DNA from: an uncultured archaeon
GTDB lineage: Archaea; Altiarchaeota; Altiarchaeia; IMC4; SCGC-AAA252-I15
NCBI GenBank assembly: GCA_902384455.1
Contig: CABMCB010000059.1
Span: 35,938-99,937, forward strand
DNA: 64,000 bases
Direction of reading: 5' to 3'
Shown here: positions 1-64,000 of the stretch, in pieces
How the letters are laid out: every line of letters begins with the position of its first letter
How positions within the stretch are numbered: position 1 is the stretch's first letter
Position numbers and translations under genes: made by a program
Notes under the pieces: model-generated
The model's database searches: none
What the model saw: the letters and a program-made list of their open reading frames with translations, nothing else
Told to the model about the DNA's origin: nothing

Positions 1-660
1 GGCAATCTTATCGAACTTGTCGATGTTGCCAAGCTTCCATAGGTCAACGATGCTGTTGTTCACAGTCGTTGCGTTGAAGATGTCGCCAAGAACGTGCGGA
101 GACACAACGCCAGCGAATCGGCCATTGCGGTTTGGCAACACGTTCTTAGAAACAAGCTGCTGCTTCAAAGAACGGATTGTTGCAAGGTCAATCGTGAACG
201 GCGTAGATAGAAGGGCGTTCTGGTTAACCTGAGAGTCAACCGTTGCCGCGCTATCTGCAACCGCGCTGTATAGCTCAGAAATGCTCTGTCCAGCCTGGTA
301 GCCTAGTTCGGCTGCGCTGTTTCCAACCAAGTCGTCAAGGGCGGAAGCCACAACGAACGCTGAGAAGTTCGTGTAGTTGTTCCACTCACCAAGTTGTGCC
401 GGTGCAGAAATCTGCCCGACGAACTCAGGTGAGCCGACAACTCCGTCGCCTGCCTGAGCCGTGTCACCAGTTAGCGTTGAGTACTGGAAGAACTGACGGT
501 TGATACCGCTGTTGTTCGGTTGTACTCGGCGCTCTGCTGCCACGATGAATGCATCAGTTTCACCCTTCAAGTTCGGAATAAGTTCCTTATCGAATAGGAT
601 GCTCTGTGCCGTAAGAATATTTCCTACGTTTGCTACTGTTGGGTTCGGTCCACCAGCCAT
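1..660 (-). CDS. Major capsid protein, N4-gp56-like (5' part; runs off window)
   Basis: Manual translation from ATG at 660: MAGGPNPTVANVGNILTAQSILFDKELIPNLKGETDAF...QLGEWNNYTNFS...ELGYQAGQSISEL...FAGVVSPHVLGDI; lies downstream of terminase-portal-scaffold; GAGG RBS upstream. Confidence 0.8.
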   Translation of the reverse strand, partial: MAGGPNPTVANVGNILTAQSILFDKELIPNLKGETDAFIVAAERRVQPNNSGINRQFFQYSTLTGDTAQAGDGVVGSPEFVGQISAPAQLGEWNNYTNFSAFVVASALDDLVGNSAAELGYQAGQSISELYSAVADSAATVDSQVNQNALLSTPFTIDLATIRSLKQQLVSKNVLPNRNGRFAGVVSPHVLGDIFNATTVNNSIVDLWKLGNIDKFDKIA

Positions 661-708
661 GGTGTGCCTCTGTGTGCACTGAAAGTCAGCTTATAGCGCT
701 GCTTTAGC

Positions 709-1890
709 TTACCGTCCGCGTCGTAGGTTGGCTTCGGTGGTTACGCGAACAATTTCATCGCGTAGCGGAGAACGCATTTTCTCTCGCATCGTTTTGCCAT
801 CCCATGACAGGATTTCTTCTATCGTCAAGCCTTTTTTCGTTGGTGCCGGACGTGAAGCAGATGATGCTCCAGGTACGAGACCGCCGTTGACTCCCGGTCG
901 TGGCTGCGCCGGAGCCGGATTTGCCGGTGGCGCTGCTGGTGCCGTCACAGTCGGAGCCGGTTGCACAACCGGTGCCGCTGCAATCGTTGCTACTGGTGCC
1001 GGTGCCGGAGCCGGATTAGCCGGGGGCGTCGTTACCACTGGCGCTGCAACTGGAGCCAGTTCGTGTTCCAAAGCGTGTAAAGCAATTTCCAAGTTGTCTG
1101 TCGTCCACGCCAGTTGATTGTCCTGGATGTACTGTGCCATCAAAAGCACGTTCGCTTGGCAATTGTTAAAGTCGTGTTGGTGAGCACCAAGAAAATCTTG
1201 GCTCACCTTGTTCTGCCGGTCATACTCTTTCTGCTCGGCATTCTTCGCTTCATACTCAGCGCGGACCTTGGCTTCTTTCGCCGCGTCCATCTTCTTATAT
1301 GCTGCGAGCGCTACGTTCGGGTCATCAGACTTCAGGTCCTTGACCAAAGCTAGCAGTTCGGCGTCAGAGACTTGTCCGGGGACGGGAGCGGGAGCAACGT
1401 TCACTTCTTTCACGCTCTGAACCTTCTGAGCCTTCAGACGGTGGAATGCACGAGTCGCCTGAATGTGCGCTTCCTTCATCTTGTCAATGATTTCTTCTTG
1501 AGAATACGCCTCAAGGTGCGTCGGTCGGCCAATCGGGTTACCTTTTTCATCGGTAGCCTGATACTCGACCACAATCTTTTTCTTGGCGCGTTCTGCTGCG
1601 GCTGCTTCTGCCGAAGCACGTAGCGTTTCCGCTGCTACAGCTTCTGCGGCCAGCCGGTCAGCCTCGGCCTTGGCAGCTAGTTCTTCCGCTGTCGGCTCGA
1701 TGACTGGCTCAACCACTGGTTCTTCCGCCGTCTTTTCCTGTTCAACGGCCAACGCTTGAACTTCTGCGAACGGGCGTGACAGAATGGCCTTGCTGATAGC
1801 TTCCCGGTTTTCGGGAACTGCCATCTGGCGCTTCATTTCCGCGCCGGTCCAGGACTTGATTACATCCCAGGTGATTTCTGCTGCGTTCAT
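709..1890 (-). CDS. Putative capsid scaffolding protein
   Basis: 393 aa, Ala/Glu-rich helical with Pro/Ala-rich linker; between portal and capsid genes. Confidence 0.6.
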   Translation of the reverse strand: MNAAEITWDVIKSWTGAEMKRQMAVPENREAISKAILSRPFAEVQALAVEQEKTAEEPVVEPVIEPTAEELAAKAEADRLAAEAVAAETLRASAEAAAAERAKKKIVVEYQATDEKGNPIGRPTHLEAYSQEEIIDKMKEAHIQATRAFHRLKAQKVQSVKEVNVAPAPVPGQVSDAELLALVKDLKSDDPNVALAAYKKMDAAKEAKVRAEYEAKNAEQKEYDRQNKVSQDFLGAHQHDFNNCQANVLLMAQYIQDNQLAWTTDNLEIALHALEHELAPVAAPVVTTPPANPAPAPAPVATIAAAPVVQPAPTVTAPAAPPANPAPAQPRPGVNGGLVPGASSASRPAPTKKGLTIEEILSWDGKTMREKMRSPLRDEIVRVTTEANLRRGR

Positions 1891-2249
1891 GACTTATTCC
1901 TTTGCACCGTACTCGTGTCGTACAGCGGCTTGATAATTGGATTGACTTTCGGCTTCTCTTCTTTTGCTTCCTCTTCAACCGCTGCCAGCGCTTTCGCGTG
2001 GTAAGCGACTGACATCAGAATCAAGAGAGAAAATTCGTTACGCTCTCGCGAGCGAAGTTGCAGGGCCTTGACCTTCTGGTCGTAGCCCTGCTCTGTGGGG
2101 TCGGCTGCAAGCAGGTCCTTTGTTGCTTGGCTGCATGCTGCCATGTGAAGTTCTTCCACTACGAGCCAACCCGGCATCGCCATCATTGCTGTTAGCGCAG
2201 CCTGCTTCTGTGGAGTTAGTTCATTGTGTAGTAGTGGTTTTGCCTTCAT
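1887..2249 (-). CDS. Hypothetical head-module protein
   Basis: 120 aa ORF, AGGA RBS, 4-nt overlap with next gene. Confidence 0.65.
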   Translation of the reverse strand: MKAKPLLHNELTPQKQAALTAMMAMPGWLVVEELHMAACSQATKDLLAADPTEQGYDQKVKALQLRSRERNEFSLLILMSVAYHAKALAAVEEEAKEEKPKVNPIIKPLYDTSTVQRNKS

Positions 2250-2261
2250 ATTGTTCCTTTC

Positions 2262-4367
2262 TTACGCGGACGTTTGCGAACCGAATCCTTGTTTGGTCGG
2301 TTCGCCCATTTCGCCTGCCAGACTGTGCTCGGTAGCCTGTCGGAGAACTTCCGCTCCGGCCTTGCCAAGCTGCTTCTGGTCTTCTAGTTCTTTGTCCTGC
2401 TGGAACTTCTGCGTCTGCGCTTGCTGCTGAGCCTGTATCTGCTGAGCCTGCAATGCCGCCGGAGAGTTCTGTTCGTAGCGCTGCGCTTCCTGGTCCGTCA
2501 TAGGACGTAGGAAGTCTTGGCTGAACTTCCAGCCTGCGGCGTCCGTAAACGCCTTGAAGATTGCAACCGCGTCGAACTGATAGTGACCGTCGTTCACATT
2601 CTTGACGAAGGTCGGGTTGTTCAAAAGCTGAATGATAATCGGCAACGCTTGCGCCATTTCTTTCTTTGCGCCAAGCTTTGCGCCTGCAAGGACTTCATAC
2701 TCGTATTTCGCGTTGCGAAACTCGATATGGTCGCCCATGTAGGCAGAGCCAAGTTCTTCACCAAGGATGCGGCGAAGGACTGACGTCGGCAACAGTTCGT
2801 TGTTCAACTGGTCCATCTGGTACAGCCACGGTTCGAAGACCTGTCGAACTAGTCTTCCACTCGGGCCGTCGAGTCTCGATGCGTTAGCCTGGACAACAGC
2901 CGCCGCTCCGGTACCTGAACGCATACCGGTAGTCTTAACGCCTGCTGACCCTGCGCCCATCATGACTTGCTCGTTTGCGCCGGATGTCTGTTGTGCCGCC
3001 GCCTGAGCCTGTTGAATGAACTGCCATGCTTCACCAGGGACTGGGGGCATCGTCAAGAACTTGAATGCCTTGTCCACGTCATCATCAACGTCGATGATGC
3101 CGCCCTGCTTCCAACGCGTCATCTGCGTCGGAACGTTGAAGCCCTTCTTTCTAACGGCTGTAGGCTGTAGCCCGTATGCAAGTAGGTCAAGTGCGAGGTT
3201 CGTTACCCCTTGCTCAACGACTTGCTCTGCTCCAATAAGTTGGCCTAGGCCCTGGCCGTAAAAGCTGTCGGGGATGTTTCTCCAGTTTGCACTGAAGAAC
3301 GGCAACTTACCGTACGGGTTCTCTTCGTTACGAATTAGAATGTTTCTGCCGCCGAATGACAGCACGACAATAACCTTGTCGCGGTCCCAACGCTCAAGAA
3401 GTTCCATCGGGTTCTGCAAATGGTCTGCAGTAGAGCGATAGTTTCTCGGCAAAGCCTGTTGTAGGTAGCCGCGCATTCCTTCCGGAATGGTCATCGTCAA
3501 GTTGTCTGGTCCTGACATTTCATTTGCCAGGAAGATTCGCTTCAGTTCATCTTCGTCCGGAATGTTGTAGCCCGGAACTTCGCGTAGCGCGTTCAAATCA
3601 TCGAACGTCACGTAATCACGATAGATGACCCACTTTGCACGGCGAATATCGCCCATGCGGCAACCTGGGTCAACTAGAACTGCGCGAACATCGCAGAACT
3701 TAATCCACGGACGTGAAATCTTGACGCTGTCCACGTATATTTCATACCCGTCAGAGTCAGGAGTGTCAATCGGGTCCGTAGGCATTACGCTGTTAAGAGC
3801 AGCTTGCGCTCGCTCTCGACGGTAACGCTTAATCTTTTCTTCGTGCTCTAGGTATCCCCACTTCCAAACGCCGGTACCCAGTAGGGCCATCTGTTCCAGG
3901 CCGTACGAGATTTCGGTTTCGAAGTGCATGTCCCAAAGCTGTGCTGAAAACAATGCCGTCTTCGCTCGGGTGACTTCTTGCTTCGTGCCCGGACGCGGAC
4001 GTAGAAGGAACGGAGGGTCCTCGTAGAATAGACCCTCCAGAATCTTCGGTACGATGGAGCTAATGTGGTTCGATACGGTGAACTTCGGCACCTGGGCCAT
4101 GAACACGCCGTCGAACGCTGACGCCGACTGCGGACTCTGGTAGATAACCTGAGCCTGCGTCCACTGCGCTGCCCACTGATTGATGTTCATGTAGTTGTCG
4201 GCCAGCGATGCGTCGTCAATTACAAGCTTCAGTGCTGCACCATCGGAATAAAGGTACGTTCCCGTCTCTTTATCCTTCTTCAAATCCGCAGAGGTAATTT
4301 CTGCGACTGGCTTTACTTCTAGTTCTGCCAGTGCGTCTGCCGCTGCCTGATTTAGTGGTTCGCTCAT
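2262..4367 (-). CDS. Portal protein
   Basis: 701 aa directly after terminase; ALLGTGVWKWG, NPYGKLPF, FYGQGLG motifs and Gln-rich C-terminus typical of podovirus-type portals. Confidence 0.8.
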   Translation of the reverse strand: MSEPLNQAAADALAELEVKPVAEITSADLKKDKETGTYLYSDGAALKLVIDDASLADNYMNINQWAAQWTQAQVIYQSPQSASAFDGVFMAQVPKFTVSNHISSIVPKILEGLFYEDPPFLLRPRPGTKQEVTRAKTALFSAQLWDMHFETEISYGLEQMALLGTGVWKWGYLEHEEKIKRYRRERAQAALNSVMPTDPIDTPDSDGYEIYVDSVKISRPWIKFCDVRAVLVDPGCRMGDIRRAKWVIYRDYVTFDDLNALREVPGYNIPDEDELKRIFLANEMSGPDNLTMTIPEGMRGYLQQALPRNYRSTADHLQNPMELLERWDRDKVIVVLSFGGRNILIRNEENPYGKLPFFSANWRNIPDSFYGQGLGQLIGAEQVVEQGVTNLALDLLAYGLQPTAVRKKGFNVPTQMTRWKQGGIIDVDDDVDKAFKFLTMPPVPGEAWQFIQQAQAAAQQTSGANEQVMMGAGSAGVKTTGMRSGTGAAAVVQANASRLDGPSGRLVRQVFEPWLYQMDQLNNELLPTSVLRRILGEELGSAYMGDHIEFRNAKYEYEVLAGAKLGAKKEMAQALPIIIQLLNNPTFVKNVNDGHYQFDAVAIFKAFTDAAGWKFSQDFLRPMTDQEAQRYEQNSPAALQAQQIQAQQQAQTQKFQQDKELEDQKQLGKAGAEVLRQATEHSLAGEMGEPTKQGFGSQTSA

Positions 4368-6649
4368 GCTCTCAGTCCATTACCTCGAAAGAATTTATTT
4401 GCCACTTCACCCATCGGGCTACGCGACTCCTCTCGTGGCTCACTATACGACGGCCACTGCGACGGTTGAGTCGAGTATCCGCCGGTATCGGCTCCGAATA
4501 TGACGCGGTTCATCTCGCGACGTAGCTGTTCCCGGTACTGGGCTTCCTTCTGCGCTGTCTGCTGGTCGAGTTCCTTTTGGGATAGTCGAACCATAGACGG
4601 GATGCGCTTTGCCAGCATCGACAACACGTCCGGAACGTCGTCCTTGAAGTAACGAGTACTCTTCTGGCCCTTGTACTTCTCTAGCTCGCTGAACACTTCT
4701 TCGTTCCAGCTTGCTATCATGAAGTACAAACGTGCTGCACGAAGCAGCAGTTCGACGCCCTTGATGCGATTTTTCTTCGCGCTCTCGGAGTTGTCAGGCG
4801 TTGACCATACAATGTACGGCCAGTGCCCGTATTTGAGTTTCGAAACGTCTATCAATCGTTCTTTGAACGTCAATAGTCCGCCAGTGTCTTCGCCGGACCA
4901 GGACTTCGGTCGCCACTTGTTGTTCATTTCTGTGATTCGGTTGATGGTCTCGTTCTGTGACCACTTCCCGAACTGAACGTCAAGGATGACCATCACCCAC
5001 TTCGCATCCGGTCGCTCCGGAAGGATGCCGTTCTCATCCGGCTGGATGAGAGTCGAACCCTCTTGATAGACCTTGCCTATCGCGAGAGCGGTGTAGTCTG
5101 AAAACTGTTTGTTTTCCTTCGCCATGTCGATAGCGCCGTATACATATCCCGGTGCTGCCAACACTTCGGCCAAGGTCTTGTCTCGACGCTGCTCCAAGAG
5201 TAGTCGGTCAAGACTAATTGAGTTCGCATCGCCCCAAACAGGTTGGTTAAGCTGCTGACATCTGAAACTTTTTTCGTTCTTGCGCAAATCCTTTCGAAGA
5301 CTCTTGAAAGGTTTGTGCTCGGGAAAGGTCAACGTGACCATTTCCTCGGTTAGGTCAAAGAGACTTCTCTCTTCGACGTCCTTGAACTCTTCCTTGACGT
5401 ACCATGCGGCACGCGTGAAGAACTTCAGGTTGTAATCTTCTTCGCTTTCCTTGTTCTGGTCGAGAGAGATTCCGTAGTAGTCGTCCGGAAAGTATCTCGT
5501 GCCAATCATGTCGTGCCAGCCCCAAGGCATCAAAAGGTTGACAGCGCCGTCAGCCTTATCCTTCAAGGCTTGGCGCGTCTCGTCAGTCAGACAGTTATCG
5601 TCTGTGACGATGTCGTCAAACTTCAACACATCGCAGTGGAAACCAGACAGTGACGAACCAATGGACATGATGCCCATCGTCGGGTCCGGTGATTCCAGCT
5701 TGCGGCCTGGGTAGATGTACGGCTCTTTGGAGTCGCCGTCCGCGCTGCGGTCAACGTACTCAGGAAAGAGCAGGTGAAACTTCGTCGGTCGCTGTCCCGG
5801 CGGCAAAAAGAACTTGCCCTTGAACAGTGACAGGAACTGAAGCGTAAGCTTGTACGTTCCTGACATCATCAGGATGCGTACGTCGGGACATGAGATGACC
5901 CACTGCACCGTGTCAAGAATGTCCGTGAAGGTCTTGAAGAACCCGCGAGGGTCCAGAAGAATCATCGTACGTGCTTGGTTGGTGTACTTCTCTGCTTCAA
6001 TCGGGTCCTGAATCCAGGAACCCATGTCGTGAATCTCTGTAGCCGCTGTCGGCAGTGATTCGCCCGGTGTGTACTCTTCTTTCTGAACCCACACGCGGGG
6101 AACTCGGTTCTGCTTGTTGAACGCGGCCTTGACTTCCTTCGTCGTGTATCCTTCTTCGAACACGCCGTCGAAATCTTTCTGCACGAACTGATTCGTGGTC
6201 ACGCGGTGAACGTGCTCGAAGTAGTCCATGTCGAATACTTCTTTGCCGAACCAGAACAGGTCCTTACGGGCCTGGTCGCGTGCGTAAAGCCACTGGTCAA
6301 ACTCAAGATACCCGTTCGCGCCTTCGTGATGCTTCGAACGGAAGTAGAATCGACCTGGTAGCTCGAACGCTCTGCACGGAATGACCGTGTAACCCTTCTT
6401 CGGGTTCTTCGCGGCTTCCTTTCTCGCGTTAATCTTGCCGGTGGAGATTTCAACCTCGGTGGACGTCTCGCGGACGTAGCCTAGGTAGAGATTCCACAAT
6501 TCGGTCAGCGACATAGACTCGCCACGGAATCTCTTGCCGTTGGCGTTTTCATCCCAGGCTTCTACGAAGTCAGGCCAGAACTCAATCTGAGTCTTAATCC
6601 TGTCCGCTAGAAAATTGAGAATGTCTTTGTCTCTTCCGATTGCTGGCAT
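4364..6649 (-). CDS. Terminase large subunit
   Basis: Walker A-like PRGFFKT, Walker B GFHCDVLKFDD, motif C IGTRY, nuclease acidic residues (AIDMA, SDYTA, DDVPD). Confidence 0.88.
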   Translation of the reverse strand: MPAIGRDKDILNFLADRIKTQIEFWPDFVEAWDENANGKRFRGESMSLTELWNLYLGYVRETSTEVEISTGKINARKEAAKNPKKGYTVIPCRAFELPGRFYFRSKHHEGANGYLEFDQWLYARDQARKDLFWFGKEVFDMDYFEHVHRVTTNQFVQKDFDGVFEEGYTTKEVKAAFNKQNRVPRVWVQKEEYTPGESLPTAATEIHDMGSWIQDPIEAEKYTNQARTMILLDPRGFFKTFTDILDTVQWVISCPDVRILMMSGTYKLTLQFLSLFKGKFFLPPGQRPTKFHLLFPEYVDRSADGDSKEPYIYPGRKLESPDPTMGIMSIGSSLSGFHCDVLKFDDIVTDDNCLTDETRQALKDKADGAVNLLMPWGWHDMIGTRYFPDDYYGISLDQNKESEEDYNLKFFTRAAWYVKEEFKDVEERSLFDLTEEMVTLTFPEHKPFKSLRKDLRKNEKSFRCQQLNQPVWGDANSISLDRLLLEQRRDKTLAEVLAAPGYVYGAIDMAKENKQFSDYTALAIGKVYQEGSTLIQPDENGILPERPDAKWVMVILDVQFGKWSQNETINRITEMNNKWRPKSWSGEDTGGLLTFKERLIDVSKLKYGHWPYIVWSTPDNSESAKKNRIKGVELLLRAARLYFMIASWNEEVFSELEKYKGQKSTRYFKDDVPDVLSMLAKRIPSMVRLSQKELDQQTAQKEAQYREQLRREMNRVIFGADTGGYSTQPSQWPSYSEPREESRSPMGEVANKFFRGNGLRA

Positions 6650-6658
6650 TGGGCCTCT

Positions 6659-6904
6659 TTATGGGTTCGCTTTCACGTATTCAGCGATGTTGTCGGCCTT
6701 GGCTTTCAGTCCTGCGGCTTCAGATGCGCCGCCGTCGAATGCGCTCGGCTTGCTCGGTTCTTTTCTTGCTGCTCGTGCTACCGCGTGCGATGCGTTCGAA
6801 TACTCGTGATGCATCGGTCCGCCAGCACTGGCTTGAAACTTGTTCGCGTTGTCTAGAGTCTTATGCGCCGACGCTAGAGCGTTTGAAATGAAACTTCCCA
6901 TCAC
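6659..6904 (-). CDS. Small hypothetical protein
   Basis: 81 aa in tight operon. Confidence 0.55.
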   Translation of the reverse strand: MMGSFISNALASAHKTLDNANKFQASAGGPMHHEYSNASHAVARAARKEPSKPSAFDGGASEAAGLKAKADNIAEYVKANP

Positions 6905-7200
6905 TCCCCCCTAGGGACTGGACCGCTCGGGACATCCTTCGTGTCCTTTGAATCATCTTTCTTATCGAACATCTTCGATGCCCGGTTCACCGCGTAAGGC
7001 GCTGTCGCGAATGCACCCAATCCGGCAGAGGTTCCGCCGTCCGGCCATCCGTGCGTCTTGATTGCGATGTAAACCAACACGAAGCTGGCAACGACGCTGT
7101 GAACGAGGGCGAGCAGCCGAGATGAACTCGGCTCGCCGTTGTCAGAGAACGCCTTGCGTAGATGCTCCGCAATTTTGGCTGAGATGTTCTTTAGGTCCAT
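6901..7200 (-). CDS. Small two-TM membrane protein (holin-like)
   Basis: 99 aa; SDNGEPSSSRLL followed by two hydrophobic segments and charged C-terminus. Confidence 0.5.
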   Translation of the reverse strand: MDLKNISAKIAEHLRKAFSDNGEPSSSRLLALVHSVVASFVLVYIAIKTHGWPDGGTSAGLGAFATAPYAVNRASKMFDKKDDSKDTKDVPSGPVPRGE

Positions 7201-7394
7201 TACTTCTTCTTGAAGCCCTTCATCGTGTGCGCCATGTTAGCCATGTGCGCTACGTGCTCGTTGGGGCTGTTCATTGCTGACTCTAGTCTATCCTGAGGAA
7301 TGTTTTCCTTCATCGGGATGTGTAGAGCTTCGTGCAGTCCGCCCTTGCGCAAATGGCGCATAGCGCGGTACATGCTGGTGTGTTGCTTTTCCAT
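7200..7394 (-). CDS. Small His/Met-rich hypothetical protein
   Basis: 64 aa, KGGLHEALHIP. Confidence 0.55.
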   Translation of the reverse strand: MEKQHTSMYRAMRHLRKGGLHEALHIPMKENIPQDRLESAMNSPNEHVAHMANMAHTMKGFKKK

Positions 7395-7395
7395 G

Positions 7396-7665
7396 TTAGG
7401 CTCCCGGCATTGCTGCAGGAGCAGCCGCTGCTGGCGCTGCTGCTGGTGCGGCTGCGGCCATCGGCTGGTTGTGTTCGTCCATGCCCTCGCCCGGGTTAGC
7501 TGAACCTAGGTGGTCCTGCATGCCGTCGTGAACGTGGTCGAGACTCTGCACAGCGTACTTCTTGTGGCTCTTGCCATCTTCGTGCTCGTGGTGCATGGTG
7601 TGGCTACCATCGGCGTGATGCTCGATGTGCGTGTGCTTGTAGCCGTGTCCTGCGTGCTTCTTCAT
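7396..7665 (-). CDS. His-rich hypothetical protein
   Basis: 89 aa, HTHIEHHADGSHTMHHEH; GAGG RBS. Confidence 0.65.
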   Translation of the reverse strand: MKKHAGHGYKHTHIEHHADGSHTMHHEHEDGKSHKKYAVQSLDHVHDGMQDHLGSANPGEGMDEHNQPMAAAAPAAAPAAAAPAAMPGA

Positions 7666-7674
7666 GATAGCCTC

Positions 7675-8283
7675 TTAACTCACAACATCCGAATCTTTCG
7701 TCTCTTCCTTGAAGAGTGGTTCAGCCGTGTATCCGGTGTTCGTTTCGTAAACGCCGACTACGCCGCCTGGTTTTACCTTGACGTGCTCATGGTCGTGATG
7801 ATACAGAGCGCCCAGTTGGTGAATGATGGAACTGTGCACGAACGCGATTGCGGGAACGCCTGATTCTTTCCCGCGCTTCACGACCGCTTCGATTTCAGGG
7901 TTCACTCGGTCCTGAAAGTCCTTGATGCGCTCGCCGCCGGGAATCTTAGCGTCCGTATTCCTCTGATAGTAACGGATGGCATCGAGATTACTTTCCGTCT
8001 TCAGTTGACCGGCATACTCACCGACGTTCAAAGCGTCCAGGTTCTTCCGCTCCGTGTGACCGATGTCTCGGCCTCTCAGAACGATGTCCGCCATCTGCTT
8101 CGTGCGCTTCTTGCTGCTCGTGAATGCTGATGACAGGCCGCGAGTCCGAATCAAGTCTCGAACTTCTTCGCCCTGCTTCTTTCCGTTCTCATCCAGGTCC
8201 ACGTCTAGAGGACCACGGAACTTTCCGGAATCATTCAGAGTCGTTGAGCCGTGTCGAACGAATAACGCAACCAATCGGTGCAT
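7675..8283 (-). CDS. Histidine phosphatase (phosphoglycerate mutase-like) family protein
   Basis: FVRHGST catalytic motif, G..DVDL, PGGE, FVHS; start reassigned to ATG 8283 (GAGG RBS). Confidence 0.85.
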   Translation of the reverse strand: MHRLVALFVRHGSTTLNDSGKFRGPLDVDLDENGKKQGEEVRDLIRTRGLSSAFTSSKKRTKQMADIVLRGRDIGHTERKNLDALNVGEYAGQLKTESNLDAIRYYQRNTDAKIPGGERIKDFQDRVNPEIEAVVKRGKESGVPAIAFVHSSIIHQLGALYHHDHEHVKVKPGGVVGVYETNTGYTAEPLFKEETKDSDVVS

Positions 8284-8284
8284 G

Positions 8285-8614
8285 TTATTCCTCTTTTTCG
8301 CCGTCCTCATGCCCCTTCTGGTCCACGAACTCACAACATCCTTTCTCGATGTTGATAATGGGCAGAAGGCTTTTGTCCTTCTTCACTTCCTTGTCCGCGA
8401 TTACGACTGGGTGATTACATCGCCCCATGCCGCTTTCGTCCGCGACCGGCTTGCCTTCTTTGTCGCGCTTCAAGAATGTGCAATCTTCACAGTGATACGG
8501 GCCGTCTTCAGCATAGCCGGAAAGCTTGGTGCTCGGCGCAGGCCAGATTGGACCAACATCATCGAGCAATCTGCGTAGCGCGGCAATTTTCTTCAGCCAG
8601 CTTTTCTCAGCCAT
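8285..8614 (-). CDS. Cys-rich hypothetical protein
   Basis: 109 aa; CEDC, CNHP, GCC. Confidence 0.6.
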   Translation of the reverse strand: MAEKSWLKKIAALRRLLDDVGPIWPAPSTKLSGYAEDGPYHCEDCTFLKRDKEGKPVADESGMGRCNHPVVIADKEVKKDKSLLPIINIEKGCCEFVDQKGHEDGEKEE

Positions 8615-8786
8615 CTTTTCTCATCTTTCGAACATGTTCGTACGAAGCATTTGAATGTTCGTGAACATGTTCCGGGAGGTGGTGCATTCCCTTCGTCGCA
8701 GCGTCAAACTCTTTCAAGTTCTCTTTTCCGAACTCTTCAGGATGGGCATGCGCCCAACCTTGTTGCGCTTGCGATACGAACGGCAT
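8607..8786 (-). CDS. Small His-rich protein (59 aa, not in ORF track)
   Basis: Manual translation MPFVSQAQQGWAHAHPEEFGKENLKEFDAATKGMHHLPEHVHEHSNASYEHVRKMRKDG; GGAG RBS. Confidence 0.6.
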   Translation of the reverse strand: MPFVSQAQQGWAHAHPEEFGKENLKEFDAATKGMHHLPEHVHEHSNASYEHVRKMRKDG

Positions 8787-8797
8787 GACTGCTCCGC

Positions 8798-9058
8798 TTA
8801 CAACTCTATCTTTGTCTCCGGTTCGTCATTCTTCAAGTGACTCAAGTGGTTGTTCAGAAGTGCGTCCATGCTTGTCTCCATGACAATCATGTGCTTACGC
8901 GCTTCCGGAAAGAAATCTTTCGCTTCAGAAAATACGTCAATAATTGGTTGGACCCAAGAGCGTCCCTTCCAACCCAATATCACGAGTCCCGTGAAGATAC
9001 TCAAATCCCTGATGAACGAACCGAGTTCTCCCAACGTCACAGCACTCGGATTGAACAT
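8798..9058 (-). CDS. Single-TM hypothetical protein
   Basis: 86 aa with N-terminal hydrophobic helix. Confidence 0.55.
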   Translation of the reverse strand: MFNPSAVTLGELGSFIRDLSIFTGLVILGWKGRSWVQPIIDVFSEAKDFFPEARKHMIVMETSMDALLNNHLSHLKNDEPETKIEL

Positions 9059-9182
9059 AGGTTCCCTTTAGAATATGTGTCGCGGCTATAACGCGGCGTG
9101 CCCTGGTTTTCACAGATGTCGAGAGGAGGGCTGGAATCTTTTTCTCCAGCCCTATCACATCTCGGAGGTTAATCCAGCCAGC

Positions 9183-9836
9183 TTACTCCGCTGAAATCTG
9201 GAACTGGAACAAGCTAGCAGTGTTCGTTGCATCGCTTGTGCCGAACGTTGCGCGAACTAGCAACCCAAACGGGTAGCTGTTCACTGCGGTCGGTGCGAAG
9301 TTGATACCTGCAATCGTGTTCTGTAGGATGACAGATGCTGCGGTGCCAGCCTGGTTCAAGAACGCGCCACCGACCATGCCGGTGTAGTATCCGCTCACAA
9401 GACCGGATGCTGAATCGCCGAATAGAACGGCGTCAAGCAACCAACCTTCTGCGTTCGCGAACTTCGGTGCTGCTGCGCCCAACGAAGCGATGACCACGTA
9501 GGTCGGTGCTGCTTCGGTGTTCGTGTTAGCCACGAGTTCGATGTTCACGGTACCTGACGGGTCTCCCGAGTCAGAACCGTATGTTCCTGCTGCAGTCACG
9601 TAAAACTTCTGTGCGTTCAAGCGGTTTGCGCCTGGAACACGAAGCTGACCAACTGCGCTTGTTGCTGACGGAACCGCGCCCTGTTGTAGGGAATCTGCTG
9701 CCGCGTTCACGCCTGAGTTCGACGATGCCCAACCCGGACGGCCAGGAAGGTCGGAGAAGTACTTCGCTCCGGTTCCGGTTCCGCCGACGGTTGATGGTGC
9801 CGCGCCGTTTACTAGATATTCTGCAATTACACCCAT
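9183..9836 (-). CDS. Putative virion structural protein
   Basis: 217 aa Gly/Ala/Thr/Ser-rich, strong AAGGAG RBS. Confidence 0.55.
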   Translation of the reverse strand: MGVIAEYLVNGAAPSTVGGTGTGAKYFSDLPGRPGWASSNSGVNAAADSLQQGAVPSATSAVGQLRVPGANRLNAQKFYVTAAGTYGSDSGDPSGTVNIELVANTNTEAAPTYVVIASLGAAAPKFANAEGWLLDAVLFGDSASGLVSGYYTGMVGGAFLNQAGTAASVILQNTIAGINFAPTAVNSYPFGLLVRATFGTSDATNTASLFQFQISAE

Positions 9837-10073
9837 TTTGTTTCTCCTTTATGTACGAGATACATACGCTGCCGGTTCAAGCCCGGTATACGTGCCTGCT
9901 CCCGCTTTAATAGATTACGTTTGAGCGCAATCTAAACTTGTTAGGTCCTGCTGTTCTGCGGAGCCTGACCTGTGTCTGTGCCATCTTGAATCACCTTATC
10001 CTAATGGAATCTCAGTCCACAGTAGTGGCGGGGTTTCTGCCTTACGTTTATTAAGAAGTTCTATTGTCATCTT

Positions 10074-11675
10074 TTATCCCAGACAAATCCAAGTGATAAT
10101 TACGGTGTCCGCCACAATGGGCGTTCCTACAAATGTGATAACTAAAGTAGTGGTAGTCGTTGATTCTTCGATTGTTGTCAGGGGTTGTGTTCCACCCTGC
10201 TGTTTAGCAATAGCAAATGGGGCGACAGCGAATGCGCCATTTTTGAAAGTCAACGTAGTCGTTGGATTGGGCGCTGGTGCAGTACCTACGGTAACAGTAA
10301 TCTGCCCACGAGTATCTGTGCTCCCCGAAGTAACTGCAACAGACGCCCCGGTACCCCATCCAGAAAGAACAAAATCACCAGCAACAAGAGACGTACCCTT
10401 TGTCGCCAATATCCGACGAAGCGTACCGTCGTTCAAACTTACATTGAAATTATAAGAAGTCGCATTATTGACATAACGAGCAAAAGAAGCATCGGTGACA
10501 ATTTGTCCTGTACTTGTCGTATCGTTAACAGAATTTACAAAGGTGCCGTTACGGACAGACTCAAGAACAATATTTTTTGAAATACCTGACGCAGTTTCAG
10601 AAATTTTAATAGCGTCCCCGCCGCTTATATTACCACCAAAAGTGACACCTACAATATAAGCACTATTAACATTTATGATATCAATTCCGTCTGTTGTCCC
10701 TGTTTCTGTCCCTACCTTCTGGCCTTCAAAATAAGTATTCAAAATACTGATATTATTCACAGAACCGGGGCCAGACCCGAATCCGGTAGTAGAATCTATG
10801 GAAAGTAATGGTTTTCCACCAGCGGAGTGTTCAATAGCTCCACCAAGAAGAGTTATCTGGCCGCTCGTGCCGTTAATAAGCATTCCGATTGTAGTAAATC
10901 CAGAAACACCTTGTGAGCCAATAATCCAATTATTATCCCACATAAACACACTGCAACCTTCAATATGAACATTAGAAGGCGTGGTCATCGCCGATGAAAA
11001 AACACAATTCCTCACACCACTATTAACAAATACGCGCTTAAAGTGCCCGATAGAATCGGAGCAAACGGCTGTTTGGTTTCCTTGAAAATAACAGTTTTCA
11101 AGAAACATAAATTCTTGTGTACCGTCTTGAGTACCGTTTGCTACAAGGGAACTAACGTTAGCGGAAGGACCAAGATAAAAACCACCAGAAGAAGGTAGTC
11201 CTCCCAAAGACCCGCCCACGCCGCCAACTCCTATAATTGAGCAGGCGTTGAAAACTTGAATAGCATCAACTCCACCAACTACATTCACATTAAAGCGCGT
11301 TCCTCTATCTATTAACAAAGAAACTGCTTTTGTGTTTGTAGTATCTCCGACCCTCAACTGAGATGAGATTGTATGAACATTTGCTCCCAAGCCGCGAGCG
11401 TCAACTATTCCGCCCCCAGATGGTAAGTCAGCTATAGCGGAAGCAATCCACGCACCAGCATCCGCTCCCGACCAGCCAGCGGAATTAAGATTATCTACAA
11501 ATCGAATATTAGAAATGTTTTTTGGAGCAAGCGACGTCCCAAAAGCTAAATTCCCTTGTGGATTTCCGACTGAGTCAATCCACGCAATAGGACCGCCACC
11601 GCGAACCCGGAGTTGAAGAAAATCTTCTCCCGACGATGTTTCCCAATTATTTTGTGTGGTAGCCGCCGAATTCAC
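10074..11675 (-). CDS. Tailspike/tail fibre-like protein, probable beta-helix
   Basis: 533 aa, GADAGAWIASAIADLPSGGGIVDARG pectate-lyase-like start, Asn/Gly/Ile-rich repeats; AT-rich DNA. Confidence 0.65.
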   Translation of the reverse strand: MNSAATTQNNWETSSGEDFLQLRVRGGGPIAWIDSVGNPQGNLAFGTSLAPKNISNIRFVDNLNSAGWSGADAGAWIASAIADLPSGGGIVDARGLGANVHTISSQLRVGDTTNTKAVSLLIDRGTRFNVNVVGGVDAIQVFNACSIIGVGGVGGSLGGLPSSGGFYLGPSANVSSLVANGTQDGTQEFMFLENCYFQGNQTAVCSDSIGHFKRVFVNSGVRNCVFSSAMTTPSNVHIEGCSVFMWDNNWIIGSQGVSGFTTIGMLINGTSGQITLLGGAIEHSAGGKPLLSIDSTTGFGSGPGSVNNISILNTYFEGQKVGTETGTTDGIDIINVNSAYIVGVTFGGNISGGDAIKISETASGISKNIVLESVRNGTFVNSVNDTTSTGQIVTDASFARYVNNATSYNFNVSLNDGTLRRILATKGTSLVAGDFVLSGWGTGASVAVTSGSTDTRGQITVTVGTAPAPNPTTTLTFKNGAFAVAPFAIAKQQGGTQPLTTIEESTTTTTLVITFVGTPIVADTVIITWICLG

Positions 11676-11755
11676 CGCAATCTCCCTTTATAAAGACAAC
11701 CACAGTCACAATGTCGTTTTTAATAGCATCACATATTATTAGCTTATGCAAACTC

Positions 11756-12469
11756 TTAATACTTTACAAATAATCGCGCCACGACAGTTCCAACAGTAGG
11801 TGTTGTGTTTGTCCAACCAAATGCTAGTGCTCTGAGAGGGAAGAAAAGATTATTTATAAGTGTCCCTGATCCTTGTCCACTCAAAGGGCTAGACTCTGAA
11901 CCGAAACGCCAAGACCCCCAAACATTAGCAGGCATACCAGTAGCAAAATTCAACCCGTTTAATAGAGGCGTCGTTCCGTCCTCCGCATATACATATTGAA
12001 GGATATTTGCAGCTTGAGTAGGGTTAGCATAAATTACTGCTTCTTTTGCCCCGCGCATATCTATCGTGTTTGTATTTACAGTGGTACCACTTGCTGGCAG
12101 CGTGATGGCGTTCGCTCCTAATTCAACAGGAGAGTATATTGCCGCAGCGCCAAAAACAGGGGCGTCATAACCAATGACATTAACAGACACAATGCCCGTG
12201 CCGACAAAATTAGTTATATTTACTCTTACCGCAGTTATTGATGAAGATGGGCGAAATACGTAATCAGAAAGCTGAGTGCGTGGCCCAAAAAGACCAGCGG
12301 AAGTCCACGTAGTGCCATCGGTAGAGGTATCCGCTTGAATAGACAATCCTGTCACAGTGGCGGGAGAAATCCATTGAATCTTATAAAACGATACCGCAGC
12401 GGGAACCGGAATTGAGGGATTCGCGCCAACACCAGAAAGACTAACCTGTGAACTAAAAATTTGAGCCAT
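11756..12469 (-). CDS. Putative virion/tail protein
   Basis: 237 aa beta-rich; in AT-rich cassette. Confidence 0.5.
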   Translation of the reverse strand: MAQIFSSQVSLSGVGANPSIPVPAAVSFYKIQWISPATVTGLSIQADTSTDGTTWTSAGLFGPRTQLSDYVFRPSSSITAVRVNITNFVGTGIVSVNVIGYDAPVFGAAAIYSPVELGANAITLPASGTTVNTNTIDMRGAKEAVIYANPTQAANILQYVYAEDGTTPLLNGLNFATGMPANVWGSWRFGSESSPLSGQGSGTLINNLFFPLRALAFGWTNTTPTVGTVVARLFVKY

Positions 12470-12470
12470 C

Positions 12471-12686
12471 TTATCTCCAAACCCATCCGCATCGCGGGCA
12501 CACTACTTCTGTTCCTGTTTTCTTTCTTAAACCAAAACTGTTCTGATTCTTCACGAAGCTGCTGTTGAAATACAGGTTCGCGTCTTTCACTTTCGGCACG
12601 TCATAGATGTTCGTGCCCTGCACCGCTCTCGACGTGTTCGGAGTCGTAGCGGTTATCGTTCTGCTATCAATTACTGACGATGCCAT
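12471..12686 (-). CDS. Small protein with C-terminal CPxCGW motif
   Basis: 71 aa, GGAGG RBS, ends EVVCPRCGWVWR. Confidence 0.5.
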   Translation of the reverse strand: MASSVIDSRTITATTPNTSRAVQGTNIYDVPKVKDANLYFNSSFVKNQNSFGLRKKTGTEVVCPRCGWVWR

Positions 12687-12687
12687 G

Positions 12688-12804
12688 CTACCTCCAAATC
12701 CAGCCGCAGGCCGGACACTTTACTTCGGCCATCGGGTCGCGCTTTTCGAGCGGACGACGACAGCGACCACACAAACGTGTTGCCACAAAACGAAAAAGGC
12801 TCAT
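12688..12804 (-). CDS. 38-aa zinc-ribbon protein (not in ORF track)
   Basis: MSLFRFVATRLCGRCRRPLEKRDPMAEVKCPACGWIWR; GGAGG RBS. Confidence 0.55.
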   Translation of the reverse strand: MSLFRFVATRLCGRCRRPLEKRDPMAEVKCPACGWIWR

Positions 12805-12824
12805 AGAGCCTCCGCAGTTTCGGT

Positions 12825-13196
12825 TTAGCTACCTACTGCGACACCTTGGTAGGTCAAGTTGTAGTGGATGTTTCCGCCAGCGTTGCGCACTTGAAGAATG
12901 TCAAACTGTGACGGATTTGAGAACGCGTCTGCGAAGATTGCAGCGGTCGATGAGGCAGAGGTAAGGCGAGATAGAAATACACCAACGCGGGTTCCGTTTG
13001 TTGCGGACACGGCTGGCTTGTGCACAGCACCGGCGGAGTCAACGTTCACGAGAACGGAACCGCTCTGGCTGATGATTTGTAGAAGGTCGAGGTTCTGAGC
13101 ACCGACTCCCTGCGTAGGAAGCTGCGGCCATGCGGTCGCGACGGTCGAACCGCCCTGTGAACTATTCTGTTCATACAACGCTTGTGATGTAGCCAT
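12825..13196 (-). CDS. Putative virion structural protein
   Basis: Start MATSQALY with AGGAG RBS; internal repeat LDLLQI...VDSAG / FDILQV...LTYQG. Confidence 0.55.
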   Translation of the reverse strand: MATSQALYEQNSSQGGSTVATAWPQLPTQGVGAQNLDLLQIISQSGSVLVNVDSAGAVHKPAVSATNGTRVGVFLSRLTSASSTAAIFADAFSNPSQFDILQVRNAGGNIHYNLTYQGVAVGS

Positions 13197-13210
13197 GTTG
13201 CTCCTGAAAT

Positions 13211-13240
13211 GAAAAAGCCCCACTCGTCTGAGTGAGGCTG
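13211..13240 (-). terminator. Intrinsic terminator at end of RNA island
   Basis: AGCCTCACTC-AGAC-GAGTGGGGCT followed by TTTT on minus strand. Confidence 0.7.
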
Positions 13241-13244
13241 AAAT

Positions 13245-13365
13245 TGGTACGAACTAGTTGCGATGAGAACGCCGTGTATGCTCGGTAGCTCAACGTACGT
13301 GGGCCGCTCCTAGGGTTCGCTCCCGGGTCTCTCCGCGAGACGTGGCGGCACAACTATTCCTTCAT
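13245..13365 (-). ncRNA. Unknown CCA-ended structured RNA
   Basis: Terminal helix ATGAA..TAGTTGTG / CGCAACTA.TTCGT then ACCA; internal hairpins GTCTC/GAGAC and GCCGC/GCGGC; no T or anticodon arm. Confidence 0.45.
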
Positions 13366-13372
13366 GAAATTT

Positions 13373-13450
13373 TGGTCGGAGAAGAAAGATTTGAACTTTC
13401 GTTCTCTGCTTTCCGAAAGCAGCGGGAACTCCAGGCTTCCCCATTCCCCG
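13373..13450 (-). tRNA. tRNA-Pro(CGG)
   Basis: Cloverleaf, CTGCT-TTCGGAA-AGCAG, encoded CCA. Confidence 0.88.
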
Positions 13451-13457
13451 ACTGGTG

Positions 13458-13757
13458 TTACGACAAATTTTTTGTAATCTTCGGCATCAGCGCGGACTGC
13501 TTGAATCTCTGTCCGCCAAAAGAAACGATGTTCATGTCCGGGGTCGGGTCGCTTGCGCCCCAGTTGAAGATGACCACTTCGTGCTGCTTGGCCTTGTCCA
13601 AGAGTTCCGCGAAATCCGCCGGATGAATGTATGTCACTTCACCAGGTAGACCATAGCCTCGGTGAAGCTGAGCAATCACTGCTCTTGCTTCATCGAGTTC
13701 TTTTTTGTACCAGGTCAGTTCTGCTTCTGCTGCCTGGGCCATGCGGACAAGACTCAT
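13458..13757 (-). CDS. Hypothetical protein in tRNA island
   Basis: Start MSLVRMAQ with AAGGA RBS. Confidence 0.55.
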   Translation of the reverse strand: MSLVRMAQAAEAELTWYKKELDEARAVIAQLHRGYGLPGEVTYIHPADFAELLDKAKQHEVVIFNWGASDPTPDMNIVSFGGQRFKQSALMPKITKNLS

Positions 13758-13774
13758 ATTGGTCCTTTTGAAAA

Positions 13775-13848
13775 TGGTCGAGAATGCTGGAATCGAACCA
13801 ACCCCACATGCTCCCAAAGCACGCGTGCGGCCACAACACTTATTCTCG
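13775..13848 (-). tRNA. tRNA-Pro(TGG)
   Basis: CGTGC-TTTGGGA-GCATG, GTTCGATTC, CCA. Confidence 0.88.
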
Positions 13849-13855
13849 ACTAAAC

Positions 13856-14272
13856 TTACGGCAAAATCTTTTTCTCAATCGCTGCAACCGTGATTGCGCG
13901 ATAGTGGTCACCGGATGCGGCCTTCGCACCGTGGTCCGGCTGAATCCATTCCAACCAGCGGTTCATCGCTCTGCCCCACAGATGACCCTTCAGCTTTGCG
14001 CGATACGCGTGTGCTGAAATTGTTTCACCGGGCATGCCGTTGAACGCGAGCACGTTGATGAACTGGTCAAACGCCACTAGCACTCTGTGCAAGTATGACT
14101 CACGCGATGCACGCTGCTCGGCGTGTGCTTCGTCTTCTGCTGTGAATGGCTTCTCAATGTCGAAGTGTCCTTCGACGGCGGCGCGGATAGATGTCATCAC
14201 CAAACCCATTGCAACTAAACCAGCAATAGAACCTGCGATTATCTTTCCTGCTAGAAGCAATCCGTGTAGCAT
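13856..14272 (-). CDS. Membrane-anchored hypothetical protein
   Basis: 138 aa; N-terminal TM, DQFINV..NGMPGETIS motif. Confidence 0.6.
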   Translation of the reverse strand: MLHGLLLAGKIIAGSIAGLVAMGLVMTSIRAAVEGHFDIEKPFTAEDEAHAEQRASRESYLHRVLVAFDQFINVLAFNGMPGETISAHAYRAKLKGHLWGRAMNRWLEWIQPDHGAKAASGDHYRAITVAAIEKKILP

Positions 14273-14286
14273 TGTTCTCCAAAATT

Positions 14287-14361
14287 TGGTTCGGGCGGCA
14301 CGACTCGAACGTGCATTAACTGGGTCAGAGCCAGTGTTCCTGCCAATTGAAAGACATCCGA
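14287..14361 (-). tRNA. tRNA-Gln(CTG)
   Basis: ACTGG-CTCTGAC-CCAGT, CCA. Confidence 0.88.
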
Positions 14362-14431
14362 ACAGGGCCTACAATTCCGGGCCTTACATCAGGTTCTGAG
14401 GCCTAATGCCTGGAAATCTAGGCTTAAAGCT

Positions 14432-14506
14432 TGGTTGGGGCGAGTGGACTCGAACCACTATTAGAAGTTTCAAAGACTTCCTTCCTGCCAATTGAAAGAC
14501 ATCCCA
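14432..14506 (-). tRNA. tRNA-Gln(TTG)
   Basis: GAAGT-CTTTGAA-ACTTC, CCA. Confidence 0.88.
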
Positions 14507-14514
14507 ACGGAAAT

Positions 14515-14730
14515 TTACGGGAGCGGCGACTTCTGTAGATACATCGCCAAACCCAGTATAGCCGACGCGGCGGAGCCGATTGCGGCCATGATGAGAACAT
14601 TATGAATGCCAACACCGGGTCGTAGGTTAAAACTCTGTGGCGCGATTCCTATCGCGGAGAAAGCGTTAATGACACCGCCTGCTGCTCCGCTAATCATCGC
14701 TGCCAACAGTCCCTTGGACCAGGGCTTCAT
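14515..14730 (-). CDS. Small two-TM membrane protein
   Basis: 71 aa hydrophobic, AGGAG RBS. Confidence 0.6.
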   Translation of the reverse strand: MKPWSKGLLAAMISGAAGGVINAFSAIGIAPQSFNLRPGVGIHNVLIMAAIGSAASAILGLAMYLQKSPLP

Positions 14731-14744
14731 AGTGCTCCTAAAAT

Positions 14745-14818
14745 TGGACCGCCCGAGTGGAGTCGAACCACTGGTGCCTCTTTTGCAGAGAGGTAGCTTG
14801 CCGTTTGCCGACGAGCGG
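14745..14818 (-). tRNA. tRNA-Cys(GCA)
   Basis: CCTCT-CTGCAAA-AGAGG, U73, CCA. Confidence 0.88.
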
Positions 14819-14819
14819 T

Positions 14820-14906
14820 TGGCGGATGATGAAGGAATCGAACCCTCTCTACCTTTCAGTAGGCACAGTTTTCAAGACTGCTAGCCCCCATGGACTGCAA
14901 TCATCC
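14820..14906 (-). tRNA. tRNA-Ser(TGA)
   Basis: GCAGT-CTTGAAA-ACTGT, long variable arm, G73, CCA. Confidence 0.85.
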
Positions 14907-14915
14907 GTAAAATTT

Positions 14916-15003
14916 TGGCGGAAGGTAAGTGAATCGAACACTTACAACCTTTCGGTTGACTTAGGTTTAGCAAACCTATACGTTGCCTTTCCGTCAACCT
15001 TCC
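14916..15003 (-). tRNA. tRNA-Ser(GCT)
   Basis: TAGGT-TTGCTAA-ACCTA, long variable arm, CCA. Confidence 0.88.
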
Positions 15004-15006
15004 GCG

Positions 15007-15324
15007 TTACTTCTTGTCTGCGCCGCACTCACCCATCATCACCGTCTTGATTACGTGGTGATTGGCGCAACGAACTACACATTTAGCAATTTCAGCAAGA
15101 ACCGTTTCCCACTTCCGACTTGAACCTGCCGCAATCTTGAACGACTTCGTGCTCGGGTCTACGTGGTCAAACTCCAAGGCAGCTGGATGCCAAACTGTTC
15201 CGGGTGCGCAATCCACGCAACCGCTGGATAGTTTGATGGCATCGACCTTGGCGCGAAACTCAACATACTTCCTGGCCTGATATGACCGTTGTTGTTTCCG
15301 CGATTCTTCTGTTCTGATTCTCAT
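15007..15324 (-). CDS. HNH endonuclease
   Basis: CVDC...ALEFDHVD...EIAKCVVRCANHH. Confidence 0.8.
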   Translation of the reverse strand: MRIRTEESRKQQRSYQARKYVEFRAKVDAIKLSSGCVDCAPGTVWHPAALEFDHVDPSTKSFKIAAGSSRKWETVLAEIAKCVVRCANHHVIKTVMMGECGADKK

Positions 15325-15330
15325 AAATAT

Positions 15331-15616
15331 ATTAGTGAGCGTTAGCCTGGATTCTGTATTCCGGAATACGGAATGACTATCATCCATCTTCGCCTGCTAC
15401 CCGACCTTCATCACGCTCAACCAGCGCTCCGGTCCTATTTGCAGTTGCACCGATGTGGAGTGCCCAGTCTTGAATTAACTACGCTGGCCTTACCCGTACT
15501 CTCGCGAGTCCCGCAACTTCCACGGCATCGAGTTGAGATGTGTCCAGAACTTCCTCGGTCGCGTCGGCAAAGGCCGAAACTTTATAGCGCGGACCGCGAT
15601 AGTCTAGCTCACTAAT
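15331..15616 (-). ncRNA. rnpB: RNase P RNA, reduced form
   Basis: P1 ATTAGTGAGC/GCTCACTAAT; P2 GACTATC/GATAGTC; GAGGAAGTTCTGGA pairs with ACAGAATCCAGGCT forming P4 with bulged U; P6-like CTCAAC/GTTGAG; GCAA..CAAATAG and AGATGGATGA conserved segments. Confidence 0.88.
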
Positions 15617-15935
15617 CTAGTTTAACGTAACCGATGATACACAAAACCGCGACGAATGTCAACATAGAAATTGCGCCTGCGACAATCATCACATCGCCCG
15701 GGCTGTAAAGCCATCCCCGGAAACTGATGTAGTCCGCCAGGTATTTCAGGCTGGCGTCTGATGACATCGTGCAATGGGTCATGTTCGTGACCTGAAACGG
15801 CCAGTCCCATCTGCCGTGATATGCGACCGGCATGAACCCGCCGTTGGCCCACATCACTAGTTTGTTCATCAAGCCGCCGCCGATATAAGAGCCGAGGCCT
15901 GCGAGCGCCCACTTCAAAAAACTTTTGCGCTTCAT
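15612..15935 (-). CDS. DUF5317-like membrane protein
   Basis: ANGGFMPV...LKYLADYI...YSPGDVMI. Confidence 0.65.
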   Translation of the reverse strand: MKRKSFLKWALAGLGSYIGGGLMNKLVMWANGGFMPVAYHGRWDWPFQVTNMTHCTMSSDASLKYLADYISFRGWLYSPGDVMIVAGAISMLTFVAVLCIIGYVKLD

Positions 15936-16699
15936 GACGCCGCTTCGGCCTTCGACACATCCGCTCGGATGTGACTGATAGGCACCGCGATTGTCGGTGT
16001 GGTCGTTCCATCGTAACCGCCGATGACCAACCCGATAATTCTGTGCGTCTTTTCGCTTACGATTGCGCTGCCGGATGCGCCGTGCGAATCAAACTGCTGC
16101 ACGAGCATCATGCCGTGAACCGCTGAGCCAGCCGGAGCGATAACGCTCGCGACACTGCCTCTCGTCATCTGCTTCGTCATCTTCTCACCGAGTGAGAAAT
16201 TGACATCCACAGTTGCGTCACCAACGGCGACATCTGATTCGTCGCCCAGTTCGATGACTGGAATCTTCGCGTCGGTCTTCATGTAGTAGACCGCGTAGTC
16301 TTGGTACTCGACGCCGTCTTCATTCGGCTCAATCACTTCGGCCTTCAGAAGCTTCACGGGCGTCTTCTCCGTGCCGACGTTGTCGGACACCGAGTAAACC
16401 AAACCCTTCGGCAAATCTTCCGGATTGCCCTCGGCGGTGCAGTGCCCTGCACCAATCAATTCGTAACCGCCAGCGACCTTCTTGAACGCGGTGACCGTGC
16501 ACAAGAAGTGCGTCACGTCGTGGTCGTTCTTGATTACGCCGTCGTCCGTCTCTATTTCCGCGCCAGCAGGCAGCGTACCATAGAGCGCCATGCTCGCTTG
16601 GTAAACTTTACCGTCGAAGCCGCGAGGTGTCTTCACATCCGCGAACGCCGACGAACAAACCAAAATCAAAGCCGCTACGAGAGAGAAAATCTTTCTCAT
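15932..16699 (-). CDS. Secreted trypsin-like serine protease
   Basis: Signal peptide; GAGHC (His), QDYA (Asp), HGASGS (Ser). Confidence 0.8.
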   Translation of the reverse strand: MRKIFSLVAALILVCSSAFADVKTPRGFDGKVYQASMALYGTLPAGAEIETDDGVIKNDHDVTHFLCTVTAFKKVAGGYELIGAGHCTAEGNPEDLPKGLVYSVSDNVGTEKTPVKLLKAEVIEPNEDGVEYQDYAVYYMKTDAKIPVIELGDESDVAVGDATVDVNFSLGEKMTKQMTRGSVASVIAPAGSAVHGMMLVQQFDSHGASGSAIVSEKTHRIIGLVIGGYDGTTTPTIAVPISHIRADVSKAEAAS

Positions 16700-16704
16700 C
16701 TACA

Positions 16705-16791
16705 TTTGCCCGTCAGACACGCCTTGGCAGAGCACCGGTGTCAGACATGCGCCGTTCCAATTGGACCCTCTGCTCGGCGAACATCAGCAAA
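16705..16791 (-). ncRNA. Unknown structured RNA
   Basis: Nested pairings TTTGCT/GGCAAA, CGCC/GGCG, GCAGAG/CTCTGC. Confidence 0.3.
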
Positions 16792-16806
16792 TCAGCTATT
16801 AAGTTT

Positions 16807-16881
16807 TGGACGACCCGTCGGGACTTGAACCCGAATCCTCGGTTTAGGAAACCGTAACTCTTTCCATTGAGCTACAGGTCG
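16807..16881 (-). tRNA. tRNA-Arg(CCT)
   Basis: CGGT-TTCCTAA-ACCG, CCA. Confidence 0.88.
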
Positions 16882-16882
16882 T

Positions 16883-16957
16883 TGGTAGGCCGTGGAGGAA
16901 TCGAACCTCCATTCAGCGCTTAGAAGGCGCTAGTCCTGTCCGTTGAACGAACAGCCC
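16883..16957 (-). tRNA. tRNA-Arg(TCT)
   Basis: AGCGC-CTTCTAA-GCGCT, CCA. Confidence 0.9.
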
Positions 16958-16964
16958 ACAGAAA

Positions 16965-17044
16965 AGTTGCCGACCGCCTTGTCCGTCTGGCTCCACAGGT
17001 TTTCAAGACCCGTGCCGGGAGTCGAACCCGGTTTTGTCGGACTT
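16965..17044 (-). ncRNA. Circularly permuted tRNA mimic A (YrlA-like architecture)
   Basis: CCGAC - T arm CCGGG-TTCGACT-CCCGG - closed 7-bp acceptor CACGGGT-CTTGAAA-ACCTGTG - GA - D arm GCC-AGACGGACAA-GGC - G - GTCGG. Confidence 0.75.
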
Positions 17045-17102
17045 GTCGGGCGCGTGGCTGGCCGTGTCACAGCCCTTTGGACTCGCGTTATCCGACTGAA
17101 AT

Positions 17103-17176
17103 TGGCAGGACGCGTAGGAATTGAACCCACTCCGTTCGGGTTGGAGCCGAACATGCTACCGTAACACTTGCGACCT
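17103..17176 (-). tRNA. tRNA-Trp(CCA)
   Basis: TTCGG-CTCCAAC-CCGAA, CCA. Confidence 0.88.
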
Positions 17177-17226
17177 GTAGTGCTCAAGAGCACACTGGGT
17201 GAGTTAGTGTGCCCTTGAGGTAAGAC

Positions 17227-17302
17227 TGGAGCGTGATACCAGATTCGAACTGGTGCGTACTGGGTGGAAGCCAGTCATGCTAGCCGCTAACATCAATCGC
17301 GC
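17227..17302 (-). tRNA. tRNA-Gly(TCC)
   Basis: ACTGG-CTTCCAC-CCAGT, U73, CCA. Confidence 0.88.
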
Positions 17303-17311
17303 TCGAAACTA

Positions 17312-17581
17312 TTAAACTGTTGGTGCCGGAGCAAGTGCTGCTACGACGGTTGCATCTACCGCGTCAACTGCTGCTGCGTCTGCCGCGTCCTTCGCTGCTA
17401 CTGCTGCTGCTACAGCGGTCGGGCCATTTTCAGCAATCAACTTAGCGATGTCTGCTTGCAACTTTGCCATGCTGTCTGCGAATGCCATCATTTCTCTCCG
17501 TAGTGCGTGAAGTAACAACCTGTCTTGATGCGATAGTTCGACTACTAACTTCGGGTTAGGTGATTGGGCTTTTCCAAACAT
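17312..17581 (-). CDS. Ala-rich hypothetical protein
   Basis: ORF between Gly tRNAs; alternative internal start MMAFADS with GGAG RBS. Confidence 0.5.
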   Translation of the reverse strand: MFGKAQSPNPKLVVELSHQDRLLLHALRREMMAFADSMAKLQADIAKLIAENGPTAVAAAVAAKDAADAAAVDAVDATVVAALAPAPTV

Positions 17582-17603
17582 TCGAACCTCGCTTTCAATT
17601 TTT

Positions 17604-17677
17604 TGGAGCGACGTACCAGAATCGAACTGGTGCCCGAACCTTGGCAAGGTTCTGTTCTACCACTATACCAACATCGC
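17604..17677 (-). tRNA. tRNA-Gly(GCC)
   Basis: GAACC-TTGCCAA-GGTTC, CCA. Confidence 0.9.
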
Positions 17678-17680
17678 TCG

Positions 17681-18022
17681 TTACAAACCTCTGAACATCA
17701 CCATGGCCTTTTCGTGGAGCACCAACTGCTCTGGTGTCATCTGGCCCACAACCTTGCGGAAGCGGCCCATCTTTCTGTTCACGTTCGGCCTGGTCGGGAT
17801 GGTCGTCCTTACTGCTAGAGGACCGTCACCGTTCTGTTGCTCAACGAACTGTCTCGCCTGTGCTTCAGAACTAAATCTCTTCTCAACAATTTCTCCGGTG
17901 TTGTTGTCCAACTTCGTCGCGGAGTGTCCGAGCCAGTTCCACTTGTCTCCGTGGTTGCGCTCGTGCGGCAATCTTTTGCGGTCTTCATTTTCATGCTTCG
18001 GACGTTCGATTCGCATAGTCAC
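17681..18022 (-). CDS. Hypothetical protein
   Basis: 113 aa ORF filling gap between tRNAs. Confidence 0.55.
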   Translation of the reverse strand: MTMRIERPKHENEDRKRLPHERNHGDKWNWLGHSATKLDNNTGEIVEKRFSSEAQARQFVEQQNGDGPLAVRTTIPTRPNVNRKMGRFRKVVGQMTPEQLVLHEKAMVMFRGL

Positions 18023-18029
18023 CTTAAAA

Positions 18030-18103
18030 TGGTACCCGTGGTCGGAATCGAACCGACGCTACGTCCGTGAGAGGGACGCGTTCTACCACTAGACTACATG
18101 GGC
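18030..18103 (-). tRNA. tRNA-Glu(CTC)
   Basis: CGTCC-CTCTCAC-GGACG, CCA. Confidence 0.88.
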
Positions 18104-18111
18104 ACAGAAAA

Positions 18112-18186
18112 TGGCGGAGATAGCGGGAATCGAACCCGCACTTTGCCCGTGACAGGGGCATGTCGTTACCAACTGACCCTATCTCC
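18112..18186 (-). tRNA. tRNA-Asp(GTC)
   Basis: TGCCC-CTGTCAC-GGGCA, G73, CCA. Confidence 0.88.
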
Positions 18187-18193
18187 GCGAAAC

Positions 18194-18267
18194 TGGAGCT
18201 TCGTAAAGGAATTGAACCTTTACCTCATCCTTACCAAGGATGCGTTCTGCCGTTGAACTAACAAAGC
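18194..18267 (-). tRNA. tRNA-Thr(GGT)
   Basis: CATCC-TTGGTAA-GGATG, CCA. Confidence 0.9.
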
Positions 18268-18277
18268 GTAAAACTTA

Positions 18278-18356
18278 TCCGGTGTGCTACCGTTACACTA
18301 TAGCAACGAGCGGCTTTACCCGTTCCCGCCTGTGGGATTCGAACCCCTCTACCGGA
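18278..18356 (-). ncRNA. Circularly permuted tRNA mimic B
   Basis: TCCGGT - T arm GGG-TTCGAAT-CCC - imperfect closed stem - TA-GTGT-AACGGTA-GCAC D arm - ACCGGA. Confidence 0.65.
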
Positions 18357-18360
18357 AGAT

Positions 18361-18434
18361 TGGAGCACCGTCGTGGAATCGAACCACGGCTTCTGCGCTA
18401 CGAGGGCAGCTTCATGCCACTAGAACAACAGTGC
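18361..18434 (-). tRNA. tRNA-Thr(CGT)
   Basis: CTGC(C)-CTCGTAG-(C)GCAG with C31:C39 mismatch, CCA. Confidence 0.8.
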
Positions 18435-18442
18435 AAAACTTT

Positions 18443-18548
18443 TGGAGGAAGTCCCTCTCACTTGGCCCATCCGGCGCAGGGCACCCCGAAGGGCTGGAGG
18501 TCCGCTTTCGACTGTGAAGAAGAAGCGTACTTACCGTTGAAGACTTCC
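18443..18548 (-). ncRNA. Unknown CCA-ended structured RNA
   Basis: Terminal helix GGAAGTCTT/GGGACTTCC then TCCA; internal hairpins CGCTT/AAGCG, CCC-TTCG-GGG, GCCC/GGGC. Confidence 0.5.
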
Positions 18549-18570
18549 TTCGCCTTGCGGCGAGTAATCA

Positions 18571-18646
18571 TGGAGCACATCGCTGGATTCGAACCAACGT
18601 GTCGAAGGTACAAGCTTCGCATACTAGACCGCTGTATGAGACGTGC
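18571..18646 (-). tRNA. tRNA-Thr(TGT)
   Basis: CGAAG-CTTGTAC-CTTCG, CCA. Confidence 0.85.
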
Positions 18647-18652
18647 TCGATA

Positions 18653-18728
18653 TGGCGTATCCCCTAGGATTTGAACCTAGGACCCTTCGGTTAACAGCCG
18701 AATGCTCTGGCCGCTGAGCTAGGGATAC
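18653..18728 (-). tRNA. tRNA-Asn(GTT)
   Basis: TTCGG-CTGTTAA-CCGAA, G1:C72, CCA. Confidence 0.9.
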
Positions 18729-18733
18729 AAAGA

Positions 18734-18821
18734 TGGCTGGAGCAGCAGGACTCGAACCTGCAATGTGCTTTCGCACTGCCTGGGTAACAGCCAGGTGCTG
18801 TACCAATTGAGCCACACTCCA
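18734..18821 (-). tRNA. tRNA-Asn(GTT) with long variable arm
   Basis: CCTGG-CTGTTAC-CCAGG, variable hairpin GTGC-GAAA-GCAC, U1:A72, G73, CCA. Confidence 0.8.
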
Positions 18822-18831
18822 GTAGAAATTT

Positions 18832-18906
18832 TGGAGCACCCACTCGGAATCGAACCGAGATAGTCAGTTTCGAAGACTGATGCCCTATCCGTTGGACGAC
18901 AGGTGC
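18832..18906 (-). tRNA. tRNA-Arg(TCG)
   Basis: TCAGT-CTTCGAA-ACTGA, CCA. Confidence 0.88.
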
Positions 18907-19223
18907 TCGTGTGTTCTGATGCGATGACAATTTGCACAAACGACATCGCATTTCGAAATTTCTTCCAGTAACTTCTCCATTGAGGAGTTGTGATAGCCGC
19001 TGGAAATGTTGAACTTCTTTACTCCGCGAACATGGTCAAAATCCATGCACACAGATGGGAACTTGTTCCCGCAATCAGCACACGCGACGTTCTTAGCTGG
19101 CTCGATTATCTCCGCGTACAGTCTTTCTTTCCGTTTCGCGGATTTGTCGATGTAATACTGCTTGTGGTTTTTGTAATGCCTTCGGCCACAAGCTTTAGCC
19201 AGTTCTGAATTAGCGTACGCCAT
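18885..19223 (-). CDS. HNH endonuclease
   Basis: CADCG...CMDFDHVRG...EISKCDVVCANCHRIRT. Confidence 0.85.
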   Translation of the reverse strand: MAYANSELAKACGRRHYKNHKQYYIDKSAKRKERLYAEIIEPAKNVACADCGNKFPSVCMDFDHVRGVKKFNISSGYHNSSMEKLLEEISKCDVVCANCHRIRTHEHLSSNG

Positions 19224-19227
19224 AAAT

Positions 19228-19304
19228 TGGTAGACCGTGGTGGATTTGAACCAACCATTATAGCCTTCGCAGGGCTATGTCCTATCCAGTTGAACGAACA
19301 GTCC
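19228..19304 (-). tRNA. tRNA-Arg(GCG)
   Basis: TAGCC-CTGCGAA-GGCTA, CCA. Confidence 0.82.
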
Positions 19305-19342
19305 ACATTAAATCGTACTTTCGAAAATTTGTCAAGAACTAT

Positions 19343-20017
19343 TTAGTTCAGTACTTCAACAACTGCGGTTCTCATCTGGATAGATGAAAGCGCTGAGCCG
19401 GTCACAGCCTGCAACAGCAGGTTGTTCGTGCTCGCTGCGGTCAAGTTAACCGCTATGCCAGCCGCTACGTTGGTGTCCTGATACTCTGACATCGGAGCGG
19501 TTGCTGAAGCACCAATCAAGATTGCCAAAGCGCCGTGTCCTTCAAGCGTACCGGATGCACCGGTTGAAACTGTGTAAATGTGGCCTTCGAAGTTCCATGG
19601 GAAGTTCGTTTGTGAGGCCGTTGTCGCTTGGCTCGTCGCGGTCAAAACCGTCTGAGTGAAAGCGCCAGAGAAACCTAGCTGAATACCAATCGTCGGCGTC
19701 TGTGCGCCAGCCGTGGTGTAAATGCCCCACATGCGTACGCGAAGAACCTTTCCGGCGACGTTCATGAACGCGGTCGGTAGCGCCAATGTGGCGAACGTTC
19801 CCGTGCCGTTCAATGCCGTCAGTGCAGCCGGAGCCGCGTTGTAAACAATCGCTGCGCCGCCTAGAGCGTAGTTCAAACCGTTCCAGAAGTACTTGCCCGA
19901 CTTCTGCGTCGTATCGTACCAGTAATCTCCGTCAATCGGAGAAGCCGGTGCAACACCGGACGGAATGTTCAAGGGCGCTGCTGCCGCTGTTGAGTTCGGC
20001 AATGTGAGAAATGACAT
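19343..20017 (-). CDS. Putative virion structural protein
   Basis: 224 aa, PSGVAPASPIDGDYWYD fibre-like motif, Ala/Thr/Gly-rich; GAGGAG RBS. Confidence 0.55.
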   Translation of the reverse strand: MSFLTLPNSTAAAAPLNIPSGVAPASPIDGDYWYDTTQKSGKYFWNGLNYALGGAAIVYNAAPAALTALNGTGTFATLALPTAFMNVAGKVLRVRMWGIYTTAGAQTPTIGIQLGFSGAFTQTVLTATSQATTASQTNFPWNFEGHIYTVSTGASGTLEGHGALAILIGASATAPMSEYQDTNVAAGIAVNLTAASTNNLLLQAVTGSALSSIQMRTAVVEVLN

Positions 20018-20100
20018 TTCTCCTCTCTTCGGCTACGCGCCGATATCACTGATGATGCAACTTGTACAAGATGAAAAGACTGATTGCTACACCAAGGACG

Positions 20101-20346
20101 TTACACACTGTTCGGGTCACTGCCAGCGCTAGGTCCAGTCTTTGGTGGTTCATTCTTCTCTTCTTTGCGCTTGGTCCGTTGCTCGTACCATTTGCGCCGT
20201 AAATCCAGATATTCCTTCTGCGCCGCGAGACTTTCCTGACTAACTTTCAGGCTCTCTTCAGCCATGCGCTTCATTGCGTGGTCGTCGATGTAGATTGCGA
20301 CCAGGATGAATATTTCTAAGACAAGAAGTGCATCCTGCCAAGTCAT
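20101..20346 (-). CDS. Single-TM hypothetical protein
   Basis: MTWQDALLVLEIFILVAIYI followed by coiled coil. Confidence 0.55.
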   Translation of the reverse strand: MTWQDALLVLEIFILVAIYIDDHAMKRMAEESLKVSQESLAAQKEYLDLRRKWYEQRTKRKEEKNEPPKTGPSAGSDPNSV

Positions 20347-20361
20347 AGTCACCTTCAAAAT

Positions 20362-20437
20362 TGGTACCCAGTGAGTGAATCGAACACTCCCCACCTCTTT
20401 GTAGGAGAGGCGCATACGACCAGTTTGCTAACCGGGT
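20362..20437 (-). tRNA. tRNA-Val(TAC), C33 variant
   Basis: CCTCT-CCTACAA-AGAGG, A73, CCA. Confidence 0.8.
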
Positions 20438-20745
20438 AATGCCTTAGCGATTTGTTGTTTCTTGATTCTCGCGTAAGGACGAATCTTTTTCAAAAACTCT
20501 CTTGCATTTCTGTTTGACACTATCCATCGCCAAACCTTTTTGTTGGTTCGTTTATCAGATGTGTGAATAGTGCCGAACTTAAAAAGGCGTTGAACGAACT
20601 TCAAAACTTTCACGTCTGTGTTCGTTATCGTTGCAATCGTTCGAAAATAATACTTGCCGTTCTTCGTTGCCTGATATTTCGCGAAACGGCAATGGCCTTC
20701 ACCATCGAACAACCCACTCACATAAGCTAAGTCGATTTTTCTCAC
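20428..20745 (-). CDS. LAGLIDADG homing endonuclease
   Basis: LAYVSGLFDGEG; FLKKIRPY..IKKQQ. Confidence 0.85.
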   Translation of the reverse strand: MRKIDLAYVSGLFDGEGHCRFAKYQATKNGKYYFRTIATITNTDVKVLKFVQRLFKFGTIHTSDKRTNKKVWRWIVSNRNAREFLKKIRPYARIKKQQIAKALPG

Positions 20746-20764
20746 TTAGTGCCTTTCGTAAACT

Positions 20765-20838
20765 TGGTGGACCGCCGGAGAGTCGAACTCCGTCTTGATG
20801 CGTGCAAGGCAACCGTATTCCCGTCCTACTCGCAGCCC
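20765..20838 (-). tRNA. tRNA-Ala(TGC)
   Basis: G3:U70, loop CTTGCAC, A73, CCA. Confidence 0.82.
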
Positions 20839-20846
20839 ACATAAAT

Positions 20847-20920
20847 TGGTTGCGGATGTCGGAGTCGAGCCGACCAGCAGTGCTTATGAGACACCGTACC
20901 TCACCCGAGGTGTACCCGCA
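20847..20920 (-). tRNA. tRNA-Met(CAT), divergent
   Basis: GGTGT-CTCATAA-GCACT; T loop CTCGACT; atypical D arm; CCA. Confidence 0.75.
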
Positions 20921-20929
20921 AAAGAAAAT

Positions 20930-21005
20930 TGGTAGCGTCGGCGGGATTCGAACCCGCGTGAGGACCTTGAAAGGGTCCCATCCTAGGCCACTAGATGACA
21001 TCGCC
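20930..21005 (-). tRNA. tRNA-Glu(TTC)
   Basis: GGACC-CTTTCAA-GGTCC, CCA. Confidence 0.9.
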
Positions 21006-21118
21006 ACAAAAGAAGCTAGAGCATGGCTTCTTTACAACTTCAGCTTACGCAAGGCTCCCGGCTGAAGCGCCCATACAGCGGGTGTTTACCGAGTAAACAA
21101 CCCACATATGGGTTAAAT

Positions 21119-21203
21119 TGGTACCCCGTGAGAGATTTGAACTCCCATGGCTGTTAACCGACGCGTTCTAAGCGCGTTGTGTCTGCCGTTCCACCAACAG
21201 GGC
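21119..21203 (-). tRNA. tRNA-Leu(TAG)
   Basis: ACGCG-CTTAGAA-CGCGT, long variable arm, CCA. Confidence 0.88.
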
Positions 21204-21214
21204 ACTGAAACTTA

Positions 21215-21274
21215 TGGAGCGGTCACTACCTGTGTGACAGGCACCTCCCCGGGCACTGCCCGGGAGCACCGCTC
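21215..21274 (-). ncRNA. Unknown CCA-ended two-hairpin RNA
   Basis: GAGCGGT/ACCGCTC closing TCCCGGG/CCCGGGG and TGCCTGT/ACAGGTA; ends TCCA. Confidence 0.45.
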
Positions 21275-21276
21275 GC

Positions 21277-21459
21277 TTACTTACGCATGTCTCGCACATG
21301 CTGGTAATATGAAAGCTGGTCCACCGGACGGTCGTGGTCATGACGACGGTCTTCGATGTCCGCGCTCATCGGATAATCTTTCGGGACTTGAAATCCCTTT
21401 GACGTATCCTTCGCGTCTCCGACAACTTTCATGCCTAGCTTCGGCTTATCGTCGGGCAT
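21277..21459 (-). CDS. Small hypothetical protein
   Basis: 60 aa, GAGGT RBS. Confidence 0.55.
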   Translation of the reverse strand: MPDDKPKLGMKVVGDAKDTSKGFQVPKDYPMSADIEDRRHDHDRPVDQLSYYQHVRDMRK

Positions 21460-21471
21460 ATTACCTCAAAC

Positions 21472-21546
21472 TGGTAGTCTCTCTGTGACTCGAACACAGG
21501 TCTCTCGCTAATCAGGCAAGCATCCTAGCCGCTGGACGAAAAGACT
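21472..21546 (-). tRNA. tRNA-Ile(GAT), U37 variant
   Basis: CTTGC-CTGATTA-GCGAG, CCA. Confidence 0.82.
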
Positions 21547-21554
21547 ACTGAAAT

Positions 21555-21645
21555 TGGTGGATGCGGAATGATTCGAACATTCTATGTGCCACAAGGACAT
21601 CCTGTTTTACAGACAGGTACGACCCGCCGTCTTCGCCGCACATCC
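21555..21645 (-). tRNA. tRNA-Tyr(GTA)
   Basis: CCTGT-CTGTAAA-ACAGG, long variable arm, A73, CCA. Confidence 0.85.
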
Positions 21646-21656
21646 ACTGAAACTAA

Positions 21657-21743
21657 GGGAACCCACGGGTCACTCACCCGCGCCAATCACGGGTCCGGTA
21701 CCGGATATCCGTAATCGTTCAATCTACCTCGAACTGCGTTCCC
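21657..21743 (-). ncRNA. Unknown four-way-junction RNA
   Basis: GGGAAC/GTTCCC closing GTTCGA/TTGAAC, GATTACGG/CCGTGATT and CGCGGGT/ACCCGTG. Confidence 0.45.
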
Positions 21744-21751
21744 ACGAAACT

Positions 21752-21827
21752 TGGTGGGTCGCCAGCGACTTGAACGCTGAACTTGCTCCTTAAAAGGGAG
21801 AAATGTTGCCGCTAACACCTGCAACCC
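21752..21827 (-). tRNA. tRNA-Lys(TTT)
   Basis: CTCC-CTTTTAA-GGAG, CCA. Confidence 0.85.
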
Positions 21828-21860
21828 ACGATAATCGGTAACGTTCTACCGATTGAAACT

Positions 21861-21935
21861 TGGTGGACTACCAGGGATTCGAACCCTGACCAAACTCGTT
21901 AAGAGCGAGCTATGCAACCGTAACACCTGTGGTCC
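21861..21935 (-). tRNA. tRNA-Lys(CTT)
   Basis: GCTCG-CTCTTAA-CGAGT, CCA. Confidence 0.88.
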
Positions 21936-22083
21936 ACTGAAAAATCTGACAGCTTGTTGTCATGGAACGGACTTTAATCGGAGTTCTACCGATGCTGTCT
22001 ACGCCGTCTCACGTTGTATCCCCGCGTGAAGACTGTGTTCACGCCTCATGTTAAGCGACGACACTGTCTCGTCGCGGGAAGAT

Positions 22084-22172
22084 TGGTACTCGATGAAGGA
22101 ATCGGACCTTCGTGCAAGCGTAATCTACGCCGACTCGTTATAAGCGAGTGCCGCAAACCATCGCAATCGAGT
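22084..22172 (-). tRNA. Atypical tRNA with TAT anticodon and long variable arm
   Basis: Acceptor ACTCGAT/ATCGAGT, D arm GCGA-TGGT-TTGC, ACTCG-CTTATAA-CGAGT, variable hairpin GCGTA/TACGC, T loop TCCGATT, ACCA. Confidence 0.75.
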
Positions 22173-22178
22173 AAAAAG

Positions 22179-22287
22179 TTGTCCGGAGCGTACGCTTTCG
22201 GCGTCTCACCCGCCATCACGAATGCCGCGTCAACGGCACTGACTTCCCCTCGTTAGACTCGGTTGACGCCGGTCGCGAGTCGGACAA
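22179..22287 (-). ncRNA. Unknown structured RNA
   Basis: TTGTCCG/CGGACAA terminal helix, inner GCGTCAAC/GTTGACGC. Confidence 0.4.
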
Positions 22288-22289
22288 AT

Positions 22290-22368
22290 TGGTGCGCCGC
22301 GTGAGATTCGAACTCACATGTGGTCACGTTTTAAGTGTGCCGCGTATGCCGCATTCCGCCAGCAGCGC
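22290..22368 (-). tRNA. tRNA-Leu(TAA) lacking long variable arm
   Basis: Leu-type D arm GGCGGAATGCGGCATACGC, loop CTTAAAA, ~6-nt variable region, A73, CCA. Confidence 0.75.
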
Positions 22369-22595
22369 TAAACTCTTGTGCTCGTCGCGGAAGCTAGCGT
22401 ATCGCTGGTTCCGGGCTGATACGCAACCGTACCTGAAGCACAAACATCGCTAGGGTCAACAACCCATTGCTTCCATGCCAGCCGGGTTGCAACCCGTAGG
22501 CACTTCAGATGTGGACTTCTACCACGCGAAAACTTATGAGACAGCCCTGGCCGAAGCCACTCCGGGTAATACCTTAGTCTTACGTCTCAAACTTT

Positions 22596-22656
22596 TTCGG
22601 TGTGCCCACTACACTACTTCTGGCTAGGCCAGCACGGAGTCGAACCGTCTACCGAA
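22596..22656 (-). ncRNA. Circularly permuted tRNA mimic C
   Basis: TTCGGT - ACGG-TTCGACT-CCGT - CTGGC-CTA-GCCAG - TA-GTGT-AGTGG-GCAC - ACCGAA. Confidence 0.7.
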
Positions 22657-22659
22657 TCT

Positions 22660-22746
22660 TGGTCGCCCACACAGGACTCGAACCTGTACGCTTTTCACGG
22701 CACCGGGTTTTGAATCCGGCATGTCTGCCAGTTCCATCAGCAGGCG
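22660..22746 (-). tRNA. tRNA-Leu(CAA)
   Basis: Loop TTCAAAA, long variable arm, CCA. Confidence 0.88.
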
Positions 22747-22805
22747 AAATTCTCCCGGCAAAGGCCGGGAAGGGGTGGTTACCTCAGCGCTAAGCGCTCC
22801 TAAAT

Positions 22806-22879
22806 TGGTCCCTGCTGTTTGAATCGAACAAACACGACCGGCTTTTCAGACCGGGATGCGACCACTACATCAAACAGGG
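22806..22879 (-). tRNA. tRNA-Phe(GAA)
   Basis: CCGGT-CTGAAAA-GCCGG, CCA. Confidence 0.88.
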
Positions 22880-22880
22880 T

Positions 22881-22955
22881 TGGGGCGAACGTCGGGATTC
22901 GAACCCGAACCGGCGGATTCACAGTCCACCGTGCTGCCGTTACACTACACACGCC
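22881..22955 (-). tRNA. tRNA-His(GTG)
   Basis: GTGGA-CTGTGAA-TCCGC, G-1:C73, CCA. Confidence 0.9.
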
Positions 22956-23041
22956 ACATAAACTTTGGGGCCAGCACACGATTGTCTACGTGCCGCCGTC
23001 TTTACGCTCTTTCGAACGCCCCTCCGAAACTCGACTTGGTG

Positions 23042-23070
23042 ATTCTCTCACAACTTCGAAATCTTGTCAA
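23042..23070 (-). promoter_or_regulatory. Sigma70-type promoter for RNA island
   Basis: TTGACA-N17-GAGAAT upstream of first tRNA. Confidence 0.6.
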
Positions 23071-23077
23071 GCCTTTT

Positions 23078-23212
23078 TTACAGCTTGCTCTCGATTTTCT
23101 TTGCGATGGCCGAACCCTCTGCCACCTTGGCTTCCTTCACGAACAAAGCCTTAATCTTGCGACCGACCGCCGGGGTGAATGCTCCCAGGACATAGCCGAC
23201 TGCCATCAACAT
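23078..23212 (-). CDS. Small hydrophobic protein (possibly leaderless)
   Basis: MLMAVGYVLGAFTPAVGRKIKALF...; TTGACA-N17-TACACT ends 5 nt before ATG. Confidence 0.45.
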   Translation of the reverse strand: MLMAVGYVLGAFTPAVGRKIKALFVKEAKVAEGSAIAKKIESKL

Positions 23213-23253
23213 CAAAGAGTGTAGCATTTTCTGTTTTTCCTGTCAAGGGTTTT

Positions 23254-23568
23254 TTACCAGAGACCCTTGAACGCTCTCATTTTCGCTAGGCGGAGCATTC
23301 CTTTCTCGAACCGTGGACCGTGGTCAACCTTGTACGGCAGGCTGACGTGGACCATCTCGTGCAACAGCGTCATGCGAAATCCGCCGCGCCATGTGCGCAA
23401 CGTGTTTTCAATCAAAATCCGCTTCGGCACCTTGCCTTCGTACTGCGTAATGCCTATAGCGTTGTATTTCTCGACCAATCCCTTTCTGAACAGCACGGGG
23501 ATATTCGGAAGCTTGCCTCGGAAGTACAGCCGGTTATACCTTCGGTACAAGCGCTGCTGCCGGGTCAT
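23254..23568 (-). CDS. SprT-like zinc metalloprotease
   Basis: YNRLYFRGKLP, TLLHEMVH, DHGPRF. Confidence 0.8.
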   Translation of the reverse strand: MTRQQRLYRRYNRLYFRGKLPNIPVLFRKGLVEKYNAIGITQYEGKVPKRILIENTLRTWRGGFRMTLLHEMVHVSLPYKVDHGPRFEKGMLRLAKMRAFKGLW

Positions 23569-23765
23569 TAGACCATCTTTGCTGCTTCGTTCTTCGCTTC
23601 GGAGTCAGTCGGATAACGCTTCGGGTGCTGAACCGGGTCGGTCAACAGCGGCATGCCGTTGCGACCGCACTGAATCTTCACGCACTCGTAAGCCGCCTTC
23701 GCTCGAACCTTGGCTTCACCCTGCTTCGACTTCGGGACTGCTGTACGCTGCGGATATCCTTCCAT
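23568..23765 (-). CDS. Hypothetical protein
   Basis: 65 aa, GGAG RBS. Confidence 0.5.
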   Translation of the reverse strand: MEGYPQRTAVPKSKQGEAKVRAKAAYECVKIQCGRNGMPLLTDPVQHPKRYPTDSEAKNEAAKMV

Positions 23766-23784
23766 GTCAAACTCCGTTACTCGG

Positions 23785-23997
23785 CTATACGCCGTTGTTC
23801 AACTCAATCGCTTCGAACCGGTCGTCGTCCAAAACCATCGACTCACCCGGCTCCAAATAGTGCTGCTTGTCCTCTCGGTCGTAGACCACGACCAGTTTCT
23901 TGCCGACGTTCGCAATCCGGTACCCGTAAGACATCGGGTCCATGTAGACCGTGATTGAGCCGTTGGCCGGGGTGATGTACCTCTGACCCATTGCCAT
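23785..23997 (-). CDS. Hypothetical protein
   Basis: 70 aa in operon. Confidence 0.5.
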   Translation of the reverse strand: MAMGQRYITPANGSITVYMDPMSYGYRIANVGKKLVVVYDREDKQHYLEPGESMVLDDDRFEAIELNNGV

Positions 23998-24497
23998 TAT
24001 GAACCAAAGTGCTTTCGGGTGTCAAGACCCAAATGCTTGAACGCGGCGACGACTTTTTCGCGGAACTCGTCAAACTCTTCCCGGCGGATGCGCGGGTTGC
24101 TGATGTCGAGCGCGGCCAGGAATCCTAGTTCGCTCGCGGCCTGCTCGACCAGGGTGTCGAGAACCTTCTGGCCCTCGGGAGTGTCAAAAATTGTCACATC
24201 GCCGGTTTGCGCTGCGCGGGATGCGCTCGCGGTCGCCGGAGTGAGAAATGGGTTGGGATTGCCCATCGTGTCGGTCTCGGACTTCATGTCGAAGCCTTCG
24301 TGCTTCTGCAGAATGGAGAGGATGGCCTCGGCGTCGGGCTTGGCCGGACTGTATCCGGGGCCTTTATCGAAATCGGTCTGAGATTCGGTCTCAGCGGCCT
24401 TAACTTCTGCGGCTTCAAGTTTTTGGCGCTCGAATGCCTGTCCCGCCGTCTCAGGGACGCGGTTGACTATCGTTTCGGTGCTCATTGTGTCCTTCAC
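23997..24497 (-). CDS. Hypothetical protein
   Basis: 166 aa; probable start MSTETIV with AAGGA RBS. Confidence 0.55.
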   Translation of the reverse strand: MKDTMSTETIVNRVPETAGQAFERQKLEAAEVKAAETESQTDFDKGPGYSPAKPDAEAILSILQKHEGFDMKSETDTMGNPNPFLTPATASASRAAQTGDVTIFDTPEGQKVLDTLVEQAASELGFLAALDISNPRIRREEFDEFREKVVAAFKHLGLDTRKHFGS

Positions 24498-25134
24498 GCT
24501 TCAGCCGAATCAATTCCAAGGCCGGAGCGATTGTGTTCATTTCTTCAAACGTAAATTCTAGCCTACCGCGTAACTCCATGCACCGGATACAAGCCGGAAC
24601 TGAGTTGTATGCTGTAACTACCATCCCTTCGATAAAATCCAGGGATGTTCCTTTCTTGTCCAGGACGGAGCCGCAATAATGGCACTCGTCTTCAGATAGC
24701 AATCCTTCGTAAAAATTGATACTCCATAGGGGGTCAGTCTCCGGCACCCTATGATTTCTCATAACGTCCCTTAGGACGGCATGCTTTGCTCCGAGGCTCC
24801 CGGTTTTCGTTCCGGATAGCTTTTCCCGGGTTCTGATTCTTTTAGCTTTGTCCCGCTCAACCTGTATCGCTTCGTTTCGACGAGTAAGGCGCTCGATGCG
24901 CTCCTCGCGCTGTCGGTCGTTGTTCTCCCTTTGAAGACACCCGCAGCTTTTCTTCCGGCCTAGGAGTAGCTTATCCTCCCGAGCCTCTGTCTCATTCCCG
25001 CAGTCACAAGATGCGACCCAGACTCTTCTTCCCTTCTCAGAATGAGAAAAGTTCTCAATAGTGAGACGTGAGAATTTCATACCCGGCTCTATGGTGAGAC
25101 GGGGGGTCTGATTTGATACCCGGTTAGGTGTCAC
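24451..25134 (-). CDS. HNH-type homing endonuclease-like protein
   Basis: FSRLTI...CDCGN...KSCGC N-terminal module plus CHYCG...SLD...NSVPACIRC. Confidence 0.7.
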   Translation of the reverse strand: MTPNRVSNQTPRLTIEPGMKFSRLTIENFSHSEKGRRVWVASCDCGNETEAREDKLLLGRKKSCGCLQRENNDRQREERIERLTRRNEAIQVERDKAKRIRTREKLSGTKTGSLGAKHAVLRDVMRNHRVPETDPLWSINFYEGLLSEDECHYCGSVLDKKGTSLDFIEGMVVTAYNSVPACIRCMELRGRLEFTFEEMNTIAPALELIRLKREGHNEHRNDSQPRP

Positions 25135-25359
25135 TCCGCCCTAGCCCCTTTCTTTTCTGTAAGATAGAAACGAACGTCCACGTTGGCGGTCACGGCGACC
25201 GGCCTGGGGGCGTCCGCACTCGGCAGGCCCCGCCACCCTCCTGATTCTAAAGGAGATAGCGGAACGGGTCCCATCTCATTCAATCTGAACGAGATAGATA
25301 AGTCCAATCAACTCAACGACATCGAGAACGCCTTGCATGTCGAGGTCCAACCAAATTTG

Positions 25360-25905
25360 TTGCGTTGCAAATCCTTGCAAGTCGTTGCAAAGCTTGCAAA
25401 CCCTTGCGAATCAACGAGTTGCGCTCGCCGTGATTAACAAAGTATTACACTCGAAACCCGGCTCGACGCGGACTGAGGCCTTTTTGGTCGAAAAATGGGC
25501 AAATATGTGCTTTGTTTTCAATTTTTTACGACAAAATCGCTCGAAATGGGTAAAAAATGACAAAAAAGTGAAATTTTCTTGCGAGTTTGGCAATGAAAAT
25601 GCTGCCGAGTGTCGCGTCTCACGTATGTCTCAATCCCTGTAAGCGTGTAAGTCATTGATTTCGCTAGGCTTTCTCAGGTAATCTCACTGTGAAACGTGTC
25701 TCACGATGGGTGTCTCAGGCCTGCGACCGGTCTGGCGAATCGTCTCATCAATCGTCTCATGATGAGACAGTTGAGGATGACGTTCGCGAGTACATCTCTG
25801 GTCATAAGATGCGCCAAACATAACGCCCATTATATTGACCATTCCGTCACCAAATGCTGTCGCCAAATGGTGGCTGCAATTCTGGCAAATAGTGTCGCCA
25901 AATGG
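25360..25905. repeat. Repeat-rich non-coding region (TTGCAA, A-tracts, GTCTCA, CGCCAAA)
   Basis: TTGCAA at 25365/25375/25385/25394; phased A/T tracts ~25480-25580; GTCTCA at 25616/25627/25698/25712/25742/25754; CGCCAAA/CACCAAA x4 in 25810-25905. Confidence 0.6.
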
Positions 25906-26139
25906 CCTGTCTAGGAAGGGAGGAAGATTGACCAAAGAGATAATCCCTCGCGTAACGAGAGGAAGGCGCTTTATATGAATAACATACAGAATGTTATCCG
26001 AAACCGTTTTAATCCTCTGAATACGCTCTCCTGCCCTTACAGAACAGCATCTGGCGACAGAATTAGCCAGAATCCGGGCCAGAATTGTCTTGACAAGCTG
26101 GCTCGGATTGTGTCACACTCGCGAGCGGAGGCAAACGCA

Positions 26140-26400
26140 ATGGCTAAAACGACTGTAGAATTGATTGTGGCATACCTGGCCGCGCATGGCGGACAGTGTC
26201 GAGAGCGGATGTTGGTTCGAAGACTGCAGCGCCGGAAGGATTTTCGCGAGACAATCGCTAGACTTGGAAAGAATGACATCGTCCGGTCTAGCGGAATGGG
26301 AACTAAGACTGACCCAAAGATGCTGACCCTCGCGGCATCGCATAACAAGCTGTGCCCGAACTGCCAAGGTTTAGGATTCGTTCGCGAGGTGACGCTGTGA
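26140..26400 (+). CDS. Small wHTH-like protein with C-terminal CPNC
   Basis: GGAGG RBS; TTGACA promoter candidate at ~26090. Confidence 0.5.
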   Translation: MAKTTVELIVAYLAAHGGQCRERMLVRRLQRRKDFRETIARLGKNDIVRSSGMGTKTDPKMLTLAASHNKLCPNCQGLGFVREVTL

Positions 26401-26765
26401 GACATCTATGCATCACAAGAGAGCAGTTCAAATCACCGTGTGTCTATCAGTTTTTGAACGCGGAGGGAATTGTCATTTATATCGGCAGAGGAAAAGACTG
26501 GTCTCGACCGTTTAGAAAACACGCGACGAAGAACACAGAACCAACTCGTCACGATGTTGAACATGCGTGGCGCGACCCGTACGGACGCAGATACCAGGAC
26601 AAGAGGCCGCAAGCGTTCGCCGAGGCCCACGAGATTCGAATATTCCCATGCGCGACAATCGAGGATGCGACTGCACTGGAACGCCTGCAAATAGGCGAAC
26701 ACAAACCGAAATACAATAAGCACCATAATCCAGACCGATGTGCACATCAAGGGCCAAAGATTTAG
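26397..26765 (+). CDS. GIY-YIG endonuclease
   Basis: CVYQFLN...IYIGRG...ALERLQIGEHKPKYN. Confidence 0.8.
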   Translation: MRHLCITREQFKSPCVYQFLNAEGIVIYIGRGKDWSRPFRKHATKNTEPTRHDVEHAWRDPYGRRYQDKRPQAFAEAHEIRIFPCATIEDATALERLQIGEHKPKYNKHHNPDRCAHQGPKI

Positions 26766-26770
26766 CCAGT

Positions 26771-26806
26771 AGTACTATTGCGCTCTGACCCGGCGCACCG
26801 TATCAT
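26771..26806 (+). promoter_or_regulatory. Early promoter with AGTACTA box
   Basis: AGTACTA-TTGCGC-N17-TATCAT. Confidence 0.55.
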
Positions 26807-26812
26807 TGGCTC

Positions 26813-27115
26813 ATGTCAACCAAAACCATCTTCGAAACCGAAACCTGCGGACGCTGCGGCGGCTCAGGACGTCATTCATACTGCCAGATGTACGGCGACA
26901 CCTGCTTCGGATGCTCCGGCTCAGGCAAGCGGTACTCAAAGCGCGGTCAGGCCGCTGGCGACCGCTGGTACATCGTTCCGTTCCGGCTTTGGAAGTATTG
27001 CGACATCAACATGCGCATGCGCCGCGTTTGGGACTACGACCGCAGCCAAGCCGGTCGGCAGTTCGTCGGCAGCATGATGTTCTACGCTGGCAAGCAATCC
27101 TGGAGGACGATATGA
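26813..27115 (+). CDS. CxxCxGxG zinc-finger protein (possibly leaderless)
   Basis: CGRCGGSG...CFGCSGSG; ATG 6 nt after -10 box. Confidence 0.6.
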   Translation: MSTKTIFETETCGRCGGSGRHSYCQMYGDTCFGCSGSGKRYSKRGQAAGDRWYIVPFRLWKYCDINMRMRRVWDYDRSQAGRQFVGSMMFYAGKQSWRTI

Positions 27116-27550
27116 TGGAACTGCTGTTGTTTGACATCCGAGTGGTCAAGGTTCTCAAGGCCACCAACGCGTGCATGCACTCAGTGATGTGTGCAGAGCG
27201 TGACCGCGATGAACGCGCCGTGCAACTACGCGGCAAGGTCTTTCGGCTCGCGTTCAAAGAACTCCATAATTGGAGCAAAAACTCTCCATTATTGGAGGCA
27301 CGATGAGCAGGCTAACGGTACTCTTCGGTAACTCAATTCCGGACGCGGTAGGCTTCATCGTCGGCGACGCGTGGCTAGCAGTCAGAGGAATCTATGATAC
27401 GTTTAGACAAATCAAAGGACGCACGGCGCAGGGCAAGAAAGCACGCACAAAGGATTGCTGCGTCTGGCGGTATTCAGAGCGTCACGACCCGCGTGCTTGC
27501 GGACAAGCGAACGCGTCTGCTGAACAAGGCGCAGCGCCGCGACGAAAGGA

Positions 27551-27826
27551 TTGACAATGGGTAACCTACAGTATCAGGTATCCCGCAAGGTGTCCTGGAA
27601 GGACCAGGCGAATGCACGAGCAAGGCTCAACGCGTATCTGCGCACCGTGCACATGGACTCGCACGCGGTCAACACGGTCGAGAACATGGAGCGATTCGCG
27701 AGAGAGATTCGAACAGCGTGCGACACCCCGGAGTGCAAAGGGCACGGCATCTACATCTGGCGCGGGAAGCACTATTGCACGAAGCATAAACCAACCATAC
27801 CGTACACCACCAGATACCAGTTCTAG
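27551..27826 (+). CDS. Hypothetical protein with Cys/His motif
   Basis: CDTPEC...YCTKH; probable ATG at 27557. Confidence 0.5.
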   Translation: MTMGNLQYQVSRKVSWKDQANARARLNAYLRTVHMDSHAVNTVENMERFAREIRTACDTPECKGHGIYIWRGKHYCTKHKPTIPYTTRYQF

Positions 27827-27857
27827 TACTCCGGTACCAGTTGAAAATCGGTACTAA

Positions 27858-27893
27858 AGTACCATTGCGTCTTTTCAGCTTCCATGCGAGAAT
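27858..27893 (+). promoter_or_regulatory. Early promoter with AGTACCA box
   Basis: AGTACCA-TTGCGT-N17-GAGAAT. Confidence 0.5.
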
Positions 27894-27899
27894 GTATTC

Positions 27900-28530
27900 A
27901 CGATAGAGATGGCGAGGATAGCAGCCCCTGATGCGGCCCGGTCCTCGCCCCCTCTGGTAGAATCTCTCAGAGCCAAGGCGTTCGAGGCAAAGCACGAAAG
28001 CCTGTCTGACCCGCGAGTAGAGATTCTTTCCGAGGGTAACACCTCTACCAGCCTGCGATAAGTGGCGGCTGGACGTGCCTAGATGAACTCACCAGGCGGC
28101 ACGGTGGATGCGCTGACACCGGGTAATACGGGATGACGACCTTTGCCCGGTGTCGGATTCGAGTTCGTCGCTCGAATGGTTCGAATCCCGCTACTCTCAA
28201 ACCTTTGGGTGTCGTCTGGTAGAACGGCGGCAGTGGCCGTGCAGAAGCCGGACCCTAGTTGGAGCAATTGCTTGGCACCCAGGCATTTTGTGTGGCTAGC
28301 AGTAGCGAGTCCTAACGCCGTGTCCGAGACGTCCCGCTTTGAAACGGGGTAGCGTCGAGGGGAGCATGGTTGCGAGTAGACTTGCAAGCGAAAGCAACGG
28401 GTAGCTCGCTACTGCCAGCCACACTACGATTCGGCGAGAAAGCTAGCAGGTATTTGCAACCGTGAACAGCGGGACTGCTAGACGGCAGACGTGCAAACAT
28501 CCTGTTCGATGCGTTCCGGCTCGCCACTAA
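27900..28530 (+). ncRNA. Large structured non-coding RNA candidate
   Basis: No credible ORF; many long helices (27959-27967/28019-28027; 28113-28126/28143-28156; 28290-28310/28404-28424); GGTTCGAATCC at 28178. Confidence 0.6.
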
Positions 28531-28543
28531 TTCAGGAGGGCAC

Positions 28544-28789
28544 ATGGTCACGAACCTGGAGCAAGCGCATGCACAAAACTTTGACGTAACTATGTTGCCA
28601 GCCCGGGCGACAGAACTCATAGAAACCGTTCGGGCGAATCACGCGGCGACTGAAAGACTGACTGCTGAATTTATACATGAGATAACAGTCGGAGCGCACA
28701 CGTTTCAACTGCACTGCCTGTGCGTCAGCCGGAGACCCGGAGTCATAGCGCCAGTGATGAAAGCGGCAAAGCTGGCGCGTAAACTTTAG
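28544..28789 (+). CDS. Hypothetical protein
   Basis: 81 aa, AGGAGG RBS. Confidence 0.55.
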   Translation: MVTNLEQAHAQNFDVTMLPARATELIETVRANHAATERLTAEFIHEITVGAHTFQLHCLCVSRRPGVIAPVMKAAKLARKL

Positions 28790-28823
28790 TACTATTGCAA
28801 GATTGCAAGGGCAGGCGTACACT
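28788..28823 (+). promoter_or_regulatory. Early promoter with AGTACTA box
   Basis: AGTACTA-TTGCAA-N17-TACACT. Confidence 0.6.
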
Positions 28824-28842
28824 CTTGACAGTGGAGGAAGTC

Positions 28843-29238
28843 ATGAACAAAGCAGAGCAGAACAAGGTTCGAATCATTATGCAAATGGCGGACCTGAAAG
28901 GTCGCGAAGCGGCCCAGGCCTGCACCCCGGTTCCGATGGTCGTGGGTTCGCCGTCTACTCCGTTCGGCAACGACATCGACTACAGCAAGAAAACGTACTT
29001 CGTCGAAGGCGGCGTCTGCGGTTTTGCATGGGTCAGCATCCGACCGGCGACGTCATCGGTCGCACGCTTCGCCAAAAAGGAACTCGGCTGGCGCTACAAC
29101 GATTACGACCGCGCCATGCAGAAGTGGGTTTCCGACTACGGTCAGAGCATGCAACTGAAGGAAGCTTATGCGGACGCGTTCGCTGCCGAACTCCGCGCTC
29201 ACGGTATCCCGGCATCAGCCGGTTCAAGGATGGACTAA
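28843..29238 (+). CDS. Hypothetical phage protein
   Basis: GGAGG RBS; GVCGFAWV...QSMQLKEAYADAFA...SRMD. Confidence 0.7.
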   Translation: MNKAEQNKVRIIMQMADLKGREAAQACTPVPMVVGSPSTPFGNDIDYSKKTYFVEGGVCGFAWVSIRPATSSVARFAKKELGWRYNDYDRAMQKWVSDYGQSMQLKEAYADAFAAELRAHGIPASAGSRMD

Positions 29239-29707
29239 TGACTGCCTTCGTTATACTCGTGCTGTATCTCGCGGTAGACTTCGTACTGTTCTGCATGCTT
29301 CGCGGTTCTAAGAATCGCGAAGTGGCAGAGCGAGAAGCAATCTACAATCACGCGTTCAGGAAGTAAGATGGGATTTTACCCGAGGGGAAGCATGCAACGT
29401 CTACTCGATGCGATAGAGCGCAAAGAAGACCTGGCAAAGCACGTTGCAGCCCTTCGGCGTTCGGTTCTGATGCACACGGTTCGCGCACTTATCCGAATGA
29501 ACATGAGGTGACTATGGACTCAACAGGCTACGAAGCAGTAAAGTGTCAGGTGAGAATTTCTCCGGGATGCAAGAAGAAACAGAACAGCGAAGCAGGATAC
29601 TCCCGGACAGAAAAGTATGCGAGGGTTGGACCATGGCTCGACGCGTGTGAAGAATGCGCGAGAATCCCATATGAACAGCCAGCGCAATTCCAGAAGGGAG
29701 AAAACTG

Positions 29708-29965
29708 ATGTTGCCAGAAAACTACACGTTACCAATCTTTGAAGGCCAGGGCGTCAAGCACGCTCTCGGCTACGGATTAATCTCTCGCGTTCCGTTCATG
29801 CGCGAGAAAGCCAAGCAGGTCACGGTCAAGTTCGAATCCGGCCAGGAATTACTGGTCGCGGTCGAGAACCTGCAACCGGCTCGCATGCCGGAATCCGAAC
29901 TCGAATATCTCCGCGCAAAGCACGGCATCAGCGCTGAGGTAGAAAGCGAGGACGCTGATGCGTAA
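29708..29965 (+). CDS. Hypothetical protein
   Basis: 85 aa, GGGAG RBS. Confidence 0.5.
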   Translation: MLPENYTLPIFEGQGVKHALGYGLISRVPFMREKAKQVTVKFESGQELLVAVENLQPARMPESELEYLRAKHGISAEVESEDADA

Positions 29966-30302
29966 AAAGACCCGGCACCGCAAAGGCTCAGCGAACGACG
30001 GCATCGAAGTGGAATTGATTCAGTTTTTCAAAAAGTTCCCCGAGGGAGCAACGATGCTGGAAGCTTTTCTTGCACGAAACTTCGAAGGCGCGTTTGACTT
30101 CGGCGGATTCGATTTCGATGTCTACTTCAAACAGAAAGGATAAATATGCGACTGCTTGCGTGGTTGTTCGCTTCAGATAAATCCTGGTTGAAAGAAAGCC
30201 TGGCCTATCACGAGCGCAGCAATCGACACATGGACTCGCTCGACCCGAACCACTGGAACTGTGCGGACAGGTCGTCCGCCGGAAACGTACAGGAGAAACC
30301 AG

Positions 30303-30647
30303 TTGAGAAAATCAATCCTCGCCGCACTGTTATGTTTCACGGCGTCGTCAACCCTACGCGCACTGCCAAATCAGAAATTGCCAGACTCAAGGCGGCAGGC
30401 GCAAATACGCACCGCGTTAGCAGCGAATGGGTACAACCCTGGTCGCAACTGGGCTGAGACCTGCATCGTACTCAAACAGATTGCCAAGGTGCATTTCTGG
30501 CAGTCGAATCACGCACCGGACGCACGCGTCCTGATTCTGCTAGGACTGGGAAACAAGCACTCTGACCCCCAGGTCCTGGACGAACCACCGACCAGGTTAG
30601 AACCCGGCGTTCAAGCCGAGTACCGGAGGACCAAAAGCAAACAATAG
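30303..30647 (+). CDS. Secreted protein with peptidoglycan-binding-like domain
   Basis: TTG start, signal peptide RKSILAALLCFTAS; QIRTALAANGY...WQSNHAPDARVLILLGLG. Confidence 0.5.
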   Translation: MRKSILAALLCFTASSTLRALPNQKLPDSRRQAQIRTALAANGYNPGRNWAETCIVLKQIAKVHFWQSNHAPDARVLILLGLGNKHSDPQVLDEPPTRLEPGVQAEYRRTKSKQ

Positions 30648-30652
30648 GCGTT

Positions 30653-31105
30653 ATGTTTGGGGCATCTTATGACCCTATGGACGCGCGGACTCGACTGCTA
30701 AAGGCAGCATTCAATCTAACACCCGGAGACTGGGACGCTATAGACGCGTATCAGTCCCGGGTATGCTTTATTTGCGGCAGGAAGCCCCCAGGACGACGAT
30801 TGGCGACCGACCACTGTCACACGTCAGGATTGGTCAGAGGGCTGCTCTGCAACCGCTGTAACGCGTGGCTAGGTAAGATAGAGAACAACTTCAAGCGGTA
30901 CGGCATCCACAAGACCGGCGTGCCTCTGCTGACGGCGCTCTCCCGCGTGCTCAAGTATCTCAGCAATCCCCCGGCGACTCAGGCGTTAGGCCGAGAGGTC
31001 TATGGATACCCGGGACGCGTCGGCACCAAGGCGTTCAGAAAGTGGGCAAAGAAAAAGGCCGTTATGATACAAAGGACTGATGATGGTAGACACTCCAAAT
31101 CCTAA
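30653..31105 (+). CDS. Recombination endonuclease VII-like protein
   Basis: CFICG...LATDHCHTSGLVRGLLCNRCN. Confidence 0.85.
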   Translation: MFGASYDPMDARTRLLKAAFNLTPGDWDAIDAYQSRVCFICGRKPPGRRLATDHCHTSGLVRGLLCNRCNAWLGKIENNFKRYGIHKTGVPLLTALSRVLKYLSNPPATQALGREVYGYPGRVGTKAFRKWAKKKAVMIQRTDDGRHSKS

Positions 31106-31835
31106 TCTTCACCCCGCGCTGACGCACTACATCGCGTGGATTAAGGCTCACGAAAAGCTTCTCATCATCGTGCTCGCCGCTTTTCTTACGTTCCATTTTT
31201 ACGGCAAGGTTCTCGACCTGTGGGACAAACACGACCAACGTCAAACTGAAATCCAAAAGCAGGTCGCTGACACCGCTGCGAAGAAGGTCGAGGTCGATGC
31301 GACAGCGAACCAACAGTTGCTGTCACAGCTTGCGGACCTAAAGCAGCAGTATGCTCTGACGCAGGCGCAACTGCAGAGCGTGATAAGTCAGCGTACGAAG
31401 GATACGAATGACCAAAAGAAAAAGAATGACGCAAGCACAAGTTCAGAAGTTGCTACTCGAATTATACAATTGCTCCGACTGCAGCCTCAAGACGTCACGG
31501 CTAGCCCAATTGATGGAACCCTGGTGTTCACGCCATCGGCAGGCCATGCAGACGTTAACGCAATCGAAGACGGAGTAAAGGCGCAGGCCGACGTCCTAGA
31601 CTTGAATAAACAGGTCGCGGCGTGCACGACGGTAACGAAGAAACAAGACGAAACAATCTCCGGACTGCAGGTACAAATCACAGACGAAAAGACATCGCAC
31701 ACTGCAGACGTGAAGCTGAAGAACGACGAGATAGCACAACTGAAAGTCGAAAAGAAGAAGGCCTGGATAAGTGGATTCAAGTGGGGTGCAATAGCTGGAT
31801 TCATCGGCGGAGTAGTGACCCTTCACAAGCTATGA
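31080..31835 (+). CDS. Membrane-anchored coiled-coil protein
   Basis: N- and C-terminal hydrophobic segments, Gln-rich coiled coil. Confidence 0.6.
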   Translation: MMVDTPNPNLHPALTHYIAWIKAHEKLLIIVLAAFLTFHFYGKVLDLWDKHDQRQTEIQKQVADTAAKKVEVDATANQQLLSQLADLKQQYALTQAQLQSVISQRTKDTNDQKKKNDASTSSEVATRIIQLLRLQPQDVTASPIDGTLVFTPSAGHADVNAIEDGVKAQADVLDLNKQVAACTTVTKKQDETISGLQVQITDEKTSHTADVKLKNDEIAQLKVEKKKAWISGFKWGAIAGFIGGVVTLHKL

Positions 31836-32218
31836 TTTGCTCTCGATGTAAGAGCGGCGAACCGGCTCCGGGTTTGAAGATATGTCAGAATTGCAGGGAC
31901 TACTTTCAAACGTGGGGGAAGAAGAGAGAAGCAAAGCAGAAAAGAATTTGCATGAATCGGTACGGAAAGGACGACGGATGCGTCTGCTGTGGTGAGAAAC
32001 ACATAAGTTTTTTGACAATCGACCACATCGAGGACGACGGCTACAAAAATAGAGACACGCAAGGTCGCGGGAAACATCTTTACAGATATTTAATCAATCA
32101 GAATTTTCCGCGAGGCTTTCAAACGCTTTGTTTTAACTGCCAGTGGGGTAAGCGACTGAACGGCGGATTTTGCCCTCATCACCCTCACCGAGACTTGAGG
32201 ATAGAACATGCAAGCTAA
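31832..32218 (+). CDS. HNH-like endonuclease
   Basis: CVCCGE...FLTIDHI..DG...FQTLCFNC. Confidence 0.75.
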   Translation: MICSRCKSGEPAPGLKICQNCRDYFQTWGKKREAKQKRICMNRYGKDDGCVCCGEKHISFLTIDHIEDDGYKNRDTQGRGKHLYRYLINQNFPRGFQTLCFNCQWGKRLNGGFCPHHPHRDLRIEHAS

Positions 32219-32954
32219 GATTCTTTTTCTGGATATTGAGACCGCGCCGTCACTAGGATGGGTGTGGGCGAAGTGGGAAACGAATGTCATCGACTTCAAG
32301 CAGGACTGGTACATTCTCTCGTACGCATATAAGTGGGCGGGAGAGGACAAGGTCACGACGGTCGGTCTGCCGGACTTCGGAGCGTACAACCGCAACAAGG
32401 AAGACGACCGACAGCTAACCAAAAGCCTGCGAAAGCTACTAGATGAAGCAGATGTGGTCATCGCGCACAACGGCGACGGGTTTGACTTGCCGAAGATTAA
32501 TACGCGAATGCTCACGCACAAGCTTGCTCCGCCGTCTCCTTATAAGACGGTAGACACTTTGAAGATTGCACGCAAGACTTTCAAGTTCGACAGCAACAAG
32601 CTGGACGACCTGGGCCGGTATCTCGGCATCGGTCGCAAGCTTCCGCACACGGGATTCCATCTGTGGAAGAACTGCATGGACGGAAAACCCGAAGCCTGGA
32701 AGATGATGAAGGAATACAACGGTCACGACGTGGAACTCCTAGAGAAGGTGTACTACATCATGCGACCGTGGACAGGCAACACGCACCCGAACGTCAACCA
32801 GTTCAGTGCGAACCTAGCATGTCCGAAGTGCGGCAACGAACAGGTTCAGCGCAGAGGATACAGCTACACACAATTGAGTCGCAAGCAAAGATTCCAGTGC
32901 ACCGGACCCAAGGGTTGCGGCACCTGGTACGAGGGCAGTGCAAAGAAAGTTTGA
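32208..32954 (+). CDS. RNase H-like (DEDD) exonuclease with C-terminal zinc ribbon
   Basis: FLDIET, AHNGDGFD, YNGHDV, CPKCG. Confidence 0.85.
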   Translation: MQAKILFLDIETAPSLGWVWAKWETNVIDFKQDWYILSYAYKWAGEDKVTTVGLPDFGAYNRNKEDDRQLTKSLRKLLDEADVVIAHNGDGFDLPKINTRMLTHKLAPPSPYKTVDTLKIARKTFKFDSNKLDDLGRYLGIGRKLPHTGFHLWKNCMDGKPEAWKMMKEYNGHDVELLEKVYYIMRPWTGNTHPNVNQFSANLACPKCGNEQVQRRGYSYTQLSRKQRFQCTGPKGCGTWYEGSAKKV

Positions 32955-32957
32955 TGA

Positions 32958-33464
32958 ATGGACCTGACAGACCAATACTGGGAGAAGTACCTGTGGGCCA
33001 AACCCTTCGCTGACGCGGAGGACCTGGACAGCCTGATTCCCTTGGTGCCTTACAAGCAGTACCTGCCGAGCGAACCGACGCATCCCCGGGCGTTCATTCC
33101 GAACTACGTACGATGGGCCAAGAGGAAAGAGCTAGACTTTACCTGCCCCATCACCGGATGGAAAGAGACGGACTTCTTTCACGACATCGCGGGAAACGGA
33201 GCGGTAAGAATGGTAGGACGCTTGACGGTTGACCACATCATCCCGGGCTCTCTCGGCGGCATGACTACCGATGAGAACATTCAGATGATTTCTGAATTCG
33301 CAAACGTCAAGAAGGGAAACCGGCAGATAACGAACCAGGAATTACGTGAGCAGCTTCTCTCGACACATAAGAAAGTGGACGAGCGCTACGACGAACTGCT
33401 TTCTGTGCTTAGAAAATACGAAGTAAATCAATTTAGGATGGGCAGCGCGAGGATGACAAAATGA
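32958..33464 (+). CDS. HNH domain protein
   Basis: LTVDHIIP..GG....NIQMISEFANVKKG. Confidence 0.7.
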   Translation: MDLTDQYWEKYLWAKPFADAEDLDSLIPLVPYKQYLPSEPTHPRAFIPNYVRWAKRKELDFTCPITGWKETDFFHDIAGNGAVRMVGRLTVDHIIPGSLGGMTTDENIQMISEFANVKKGNRQITNQELREQLLSTHKKVDERYDELLSVLRKYEVNQFRMGSARMTK

Positions 33465-33886
33465 AGAAGTGCGTTCGTGCAACTTGTCCCAGAATGCACG
33501 ACACAGGATTCAAGGAATGTCCAAATTGTTTGGAGCGTATTCGACAACATAATCGAAAACTTAGAAATAAGGTAATCGACGAATACGGAGGAAGGTGCGC
33601 TTGCTGCGGAATTACGAGGCGAGAGTTTCTTACTCTCGACCACGAGAAAGGCGACGGAGCAGCGCATCGGAGAAAAATAGGAAATGGAAAGAAGTATTAT
33701 CTTTGGTTGATTAGAAATAATTTCCCAAAGAATTTAGGTTTGCAAGTGTTGTGCCAGAATTGCAATCAATCGTTGGGAAATTACGGCTATTGTCCTCATC
33801 GACCGACGAAGAGAAGAAAAGTTCACAAGGGGAAGTTTAAGACAGATGCTTATATTAGGGTTCGGAAATCGAGCACGCCAAGGTAA
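33461..33886 (+). CDS. HNH-like endonuclease
   Basis: YGGRCACCG...FLTLDH..DG...LQVLCQNCN. Confidence 0.75.
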   Translation: MKKCVRATCPRMHDTGFKECPNCLERIRQHNRKLRNKVIDEYGGRCACCGITRREFLTLDHEKGDGAAHRRKIGNGKKYYLWLIRNNFPKNLGLQVLCQNCNQSLGNYGYCPHRPTKRRKVHKGKFKTDAYIRVRKSSTPR

Positions 33887-34484
33887 GGATAGCGCGGCGG
33901 AAGCAATTAGAGAATTTTACGACAGAAAGAACCACCATTTGTCGAAGCCTATTCGTGTTGGAATTTTTAAGTTCGCCACTGCTTTGTATCAAGAGGTCAA
34001 TGCGGCAATCAAAGCCGACGGCGGAGTCGAGAATACAATCAAAGGCATTCACGAGAATTTCCCAGGTAACGACTGGGTCATCGCAGAGAAAAACCCAGAA
34101 GTTTCCGACCTAGCCCCCTATGGTAAGCATCCTAAGGTTCTTCAATTCTGGGGCACCGAATTTCGACGCAACCAAGACCCGGACTACTGGGTGAAGAAAA
34201 TCTTCGCGAGCATTCCGTCCAATACGGATATCGCGCTGGTTTCCGACGTCCGCTTTCCGAACGAGGCTGCGGCGATTAAACAGCGAGGCGGTTACAACAT
34301 CAACGTGAAACGACTGCGCGATGATGGGACACAATATTTCGCTCCCGACCGCCCCGCTGACCATCCTTCCGAACTGGCTCTCGACGGCTACAACTGGGAC
34401 GCGTACATCGTCACAAAGAACCCAGTGATGACCGGCGAATTGGCCGTAACCATAGCGGAATACTATAGGGGGATAGCAAATTGA
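33846..34484 (+). CDS. Deoxynucleoside monophosphate kinase
   Basis: GNRARQGKD, LQFWGTEFRR, SDVRFPNE, HPSE. Confidence 0.85.
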   Translation: MLILGFGNRARQGKDSAAEAIREFYDRKNHHLSKPIRVGIFKFATALYQEVNAAIKADGGVENTIKGIHENFPGNDWVIAEKNPEVSDLAPYGKHPKVLQFWGTEFRRNQDPDYWVKKIFASIPSNTDIALVSDVRFPNEAAAIKQRGGYNINVKRLRDDGTQYFAPDRPADHPSELALDGYNWDAYIVTKNPVMTGELAVTIAEYYRGIAN

Positions 34485-34646
34485 AGCCACGCAAGGAATC
34501 AACAAGGAAGGCACTACCGGCAGTCACAGGCGCGGTTCTCTGTGGACGCGGTCACCTGAGAGACGTGGTTGACCTGAACGCAGAGCGCAAAGCGGTTCAC
34601 TGCCCGGTATGCGGCGACTACTTTGATATTCGCCAAGGAATACTGA

Positions 34647-35201
34647 ATGCAGAACAAAAGTAAGGCGTACATCGCGACGTTCACCGGCAAGAAGTTTTTC
34701 TTGCTCAAACCGAGGATGGAAGACATCGACATCACCGACATCGCTCACGCGCTGGCGCTGCAATGCCGATGGACGGGGCACTGCAAGTATCACTACTCGG
34801 TCGCGCAGCACAGCTATTACTGCTCTGTGCTCGGACCTGAGGAAGAGGCCCTTGAGAGATTAATGCACGACGGCTCCGAGGCGTATATCTCGGACATGAA
34901 CCGACCACTGAAGCACTACACCGACGCAGGCTCGGCGTACATGAAGGTCGAAAAACCGCTGCAGGACATGATTTACGCGGCGTTCGCGTGCAGGCCGATA
35001 GAACCGGCATCGGTCAAGATTGCGGACAACATGATGTTGTACGCGGAAAAAGCTCAGATTGTCGGCTACAAGTTTGCCGAGCAAGACGAGACGGAAGACA
35101 GCGCCCAGGCTCCGATTCTAATCGAGCAGTGGTCGCCCGAACGTGCAGAGAAAGAGTTCCTGAAAAGATTTCAGGAGCTATACAAAAGGAGAATCAATTG
35201 A
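34647..35201 (+). CDS. HD-domain 5'-deoxynucleotidase (YfbR/YfdR-like)
   Basis: DIAHAL..QCRWTGH...YSVAQHS...MHDGSEAYISD. Confidence 0.85.
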   Translation: MQNKSKAYIATFTGKKFFLLKPRMEDIDITDIAHALALQCRWTGHCKYHYSVAQHSYYCSVLGPEEEALERLMHDGSEAYISDMNRPLKHYTDAGSAYMKVEKPLQDMIYAAFACRPIEPASVKIADNMMLYAEKAQIVGYKFAEQDETEDSAQAPILIEQWSPERAEKEFLKRFQELYKRRIN

Positions 35202-35542
35202 GCGTCGTACAATCTACATTCGTAACGGTCAGTTGTGACGGACCCGATTGCCAGAAGACAATCACGTTCGAGGCAACTGAAAAAGGCAACGCGGAAGCGA
35301 TTCGCGACAATGCCTGGTTGACCACGCATCGCGCCATTCAGACGTCGGACCGCCGGAACCTCGGTTACTGCTCTGATGAGTGCGAGGCAAAAGGACTAGC
35401 AACCGGAGCGCACAACAAGCTGGAACAGCGCATCATCACGGGAGCAAGTTCGCAATCTGTAGACCTGGCTGTACGAGCAGCAGCACAGGCCAAAGCGGCA
35501 ACGGACGCCATCAAGCACGGCGCTCCGGTAACGTTGGGATAA
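35198..35542 (+). CDS. Hypothetical Cys-motif protein
   Basis: TTG start with AGGAG RBS; CDGPDC, YCSDEC. Confidence 0.5.
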   Translation: MSVVQSTFVTVSCDGPDCQKTITFEATEKGNAEAIRDNAWLTTHRAIQTSDRRNLGYCSDECEAKGLATGAHNKLEQRIITGASSQSVDLAVRAAAQAKAATDAIKHGAPVTLG

Positions 35543-35877
35543 TGGGAAGCACACCGGGATTCGGCGGCATCAAAATGGTCACGGACGAGTTCAACGCGAT
35601 GTGCACGTTGGCTCAGGTCGAGGCCAGAGTCCAGCCTATGCCGAATCCTGGCGACCCAATGAACTCGTGCAGACTGATTACCTTCACGAACTTCAGCAAC
35701 AAGGATATGGCAACCGTAATCGAGCAGGGCAGAAAAACGTTCGGCAAAGAGCACATCATCGGACCGGCGTTCACGCTTCAAATAATGATTGGCAGCGGAG
35801 ACCCGTTGCCGATAGTTCTGAAAGGGTCACCAAACGAAAATGCAGGAATACCTAATAGTGTTTCAGGCGCACGTTGA
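35542..35877 (+). CDS. Hypothetical protein
   Basis: ORF coupled to upstream stop. Confidence 0.45.
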   Translation: MGSTPGFGGIKMVTDEFNAMCTLAQVEARVQPMPNPGDPMNSCRLITFTNFSNKDMATVIEQGRKTFGKEHIIGPAFTLQIMIGSGDPLPIVLKGSPNENAGIPNSVSGAR

Positions 35878-36199
35878 CAGACTCCGCAGTCCGGAGAACT
35901 TTCCAACGTCGGTACTCATCAAGGAAACCGTCTTCGCAGAAAGCGAAGAACAGTTGAAGCACATCTATAATGCAAAGTTTTCTCTGCACGTCGCTTCTCC
36001 AGGCCTAGCGGTATGGATTGACCCGGACCGCGTTGACGCAAGCCGCATCACGTTCAATCAGAAAATCTTCGTGCCCTGGCACATGATTACCTACTTCCAC
36101 GGCGACGTTCACCCGATTACTCCCTTGCAGCCGAAGGACAAGAGTCTGACCGGCGAGCCTATGCCGGAAGACAGCAAGAAGAAAGAAACCGTTCAATGA
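35840..36199 (+). CDS. Hypothetical protein
   Basis: 119 aa in operon. Confidence 0.5.
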   Translation: MQEYLIVFQAHVDRLRSPENFPTSVLIKETVFAESEEQLKHIYNAKFSLHVASPGLAVWIDPDRVDASRITFNQKIFVPWHMITYFHGDVHPITPLQPKDKSLTGEPMPEDSKKKETVQ

Positions 36200-36915
36200 T
36201 TTACTGCAGCATCGACTTCGAAACAACCGGCACGCATCTCATCAACGACCGTGGCATCGAGTCCGCTACGGTTTTGTTCAGCACGGCGCACAACCGCATG
36301 CTGGACGTACAGAGCATGCTCATCAAGACTGACAAGCCAGTCACGGCAGAAATCACCGGCATCACCGGCATCATCAAAGCGATGCTCGACCGTTTCGGCT
36401 ACGAGAACCGAGACGTTCTCGAAAGCATCATCGCGACCATCGAACAGAGCGAAGCCGTCATCGGATACAACTCCCGCCGTTTCGACTATCATATCCTAGA
36501 CCAGTGGGCGAAGCGCGAAGGCATGACGCTGCCTGTGCGTCCGTGGATTGATTTCTTCTACGACATGCCGTGGCAGGTGCCGACCGGCAAGCTGACGCAC
36601 GTCATGGCAGACCATGGTTTTCTAAACTACTTTCCACACGCAGCGCTGGCCGATGCACTCGGCGTCGTGCTGCTATCGACCAAGTACAGCCCCGAGCTAA
36701 TGCTCGCGAGGTCACAGAGTCCGGTCGTCGTGCTCCGCAGCCAAGCGGACCGCAGCCAGAACGACCTGGTCAAGAAGGCAAAGTTTCGCTGGAACCCCGG
36801 AGCTAAAATCTGGTGGAAGCCGGTGAAGGCGCAAGACGTTCAAGAAGTAAGTGAGTCACTTCCGTTCGGAGTTTCAATAGATGGAAGGACACAAGAGGAG
36901 CTAGAAGGACAATGA
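36196..36915 (+). CDS. DnaQ-like 3'-5' exonuclease (DEDDh)
   Basis: IDFETTG, GYNSRRFD, HAALADA. Confidence 0.85.
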   Translation: MIYCSIDFETTGTHLINDRGIESATVLFSTAHNRMLDVQSMLIKTDKPVTAEITGITGIIKAMLDRFGYENRDVLESIIATIEQSEAVIGYNSRRFDYHILDQWAKREGMTLPVRPWIDFFYDMPWQVPTGKLTHVMADHGFLNYFPHAALADALGVVLLSTKYSPELMLARSQSPVVVLRSQADRSQNDLVKKAKFRWNPGAKIWWKPVKAQDVQEVSESLPFGVSIDGRTQEELEGQ

Positions 36916-37454
36916 CAAACAGCGGTGGAGACGTCCTAGCACGCGGCGGAGTGAGCGCACAGTTTTCAACCCCGAACGTGTCTCAGGACAAATGGGACGA
37001 AGCAGTAGGCGGTGATAATTCTTTCGAAGAGAGAATGCGCAAGAAGGCTCTCGCGGAAGGCATCACCGAGGAACAGTACGAGGCCCAGGTTGCGGAAGCT
37101 AGCAGGCTAGCATCTGAAATCGAGGCAGCGGACAAGGCTGAGCGCGAAGCGGCGCAGGCCAAAATCAAGATTCGTGCAATCGCGGACCGCGTTATCGTGC
37201 GCCGTGTCGAGGTTGCAGAAAAAGTAGGACGTCTTTTTGTGGCGGACGAATCGAAAGAGAAGCCATACGAAGGCGATGTAGTAGCGGTCGGCCCGGGCCG
37301 GTTTATCGAAGGCAAATACCAACCCACCTCCATTGCAGTCGGAGAGCGGGTTGTCTTCGGGAAATATTCGGGCGCGGAAGTACGGATAGGATTCGAAACC
37401 CTGCTCGTGCTACGCGAAGAAGACATCTTTCTCGTTAAGGAACAAGGAGACTAA
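36912..37454 (+). CDS. groES: GroES co-chaperonin with N-terminal extension
   Basis: IRAIADRVIVRR...KEKP..GDVVAVGPG...VGERVVFGKYSG.EV...LREEDI. Confidence 0.85.
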   Translation: MTNSGGDVLARGGVSAQFSTPNVSQDKWDEAVGGDNSFEERMRKKALAEGITEEQYEAQVAEASRLASEIEAADKAEREAAQAKIKIRAIADRVIVRRVEVAEKVGRLFVADESKEKPYEGDVVAVGPGRFIEGKYQPTSIAVGERVVFGKYSGAEVRIGFETLLVLREEDIFLVKEQGD

Positions 37455-37459
37455 CAGTC

Positions 37460-38110
37460 ATGTCAACATTTCAGTTTACAACTCGCAGCGGTAAAGAATT
37501 TGAGAAGCCTGAGTCCGGCCAGTATCTGGCTATTCTCGCGGACATCGTTGACCTAGGAATCATCAAGACTTCCTACAACAACGTTGAAAAGAGTCAGCCT
37601 ATGACTCGTTTCGTTTGGCTTCTGGAAGTCAACGGCAAAGACGGCAAGCCTCTGCAGGTCCAGGCTCGCTACAACAACAACCTGTACAGCGCAAAGGGCA
37701 AGGAATCAAACCTGTACAAAGCAATCAAACAGATTCTAGGGACGGCACCACCGGTCACGCTCGACCCGGAAACGCTAATCGGCTCAGTTCGCAAGCTGTT
37801 CGTCATTCGCGAAGTGTCCGAGAAGGGGGACTTCGCTAACATCATGGGCATCACGCCTGCTGAAGCTGGCAAGACGGTTGCAATTCCGACTGACTTCGTT
37901 CGCGACAAGAACAAGCCGGTGGAACAACAGGCCAAGAACAAAAAGCCGTTCGTTCCCGGACAACAGGGACAACAGGCAGCAGCACCGGCTCAGACGGCTC
38001 CGGCACCCGCAGCACAGGACCCGGCGGCACTCATCGCAGCGCTACAGGCTCAGCTTGCAGCGGCTCAAAAGGCAGCGGCTCCGACGCAGGGCGCTGACGT
38101 AAAGTTCTAA
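37460..38110 (+). CDS. Putative single-stranded DNA-binding/replication protein
   Basis: PESGQYLA...IVDLG; flexible tail ending DVKF; precedes primase. Confidence 0.5.
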   Translation: MSTFQFTTRSGKEFEKPESGQYLAILADIVDLGIIKTSYNNVEKSQPMTRFVWLLEVNGKDGKPLQVQARYNNNLYSAKGKESNLYKAIKQILGTAPPVTLDPETLIGSVRKLFVIREVSEKGDFANIMGITPAEAGKTVAIPTDFVRDKNKPVEQQAKNKKPFVPGQQGQQAAAPAQTAPAPAAQDPAALIAALQAQLAAAQKAAAPTQGADVKF

Positions 38111-38184
38111 TCCGACCAGGTGCGTACCGAAAGCCGGGAACTAGGCTTGACAGCAGGAGAGACTGCAAACTATACTAGGTGACT

Positions 38185-40206
38185 ATGGGAATCTTTCAAG
38201 AAGTCGCGGTGTCTCTCGCTGGTCGTGGCGTGCCCATAATCCCACTCCGACCACGAACGAAGATTGCTTTCATGAATAACTGGCCGGAAATTGCGACTAC
38301 CGACCTGGCGAAGCTTGTTCAGTGGGACCAAGATTTTCTCGACGCCAACGCGGCGTCTGTTGCGTTTGCACGTCCTGACGGCGTGTGGTTTCTCGAAATT
38401 GACAAGCCTGGATACCAGGAAGAAATTGAACGTCAGACAGGGCACAAGATTCCGCCGACTCTGATGGTGCGCTCGTCTCCCGGGCGTGGGCATTTCTATT
38501 TCAAGCAGACTCCGGCCAGCATTGCCATGGGCAACGTGCAGGCCAAGGACGAACAGGGCAAAGAACTCTGGTCTGCTCGCGTTGACAACCGCTATGTTGT
38601 CGCTCCCGGCAGCATTCACCCCACAACACAGCTACGCTACGAATTTCTGCGCGATGCTCCCATTCTTGAAGCACCGGACTGGCTCGTGCAATGGTGCAAG
38701 TCTTCGAACAAGCCTGCGCCGAAGACCGGCGTCAGCGAACTAGACAGCACCGAGCCTATCATCGAGGGCGGACGCAACAATGCGCTGACCTCTATTCTCG
38801 GCAAGGCGCGTCAAGTTCTGTCCATGGACCGAGAGCAACTGTTTCAGTACGGTCTATCCGTCAACGAAAAGCGCTGCCAGCCGCCGCTGACAGAAAATGA
38901 AGTGCGAACTATCGCGACGTCAGTCTCGAACTACAAGGTTGTAGAGACCGGCGGACTCGTGTTCGCGCAGCCTGAACCAACACCCGAGCCTGAAGGCCTG
39001 AGATTCCAGCCAGTCGCATATCCGAAGTTTCCGCGTTGGGTCATCAACGGCACGAGCATCGGCGAAGGCCTGGTGCTACCAATCTGCAAGGTTAACTCTC
39101 GCTATCCTGAGTTCATGTTCATGCCTGCAATGGCGCTGATGCTGAACTACATCGCGACCAAGGTCAAGATTGTCGGAAAAGAGAATCTTATTCCGTCGTT
39201 CTTCATGGTGAACATCGGACGCAAGGGACGCGTCATCAAATCATCATCGGTCAACGACGCAATCGCGTATCTAGCGACTGCAGGCGTGGTCAAGTATGCT
39301 GGCGGCGTGAAGAACGCTGAGGGCAAAACGCTGGTGTGGACTGCGGGTTCCGCCGAAGGTCTAGGCCTGGAAATGACCAGGACGAACTGCAAGAATGCCG
39401 TTCTGTTCTACGACGAACTGGGCACGCTTACCAGCAAGGCGATGATTAAAGAAAGCAGCCTGAAGACGAACCTGCTCCAGATGTACGAGTCCGGTATCTT
39501 CGCGAACACGATTAAGAGCAGAAAGGAAACGTTCAGCTTCGAACCGCGAACGTACTGCACAAGTCTAATCGCGAACACTACGGACAAAAACTTTCACTCA
39601 CTGTGGAGCAAGATGTCCGGCGAGTCTTCCGGTATGGACGAACGCTTTTTCTTTTTGTACCAACCGGAAATCCTGGACGAACTAAAGCCGTACAAAGAAA
39701 TCAACACCGTCGAGGGTTCTGCGGTCACGCGTAAGCTTATCGAGAAAGCCATCCTGCAGCAGTGGTATCACATCGTGGACGACACGCCGCTGGAGCGCGA
39801 AATCAACACTCTCGGCAACCGTACGATGTCCCGCGTAGAAAAGATGGCGCTGTATTTTGCTATCGACCTGGGCAAGGATGAAATCGACGAAGAGTGCATC
39901 GAGCGTGCGCTGGCAATCGCGAAGTACGAAGTTGCGGTTAAGGCGTATCTCACCGTGTTCGAGAGCACGACGGTAGAAGGCGCACTACAGGGCGAAATCA
40001 TTCAGCTACTGCAGCGCAACGGCGGAGCGGTTACAACCCGCGAACTGGCACGAGCGCTTCACCCGGAGCGTCACGGCACGTACCTCTGGAACAGAGTCTA
40101 CGGCGGACTGATTCAGGCCGGATGGATTGCGGAGTCAGGCAACGGAACCAAGGGCGAGCCAAGACAGGTCATTCTGATGCGGCTACCAGAAAAGGACGAC
40201 GAATGA
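38185..40206 (+). CDS. Bifunctional primase-polymerase with PriCT and helicase-like domain
   Basis: IIPLRPRTK, GRGHFYF, YVVAPGSIH, EGGRNNAL (PriCT), LFYDEL; TTGACA-N18-TATACT promoter upstream. Confidence 0.85.
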   Translation: MGIFQEVAVSLAGRGVPIIPLRPRTKIAFMNNWPEIATTDLAKLVQWDQDFLDANAASVAFARPDGVWFLEIDKPGYQEEIERQTGHKIPPTLMVRSSPGRGHFYFKQTPASIAMGNVQAKDEQGKELWSARVDNRYVVAPGSIHPTTQLRYEFLRDAPILEAPDWLVQWCKSSNKPAPKTGVSELDSTEPIIEGGRNNALTSILGKARQVLSMDREQLFQYGLSVNEKRCQPPLTENEVRTIATSVSNYKVVETGGLVFAQPEPTPEPEGLRFQPVAYPKFPRWVINGTSIGEGLVLPICKVNSRYPEFMFMPAMALMLNYIATKVKIVGKENLIPSFFMVNIGRKGRVIKSSSVNDAIAYLATAGVVKYAGGVKNAEGKTLVWTAGSAEGLGLEMTRTNCKNAVLFYDELGTLTSKAMIKESSLKTNLLQMYESGIFANTIKSRKETFSFEPRTYCTSLIANTTDKNFHSLWSKMSGESSGMDERFFFLYQPEILDELKPYKEINTVEGSAVTRKLIEKAILQQWYHIVDDTPLEREINTLGNRTMSRVEKMALYFAIDLGKDEIDEECIERALAIAKYEVAVKAYLTVFESTTVEGALQGEIIQLLQRNGGAVTTRELARALHPERHGTYLWNRVYGGLIQAGWIAESGNGTKGEPRQVILMRLPEKDDE

Positions 40207-40889
40207 AGATTATCGAGCCTAGTTTCAGGCTGAGCATGCTGCACACCGCCGGAATGGGATACAACGACGGCGTAAAGATGCTCCGCTACATCGAGGAACA
40301 GGGGCGCATCAGCCATAGGTCAGAGGACAAGCAGAGCCTGGACTCTTGGCAGAAGTTCATCCCGGCGGTCGTCATGGGACACGGCGACTGGTCAATCACC
40401 GAGCACGTCTCAGTGACAGCGACCATCCGCGCCAGCCGTGGCGTCCTGAACGAACTGGTCAGGCACCGTCTCGCCAGCTACACGCAGGAGAGCACGCGTT
40501 TCGTGCGCTATGATTCGTTTGACCATTCCAGGCAGCAGTTCGAGTTCATCATGCCGGAGCGGTTGAAGGAAGACTACAGGTCCATTTTCTTTTTCGAGGA
40601 ACACTGCAAGGCTTCCGAGGCGGCGTACAACGCTCTGATTGACCGTGGCAGTCGGCCCCAGGAAGCACGCGACGTTCTGCCGCTGTCCTTCGCTTCGACT
40701 ATCGCAATGACCACGAATCTTCGCAACTGGCGGCTGTTCTTCCTGATGCGAACCACAAAAGAGACGCTGCCGGAGTTCAAGCGGATATCAGTTCCGATGC
40801 TGCGAGAATTTCAGCGCGTCATTCCGTTTCTGTATGATGACATCACACCTGACGCACGTCAGGTAGAAAACTTGGGGAAAGCACGATGA
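40203..40889 (+). CDS. thyX: Flavin-dependent thymidylate synthase
   Basis: ELVRHRLASYTQESTRFV, EARDVLP, NLRNW. Confidence 0.9.
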   Translation: MKIIEPSFRLSMLHTAGMGYNDGVKMLRYIEEQGRISHRSEDKQSLDSWQKFIPAVVMGHGDWSITEHVSVTATIRASRGVLNELVRHRLASYTQESTRFVRYDSFDHSRQQFEFIMPERLKEDYRSIFFFEEHCKASEAAYNALIDRGSRPQEARDVLPLSFASTIAMTTNLRNWRLFFLMRTTKETLPEFKRISVPMLREFQRVIPFLYDDITPDARQVENLGKAR

Positions 40890-41080
40890 CACAACGCTAC
40901 AAAATCTGCGGAGATAACAGCGGCCACGAGTATTACATCAAGACCCAAGACGTAGAGAAGTTTTACGAGTGGGTTGAGTCAACTGAAGACGAAGACAAAG
41001 CCGAAATGTACACCGGCCCGGACTTCGATGAATTTCGAATCGACGGAAACTTCACATTTACAGACCCGAGGATAGACTGA
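40886..41080 (+). CDS. Small acidic hypothetical protein
   Basis: 64 aa in operon. Confidence 0.5.
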   Translation: MTQRYKICGDNSGHEYYIKTQDVEKFYEWVESTEDEDKAEMYTGPDFDEFRIDGNFTFTDPRID

Positions 41081-42717
41081 TGAGCATGAGTAAGTTCGCT
41101 TCTGACATTATGCGCCAGAAGTATTCGCACAAGAACAAGGAAGGTGAGGTAGAGTCGTGGGAGAACATCGCGTACCGCGTCAGCAAGAAGGTGCTGCAGT
41201 CGGTTCACGCTCCGGCAAGTCAAATCGAGGCGACTCGAAAGATGATAGCAGAGCGCAAGTTTCTTCCTGGTGGTCGCTACCTTGCGGCAACTGGGAGATT
41301 GTATCATCAGGTGAACAACTGTTTCTTGTTCCGCGCCGAGGACTCAAGAGAAGGCTGGTCAGACATGATGCAGAAGGCCACGCTTTCGCTTATGACCGGT
41401 GGAGGTATTGGGTGCGACTATTCGGACGTCCGGGAGAAGGGCCGTTTAATCCGGAAGACTGGCGGCGAAGCTACAGGACCGATTGCACTGATGCAGATGG
41501 TGAATGAATCCGGTCGGTACATCATGCAAGGCGGCTCACGCCGGTCTGCAATTTGGGCCGGACTGCGTTGGGACCATCCGGACATTCAGGAGTTCATCCG
41601 CCTGAAGGACTGGTCACCAGAAGTGAAAGCGATGAAAGAGAGGGACTTCAATTTTCCTGCAGCGATGGACATGACGAACATTTCCGTGCTGCTGAACGAC
41701 GAATTTTTTGAGGCGTACAACGATGACAAACACGAACAGCACACTCTGTCACAATCCGTCTATTGGTCTACTGTGTGTCACATGCTGGAGACGGGAGAAC
41801 CAGGTCTTTCGATTGACACGGGGAAGAACTCCCGTGAGACTCTACGGAACGCCTGCACCGAGGTTACCAGCGCAGATGACTCAGACGTTTGCAATCTCGG
41901 CTCCGTCAACATGGCTCGAATCGAAAGTTTGGAGGAGATGGCCCTCGTGGTTGAACTGGGCACCGCCTTCCTACTGGCTGGAACGGTATACTCAGATATT
42001 CCCTTCGCCGGAGTGGACAAAGTTAGAAATAAGAATCGCCGACTGGGACTGGGCCTTATGGGACTACACGAGTGGTTGCTCATCCACGGAAAAAAGTACG
42101 GAGCAGACGAAGAACTCGGAAAGTATCTCGAAATCTACGCAAGAAGTGGAACTCTGGTGCGGCCCTACGCGAAGAAGTGGGAACTCTCCAATCCGATTAA
42201 GACCCGGGCAATCGCTCCGAATGGCACTATCGGAATTGTCGCCGAAACTACAACGGGAGTTGAACCAATCTTCTGCGCGGCCTACAAGCGCAGATATCTC
42301 AAGGGACAAGTCTGGAACTTCCAATACGTCGTGGACCCGACAGCCAAGCGACTGCTGGATTCTGGTGTCCCGCTGGAGCTAATCGAAGATGCTTATGACC
42401 TTGCCAACGACGTTGAGCGTCGTGTATCGTTTCAAACTTGGGTCCAACAGTATGTTGACCATAGCATCAGTAGTACAATCAACCTACCGAGATGGGGCAG
42501 TGAACTCAATAACGAATCGCGTGTCCGAGATTTCGGTAACATGCTCATTCGGTACCTTCCGAAGCTGCGTGGTATTACCGTTTATCCTGACGGCGCTAGG
42601 GCTGGACAGCCTCTTAATCCGGTGTCTCTGCAAGAGGCTCTGAAGCAAGAGGGGCATGTGTTCGAGGAATCAGGCACGACAGTTTGCGACATCACAAAGG
42701 GAGGCGTCTGCGGATGA
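41080..42717 (+). CDS. nrdJ: Ribonucleotide reductase, class II (B12-dependent)
   Basis: FLPGGR, NNCF, GGSRRSA, NACTE, CNLGS, IAPNGT, C-terminal CxxxxGGxC; no small subunit nearby. Confidence 0.85.
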   Translation: MSMSKFASDIMRQKYSHKNKEGEVESWENIAYRVSKKVLQSVHAPASQIEATRKMIAERKFLPGGRYLAATGRLYHQVNNCFLFRAEDSREGWSDMMQKATLSLMTGGGIGCDYSDVREKGRLIRKTGGEATGPIALMQMVNESGRYIMQGGSRRSAIWAGLRWDHPDIQEFIRLKDWSPEVKAMKERDFNFPAAMDMTNISVLLNDEFFEAYNDDKHEQHTLSQSVYWSTVCHMLETGEPGLSIDTGKNSRETLRNACTEVTSADDSDVCNLGSVNMARIESLEEMALVVELGTAFLLAGTVYSDIPFAGVDKVRNKNRRLGLGLMGLHEWLLIHGKKYGADEELGKYLEIYARSGTLVRPYAKKWELSNPIKTRAIAPNGTIGIVAETTTGVEPIFCAAYKRRYLKGQVWNFQYVVDPTAKRLLDSGVPLELIEDAYDLANDVERRVSFQTWVQQYVDHSISSTINLPRWGSELNNESRVRDFGNMLIRYLPKLRGITVYPDGARAGQPLNPVSLQEALKQEGHVFEESGTTVCDITKGGVCG

Positions 42718-43100
42718 CCATCGAACGGAAGTTTCTCATCTATGCGAGCGACATGATTAACCAGGAATGCGAACGCGTTCACAAGGCGAACGAAAAGTGG
42801 TGGACTGACATCCACACCGGAGAACGCCTGAACCGGAGCGTTCCTGAAATGCTCTGCTTGGTGCACAGCGAAATCAGCGAAGCGCTGGAAGGACACCGCA
42901 AGAACCTGAAGGATGACAAGCTGCCGCACAGGCCGATGATTGAAGTCGAACTGGCGGACGCCATCATTCGAATCTTCGACATCGCCGCCGGACTGAAGCT
43001 GGATTTAGGCGGTGCATACGAAGAGAAAATGGCGTATAATGCTGTACGGGCGGACCACAAGATTGAAAACCGCCTAAAGGAAAATGGGAAGAAATATTAA
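42714..43100 (+). CDS. MazG-like nucleotide pyrophosphohydrolase
   Basis: LVHSEISEALEGHRK...EVELADAIIRIFD...KMAYN. Confidence 0.8.
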   Translation: MTIERKFLIYASDMINQECERVHKANEKWWTDIHTGERLNRSVPEMLCLVHSEISEALEGHRKNLKDDKLPHRPMIEVELADAIIRIFDIAAGLKLDLGGAYEEKMAYNAVRADHKIENRLKENGKKY

Positions 43101-43450
43101 TGACAAGAAATCGTGTCAAATACATCAAACTATGGAAGCTGAACGGCGGCGCTGCTTACCTTAGAAAATGGGCTAATTCATACAACCGTAAATTGAAATT
43201 TTTGGTGTTTTCTAAATACGGCAAAGACGGAAAGCCGCTATGTCGCTGGAGAGGTTGCAAAATTTCAGACATTGACATGCTGACGCTAGACCACATTTTG
43301 AATGACGGTGCTAGGCACAGGTCAAGAGGATTCAAAAGCGGTGTCAACGGATATCATCAAATTAAGAATTTGAATTTTCCAAAAGGTTTTCAAGTGCTGT
43401 GCTGGAATCATCAATGGAAAAAGCAAATCCAGAAACTAAAAAGGAAATAA
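43100..43450 (+). CDS. HNH-like endonuclease
   Basis: LTLDHILNDG...NFPKGFQVLCWNH. Confidence 0.7.
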   Translation: MTRNRVKYIKLWKLNGGAAYLRKWANSYNRKLKFLVFSKYGKDGKPLCRWRGCKISDIDMLTLDHILNDGARHRSRGFKSGVNGYHQIKNLNFPKGFQVLCWNHQWKKQIQKLKRK

Positions 43451-43452
43451 AG

Positions 43453-45717
43453 ATGTTCCTTGTAGTTGACTTCGAAACGAGTAGTGAAGCCGAAATCACA
43501 GAAGTCGGCCTTCACAACTACGCAATCCACCCGAGCACGAAAGCGCTCATGCTGTCCTACGCGTTCGTCAAGACGCTGTTCGATAAGCCGGTGGTGAAGC
43601 GGTGGGAACTGCACGCTGGTGCAATGCCTGCCGACCTGGAAGCCGGACTAGACAATCCAAGCATCGACCTCATCGCGCACAACTCCGCGTTCGAGAGAAA
43701 AATCTTCAAGCACGTTCTGAAGCGAGACATTCCTGCAAGCCGCTTTCAGGACACCCAGGCCAGCGCTCGCTATCTGTCCATGCCTAGCAGGCTGAAAGAA
43801 GTCTGCAAGGTTCTGAACCTACCGGCGGAGCTACGCAAGGACGACGCTGGCGAAGACCTTATCAACGTATTCTCCAAGCCGAAGACATACTCCAAAAAGA
43901 CCCTGAAGGCCAACCCAACCCTCGACCCTATATACTTCAACGACCGGTTCACGCATCCCGAAGAGTGGAGAGCGTTCGGCGAATACTGCGACCAGGACGT
44001 GCGTGCCGAGCTAGAAGTCGCTCGCCGCGAACACCTGCTTGGCGCGTTTCCTCTGCCCGAACGCGAGAGACGCATCTGGCTGTTCGACCAGATGGTCAAC
44101 GAACGCGGCGTTCCAACCGACCGGCAGTTCGTCGTCAACCTATTCTCAATCGCGGACAAGAACAAAGAGAGTCTGGTCGCTGCGCAAGACAAGGCGACCG
44201 GCTTGGAAAATTCAAACTCGCAGGCTCAGCTACTGCCCTGGCTGCAGGAGCGCGGCTATCCGCTGAGCAACATCCGCAAGGAAAACATTCAGAAGGTTCT
44301 CAAGGACCCCGAGGTCAAGCTGACTCCGGAGTGCCGAGACGTTCTTGAAGCACGCATGGAAGCTAGTTCTACCTCTTACAAGAAGCTGAACACAATCATG
44401 CGGTCTCTGAATCCGGATAACGTCATCCGAGAAATGTTCGTCTACATGGGCAGCGCTCGCTGCGGACGCTGGTCAGGCGCAGGCGTTCAGCCGCACAACT
44501 TCGCACGTCCGGACGGCACGTTCGAAGACATGGAGAACGTTCAGAAGGCTCGCGAGGCGGTCTACCGAAACGACTACGATGCTCTACTCAAGATGTTTTG
44601 GGATGAGAAGAAAAAGAAGTTCTACGCTCCGCTCATCATCGCGAAGAATATCATCCGCACCGTGTTCGTCGCTCCACCAGGAAAGCGCTTCAACGTCTGC
44701 GACCTGAACGCAATCGAGACTCGTGTGGCTGCGTGGGTTGCGCAGTGCCACTCGCTGCTGGAAGTCTTCCGCGAGGGCAAGGACCCGTACATCGCGTTCG
44801 CTGTAAAGATGTACGGCATCCCTTATGAAAAGATTCTCTACGACCTGAAGAAAAACATTGACAAGGTTGCCAAGGCCGCTGCTAAGCTTATGCGGCAGAT
44901 GGCAAAGCCGGGTGTGCTTGGCGCTGTGTACCGCTTGGGTGCAGGCGGATGGGGCAAGGACAAGAACGGCGACACGATTAAGACAGGCCTATGGGGCTAC
45001 GCCGAAAACATGGGCGTGGAAATGACCCAGGAACAGTCCAAGATTATCGTGGACACGTTCCGCAATTCTTATCCGGAAATCTGCGCTCCGCCGAATCACG
45101 CGGCAGGCGACCCGGGCGGCATCTGGTACATTCTAGAGAACGCCGTCAAGGATGTTCTAGAAGGCGAGCGTACGGTTCGCCGTGTCGGTCCTCGTGGCTG
45201 CATCGTCATCGACAAACTGACCATCGACGGTCGCAAGCCGATTCTGCGAATCAAGCTTCCGTCTGGCCGGTACCTGCACTACGTTGACGCCGCTATGGAG
45301 CTGGCGACGATGCCGTGGAAGCAGAAGAAAGAAGTCGCGGTCGAGTTCGATGAAGACGGCGAGGGCACCAAGTTTGAAATGCAAGAAGTGGACGTGGAGA
45401 AGCCGTGCTTCACGTACTACGGACTGAACCAGAACACGAAGCAGTGGAATCGAATCGTTTCACACGGCGGCAAGATATTTGAAAACATCGTTCAAGCGAT
45501 TGCTCGTGACGTTCTAGCGGACAAGCTGCTGGAGTTCGAGGCCGCAGGCCTGCTGGTCGTGCTGCACGTTCACGACGAAGGCGTATGCGTGTCCGACGAT
45601 GACCCGTTCGCACCCGGCAAGCTGGAGATGGAAAAAATAATGAATCAACCCGTATCTTGGGCGTTGGATTTGCCCCTAGGCTCAGACGGTTTCGAGGACT
45701 TTTTCTACCATAAATAA
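43453..45717 (+). CDS. DNA polymerase, family A
   Basis: Exo VDFET, AHNSAFE; GRWSG..QPHN; motif A DLNAIETR; motif B RQMAK..VLGAVY; motif C HVHDE. Confidence 0.92.
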   Translation: MFLVVDFETSSEAEITEVGLHNYAIHPSTKALMLSYAFVKTLFDKPVVKRWELHAGAMPADLEAGLDNPSIDLIAHNSAFERKIFKHVLKRDIPASRFQDTQASARYLSMPSRLKEVCKVLNLPAELRKDDAGEDLINVFSKPKTYSKKTLKANPTLDPIYFNDRFTHPEEWRAFGEYCDQDVRAELEVARREHLLGAFPLPERERRIWLFDQMVNERGVPTDRQFVVNLFSIADKNKESLVAAQDKATGLENSNSQAQLLPWLQERGYPLSNIRKENIQKVLKDPEVKLTPECRDVLEARMEASSTSYKKLNTIMRSLNPDNVIREMFVYMGSARCGRWSGAGVQPHNFARPDGTFEDMENVQKAREAVYRNDYDALLKMFWDEKKKKFYAPLIIAKNIIRTVFVAPPGKRFNVCDLNAIETRVAAWVAQCHSLLEVFREGKDPYIAFAVKMYGIPYEKILYDLKKNIDKVAKAAAKLMRQMAKPGVLGAVYRLGAGGWGKDKNGDTIKTGLWGYAENMGVEMTQEQSKIIVDTFRNSYPEICAPPNHAAGDPGGIWYILENAVKDVLEGERTVRRVGPRGCIVIDKLTIDGRKPILRIKLPSGRYLHYVDAAMELATMPWKQKKEVAVEFDEDGEGTKFEMQEVDVEKPCFTYYGLNQNTKQWNRIVSHGGKIFENIVQAIARDVLADKLLEFEAAGLLVVLHVHDEGVCVSDDDPFAPGKLEMEKIMNQPVSWALDLPLGSDGFEDFFYHK

Positions 45718-45720
45718 GGC

Positions 45721-45752
45721 TTGACAAGGGTACCAAACTAAAGTACTATTGC
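45721..45752 (+). promoter_or_regulatory. Sigma70-type promoter
   Basis: TTGACA-N17-TACTAT, overlapping AGTACTATTGC motif. Confidence 0.6.
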
Positions 45753-45768
45753 ATTTGGGTCGGAGAAT

Positions 45769-46080
45769 ATGAACTGGGATTGGATAGCAGGTTTTTACGA
45801 AGGTGAAGGTTATATCGGCGAAAACGTTCACGTAAGCGACAGTGGGCAAAGCCGATTAGTACATCTATCTATTTCACAAACAGAGAAGCATGTTCTCGAA
45901 TGCATTCGCAAGTTTGTAGGATTCGGAAAGGTGTATCCTGTCACACAGAAAAACAAGAAGCACAGGAAGTCTTGGGTTTATCAACTATACGGAGCCAAGG
46001 CTATCAAGTTCGCCAAAAAGATTTTGCCGAAAATGAAATCCAAAAGAAAAACAAAGCAACTCAGGAGTGTGATAGCATGA
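45769..46080 (+). CDS. LAGLIDADG homing endonuclease
   Basis: WIAGFYEGEG; ISQTE; GFGKVY. Confidence 0.82.
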   Translation: MNWDWIAGFYEGEGYIGENVHVSDSGQSRLVHLSISQTEKHVLECIRKFVGFGKVYPVTQKNKKHRKSWVYQLYGAKAIKFAKKILPKMKSKRKTKQLRSVIA

Positions 46081-47204
46081 GCAAATTTATACCGATTTAT
46101 GACTTGGAGTCGATGACAGAGGACCAGCGGCAGGATTACGTTCGCGCACTATGCGAACACATCGGCGTTCCGCCTGAATTGAACCTGGTCATGCTGGCAT
46201 ACCTGGACGAACGTGACGGACCGTCCAGACTGGTCGGATACATCAAGCGCGGCGGCACAGAAATCATCCGCAACAATCGTGGAATCTCCACCAGAATTAT
46301 CAGCGAGGGCAAGGAAGGCGGCAGCTATAAGGTTGTGGCCGAAGCCGTGGAACGAGAAACAGGACGCATCGAGCAGGCCATCGGAGCGAAGTGGATAGAC
46401 GGCCTGACCGGCGTTGCACACGCTGACGGAATCATGACGGCGCAGACTCGCGCCATGCGACGTGCCACGTTACAGTTCGTTGGCGCAGGCGTGCTAGATG
46501 AAAGCGAAGTCAACCCGAACCGCACAATTCAAACCACACAAAAGTTTGTAATCGCTCCCGCGCCGCAACCGACTGTTGCACCAGTGTCGGCACCCGGCCA
46601 GGATGTGACGCCGGTCGCCACCACCACAATCGAGCACAAGGACGACGCTCCTGCAGAAGTGAAGCACGAAACTGTCGCAGAAGAAACCGATAGACTTCGC
46701 GCTGAAACAATCGCGAACCTGAACGCTGCAGTCGAACCGAAGGCCGAGCCGAAGAAACGCGCCAAGCGCAAGCCGATTGACCTAGGCCCCGGACCGGCAG
46801 CACCGACCGGCACGTCTACGGTTATCGCAGGGCCTGTTTCAAACGTTGTTCCTGCTCCGCCGCAACTACCTACGATGACCGCGACAGCGCCAGCATTAGG
46901 CGCACAGGCCGTGGCTCCGCCGCCGGTGACCGGCACACCTGCCGAACTGGTAAAGCCGTTCCGCACCCGCATGTTCAACCTGAATCAAAAACTTGAGACC
47001 GAAGGAAACTTTCAGCCGAAGGAAGGCATGGGCAACCAGGCCAAGCTTCAGCAGTTCGCGAGCATCATGTTCCCCGAAGTCACAAGCTTCAAGTTCATGA
47101 CCGTCGAACAGTGGGAGAAATTCATGTCCACGCTTGAAGCCAAGCTTGCAGCGGTCGGTCCGGTCGAGACAGCGAAATATATCGACGACACAGTTGGCGC
47201 ATGA
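46077..47204 (+). CDS. Putative ssDNA-annealing/recombination protein
   Basis: IMTAQTRAMRRATL..G.LDESEV, Pro/Ala linker; adjacent to helicase and nuclease. Confidence 0.5.
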   Translation: MSKFIPIYDLESMTEDQRQDYVRALCEHIGVPPELNLVMLAYLDERDGPSRLVGYIKRGGTEIIRNNRGISTRIISEGKEGGSYKVVAEAVERETGRIEQAIGAKWIDGLTGVAHADGIMTAQTRAMRRATLQFVGAGVLDESEVNPNRTIQTTQKFVIAPAPQPTVAPVSAPGQDVTPVATTTIEHKDDAPAEVKHETVAEETDRLRAETIANLNAAVEPKAEPKKRAKRKPIDLGPGPAAPTGTSTVIAGPVSNVVPAPPQLPTMTATAPALGAQAVAPPPVTGTPAELVKPFRTRMFNLNQKLETEGNFQPKEGMGNQAKLQQFASIMFPEVTSFKFMTVEQWEKFMSTLEAKLAAVGPVETAKYIDDTVGA

Positions 47205-48826
47205 GCGACTTCAAACTCAACGCGAATCAAGCTGAAGCGGTCAACGCCATCGAAGGCGTGAACGTGGTCATCGCCGGTCCAGGCTCCGGCAAGACTCGCG
47301 TGCTCGTCGAGCGCTTCGTGAACATGCTGATGAAGGGTATCTCTCAGAAGGATATCCTGAATCTGACGTTTACGAACGCGGCGGCGACAGAAATGGTGCA
47401 GCGCGTCGGACTGATGAACGCCGAGCAGGTGTTCAGAACGTTCCACAGCTTCGCCTTGGACCTGCTGAAGCGCGAACGCCGGTTCGTTCCGTTCGAGCTA
47501 TGCGACACGGTCATCCCGGTTCGCGGCGAGGACTATCAGTTGCTGTTCGAACTGGTAGACATTTATCGTTCTTCGGGCATCACCAACTTCAGGACGCTGC
47601 AGGGAAAGCTTTCCGAGTGGAAGCGTTCTAACATCGAGCCTGAGCAGGCGATGCAGGAATCAGTCGGAGCAGAATACTATTACGCACTGGCGTATGAAGA
47701 CTACGAGCGCAAGTCAAGAGAACGCGGCTGGCTAGACTTCGATTCGCTGATGCGGGAGACAGTCAAACTTTTGGAGGGCAATGAGGATGTTCGAGAAAGA
47801 AACAAAAGGAAGTACATCTCCGTTGACGAATGCCAGGACACCGACGTCACACAGTTCCGTATGCTACAACTTCTCTATGGGGGTAATATCTTCGTCGTTG
47901 GAGATGAAAATCAACTCATTTACGAATGGCGCTCCGCGCAGCCTGGAAATCTTAGTAACTTTGAACGGGTGTTCCCCGGAGCTAGAAAGATTTATCTCGG
48001 ACAAAATTACCGAAGCAGTAAAAAGCTTGTTGGATTCTTCAAGGATATCCTGCCTGTAGACAACGGGCTGGCATCACACATGATTACCGAGAACTCTGAC
48101 GGCGAGGACCCGGTGCTCATGCAGTACCTGGACACCGACTGGGAAGTTCGCGACGTCCTGGACAAGGCCGCTAAGGACCCGGAGAACTCTGTCATCATCG
48201 CGAGAACGAACCGGCAACTGTTCGACGTTCAGCGCTTGGCAACAGGCAAGAACATGAAGTACAAGAACCTCGGAAAGAAAGATTACTGGGAGCAGAACGA
48301 AGTCAAGGCTCTGTTGAATCTGGCGAAGGACGTCACACAGCATCAGCCAGCATCGCAGGGACTTCGGGACATCATCACCGAGCACAATCTGTACAACCGG
48401 TATCGCAACAGCGGCGACCCGATGAACTCCGACCCGATTGAGAACATGAACAACGTGGTCAAGCTGGCGGCGAGCAAGAACATGAGCATGGCGGAGTTCT
48501 TAGTTTACGTTCGCAAGCTGACCTACGCACGCAAGAGCAGGAAGGAAAAAGACCTGACTCTCGCGACCGTGCACCAGGCCAAGGGCAGAGAGTGGGACCA
48601 TGTCTATGTAATAGGGGCTGAACAAGGTGTGATGCCGCACAAAAACGGTGAGCTAGACGAAGAGAAGAGAATATTCTTTGTGGCGTGCTCTCGTGCGGCG
48701 AAGAGTCTTCACGTCAGTTGGTCCGGGCCTAAGACGATGTTTCTCGAAGGCCACGAGTATGAAATCCACCAACCCGAAAACCTGGAGTTATTCGAGGAAG
48801 GAGGGGGCAATGATGTACGACAGTGA
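47201..48826 (+). CDS. UvrD/PcrA-like SF1 helicase
   Basis: AGPGSGKT, TFTNAAA, VDECQD, GDENQLIY, NYRS, TVHQAKGRE. Confidence 0.92.
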   Translation: MSDFKLNANQAEAVNAIEGVNVVIAGPGSGKTRVLVERFVNMLMKGISQKDILNLTFTNAAATEMVQRVGLMNAEQVFRTFHSFALDLLKRERRFVPFELCDTVIPVRGEDYQLLFELVDIYRSSGITNFRTLQGKLSEWKRSNIEPEQAMQESVGAEYYYALAYEDYERKSRERGWLDFDSLMRETVKLLEGNEDVRERNKRKYISVDECQDTDVTQFRMLQLLYGGNIFVVGDENQLIYEWRSAQPGNLSNFERVFPGARKIYLGQNYRSSKKLVGFFKDILPVDNGLASHMITENSDGEDPVLMQYLDTDWEVRDVLDKAAKDPENSVIIARTNRQLFDVQRLATGKNMKYKNLGKKDYWEQNEVKALLNLAKDVTQHQPASQGLRDIITEHNLYNRYRNSGDPMNSDPIENMNNVVKLAASKNMSMAEFLVYVRKLTYARKSRKEKDLTLATVHQAKGREWDHVYVIGAEQGVMPHKNGELDEEKRIFFVACSRAAKSLHVSWSGPKTMFLEGHEYEIHQPENLELFEEGGGNDVRQ

Positions 48827-49499
48827 GCGCCGAGCGGCGGTGAGATTAGGTAAGTCAGTCAATCATTGGACGAAGGAGGAAGACACGCGTCTTCTGGAAT
48901 TTCTACAACAAAGGAAAACGGTTGGAGAAATCTCAAAACTTCTAAACAGGTCGGAATACACAATCCAACAACGGGCGAGCGGGACGCATAAGACCACAGT
49001 TGGTGTGTACCAACGAGCGGGGGAATTTTTTGAGTTTACTTGTGGCTGTTCCGGCATTCTCAAAAAAGAACAAACTAAACTGGCGATTTATTTTACTCAG
49101 CCGCCCCGAGGGCAAGGTTTGAAAATTAGGATAGCCACAGGCGATAGATGGAGATGCCGTGTTGCTCAAATCATATCATCGACCATCCACAACATGAAGC
49201 AATGCAGAGAAGGCGGATTACCCATAATATGCGATGACCATCAAGTTATCAGAAAATTGATGGAGAATCCCGTTTGCGCTGCACCTAAGTGTGGGAAGCC
49301 TCTTGAGTGGATTTTCGGAGAGGGTACAACACCGCATTTAGACCACGACCACGAGACCGGCAGACCGATGGGGTTTACTCATCCCGGATGCAATCGTAAC
49401 AAAAGGGATGTCGGCGAACACGCAGCAGTTCAGATGTTAATCGAACTCGGATATTTAGTTATCCGGAGAGAGGATGTGAATGGCATACTTATACGTTAA
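48810..49499 (+). CDS. Endonuclease VII/HNH-like protein with N-terminal HTH
   Basis: WTKEED..L, HLDHDHETG..GFTHPGCN. Confidence 0.65.
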   Translation: MMYDSERRAAVRLGKSVNHWTKEEDTRLLEFLQQRKTVGEISKLLNRSEYTIQQRASGTHKTTVGVYQRAGEFFEFTCGCSGILKKEQTKLAIYFTQPPRGQGLKIRIATGDRWRCRVAQIISSTIHNMKQCREGGLPIICDDHQVIRKLMENPVCAAPKCGKPLEWIFGEGTTPHLDHDHETGRPMGFTHPGCNRNKRDVGEHAAVQMLIELGYLVIRREDVNGILIR

Positions 49500-50673
49500 T
49501 GCAAAGGGACGTCCGTGGAGGAAGCATTCATACAGTGCCGGTAATGTTTTTGACCAATCCCCCATGAAGTACTACTATCAGAAGGTCCTGGGCTGGAAAG
49601 AGTTCGACAACAAGGCAAGCTTCTTCTTCGGCAGAGCACTGGAAGAGAGCATTCAGTTCCACCACGAACACGGCGGACAGGGCGCTGTAGAAGATTTCAA
49701 GAGACGTTGGGCTGCGCACAAGGACCGCGAGAACGTGCGCTACACCGACAAAGAAAAGAACTGGGCGACCTGTTTGCAGATGGGACAGGAAATGCTCAAG
49801 CTGTACATAGTAGTGCAGCCGTCTCTTCCGATTCCGTTAGGCGGCGGAGCGGTATTTCAGAGAGAATATTCGAAGGAGGTTTTTCCAAATGACCCAAACT
49901 ACGGAGGAATTGAAGACGCAGGAAAGCTGGACATCATCGCGTATGCTGATGCAAATCACGAGCGACTGGCGAAGGTCGATATCAGACAGTTCACCGGAGG
50001 GATACGTCCTGTCATTATCGACATCAAAACCGGCCAAGTGGACTTCCCCGAACAGCAGGGAATGGCTGCTTTCGACGGCCAACTACGACGTTACTCCTGG
50101 CTGTCAGGAATACGGGACGTTGCTTTTCTGTGGTTCAAGAAGTCAGGTCTCGGATATAAGAAAGGCTATTCTGCAACTGTTATCGAAACAGTCGGAAGCT
50201 TCCAAGCCGGACAAGAGTGCGTAATCGCGAGGGTTGACGAGAACCACGCGTGGATTGTCTACAACGATTTCATGGTTGAGGAAATGGAGCGTGCTCAGGG
50301 CAAGAAGGGCAACAAGCTGGACACGACCAACGCAGCAGAAGAACGAGTCATGAACTGGCTTCACCAGCGCGGAACGTACACGCCACTTGACAGACTGACC
50401 AGGCAGCGTCTACAATTCAATGCAGGATATGTAACTCCGAAGTCAGCAGAAGATGCCGGAACGAATGCGGCGAGACAGATTGTTTCCATCGTCAACGCGT
50501 GGAACACGAAGTCTTGGCCGAACAATTTCGGCGTAAGATACCCTCGCGACGATAGAAACGACGCCTACTTTCGAGCGTTCGTCCTGGGCGATGAGACGTA
50601 CAAGCAGCAAAACTTTACCAAGTCAGACGAAGATGCATTCGATGACTTATTCCGAGAGGACGACGAACAATGA
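49480..50673 (+). CDS. PD-(D/E)xK (RecB/Cas4-like) exonuclease
   Basis: SYS....SP..YYY, GKLDI, IIDIKTG, QLRRY. Confidence 0.8.
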   Translation: MAYLYVNAKGRPWRKHSYSAGNVFDQSPMKYYYQKVLGWKEFDNKASFFFGRALEESIQFHHEHGGQGAVEDFKRRWAAHKDRENVRYTDKEKNWATCLQMGQEMLKLYIVVQPSLPIPLGGGAVFQREYSKEVFPNDPNYGGIEDAGKLDIIAYADANHERLAKVDIRQFTGGIRPVIIDIKTGQVDFPEQQGMAAFDGQLRRYSWLSGIRDVAFLWFKKSGLGYKKGYSATVIETVGSFQAGQECVIARVDENHAWIVYNDFMVEEMERAQGKKGNKLDTTNAAEERVMNWLHQRGTYTPLDRLTRQRLQFNAGYVTPKSAEDAGTNAARQIVSIVNAWNTKSWPNNFGVRYPRDDRNDAYFRAFVLGDETYKQQNFTKSDEDAFDDLFREDDEQ

Positions 50674-50960
50674 AGATGAACATATTCGCGGCGAACGACA
50701 TAGCGGACACAGATGCGTTTCGCGGCAGAGCGGCGAGGGGCAACAGAGCAATAAGCCTGATTGACCCCGAGGCCGACCTGATTGCGGCGATTGACGAAGA
50801 AACGATGTCGCTAGACGAGATACTTGTAACGCGGTTCACGGAATTTTTAGGCAACAACCGCCTGACCCTGGACACGTTCGAGCAGCAATCCGAAGACGAG
50901 CAAGAACGCCTTCGCAAAGAGTTCAAAGAGATTAACTGGGACCTAGAAGAACTACAATAG
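50670..50960 (+). CDS. Acidic hypothetical protein
   Basis: 96 aa. Confidence 0.5.
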   Translation: MKMNIFAANDIADTDAFRGRAARGNRAISLIDPEADLIAAIDEETMSLDEILVTRFTEFLGNNRLTLDTFEQQSEDEQERLRKEFKEINWDLEELQ

Positions 50961-50963
50961 CCT

Positions 50964-51398
50964 ATGGCTGAATCAGCATTCTCGACGCTACGCACCAAGG
51001 TAGACGGCAGCGACAACTTCGTAATCGGCAGCAGGGTTATGAAGACCGCAGGGGCTACCAGGCATGCCGAACGCATGCGTACGGTACCCGTGTGGGCGCT
51101 CGATGATGAGAAGATTAAGGCATACGTTCAGCACAGGTTCCCGAATATGTCTTCGGACAAGGACCAGCAGCAGCTAGCGGCCAGGACCGTCCGTGCAATT
51201 TACCTCTACTACCGCAGCGGACTGACCGAGGGGCAGGTCGCGCACGAACTAGGAACGTCAGTCAGCGCGGCTAGACAACTGCTTTACCGCATCCGCAAGG
51301 GCATGGCGGTGCCTTTGAAGAAGGTTGGGCGTCCTAAAAAGGGCGTTATGATACCCGCCACTGATGGGAGAGGCGACGACAGCCATATTACCCTTTGA
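50964..51398 (+). CDS. Sigma region-4-like HTH DNA-binding protein
   Basis: LYYRSGLTEGQVAHELGTSVSAARQLLYRIR. Confidence 0.65.
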   Translation: MAESAFSTLRTKVDGSDNFVIGSRVMKTAGATRHAERMRTVPVWALDDEKIKAYVQHRFPNMSSDKDQQQLAARTVRAIYLYYRSGLTEGQVAHELGTSVSAARQLLYRIRKGMAVPLKKVGRPKKGVMIPATDGRGDDSHITL

Positions 51399-51428
51399 GA
51401 TGGATACCCGAGAAACAAAAGGAAAGGA

Positions 51429-52043
51429 ATGGAAATTAGGAAAGTCCTGGAGCACACATGCTTCCAGGCCACGGGCAAAGGCCCGTTCTCCCCGAGTAAG
51501 TGCCGTTGCCGTAAGTATGTGAGCATGGATGAAGCCAGAACGAAGGTCGCTCTAGGCGTTTCGCAGTATGTTCACGTCGGAAACAAGAGGCTCGTGTCAG
51601 AGGAAGTCTGCGAGCACTGCACAGAAGAAACAAAGAAGTCTTGCGATGTCTGCAAGGGAACCAAGGCGTACGAGCGGATTTACGTTCTGCCGATTTACGG
51701 TGATGACATCATATCGACCGTGACGACGAGCGGAATGCGCAACCTGACCGTCAAGGTCAAGAAGTCGCCGACGATTGAAAGCAAGCACGTCCTTCGCGGG
51801 ATTGAAGACAGTCCTCGCGGCCAAGCAGCACGAGACCGATGGGACGAATATCACTTGCTGACCATGAAGCAGCGTGTTAGACTACTGCTTCAGAACACGG
51901 TCACGGCACCAGAGTTCGACGCGGTATGGAACGCGTGGATTCTCGACATGAGTAAGCCGTTTCCGCTAGAGTTTAGACGTGAACCGGTGGATGACCGACG
52001 CACGGGAGAGGGAAGGCTTTATGACTATGGAAGACACGTCTGA
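51429..52043 (+). CDS. Hypothetical protein with CxxC motifs
   Basis: CEHC, CDVCKG. Confidence 0.55.
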   Translation: MEIRKVLEHTCFQATGKGPFSPSKCRCRKYVSMDEARTKVALGVSQYVHVGNKRLVSEEVCEHCTEETKKSCDVCKGTKAYERIYVLPIYGDDIISTVTTSGMRNLTVKVKKSPTIESKHVLRGIEDSPRGQAARDRWDEYHLLTMKQRVRLLLQNTVTAPEFDAVWNAWILDMSKPFPLEFRREPVDDRRTGEGRLYDYGRHV

Positions 52044-52653
52044 CATGACACTGGACCGGTTTTCAACCGAGCCGCATCCCGAGCTAGTTGAAGCCGTCGA
52101 GGTCATCAAGTCACAACTGTCTCAGGCTCCGCCGCCAGAAATGGAAGCCAAGCCGACAGAGGAAGGCGTAGCAGCGTCAATCGAGGCCCTGGCCGAGATT
52201 CGCAGCCGTTCTTTCTCAGGCCGCAACCTGCACCTGGGCAAGATGGTCAAGTGCCATGTGTGCGGACAACGCGGCAGAGAGACCGACCACAAGCACGAGC
52301 AGAAGTTTGCCAAGCGCTGGATTGTCGTGAACGGCAAGAAGGTCTACACCGAAGAGGAACTGATTGCAGGCCGCACCGTGGAAACTCACGCCGTGATGCC
52401 TACGATGCGAAACATTCTAGGCGCGTCCAGGTTCAAGGGCAAGCGAAAGAAGCCGCGCCCGACCTGGCGACAGAATGAAATGATTCAACTGGTTCGCTCC
52501 CTGGTTCCCGACGAGTTCACTCCGGAAGAACTGGAAGCTGCCAAGAAAAAGGCTCGCCGGATGCTGGCGAAGAAGTACGGACGTCACGGATATCTGCCGC
52601 CGAAGTGGCACGCACTAAAGGCCGAGCGGCTGAAGAAAGAGGTGAAAGCGTGA
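52021..52653 (+). CDS. Hypothetical basic protein
   Basis: CHVCG, Lys/Arg-rich C-terminus. Confidence 0.55.
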   Translation: MTMEDTSDMTLDRFSTEPHPELVEAVEVIKSQLSQAPPPEMEAKPTEEGVAASIEALAEIRSRSFSGRNLHLGKMVKCHVCGQRGRETDHKHEQKFAKRWIVVNGKKVYTEEELIAGRTVETHAVMPTMRNILGASRFKGKRKKPRPTWRQNEMIQLVRSLVPDEFTPEELEAAKKKARRMLAKKYGRHGYLPPKWHALKAERLKKEVKA

Positions 52654-52931
52654 ACATGATTCTGTTCTTCGCTCTCTACGCACTCAGCCTGCTGATTGTG
52701 TACCTGGTGGGCGGACGTCGAGGCTACAGTCTCGGAGCACACCGCATCGTTGAGGTGGAATACAAAAACCTTTTGGCGAGCGGACTGAGCGAACGAGAGG
52801 CCATGTCGTTCTTAGCGGCGGCGCTGAATCATCCCGGTACTACGATTCGAAAAGCGACCGTTCCTTTGGTGCCTGTGACCGAAGAAAAGAAAGACGAAAA
52901 AGTAGTTGACACAAAAGACGAATCAGAGTAG
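52650..52931 (+). CDS. Single-TM hypothetical protein
   Basis: N-terminal hydrophobic helix. Confidence 0.5.
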   Translation: MNMILFFALYALSLLIVYLVGGRRGYSLGAHRIVEVEYKNLLASGLSEREAMSFLAAALNHPGTTIRKATVPLVPVTEEKKDEKVVDTKDESE

Positions 52932-52934
52932 ACT
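52906..52934 (+). promoter_or_regulatory. Sigma70-type promoter
   Basis: TTGACA-N17-TAGACT; predicted +1 near 52941, the first base of hairpin RNA 1. Confidence 0.7.
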
Positions 52935-52940
52935 CAAAAC

Positions 52941-53012
52941 GTGGCTGGCTATGGGAAGGCTTCCTTCTAAACCTTTCATTGAGAAAAAATAGCTCTCTCG
53001 CTTCCCGGCCAC
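52941..53012 (+). ncRNA. Structured RNA motif, copy 1
   Basis: GTGGCTGG/CCGGCCAC, internal loop CTAT/GCTTC, GGGAAGGCT/AGCTCTCTC, TTCT/AGAA. Confidence 0.7.
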
Positions 53013-53056
53013 ATTTGCATCACCTAAGACGAACGTAGTGCCTATAGTTAAAAAAC

Positions 53057-53129
53057 CCGGACGGCTATGTGGAGGCTTCCTTCTAAACTCTACTGCCAAC
53101 AGAAAATAGCTTTCGCGCTTTCCGTCCGG
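53057..53129 (+). ncRNA. Structured RNA motif, copy 2
   Basis: CCGGACGG/CCGTCCGG, CTAT/GCTTT, GTGGAGGCT/AGCTTTCGC, TTCT/AGAA; covaries with copy 1. Confidence 0.7.
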
Positions 53130-53150
53130 AATCTTCTGAAAGGAAACACA

Positions 53151-55355
53151 ATGTTGAACGAAGAAATCTTGCTACGCCGAAAGAATCTAATCACCATTCC
53201 GGACTCAGCAGGCCGCACGAACGTCGGCGTCATCGCGGCTGCTAACCTGAACCTTCAGGAATACGGCTACACTCTGTCAGCCGAAGCCATCCGCACGTTC
53301 ATCAACACGAACTATCTCGTGTCCTCAGCCATTCTGTCTCAGGTCCAGCAGTTCGCACGCAAGGCCAAGGGCCTAGGCGACGGGCTGGCTCACCCGATGT
53401 ATCCCAACTTTCCACAGCAGGTCGCAGAGGCCGCATGGTCAGAGCTATACATCAACGCCATTCTGCACTACTTCACCGTGTTCGTTGCTGATGTCACTGG
53501 CGCGTCGAACGTGGTTTACATGCCGCGCTACGTCAAGAACTATCGCGGACCGTTGACGAAGTCGAACGATGTTCCGCTGACCGTTCTGAACGTCATCGCG
53601 GCTCGTGAAATCGGTCCGATTATGCGCAAGCTTCAGACACAGCTTGTGACGTCGAACACGTCCGTGTCCGCACAGGACAAGGCCGACATCCGCGAACTAG
53701 TAGACATGGGATTCCTGATTGACCGAACTGTTGAAATCCCGAACAAGGAAAACCGTGCGGTCTACGCGGGTGCGCTCGTTTCTCACCGCGATGCAATTTT
53801 GGAAGACTGGTTCAAGACCGGCACCGACGTGCTACGTCTAGCGACCGCCATGTCTGACGGCGACGTCTCGCTGGCGGAGAACACGAAGTTTCGCTCGTTC
53901 AAGCGGTTCGAGCGTCGTCTGCTGATGGGCCTGCTTCGCCGGGACAAGAACATTCAGGAATCATTCGCACGCGACCGTGAGCGGTTCAAGCGGTTGGCGG
54001 AGCGTCTGCACCCGAACGAGTTCAAGGGCATGGAGTGCCGCAACCTTCGAAACGCGTTCAAGATTCTAAAGGCTGGCGCACGTCTGGAAACGTTCGCTGG
54101 CACCGTTGAAGGATTGCTGTCAACCGGACAGGTGGCTAACGCTGCCGGTCTGTTGACGACCCGACCGGGTGAGTTCGCTCGCCGGTTGGACCATCTGCTT
54201 CGCGCAGTCATCGGGCAGTCCAACAACGCTTTCGAGCGTAAGGACTACACGCAGGAAATCATCGACCTGTTTCTGAACGTCGTGGACAAGGTTTCCACGC
54301 CTGTGCTGCTGCAGGTGTTGACGCACTTCAAGAACCGCAACAAGGACTCGATGCGCGTCGTGATGCCGAAGGGCGAGGTTTCGAAGATTTATGTTCTGGA
54401 CGACGAACGCGGCGGAATTAGCTCGTCTCTGTTGACCGATTTGATTCTCGGCATCGAGGCATCGCTGGTCTCTCGCTTCTCAAACCTTGACGATTTGGGC
54501 AAGGTCTACATCGACCCGAAGCTGAAGAACTATCTGGTGCCGTTCAGCCAGCGTTCTGCATCGGCTTCTCTTCGAACGATTACCCGTGGTTCAAAGGTTC
54601 CGTTCGCAACCGATAAGGACACGATTCGTTTCTTCATTCACTGGAAGAACACCGACGCTAAGAACGATTACAACCGTGGCCGCGTTGACCTGGACCTGTC
54701 TGCAGTGATGTACTCTGCCGACTGGAAGAACCAGGGCAATGTGTCCTACTTCAATCTGCGCCGTGGCGAGTATTCAAGCTACTACGGCAAGCCGACGTAC
54801 ACGGCGGTTCACTCCGGTGACATTACCGACGCACCTCGCGGCGCGGCGGAGTTCATCGACGTGGACATCCCGAGCATGCTTCGCACTGGCGTTCGCTACA
54901 TCGCGATGTCCGTGAACATGTTCGCCGGTCCGGAAGGACTGCACCAGGTTCCGGAGTGCTTCGCAGGCTGGATGCTCCGCAACGAACCGCAGTCTGGCGA
55001 AGTCTTCGAACCGAAGACGGTAGCGGACCGCATCGACATCACCTCGCAGGCATCGAAGATGGTCGTTCCGATGGTCATCGACCTTCAGAACCGGGAAATG
55101 ATTTGGGTTGACTCGGAAGTTTCGGGTGTGCCCCGCTTCGGTTCTAACGTCGCCAACCAGGCGGACAAGCTTGCAACCGTGGCGCAGGCGTTCACGCGCA
55201 TCAGCAAGACGAATCTCTACGACCTGTTGAATCTTCACGCACAGGGTCGCGGAGTGTTGGTGCACAGCGAGCGCAACGCTGACACGGTGTTCTCAACCGA
55301 GAAAGGATTCCAGTTCGATTTGGCAACAATCGCTTCAGAGTACCTAGGCGACTAA
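53151..55355 (+). CDS. Large helical protein with C-terminal TerD-like domain
   Basis: Start ATG 53151 (AAGGA RBS); YPNFP, TDVLRLA..MSDGD, RPGEFARRLD; TerD-like VDLDLSA...HSGDITDAPRGAAEFIDVD. Confidence 0.75.
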   Translation: MLNEEILLRRKNLITIPDSAGRTNVGVIAAANLNLQEYGYTLSAEAIRTFINTNYLVSSAILSQVQQFARKAKGLGDGLAHPMYPNFPQQVAEAAWSELYINAILHYFTVFVADVTGASNVVYMPRYVKNYRGPLTKSNDVPLTVLNVIAAREIGPIMRKLQTQLVTSNTSVSAQDKADIRELVDMGFLIDRTVEIPNKENRAVYAGALVSHRDAILEDWFKTGTDVLRLATAMSDGDVSLAENTKFRSFKRFERRLLMGLLRRDKNIQESFARDRERFKRLAERLHPNEFKGMECRNLRNAFKILKAGARLETFAGTVEGLLSTGQVANAAGLLTTRPGEFARRLDHLLRAVIGQSNNAFERKDYTQEIIDLFLNVVDKVSTPVLLQVLTHFKNRNKDSMRVVMPKGEVSKIYVLDDERGGISSSLLTDLILGIEASLVSRFSNLDDLGKVYIDPKLKNYLVPFSQRSASASLRTITRGSKVPFATDKDTIRFFIHWKNTDAKNDYNRGRVDLDLSAVMYSADWKNQGNVSYFNLRRGEYSSYYGKPTYTAVHSGDITDAPRGAAEFIDVDIPSMLRTGVRYIAMSVNMFAGPEGLHQVPECFAGWMLRNEPQSGEVFEPKTVADRIDITSQASKMVVPMVIDLQNREMIWVDSEVSGVPRFGSNVANQADKLATVAQAFTRISKTNLYDLLNLHAQGRGVLVHSERNADTVFSTEKGFQFDLATIASEYLGD

Positions 55356-55357
55356 CA

Positions 55358-56038
55358 GTGTCATTACTCATCGGAGTCAAAAGCTGTCAGAGAGACCGCA
55401 CCGAAGGCTTCCACCAAGCAATACGGGAAACCTGGGGTCGCGGTCTTTCCAATTTACGATTCTTTTTCGGCGGAGCACCCATGGGAGTTTCCACCGACGA
55501 AGTTCTGCTGAACTGCAAGGACGACTACGAAAGCCTGCCGTACAAAACGAAGGCGATGCTTGAGTGGTTTCTGAACTGCACAACCGAGCAGTTCATTTTC
55601 CTTTGCGACAACGACACGTACGTGAACTACCGGAAGCTGTCCGAACTGCCGTACGCGAAGTACGACTACAGCGGCAAGTCTTCTCTCTGGCCCCCGAACT
55701 CCAAGCTAGGCGTTACGTTTCAGTACAAGGACGGACGCGGCAACACGATTGAAAACTGTCACCCATGGGCGTCAGGCGGCTACGGATATTTTCTTTCACG
55801 CAAGGCGGCGGAGATTATCGTCACGTCCGGCGAGCCTACGTCGTGGGCTGAAGACCTGTGGGTCGGCCAAGTCCTAGGCCCTAGAATGGACATCCTGAAA
55901 TACGACTATCCCGAGTATCACAACAACGTCACCTGGCACTGGTGGAAGCCGGTCGGCGGCAAGATTACACCGTATGAATTGCTGGAAGTCTACCGCAACG
56001 GCGGCGTTCCACAGGGCAAGAAATGGTACATGCGATGA
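55358..56038 (+). CDS. Glycosyltransferase, GT31-like
   Basis: AIRETW, DDYESLPYKT, CDNDTYV, ASGGYGYFLSR, EDLWVG. Confidence 0.8.
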   Translation: MSLLIGVKSCQRDRTEGFHQAIRETWGRGLSNLRFFFGGAPMGVSTDEVLLNCKDDYESLPYKTKAMLEWFLNCTTEQFIFLCDNDTYVNYRKLSELPYAKYDYSGKSSLWPPNSKLGVTFQYKDGRGNTIENCHPWASGGYGYFLSRKAAEIIVTSGEPTSWAEDLWVGQVLGPRMDILKYDYPEYHNNVTWHWWKPVGGKITPYELLEVYRNGGVPQGKKWYMR

Positions 56039-56718
56039 AGATTGCACTCGTCACAATCGCGACCGGCAAGGTCTACCAGGAATATGCACAGCAGATGTTC
56101 AACTCTGCTCGGAAGTTTTTTCCGAAGCATGACCAGTTCGTCTTCACGGACAACGTCGAGAGCATGACCATTACGTGGGGCGACCAGAGTCGCGGCGCTT
56201 TCAAGACTGAAGACCTAGGCTACCCGAGAGCCACGCTGATGCGCTATCACCAGATTATACGCGGCGCATGGCGGTTCAAAGAATACGACCAGATGTTCTA
56301 CTGTGACGCCGACATGGAGTTCGTCGCGCCGGTCGGAAATATTTTCTCTGACGGTCTCGTGGCAACGCTTCACCCGGGATTCGTCGGCACGAAGGGTTCG
56401 CCGGAGACACGCATAACGTCCACGGCGTACTGCCGGGACAATCTGGCATATTACTGCGGCGGCTTTCAAGGCGGCGATGCTAGAACATATCTGGACGCAG
56501 CAACGCAGATGGCCTTCAACATCGACCAGGATGAAAAGAACGGCGTCATGGCGGTGTGGCACGACGAGTCACACTGGAACAAATATCTCTCGGACAACTG
56601 TCCGGGCAAAGTTTTAACGCCGAGCTACTGCTTTCCGGAAGATTCAAACATTCCGTACAAACCAATTTTGGTCGCGCTAGATAAGAGGAAGCGCGGCAAT
56701 CACCCGAGGTACAAATGA
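56035..56718 (+). CDS. Glycosyltransferase family 6 (alpha-1,3-Gal/GalNAc transferase)
   Basis: IATGKVY, FVFTD, CDADM, YYCGGFQGG, AVWHDESHWNKY. Confidence 0.88.
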   Translation: MKIALVTIATGKVYQEYAQQMFNSARKFFPKHDQFVFTDNVESMTITWGDQSRGAFKTEDLGYPRATLMRYHQIIRGAWRFKEYDQMFYCDADMEFVAPVGNIFSDGLVATLHPGFVGTKGSPETRITSTAYCRDNLAYYCGGFQGGDARTYLDAATQMAFNIDQDEKNGVMAVWHDESHWNKYLSDNCPGKVLTPSYCFPEDSNIPYKPILVALDKRKRGNHPRYK

Positions 56719-56972
56719 ATCGAAGAAACTTTCTAGGACTGCTAGGCGGCGGAGTCGCGGCGGCTATCGCGGTGCCGTTCCTTCCGAAGCTGAAGACAGT
56801 CGGCTATCGCACGTACATAATGGGCAAGGATTCCGTCATCGACATGGCCGTCGAGAATCCGAACACGCCTCTCGTCTTCACAGACATCAGCAACTGGAAG
56901 TCGCACAAGGTTAAATACACCGTGACGCTACCGCCGAAGACGAAGTATCGCCTGAGGTACATCGACGTATGA
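56715..56972 (+). CDS. Small protein with twin-arginine signal
   Basis: MNRRNFLGLLGGGVAAA. Confidence 0.6.
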   Translation: MNRRNFLGLLGGGVAAAIAVPFLPKLKTVGYRTYIMGKDSVIDMAVENPNTPLVFTDISNWKSHKVKYTVTLPPKTKYRLRYIDV

Positions 56973-57808
56973 TAACCGTGATGCTGATGGGCGGCATGGG
57001 CAATCAGCTATTTCAGTGGGTCATGGGCCTGGAACATTCAAGACGCTTCAACACGGAACTGGTCCTGGATACCACGCACCTACGCGGCAAGCGGAGCTAT
57101 GCTCTCGACCAGTGGGAAGGAATCAACGAGAGAACGGTGACCGGAAGCCAGCGCTCGGTGACAGAGCAGACTCTGCCGTACAGTCAGCACACCGTGAACC
57201 AGATTTCAGACGGCAGCGTGCTGCAAGGATACTGGCAGAGCGAGAAATATTTCACGAGCGTTCAGAATGACTTCAGACATCTGCTGGTGCCGAGAGACAA
57301 GTCGTTCATGAACATGGACGTGTTCAACGCCATCGTGAAAGAACCGCTGTCGGTTTCTGTGCACGTTCGCCGAGGCGACTATCTGGTCAGTCCGCACAGA
57401 GAGTTCCACGGCGTGCTCGACATGGACTATTACACCAGGTCGATGAACCTGATGAAGAACAAGCTGACCCGAATTGAAACGCGGCGGACCGGACTATTGC
57501 AGGAGAAGGTCACAGAAGAGACAGTCGCACCGAAGTTCTTCGTGTTTTCCGATGACCCCGAGTGGACACGCAGCAACTTCACCGGCAAGGACATCGTGCA
57601 CGTTCAACCGAGCACAGAATCCATCGACATCTATCTGATGGGCATGTGCAAGAATGCAATCGTCGCAAACAGTTCGTTCAGTTGGTGGGGAGCGCAGCTA
57701 GCCAAGAACGACGGACAGATGGTAGTCGCGCCGTACAAGTGGTTCGGTAAGCCGGAAGACAGAGGAAACGCCCGGGACATCGTTCCGGAAAGGTGGTTTA
57801 GACAGTGA
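56969..57808 (+). CDS. Alpha-1,2-fucosyltransferase (GT11)
   Basis: GGMGNQLFQ, GYWQSEKYF, VHVRRGDY, FSDD, NSSFSWW. Confidence 0.9.
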   Translation: MITVMLMGGMGNQLFQWVMGLEHSRRFNTELVLDTTHLRGKRSYALDQWEGINERTVTGSQRSVTEQTLPYSQHTVNQISDGSVLQGYWQSEKYFTSVQNDFRHLLVPRDKSFMNMDVFNAIVKEPLSVSVHVRRGDYLVSPHREFHGVLDMDYYTRSMNLMKNKLTRIETRRTGLLQEKVTEETVAPKFFVFSDDPEWTRSNFTGKDIVHVQPSTESIDIYLMGMCKNAIVANSSFSWWGAQLAKNDGQMVVAPYKWFGKPEDRGNARDIVPERWFRQ

Positions 57809-58719
57809 GCTATCAGAAAGTAGTGATGTGGGGATTTCACCCGCAGCACCAGTACGACACGTACTCGCACATCCTGGAAGGCTTCTACCGGGCCTACAAG
57901 CACATGGGCAAGGAAGTGGAGTGGCTGGACCGGCAGAGCAACATCGAGGGAAGAAAGTTTGAAAACACTCTCTTCATTTCTGAGCACCAGGTCGCGAACA
58001 CGATGCCGCTGCACTCTTCGAACTTCTATGCGGTGCACAACATGTTCGGCGGTAAGAAGGAAACCCTCGACCACCTGAATGGCATGAACGTTCTGCACTA
58101 CGGCGTGTACACGATGAACCACTACAAGGACCACGGCGAGGTTCGCTGGCTGGACCAGTTCAGTCCGTTCTATCCGGAGAAGCGCGTCATCGAGATTTTG
58201 TGGGCGACCGATTTGCTGCCACACGAGATTGAAGCCAACAAGGCTCAGGCCAAGGTGTTCAACGCGAGCAGCCGAGAGATTAACTGGGTCGGCTCAGGCC
58301 GTCGCACGCTGGACGCGTTCGGCAGAGCGGTGAGAGAAGCAGGCATGCAGTTCAACGTTCGCGGTTCGTTCGGCGGTCCGGTCAGTATCGAGGACAACGT
58401 TCTGCAGATACAGCGGTCCAGATTCTCGCCGGTTATGGTGGACGACTATCAGATGACGCACCCGTACATCCCGTGCCGACTGTTCAAGAACATCAGCTAC
58501 GGCGTGTTTCCCGTGACCAATTCGAAGTGCGTGCACGACTACATGGGCAAGGCTACCGTCTTCGAAGAGAACGGGTACAACCTGTTTCACAAGGCGGAGC
58601 GAGAACTGCCCGGAAAGAACATTCACGAACTGTACGGCATGATGGACATGGTTGGCAGATTGCACACCTACATCAACCGTGCACAAGTGATGCTAGAGGC
58701 GGCTGAATACTATGGATAA
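57805..58719 (+). CDS. Putative glycosyltransferase
   Basis: YIPCRLFKNISYG, HTYINR GT-B-like C-terminus; cluster context. Confidence 0.55.
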   Translation: MSYQKVVMWGFHPQHQYDTYSHILEGFYRAYKHMGKEVEWLDRQSNIEGRKFENTLFISEHQVANTMPLHSSNFYAVHNMFGGKKETLDHLNGMNVLHYGVYTMNHYKDHGEVRWLDQFSPFYPEKRVIEILWATDLLPHEIEANKAQAKVFNASSREINWVGSGRRTLDAFGRAVREAGMQFNVRGSFGGPVSIEDNVLQIQRSRFSPVMVDDYQMTHPYIPCRLFKNISYGVFPVTNSKCVHDYMGKATVFEENGYNLFHKAERELPGKNIHELYGMMDMVGRLHTYINRAQVMLEAAEYYG

Positions 58720-59527
58720 GGTCATCGTTCTCGGCGACACCGGCATGCTCGGGCACAAGATGGTTCAGATTCTGAGCCAGAAGTATATGGTTCCCATCAT
58801 TGGCAAGGCTCAGTTCAATCCGCTGCGTGGCGATTCCATTCTGCCGTTTCTCGAATACTACCAGCCTCGTGCGGTCGTGAACTGCATCGGCGCAATCAAG
58901 CAGCGCTCTTACGCCGAGAATGAGTTCGTCACACTCAACGCACTGCTTCCTCACAATCTGCATATCCAGTGTGAGAAAACCGGAGCACACCTGATTCACT
59001 TCAGCAGCGACTGCGTGTTCTCTGGAGAGAACGGGCCTTACAAAGAAACTGCTGAGTCTGACGCCAAGGACATCTACGGCAAGACGAAGTACCTCGGCGA
59101 GGTCGGCCACACGACGGCGCTGACTCTTCGAACGTCAATCATTGGCCGCGAGCTATACAGCACCAACGGTCTGCTGGAATGGTTCCTGAACGAACGGGAC
59201 ACGGTGAACGGATACGTCAAATCGTTTTTCTCCGGTGTCACAACGAACTGGCTGGCGCACGCGGTCAGTCATCTGATTTCTCAGCCGAAGATTCTAGCAG
59301 GTATATACCAGGTTGCGTCTGACCCGACTTCAAAGGATGCGCTGCTGAGAAAGATTCGAACCATCTACGGCAAAGAGAACGCAATAATCCCCAACGAGTA
59401 TCCGAGGTGTAACCGGGTTCTCGATGGAACGAGATTCGAAAAAGAAACAGGCATCGTGGTCCCGGGTTGGGGCGACATGCTGCTACACCAATTCCAGGAA
59501 GACAAGAGGCTATATGCTGGACGGTAA
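58712..59527 (+). CDS. RmlD-like NAD(P)-dependent sugar-nucleotide reductase
   Basis: GDTGMLG, HFSSDCVFSG, YGKTK, RTSIIG. Confidence 0.85.
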   Translation: MDKVIVLGDTGMLGHKMVQILSQKYMVPIIGKAQFNPLRGDSILPFLEYYQPRAVVNCIGAIKQRSYAENEFVTLNALLPHNLHIQCEKTGAHLIHFSSDCVFSGENGPYKETAESDAKDIYGKTKYLGEVGHTTALTLRTSIIGRELYSTNGLLEWFLNERDTVNGYVKSFFSGVTTNWLAHAVSHLISQPKILAGIYQVASDPTSKDALLRKIRTIYGKENAIIPNEYPRCNRVLDGTRFEKETGIVVPGWGDMLLHQFQEDKRLYAGR

Positions 59528-60521
59528 GATTCTCATCACAGGCGGCACCGGCTCACTCGGCAAGGTGGTTCTGCGCAGACTACTCAAGCGCAGCCTACCG
59601 CCGTACCGCATCGTGGTCTTCTCCCGCGACGAGGCGAAGCATTCCGACCTTCGTGCGCTGTACTCCATGGACAAGGAACTGAAAGAGCTATTCGAGTCCG
59701 TGGTTCGCTTTCAGGTTGGAGACGTTCGCGACCAGGACGCGGTCTTCTCCGCGACCGCTGGTGTGGATACCATCATCCATGCTGCAGCGCTCAAGCAGGT
59801 TCCTAGCTGCGAGTACTCTCCGTACGAAGCGGTCGAGACGAACATCATGGGAGCGGAGAACATCATCCGCGCCGTTGAGAAACGGAAGTACGTCACCGAG
59901 GTCATCGGCATTTCTACTGACAAGGCGTGCAAGCCTGTGAACGTCATGGGCATGACAAAAGCCATTCAGGAACGTCTGTTGCTCGGCGCTAGCGAACGCT
60001 GCCCGAACACGCACTTCAAGTGCGTACGCTACGGCAACGTGCTCGCATCACGCGGCTCCGTGATTCCTCTGTTCCAGGAACAGATTAAGAACGGCGGACC
60101 CGTGACCATCACGACATCCGACATGACCAGGTTCCTGCTGTCTCTAGACCAGGCCGTGGACACTGTGTTCGATGCACACGAGTACGGACGACCGGGAGAG
60201 ACGTTCATTCCTAGAATCCCGTCTGCGAGAATCATAGACGTGGCGGAAGCCATGACCGGTACCGTTCTCGGAGTGTGCAAGAAAAATATACCGATTCACA
60301 TCACCGGCATCCGGCCCGGAGAAAAGATTCACGAGATTCTGGTCAGCGAGGAAGAGGCATCCAGAACCTATCCGACCGGGAAGTACTTCGTGATTAAGTC
60401 CGTGCTCAATCCGGGCACGACCAAGGAATGCCTGACCAAAGAGTTCAGTTCTGAAGACTGCGTCATGTCGTACGAGGCAGTCGTTGACCTACTCAAGGAA
60501 CACGGATTCATCAATGATTAA
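59514..60521 (+). CDS. UDP-GlcNAc 4,6-dehydratase (FnlA/CapD-like)
   Basis: ITGGTGSLG, FSRDEAK, HAAALKQVPSCE, STDKACKPVNVMG, RYGNVLASRGSV, RPGEKIHE. Confidence 0.88.
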   Translation: MLDGKILITGGTGSLGKVVLRRLLKRSLPPYRIVVFSRDEAKHSDLRALYSMDKELKELFESVVRFQVGDVRDQDAVFSATAGVDTIIHAAALKQVPSCEYSPYEAVETNIMGAENIIRAVEKRKYVTEVIGISTDKACKPVNVMGMTKAIQERLLLGASERCPNTHFKCVRYGNVLASRGSVIPLFQEQIKNGGPVTITTSDMTRFLLSLDQAVDTVFDAHEYGRPGETFIPRIPSARIIDVAEAMTGTVLGVCKKNIPIHITGIRPGEKIHEILVSEEEASRTYPTGKYFVIKSVLNPGTTKECLTKEFSSEDCVMSYEAVVDLLKEHGFIND

Positions 60522-61314
60522 GATTTACACGTTCGCGTCGAACAGGCCGGATTTTATTCCGCTGCAGATGCGCTCGTTCTTAAAGCACTCGCAGGAGAGC
60601 ATCGAGTTCACCGTGTTCAACAACGCTCGGTTCGATTGCTCTGAAGGCGCTGACTACCACGCAATCAGAGAAGCCTGCAGCGCTGCCGGTGTCGGCATGA
60701 TTGACATTCAGAAGGACCCGAGCCTGATTGCAAGATGTCAGTCAATCGAAGTAAGCTGTCCGCTGTTCAATCATCGCGGCATCTACTCGAACGCCAACGT
60801 GGCGCACGCGTACGCGTTGCGGTGGGCGTGGGAGAACGTCATCTCGAAAGAGCGCTGCAACGTCGCGCTGTTCGACTCTGACGTGTTCCTGGTCGAGACA
60901 ATCAAGTTGTCTACCCTGTTGGAAGAGTACGTGATGTGCAACATCCCGGACGGCAAGCCGCATCCTGACGGCGAACTGATGTACATGTGGCCGACGTTCG
61001 TGTTGATGAACCTGGCGACGATGCCGGAGCCTGAGACTTTGAACTGGTGGTGTGGTAGAATAAAGGGTGTGCCGGTGGACGTGGGCGGACAGACTTATCA
61101 CTACTTCCAGGCGCATCCAGATTTGAAAATCTACAACGTGCCGAGAAAGCACTTCTCAGACAACCCGGACGTAAACTTTAGGCCGTCGAACTACGACGAG
61201 TTCTATCTGGCCGGACAGACCGTACTGCACTATCGCAGCGGTTCGAACTGGGACCACAAGGCTCCGGAGTACCACATGCAAAAACTGAAGTGGCTGAGAG
61301 GAAGAATCGGTTGA
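60514..61314 (+). CDS. Putative glycosyltransferase (GT-A)
   Basis: FDSDVF DxD motif, DVGG, LHYRSGSNW; cluster context. Confidence 0.55.
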   Translation: MIKIYTFASNRPDFIPLQMRSFLKHSQESIEFTVFNNARFDCSEGADYHAIREACSAAGVGMIDIQKDPSLIARCQSIEVSCPLFNHRGIYSNANVAHAYALRWAWENVISKERCNVALFDSDVFLVETIKLSTLLEEYVMCNIPDGKPHPDGELMYMWPTFVLMNLATMPEPETLNWWCGRIKGVPVDVGGQTYHYFQAHPDLKIYNVPRKHFSDNPDVNFRPSNYDEFYLAGQTVLHYRSGSNWDHKAPEYHMQKLKWLRGRIG

Positions 61315-62006
61315 ACCCAATTATTCTAGTGAGTTCTTGCAAGCGAGACCGAGAGAACGGTTGCCACGAGGCGCAACGGAATACAAGCTTTTCCGATTCA
61401 AGAATCTCTTATCGCTTCGTTTTGGGTATCGGCAACAGCAATCCGGACAGCGATGAAATTGTGCTAGACGTTCCGGATGACTACGCGGGACTTCCGTGGA
61501 AGACGCGAGAGGGACATCGGTGGGCACTGAACAACGGGTTCGATTATATCTTCCAGTGCTTCGCAGATACCTATTGCAACACCGAGCGATTGCTGGCATC
61601 CGGTTTTGAGAAGAGAGACTACACAGGAAGCTTCGTGTCTTTGGATTATCTGCCGCACGACGTACCGCAGTTCGGAGCAACAAGGCCTGACCAGTATGCC
61701 TCAGGCGGTCCGGGATATTGGCTCAGCCCTCGATGTTCCAGGCTGATTGTCGAAGCGGAAGTCAAGCATCCCGAAGAAGATTCGTGGATGAACAGAGTCA
61801 TCGCAGCCGGAGCAGAAGACCTATGGGTCGGCAACGTTGTGAGCAGAGCGGGGATTCAAGGAACGCACGACAACCGCTATTGGTCGGACGGCGGACAGAT
61901 GCTGGCGAGCAACGACGTGATTGCGATGCATATCGGCAAAGGTCCGGGGAAATATAGTCCAGAAGTTTTTTACGAGCAACACAGAATCTTTAAGGAGTCA
62001 CAATGA
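61311..62006 (+). CDS. Glycosyltransferase, GT31-like
   Basis: [32 protein letters not shown]; paralog of 55358 gene. Confidence 0.78.
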
Positions 62007-62956
62007 AGAGAGCACTAATCACCGGCATCACCGGACAAGACGGCAGCTACCTCGCGGAACTGCTGCTAGAAAAAGGCTACGAAGTTTGGGGCGCGATGCG
62101 CCGCAGTTCCAGCTTCAACACCGGACGCATTGACCACATCTTCGATGACCTGCATCTGGTCTACGCGGACCTGATGGACTCGAACAGCCTGATTCGCGCC
62201 GTGGAAGAGTCCAAGCCGGATGAAGTCTACAACCTTGGAGCACAGTCGCACGTCCAGGCCAGCTTCCAGATTCCGCAGTACTCAGCCAACGCGGACGCGG
62301 TCGGAGTTTTAAGACTGCTTGAAGCTATTAAAGGGAAGGACATCAAGTTTTACCAAGCGTCGAGCAGCGAAATGTTCGGCTCTAGTCCTGCACCACAGAC
62401 CGAGAACACCCCGTTCCATCCTCGCAGCCCGTACGGTGTGAGCAAGGTCGCTGCATACTGGTACGGCGTGAACTACCGCGAGTCATACGGCATGCACATC
62501 TCAAACGGGATTCTGTTCAACCACGAGTCTCCACGTCGCGGCGAGACGTTCCTGACCAGGAAGGTCACGAGAGCGGTCGCGAGAATCGTCAAAGGCCTGC
62601 AGCCGAATCTGATTCTCGGCAACATGGACGCAAAGCGCGACTGGGGCTACGCGAAGGAATACGTCGAAGGCATGTGGCGAATGCTGCAGCAGCCGACCGG
62701 CGACGACTACGTGCTGGCGACCGGCGAGACGCACACGGTCCAAGAATGGGTCGAGGCCGCGTTCGGCTATGTCGAACTCGATTGGCGGAACTACGTCAAG
62801 ACTGACCCGCGCTATCTGCGACCGGCAGAGGTCAACGTCCTGCAGGGCGACTACACCAAGGCCAATCTGGTCCTGGGTTGGAAGCCAGAAACGAAGTTCA
62901 AGGAACTGGTCAAGCTGATGGTTGAGTCTGATTTGAGAGCGGAGGACCTTGTATGA
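62003..62956 (+). CDS. gmd: GDP-mannose 4,6-dehydratase
   Basis: [50 protein letters not shown]. Confidence 0.95.
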
Positions 62957-63885
62957 ACAAAGACACCTGCATTCTCGTTACCGGCGGCACCGGCTTCCTG
63001 GGTCAGCACGTAGTTCGCGAATTGCGAAGTCAGGGTTACACCGACATCGAAGCAGTCGGTTCTAACAAATACGATCTGACGCTGCAGCACGACGTTGCTG
63101 AAATGTTCTACCGCATCGCGCCAGAGGTCGTGATTCACCTCGCGGCCAACGTCGGCGGCATCGGAGCGAACCAGAAACATCCCGGAAGCTTTCTCTACGA
63201 CAACGCCATCATGGGGCTGAATGTCATGCACATGGCGCGTAACTGGAGCGTGAAGAAGTTCGTCCAGGTCGGCACCGTCTGCAGCTATCCGAAGCACGCC
63301 GAGGTTCCGTTCAAGGAAGATGACATCTGGAACGGCTACCCGGAAGAGACCAACGCGCCTTATGGTATCGCGAAGAAGATGCTGATGACCATGGCACAGG
63401 CCTACCGGCAGGAGTATGGATTCAACGCAATCAATCTCATCCCGGTCAACCTGTACGGACCCGGAGACAACTTCAACCCGGAGAGTTCGCACGTCATTCC
63501 GGCGCTCATCAAAAAGATTTACGAAGCATCGCTGAGCACCGGCAACGTGGAGATTTGGGGAACCGGCAGAGCATCGAGAGAATTTCTCTACGTGGAAGAC
63601 TGCGCAAGGGGAATCGTCAAGGCCATGGAACTGTACAACGGTTCTGAGCCTGTGAACCTCGGAACCGGCAGCGAGATTACCATCGGCGAACTTGTGACGA
63701 TGATTGCCGAACTGCTCGGCGCGAAGAACGGCATCACGTTCGACACCAGCAAGCCAGACGGTCAACCGCGCCGATGCTTGGACACGACCAGGGCAGAAAA
63801 ATACTTCGGCTTCAAGGCGGTGACGCCTCTGCGCGAAGGATTGAAGAGGACAATAAAATGGTACATCAGTCAGCCGTCGATTTGA
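62953..63885 (+). CDS. fcl: GDP-L-fucose synthase
   Basis: [53 protein letters not shown]. Confidence 0.92.
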
Positions 63886-64000
63886 GCGACGTCACAATCG
63901 GCGTCACAGCATTCCTGCGGTATCCGAGACTCGTGCAAGCGCTGAAAGGCATCGCACACTTCTTTCCGGAGTGCCAATCCATCGTTGCCTCAGACGGCAA
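63882..64000 (+). CDS. Glycosyltransferase family 2, N-terminus (partial)
   Basis: [24 protein letters not shown]...SIVASDG. Confidence 0.6.
   Translation, partial: MSDVTIGVTAFLRYPRLVQALKGIAHFFPECQSIVASDG

What the first reader, a model, noticed from the sequence alone, without database searches (positions are those of the whole stretch)
52906..55355. Tandem covarying hairpin RNAs in front of a TerD-domain protein: candidate Ro60/Y-RNA-like RNP
Seen: two ~72-nt elements (52941-53012, 53057-53129) share the loop/bulge sequences GGCTATG, AGGCTTCCTTCTAAAC, AGAAAA-ATAGCT and CGCTT-CC. Their outer and middle helices differ in sequence yet still pair (GTGGCTGG/CCGGCCAC vs CCGGACGG/CCGTCCGG), which is covariation. 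Copy 1 starts at the predicted +1 of a TTGACA-N17-TAGACT promoter; copy 2 ends ~20 nt before the ATG of a 734-aa protein. Established: Ro60/Rsr proteins are helical rings that bind bulged-stem Y RNAs encoded beside their gene. Inference: the ~480-aa helical N-terminal part may be a TROVE-like ring with TerD in place of vWA, and the hairpins its RNA ligands or autoregulatory sites.
Basis: partly seen in the sequence, partly recalled or inferred. Interest (0 to 1): 0.88.

Follow-up and report, generated by a model that had tools for sequence, protein, structure and literature searches.

The report
Ro60-like protein with its own hairpin RNAs
Two small hairpin RNAs in front of a phage gene belong to a large, undescribed RNA family that always sits beside one protein family whose fold most resembles the RNA-binding Ro60 ring, pointing to a new RNA-protein particle shared by many phages and bacteria.

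The parts
52906..52934 (+). sigma-70-type promoter-like site, TTGACA-N17-TAGACT
   Evidence: 10 of 12 matches, and the only + strand site in 52300-55700. The -10 hexamer overlaps the stop codon of the upstream ORF (52605-52931). Promoter-like hexamers lie equally close to the first hairpin in related loci (seen by eye in the output: L001, L006, L012, L033).
52941..53012 (+). hairpin RNA copy 1: P1 (8 bp), internal loop CUA / UUC, P2 (10 bp), invariant UCCUUCUA, short A-rich apical part
   Evidence: Model R1 scores 68.5 bits, E 5.8e-15, at 52942-53011.
53057..53129 (+). hairpin RNA copy 2, same architecture with different stem sequences
   Evidence: Model R1 scores 66.3 bits, E 2.2e-14, at 53058-53128.
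53140..53146 (+). Shine-Dalgarno-like AAGGAAA, 4 nt before the ATG
   Evidence: Read directly from the sequence. It lies outside hairpin 2 and is complementary to UUCCUU of the conserved core.
53151..55355 (+). ORF of 734 aa (P0001); member of a family with 3064 representatives at 50% identity
   Evidence: phrog_33734 matches over the full length, E 2.7e-98. The database gene call of 762 aa (P0002) starts at 53067, inside hairpin 2. Homologue N-termini fit the start at 53151.
53151..54560 (+). N-terminal helical (alpha-solenoid) domain, residues 1-470; residues 157-446 align with the Ro60/Rsr TROVE ring
54567..55190 (+). TerD-like beta-sandwich domain, residues about 473-680, followed by C-terminal helices

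Best explanation
The locus encodes a two-part RNA-protein module that works like a Ro60/Y-RNA particle. A promoter at 52906-52934 starts a transcript at about 52941. It carries two structured RNAs and then the mRNA of a 734-aa protein. Each RNA forms an 8-bp basal stem closed by G-C pairs, a conserved asymmetric internal loop (CUA on the 5' side, UUU/UUC on the 3' side) and a 10-bp second stem. An invariant pyrimidine strand, UCCUUCUA, leads into a variable apical module. The protein has a helical, Ro60-like (TROVE-like) N-terminal domain and a TerD beta-sandwich where Ro60 has its vWA domain. I infer that the protein binds the conserved basal part of these RNAs. I also infer that the RNAs, either cut out of the leader or still attached to it, act as its regulators or tethers. 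In relatives the apical module is often a permuted tRNA mimic, as in YrlA; in this window it is a short A-rich loop. Binding next to the start codon probably also feeds back on the protein's own translation. Shown here: the RNA structure with its covariation, the exclusive genomic linkage, the TerD fold, and Ro60 as the best structural match. Inferred: transcription, processing, binding and the cellular role.
For: RNA structure. In a MAFFT alignment of 28 elements, 92.8% of pair cells are paired, against 32-48% when the partner is slid, and 14 of 18 pairs change on both sides. RNAalifold independently predicts the same two helices (13 of 16 pairs compensatory). In 115 distinct model-aligned copies, 92.0% are paired against 37-50% slid, and 15 of 17 pairs are compensatory.

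Linkage. R1 finds 2 sites in the window and the same 2 in the whole 2.41-Mb assembly. It finds 131 sites in 36 of 36 viral loci: 81 upstream, 50 downstream, 0 inside the gene, all on the gene's strand, up to 7 per locus. It finds sites in 75 of 80 bacterial loci at E<=0.01, all on the + strand. Two of the five misses have no upstream sequence.

Specificity. In five whole bacterial genomes of 4.7-7.9 Mb, all 6 matches lie beside the gene. In 60 other genomes of the host phylum, 0 have the RNA and 0 have the protein. Distant homologues in cultured phages (25-32% identity) keep weaker copies beside the gene: XacN1 3, RcXuper 2, Weasels2 2, LpeD 1. Bacterial neighbour genes are unrelated to one another, so the RNA plus the gene is the conserved unit.

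Y-RNA likeness. Three long elements match Rfam YrlA below its threshold (44.3, 37 and 34.3 bits; gathering score 69). The match covers the T arm, the closed acceptor stem and the D arm. A T-loop motif occurs in 14 of the 25 long elements examined.

Confidence: 0.65

Rival explanations
1. The hairpins are only a cis-acting leader. They would be either an operator through which the protein represses its own translation or transcription, with no stable particle and no action in trans, or a tandem riboswitch for a small ligand that controls the TerD-family gene.
For: In 80 bacterial loci most hits lie within about 200 nt upstream of the gene, usually as two copies. In many Paenibacillus loci the second element ends 5-9 nt before the AUG with no recognisable Shine-Dalgarno sequence. 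In other loci a U-run or a terminator-like hairpin follows the element. The invariant UCCUUCU is complementary to Shine-Dalgarno sequences, including AAGGAA at 53140-53145. In the window, no terminator lies between the hairpins and the ORF.
Against: Fifty of the 131 viral hits, and the hits in L041, L052 and L080, lie downstream of the gene. There are up to 7 copies per locus, interleaved with tRNA genes. Apical modules are swapped for tRNA mimics of the YrlA type, which a leader or an aptamer has no need for. The RNA is tied to one protein family across phyla rather than to a pathway. An autoregulatory operator would still mean that the protein binds the RNA, so it overlaps with the best explanation.
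Confidence: 0.22
2. The elements are degenerate tRNA-derived genes or processing signals of phage tRNA operons, for example RNase P/Z or integrase recognition sites, and only happen to lie near this gene.
For: Several viral loci place the elements directly after tRNA genes, and some elements contain tRNA-like parts or a whole tRNA.
Against: The window's copies lie about 30 kb from its tRNA array and ARAGORN calls no tRNA there. Bacterial copies are not near tRNA genes, yet they are always beside the protein gene. The conserved core (GGCUAU...UCCUUCUA...UUUCC) has no tRNA counterpart, and Rfam's tRNA model does not match the simple elements.
Confidence: 0.04
3. Chance hairpins or a generic repeat (REP/MITE-like element or terminators) with no specific function.
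For: Only two copies exist in this genome, and copy 1 alone has a modest z-score (-2.34).
Against: R1 E-values are 1e-14 to 1e-15 in the window. There are hundreds of covarying copies across phyla. None occurs in 60 control genomes. All lie on the gene's strand.
Confidence: 0.01

Closest known systems
Ro60/Rsr with Y RNAs, especially bacterial and phage YrlA/YrlB (Chen et al. 2014, PMC4201824, abstract and passages read) and Thermus phage phiLo Ro60 with Yrl1/Yrl2 (PMC12135203, abstract read)
   Same: A helical-repeat protein whose best structural matches are Rsr and phage Ro60. One to several ncRNA genes lie directly beside the gene on the same strand. The RNAs are modular, with a conserved basal stem and a variable apical module. 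In relatives the apical module is the same permuted tRNA mimic (T arm, closed acceptor stem, D arm) that defines YrlA. Both occur in bacteria and in large phages. [quoted passage not shown]
   Different: No TROVE signal by sequence. A TerD beta-sandwich replaces the vWA/MIDAS domain. There is an extra N-terminal region of about 156 residues. The protein-proximal RNA motif is different: GGCUAU / UCCUUCUA / UUUCC rather than the Ro-binding helix or GNCGAAN0-1G, and the YrlA model deletes its own binding stem when aligned. No rtcB/rtcA or other conserved neighbour was found. A canonical TROVE gene co-occurs in 2 of the 5 carrier genomes tested, so this is a separate system and not a replacement for Ro60.
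TerD-family proteins (PF02342; Klebsiella TerD 2kxt, Streptomyces 3ibz)
   Different: Classical TerD proteins are stand-alone proteins of about 190 aa, in ter operons with TerC, TerB and TelA (recalled, and passages of PMC7824862). Here the domain is the tail of a 700-aa protein with a helical RNA-binding-like domain. It is not in a ter operon and it is tied to a structured RNA.
Autoregulatory ribosomal-protein leaders and other protein-binding 5' leaders
   Same: A structured RNA lies in the leader of the gene for the protein presumed to bind it, sometimes abutting the start codon.
   Different: Copies also lie downstream of the gene and in arrays. They carry exchangeable apical modules, including tRNA mimics.

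Membership tests
Ro60/Rsr (TROVE + vWA) protein family | TROVE domain recognisable by sequence (Pfam PF05731) | tested here: not met
   No Pfam hit at E<=10 for P0001. None of the 35 relatives hit TROVE at E<=1. hhalign of A2 against a 24-sequence TROVE alignment gives probability 1.6% over 60 columns.
Ro60/Rsr (TROVE + vWA) protein family | HEAT-repeat ring (doughnut) fold | tested here: inconclusive
Ro60/Rsr (TROVE + vWA) protein family | C-terminal von Willebrand factor A domain with a MIDAS site | tested here: not met
Ro60/Rsr (TROVE + vWA) protein family | Binds adjacent Y RNAs | not testable with these tools
   Only genomic linkage is shown. Complex prediction takes no RNA.
Y RNA / YrlA (Rfam RF00019, RF02553) | Score above the family's gathering threshold, including the Ro-binding stem | tested here: not met
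   No Rfam match at E<=10 over 50000-56000 of the window. The best YrlA score on relatives is 44.3 bits against a gathering score of 69, and the model's binding stem is deleted in that alignment.
Y RNA / YrlA (Rfam RF00019, RF02553) | tRNA-like domain (T arm, closed acceptor stem, D arm) in at least one RNA of the locus | tested here: not met
   The window's two copies have short apical loops. In relatives the feature is present: 14 of the 25 long elements examined have a T-loop motif, and there are three sub-threshold YrlA matches.
Y RNA / YrlA (Rfam RF00019, RF02553) | Encoded next to the partner protein gene, same strand, modular (conserved stem plus variable module) | tested here: met
TerD family (PF02342) | TerD beta-sandwich fold | tested here: met
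TerD family (PF02342) | Pfam PF02342 match above threshold | tested here: not met
   No hit for P0001. Five of 35 relatives match, best E 6.7e-6.
Riboswitch / cis-regulatory leader | Confined to 5' leaders and coupled to an expression platform | tested here: inconclusive
   Most bacterial copies are in leaders, some with a U-run or terminator-like hairpin after them. Against this, 50 of the 131 viral copies, and those of L041, L052 and L080, lie downstream of the gene.

The most novel reading that the evidence does not exclude
This is a second, ancient branch of the Ro60 world. It would be a TROVE-derived ring fused to a TerD (Ca2+- or nucleotide-sensing) domain, with its own class of Y-like RNAs, spread over many bacterial phyla and large phages. 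The RNAs present an invariant anti-Shine-Dalgarno-like strand (UCCUUCUA) and, in many phages, a permuted tRNA mimic. The particle could therefore act on the translation apparatus. It might be a decoy or gate for nucleases and enzymes that recognise tRNAs or the 3' end of 16S rRNA, or a sensor-controlled RNA quality-control device that phages carry along with their tRNA sets.
Probability: 0.3. Interest if true: 0.92.

Novelty: new variant of a known kind. Interest (0 to 1): 0.85.

Why it matters
Ro60/Y RNA particles are the only well-studied example of a ring protein whose activity is set by modular non-coding RNAs, and in bacteria they are known only for TROVE+vWA proteins.

Here a protein family annotated merely as 'TerD family', 'cytoplasmic' or 'hypothetical' gains a testable function and a defined RNA partner.

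The RNA is a new, strongly covarying structured class absent from Rfam. It has a clear consensus and hundreds of examples, and it occurs in culturable hosts and phages: Priestia, Paenibacillus, Brevibacillus, and phages of Rhodococcus, Rhodobacter and Lactobacillus.

It also gives a second, independent case of permuted tRNA mimicry grafted onto a protein-binding stem. That bears on why Y RNAs mimic tRNAs and why large phages carry such modules among their tRNA genes.

Tried and rejected
Sequence annotation of the protein
- Pfam gave nothing at E 10.
- A PDB sequence search gave nothing.
- The PDB profile search found only TerD 2kxt at E 0.63.
- The ESM Atlas, queried with residues 1-480, returned only unnamed or TerD-named viral clusters scoring under 0.9.
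- The N-terminal profile search of 1.84 billion representatives listed only family members in its top 150, so the distant tail, where TROVE proteins might appear, could not be seen.

Homology to TROVE
- hhalign against two single TROVE proteins gave probability 0.2%.
- hhalign against a TROVE alignment gave 1.6%. That local match is colinear with the structural alignment but not significant.
- Foldseek against PDB with the N-terminal model gave no hit at E<=1e-3 and no Ro60 in the top 50.

DNA-level searches
- The exact 26-nt pattern was absent from viral contigs.
- blastn of 52600-53400 against phage records found no match.

Expression
- One run search used the Priestia megaterium locus L065, and one lay of contigs followed.
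- Contigs of 8096 and 2745 nt from two RNA-Seq runs of one sample cover the RNA element and the gene continuously at about 96% identity.
- These are assembled contigs, and DNA carry-over cannot be excluded. They show no ends, strand or level, so I count them as no evidence of a discrete RNA.
- The metatranscriptome run X7 had no contig over 2664-3015, which proves nothing.

Other
- A third helix (UUCU with AGAA) suggested by the single-sequence folds is not supported by RNAalifold.
- Conserved protein partners: the neighbour genes examined in six bacterial loci are unrelated. Ankyrin fusions or neighbours appear in only three cases.
- TROVE was not found in the window's own assembly or in the 60 other genomes of the phylum.

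Literature
- Six searches found no paper that links this protein family to Ro60/TROVE or describes the RNA.
- The jumbo-phage survey PMC7824862 (passages read) mentions stand-alone TerD in actinobacterial phages and ROT/TROVE proteins separately.
- Supplementary tables of PMC4201824 and PMC7824862 could not be seen and might list related loci.

Full report
**What is in the window.** The 219-nt gap between the ORF ending at 52931 and the ATG at 53151 holds a promoter-like site and two hairpins. The promoter-like site is TTGACA-N17-TAGACT at 52906-52934, with 10 of 12 matches. The hairpins are about 72 nt each, at 52941-53012 and 53057-53129. They share long identical blocks but have different, still complementary stems. 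They fold better than shuffles on the + strand (z -2.34 and -4.19) than on the - strand (z -1.03 and -1.75). The ORF from 53151 gives 734 aa. The public gene call of 762 aa starts at 53067, inside hairpin 2. Homologue N-termini fit the shorter form. The window itself looks like part of a large phage: it has 34 tRNA genes at 13.3-23 kb and lies on a 99,937-base contig of a 2.41-Mb, 103-contig assembly.

**The RNA is a real, widespread, covarying family.** The upstream regions of 36 viral loci that encode relatives of the protein showed the same blocks by eye, in one to four tandem copies.
- A MAFFT alignment of 28 elements from different loci supports an 8-bp outer helix and a 10-bp inner helix. 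In it, 92.8% of cells are paired against 32-48% when the 3' partner is slid, 14 of 18 pairs change on both sides, and 0 of 500 shuffles reach the observed covariation score.
- RNAalifold finds the same helices without being told them (13 of 16 pairs compensatory).
- A covariance model (R1) then aligned 115 distinct copies. In those, 92.0% are paired against 37-50% slid, and 15 of 17 pairs are compensatory. This alignment is fitted to the model and so leans towards it.
- The consensus is 5'-N5-GG-CUA-U[N7]CU-UCCUUCUA-(variable)-AG[N7]R-N-UUU-CC-N5-3'. UCCUUCU is present in all 115 copies, although those copies were selected by the model.

**The RNA is tied to the gene.**
- R1 finds only the two sites in the window (68.5 and 66.3 bits) and only those two in the whole assembly.
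- In the 36 viral loci it finds 131 sites at E<=0.01, with at least one in every locus. All are on the gene's strand: 81 upstream, 50 downstream and none inside the gene, with up to 7 per locus.
The genera include Paenibacillus, Bacillus, Brevibacillus, Priestia and Niallia, and the phyla include Acidobacteriota, Planctomycetota, Armatimonadota, Verrucomicrobiota and relatives of Cyanobacteria.
- Of the best 80 of those loci, 75 have an R1 site at E<=0.01, and all sites are on the + strand. L063 and L084 have weaker sites. L040 and L057 lack upstream sequence. Only L051 is a complete locus with no site.
- In five whole carrier genomes, all 6 matches are the sites beside the gene.
- In 60 other genomes of the host's phylum, neither the RNA nor the protein was found.
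- Distant homologues in cultured phages also have weaker copies next to the gene. Three of them carry a variant core, UACUUCUA.
- Neighbouring protein genes in bacteria are unrelated to one another.

**Relation to known RNAs.** Rfam 15 has no match to the simple element, either in the window (E<=10) or in eight related loci (E<=1). Three long elements do match YrlA, the bacterial Y RNA, below its gathering score (44.3, 37 and 34.3 bits against 69). The alignment shows that the shared part is the permuted tRNA-like module: T arm, acceptor stem closed by a loop, and D arm. The Rsr-binding stem of the YrlA model is deleted in that alignment. A T-loop motif occurs in 14 of the 25 long elements I examined, including two bacterial ones. 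One element holds a tRNA in normal order instead (L017). So the family has the modular logic described for Y RNAs, a conserved protein-proximal stem plus an exchangeable module (PMC4201824, abstract and passages), but with a different stem motif. The window's two copies are the minimal form.

**The protein.**
- It has no Pfam family and matches phrog_33734 of unknown function over its full length.
- It has more than 3000 relatives.
- The AlphaFold2 models are confident: full length pLDDT 82.2 and pTM 0.72; residues 1-470 pLDDT 86.7.
- In the viral structure library, the first hit after four family members is a TROVE-domain phage protein (E 0.033, probability 1.00, TM 0.36).

**Mechanism.** The best-supported reading is a Ro60/Y-RNA-like particle. 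The protein would bind the conserved basal part of RNAs that are co-transcribed with its mRNA, or transcribed next to it. The variable apical module, a tRNA mimic in many relatives, would provide a second function. The TerD domain stands where Ro60 has vWA. Copies that abut the start codon, or that are followed by U-runs or terminator-like hairpins in bacteria, suggest an added feedback on the gene's own expression. The main rival is a leader that acts only in cis, whether as an operator or as a riboswitch. It is weakened by the downstream copies, the arrays among tRNA genes and the exchangeable modules. Nothing here shows transcription, processing or binding. The one attempt at expression data yielded only assembled contigs.

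**Novelty.** Six full-text searches found no description of this RNA and no link between this protein family and Ro60. I therefore class it as a new variant of a known kind: it works like Ro60/Y RNA but fails three membership tests. Those are the TROVE sequence signature, the vWA domain and the Ro-binding RNA motif.

Noticed in passing
window 13373-22954, - strand: There are 34 tRNA genes in under 10 kb, including unusual anticodons such as Ile(tat) and Phe(aaa). The contig looks like a large phage binned into a 2.41-Mb assembly.
   Followed up: partly
window 55358-57805, + strand: Three glycosyltransferase genes follow directly after the ORF: Galactosyl_T/Fringe-like, GT6-like and GT11-like. 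PHROGs labels two of them as moron/auxiliary glycosyltransferases.
   Followed up: no
window 53067-53150: The public gene call for this protein (P0002, 762 aa) starts at an ATG inside hairpin 2. Homologue N-termini fit the ATG at 53151, so the deposited call is probably 28 codons too long.
   Followed up: yes
L017 2656-2788: One element carries a complete tRNA in normal order in its apical part (Rfam tRNA, 47.1 bits at 2688-2758) instead of the permuted mimic.
   Followed up: partly
L014 7443-7509; L014 2159-2264; L029 457-856: Related phage loci also hold a skipping-rope RNA (44.3 bits, above its gathering score of 36.7), a sub-threshold drum RNA match, and a tmRNA gene, all among tRNA genes.
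   Followed up: no
P0247, P0257; L050 1731-2807: Two family members carry N-terminal ankyrin-repeat extensions of about 375 aa. One Paenibacillus locus has an ankyrin-repeat gene directly upstream. This may point to a protein partner.
   Followed up: partly
L120 110-973 (XacN1 ORF399); L121 5054-6043 (RcXuper gene 9): Genes annotated as nucleotidyltransferase lie beside the homologue in two cultured phages. Whether they are CCA-adding enzymes was not checked.
   Followed up: no
L121 1901-2211; L119 4591-4950; L122 1492-1570: Divergent phage homologues (25-32% identity) have elements with the core UACUUCUA instead of UCCUUCUA, and different 3' loop letters. This hints at RNA-protein co-variation.
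   Followed up: partly
G062 (L123) and G063 (L124): Two of the five bacterial genomes that carry the TerD-family gene also encode a canonical TROVE/Ro60 protein, so the two systems can coexist.
   Followed up: partly
L051 (Bacillus toyonensis) 3001-5112: This is the only complete bacterial locus of the 80 with no RNA element. There the gene sits in a tight same-strand run with an L,D-transpeptidase gene and a DUF2935 gene.
   Followed up: no
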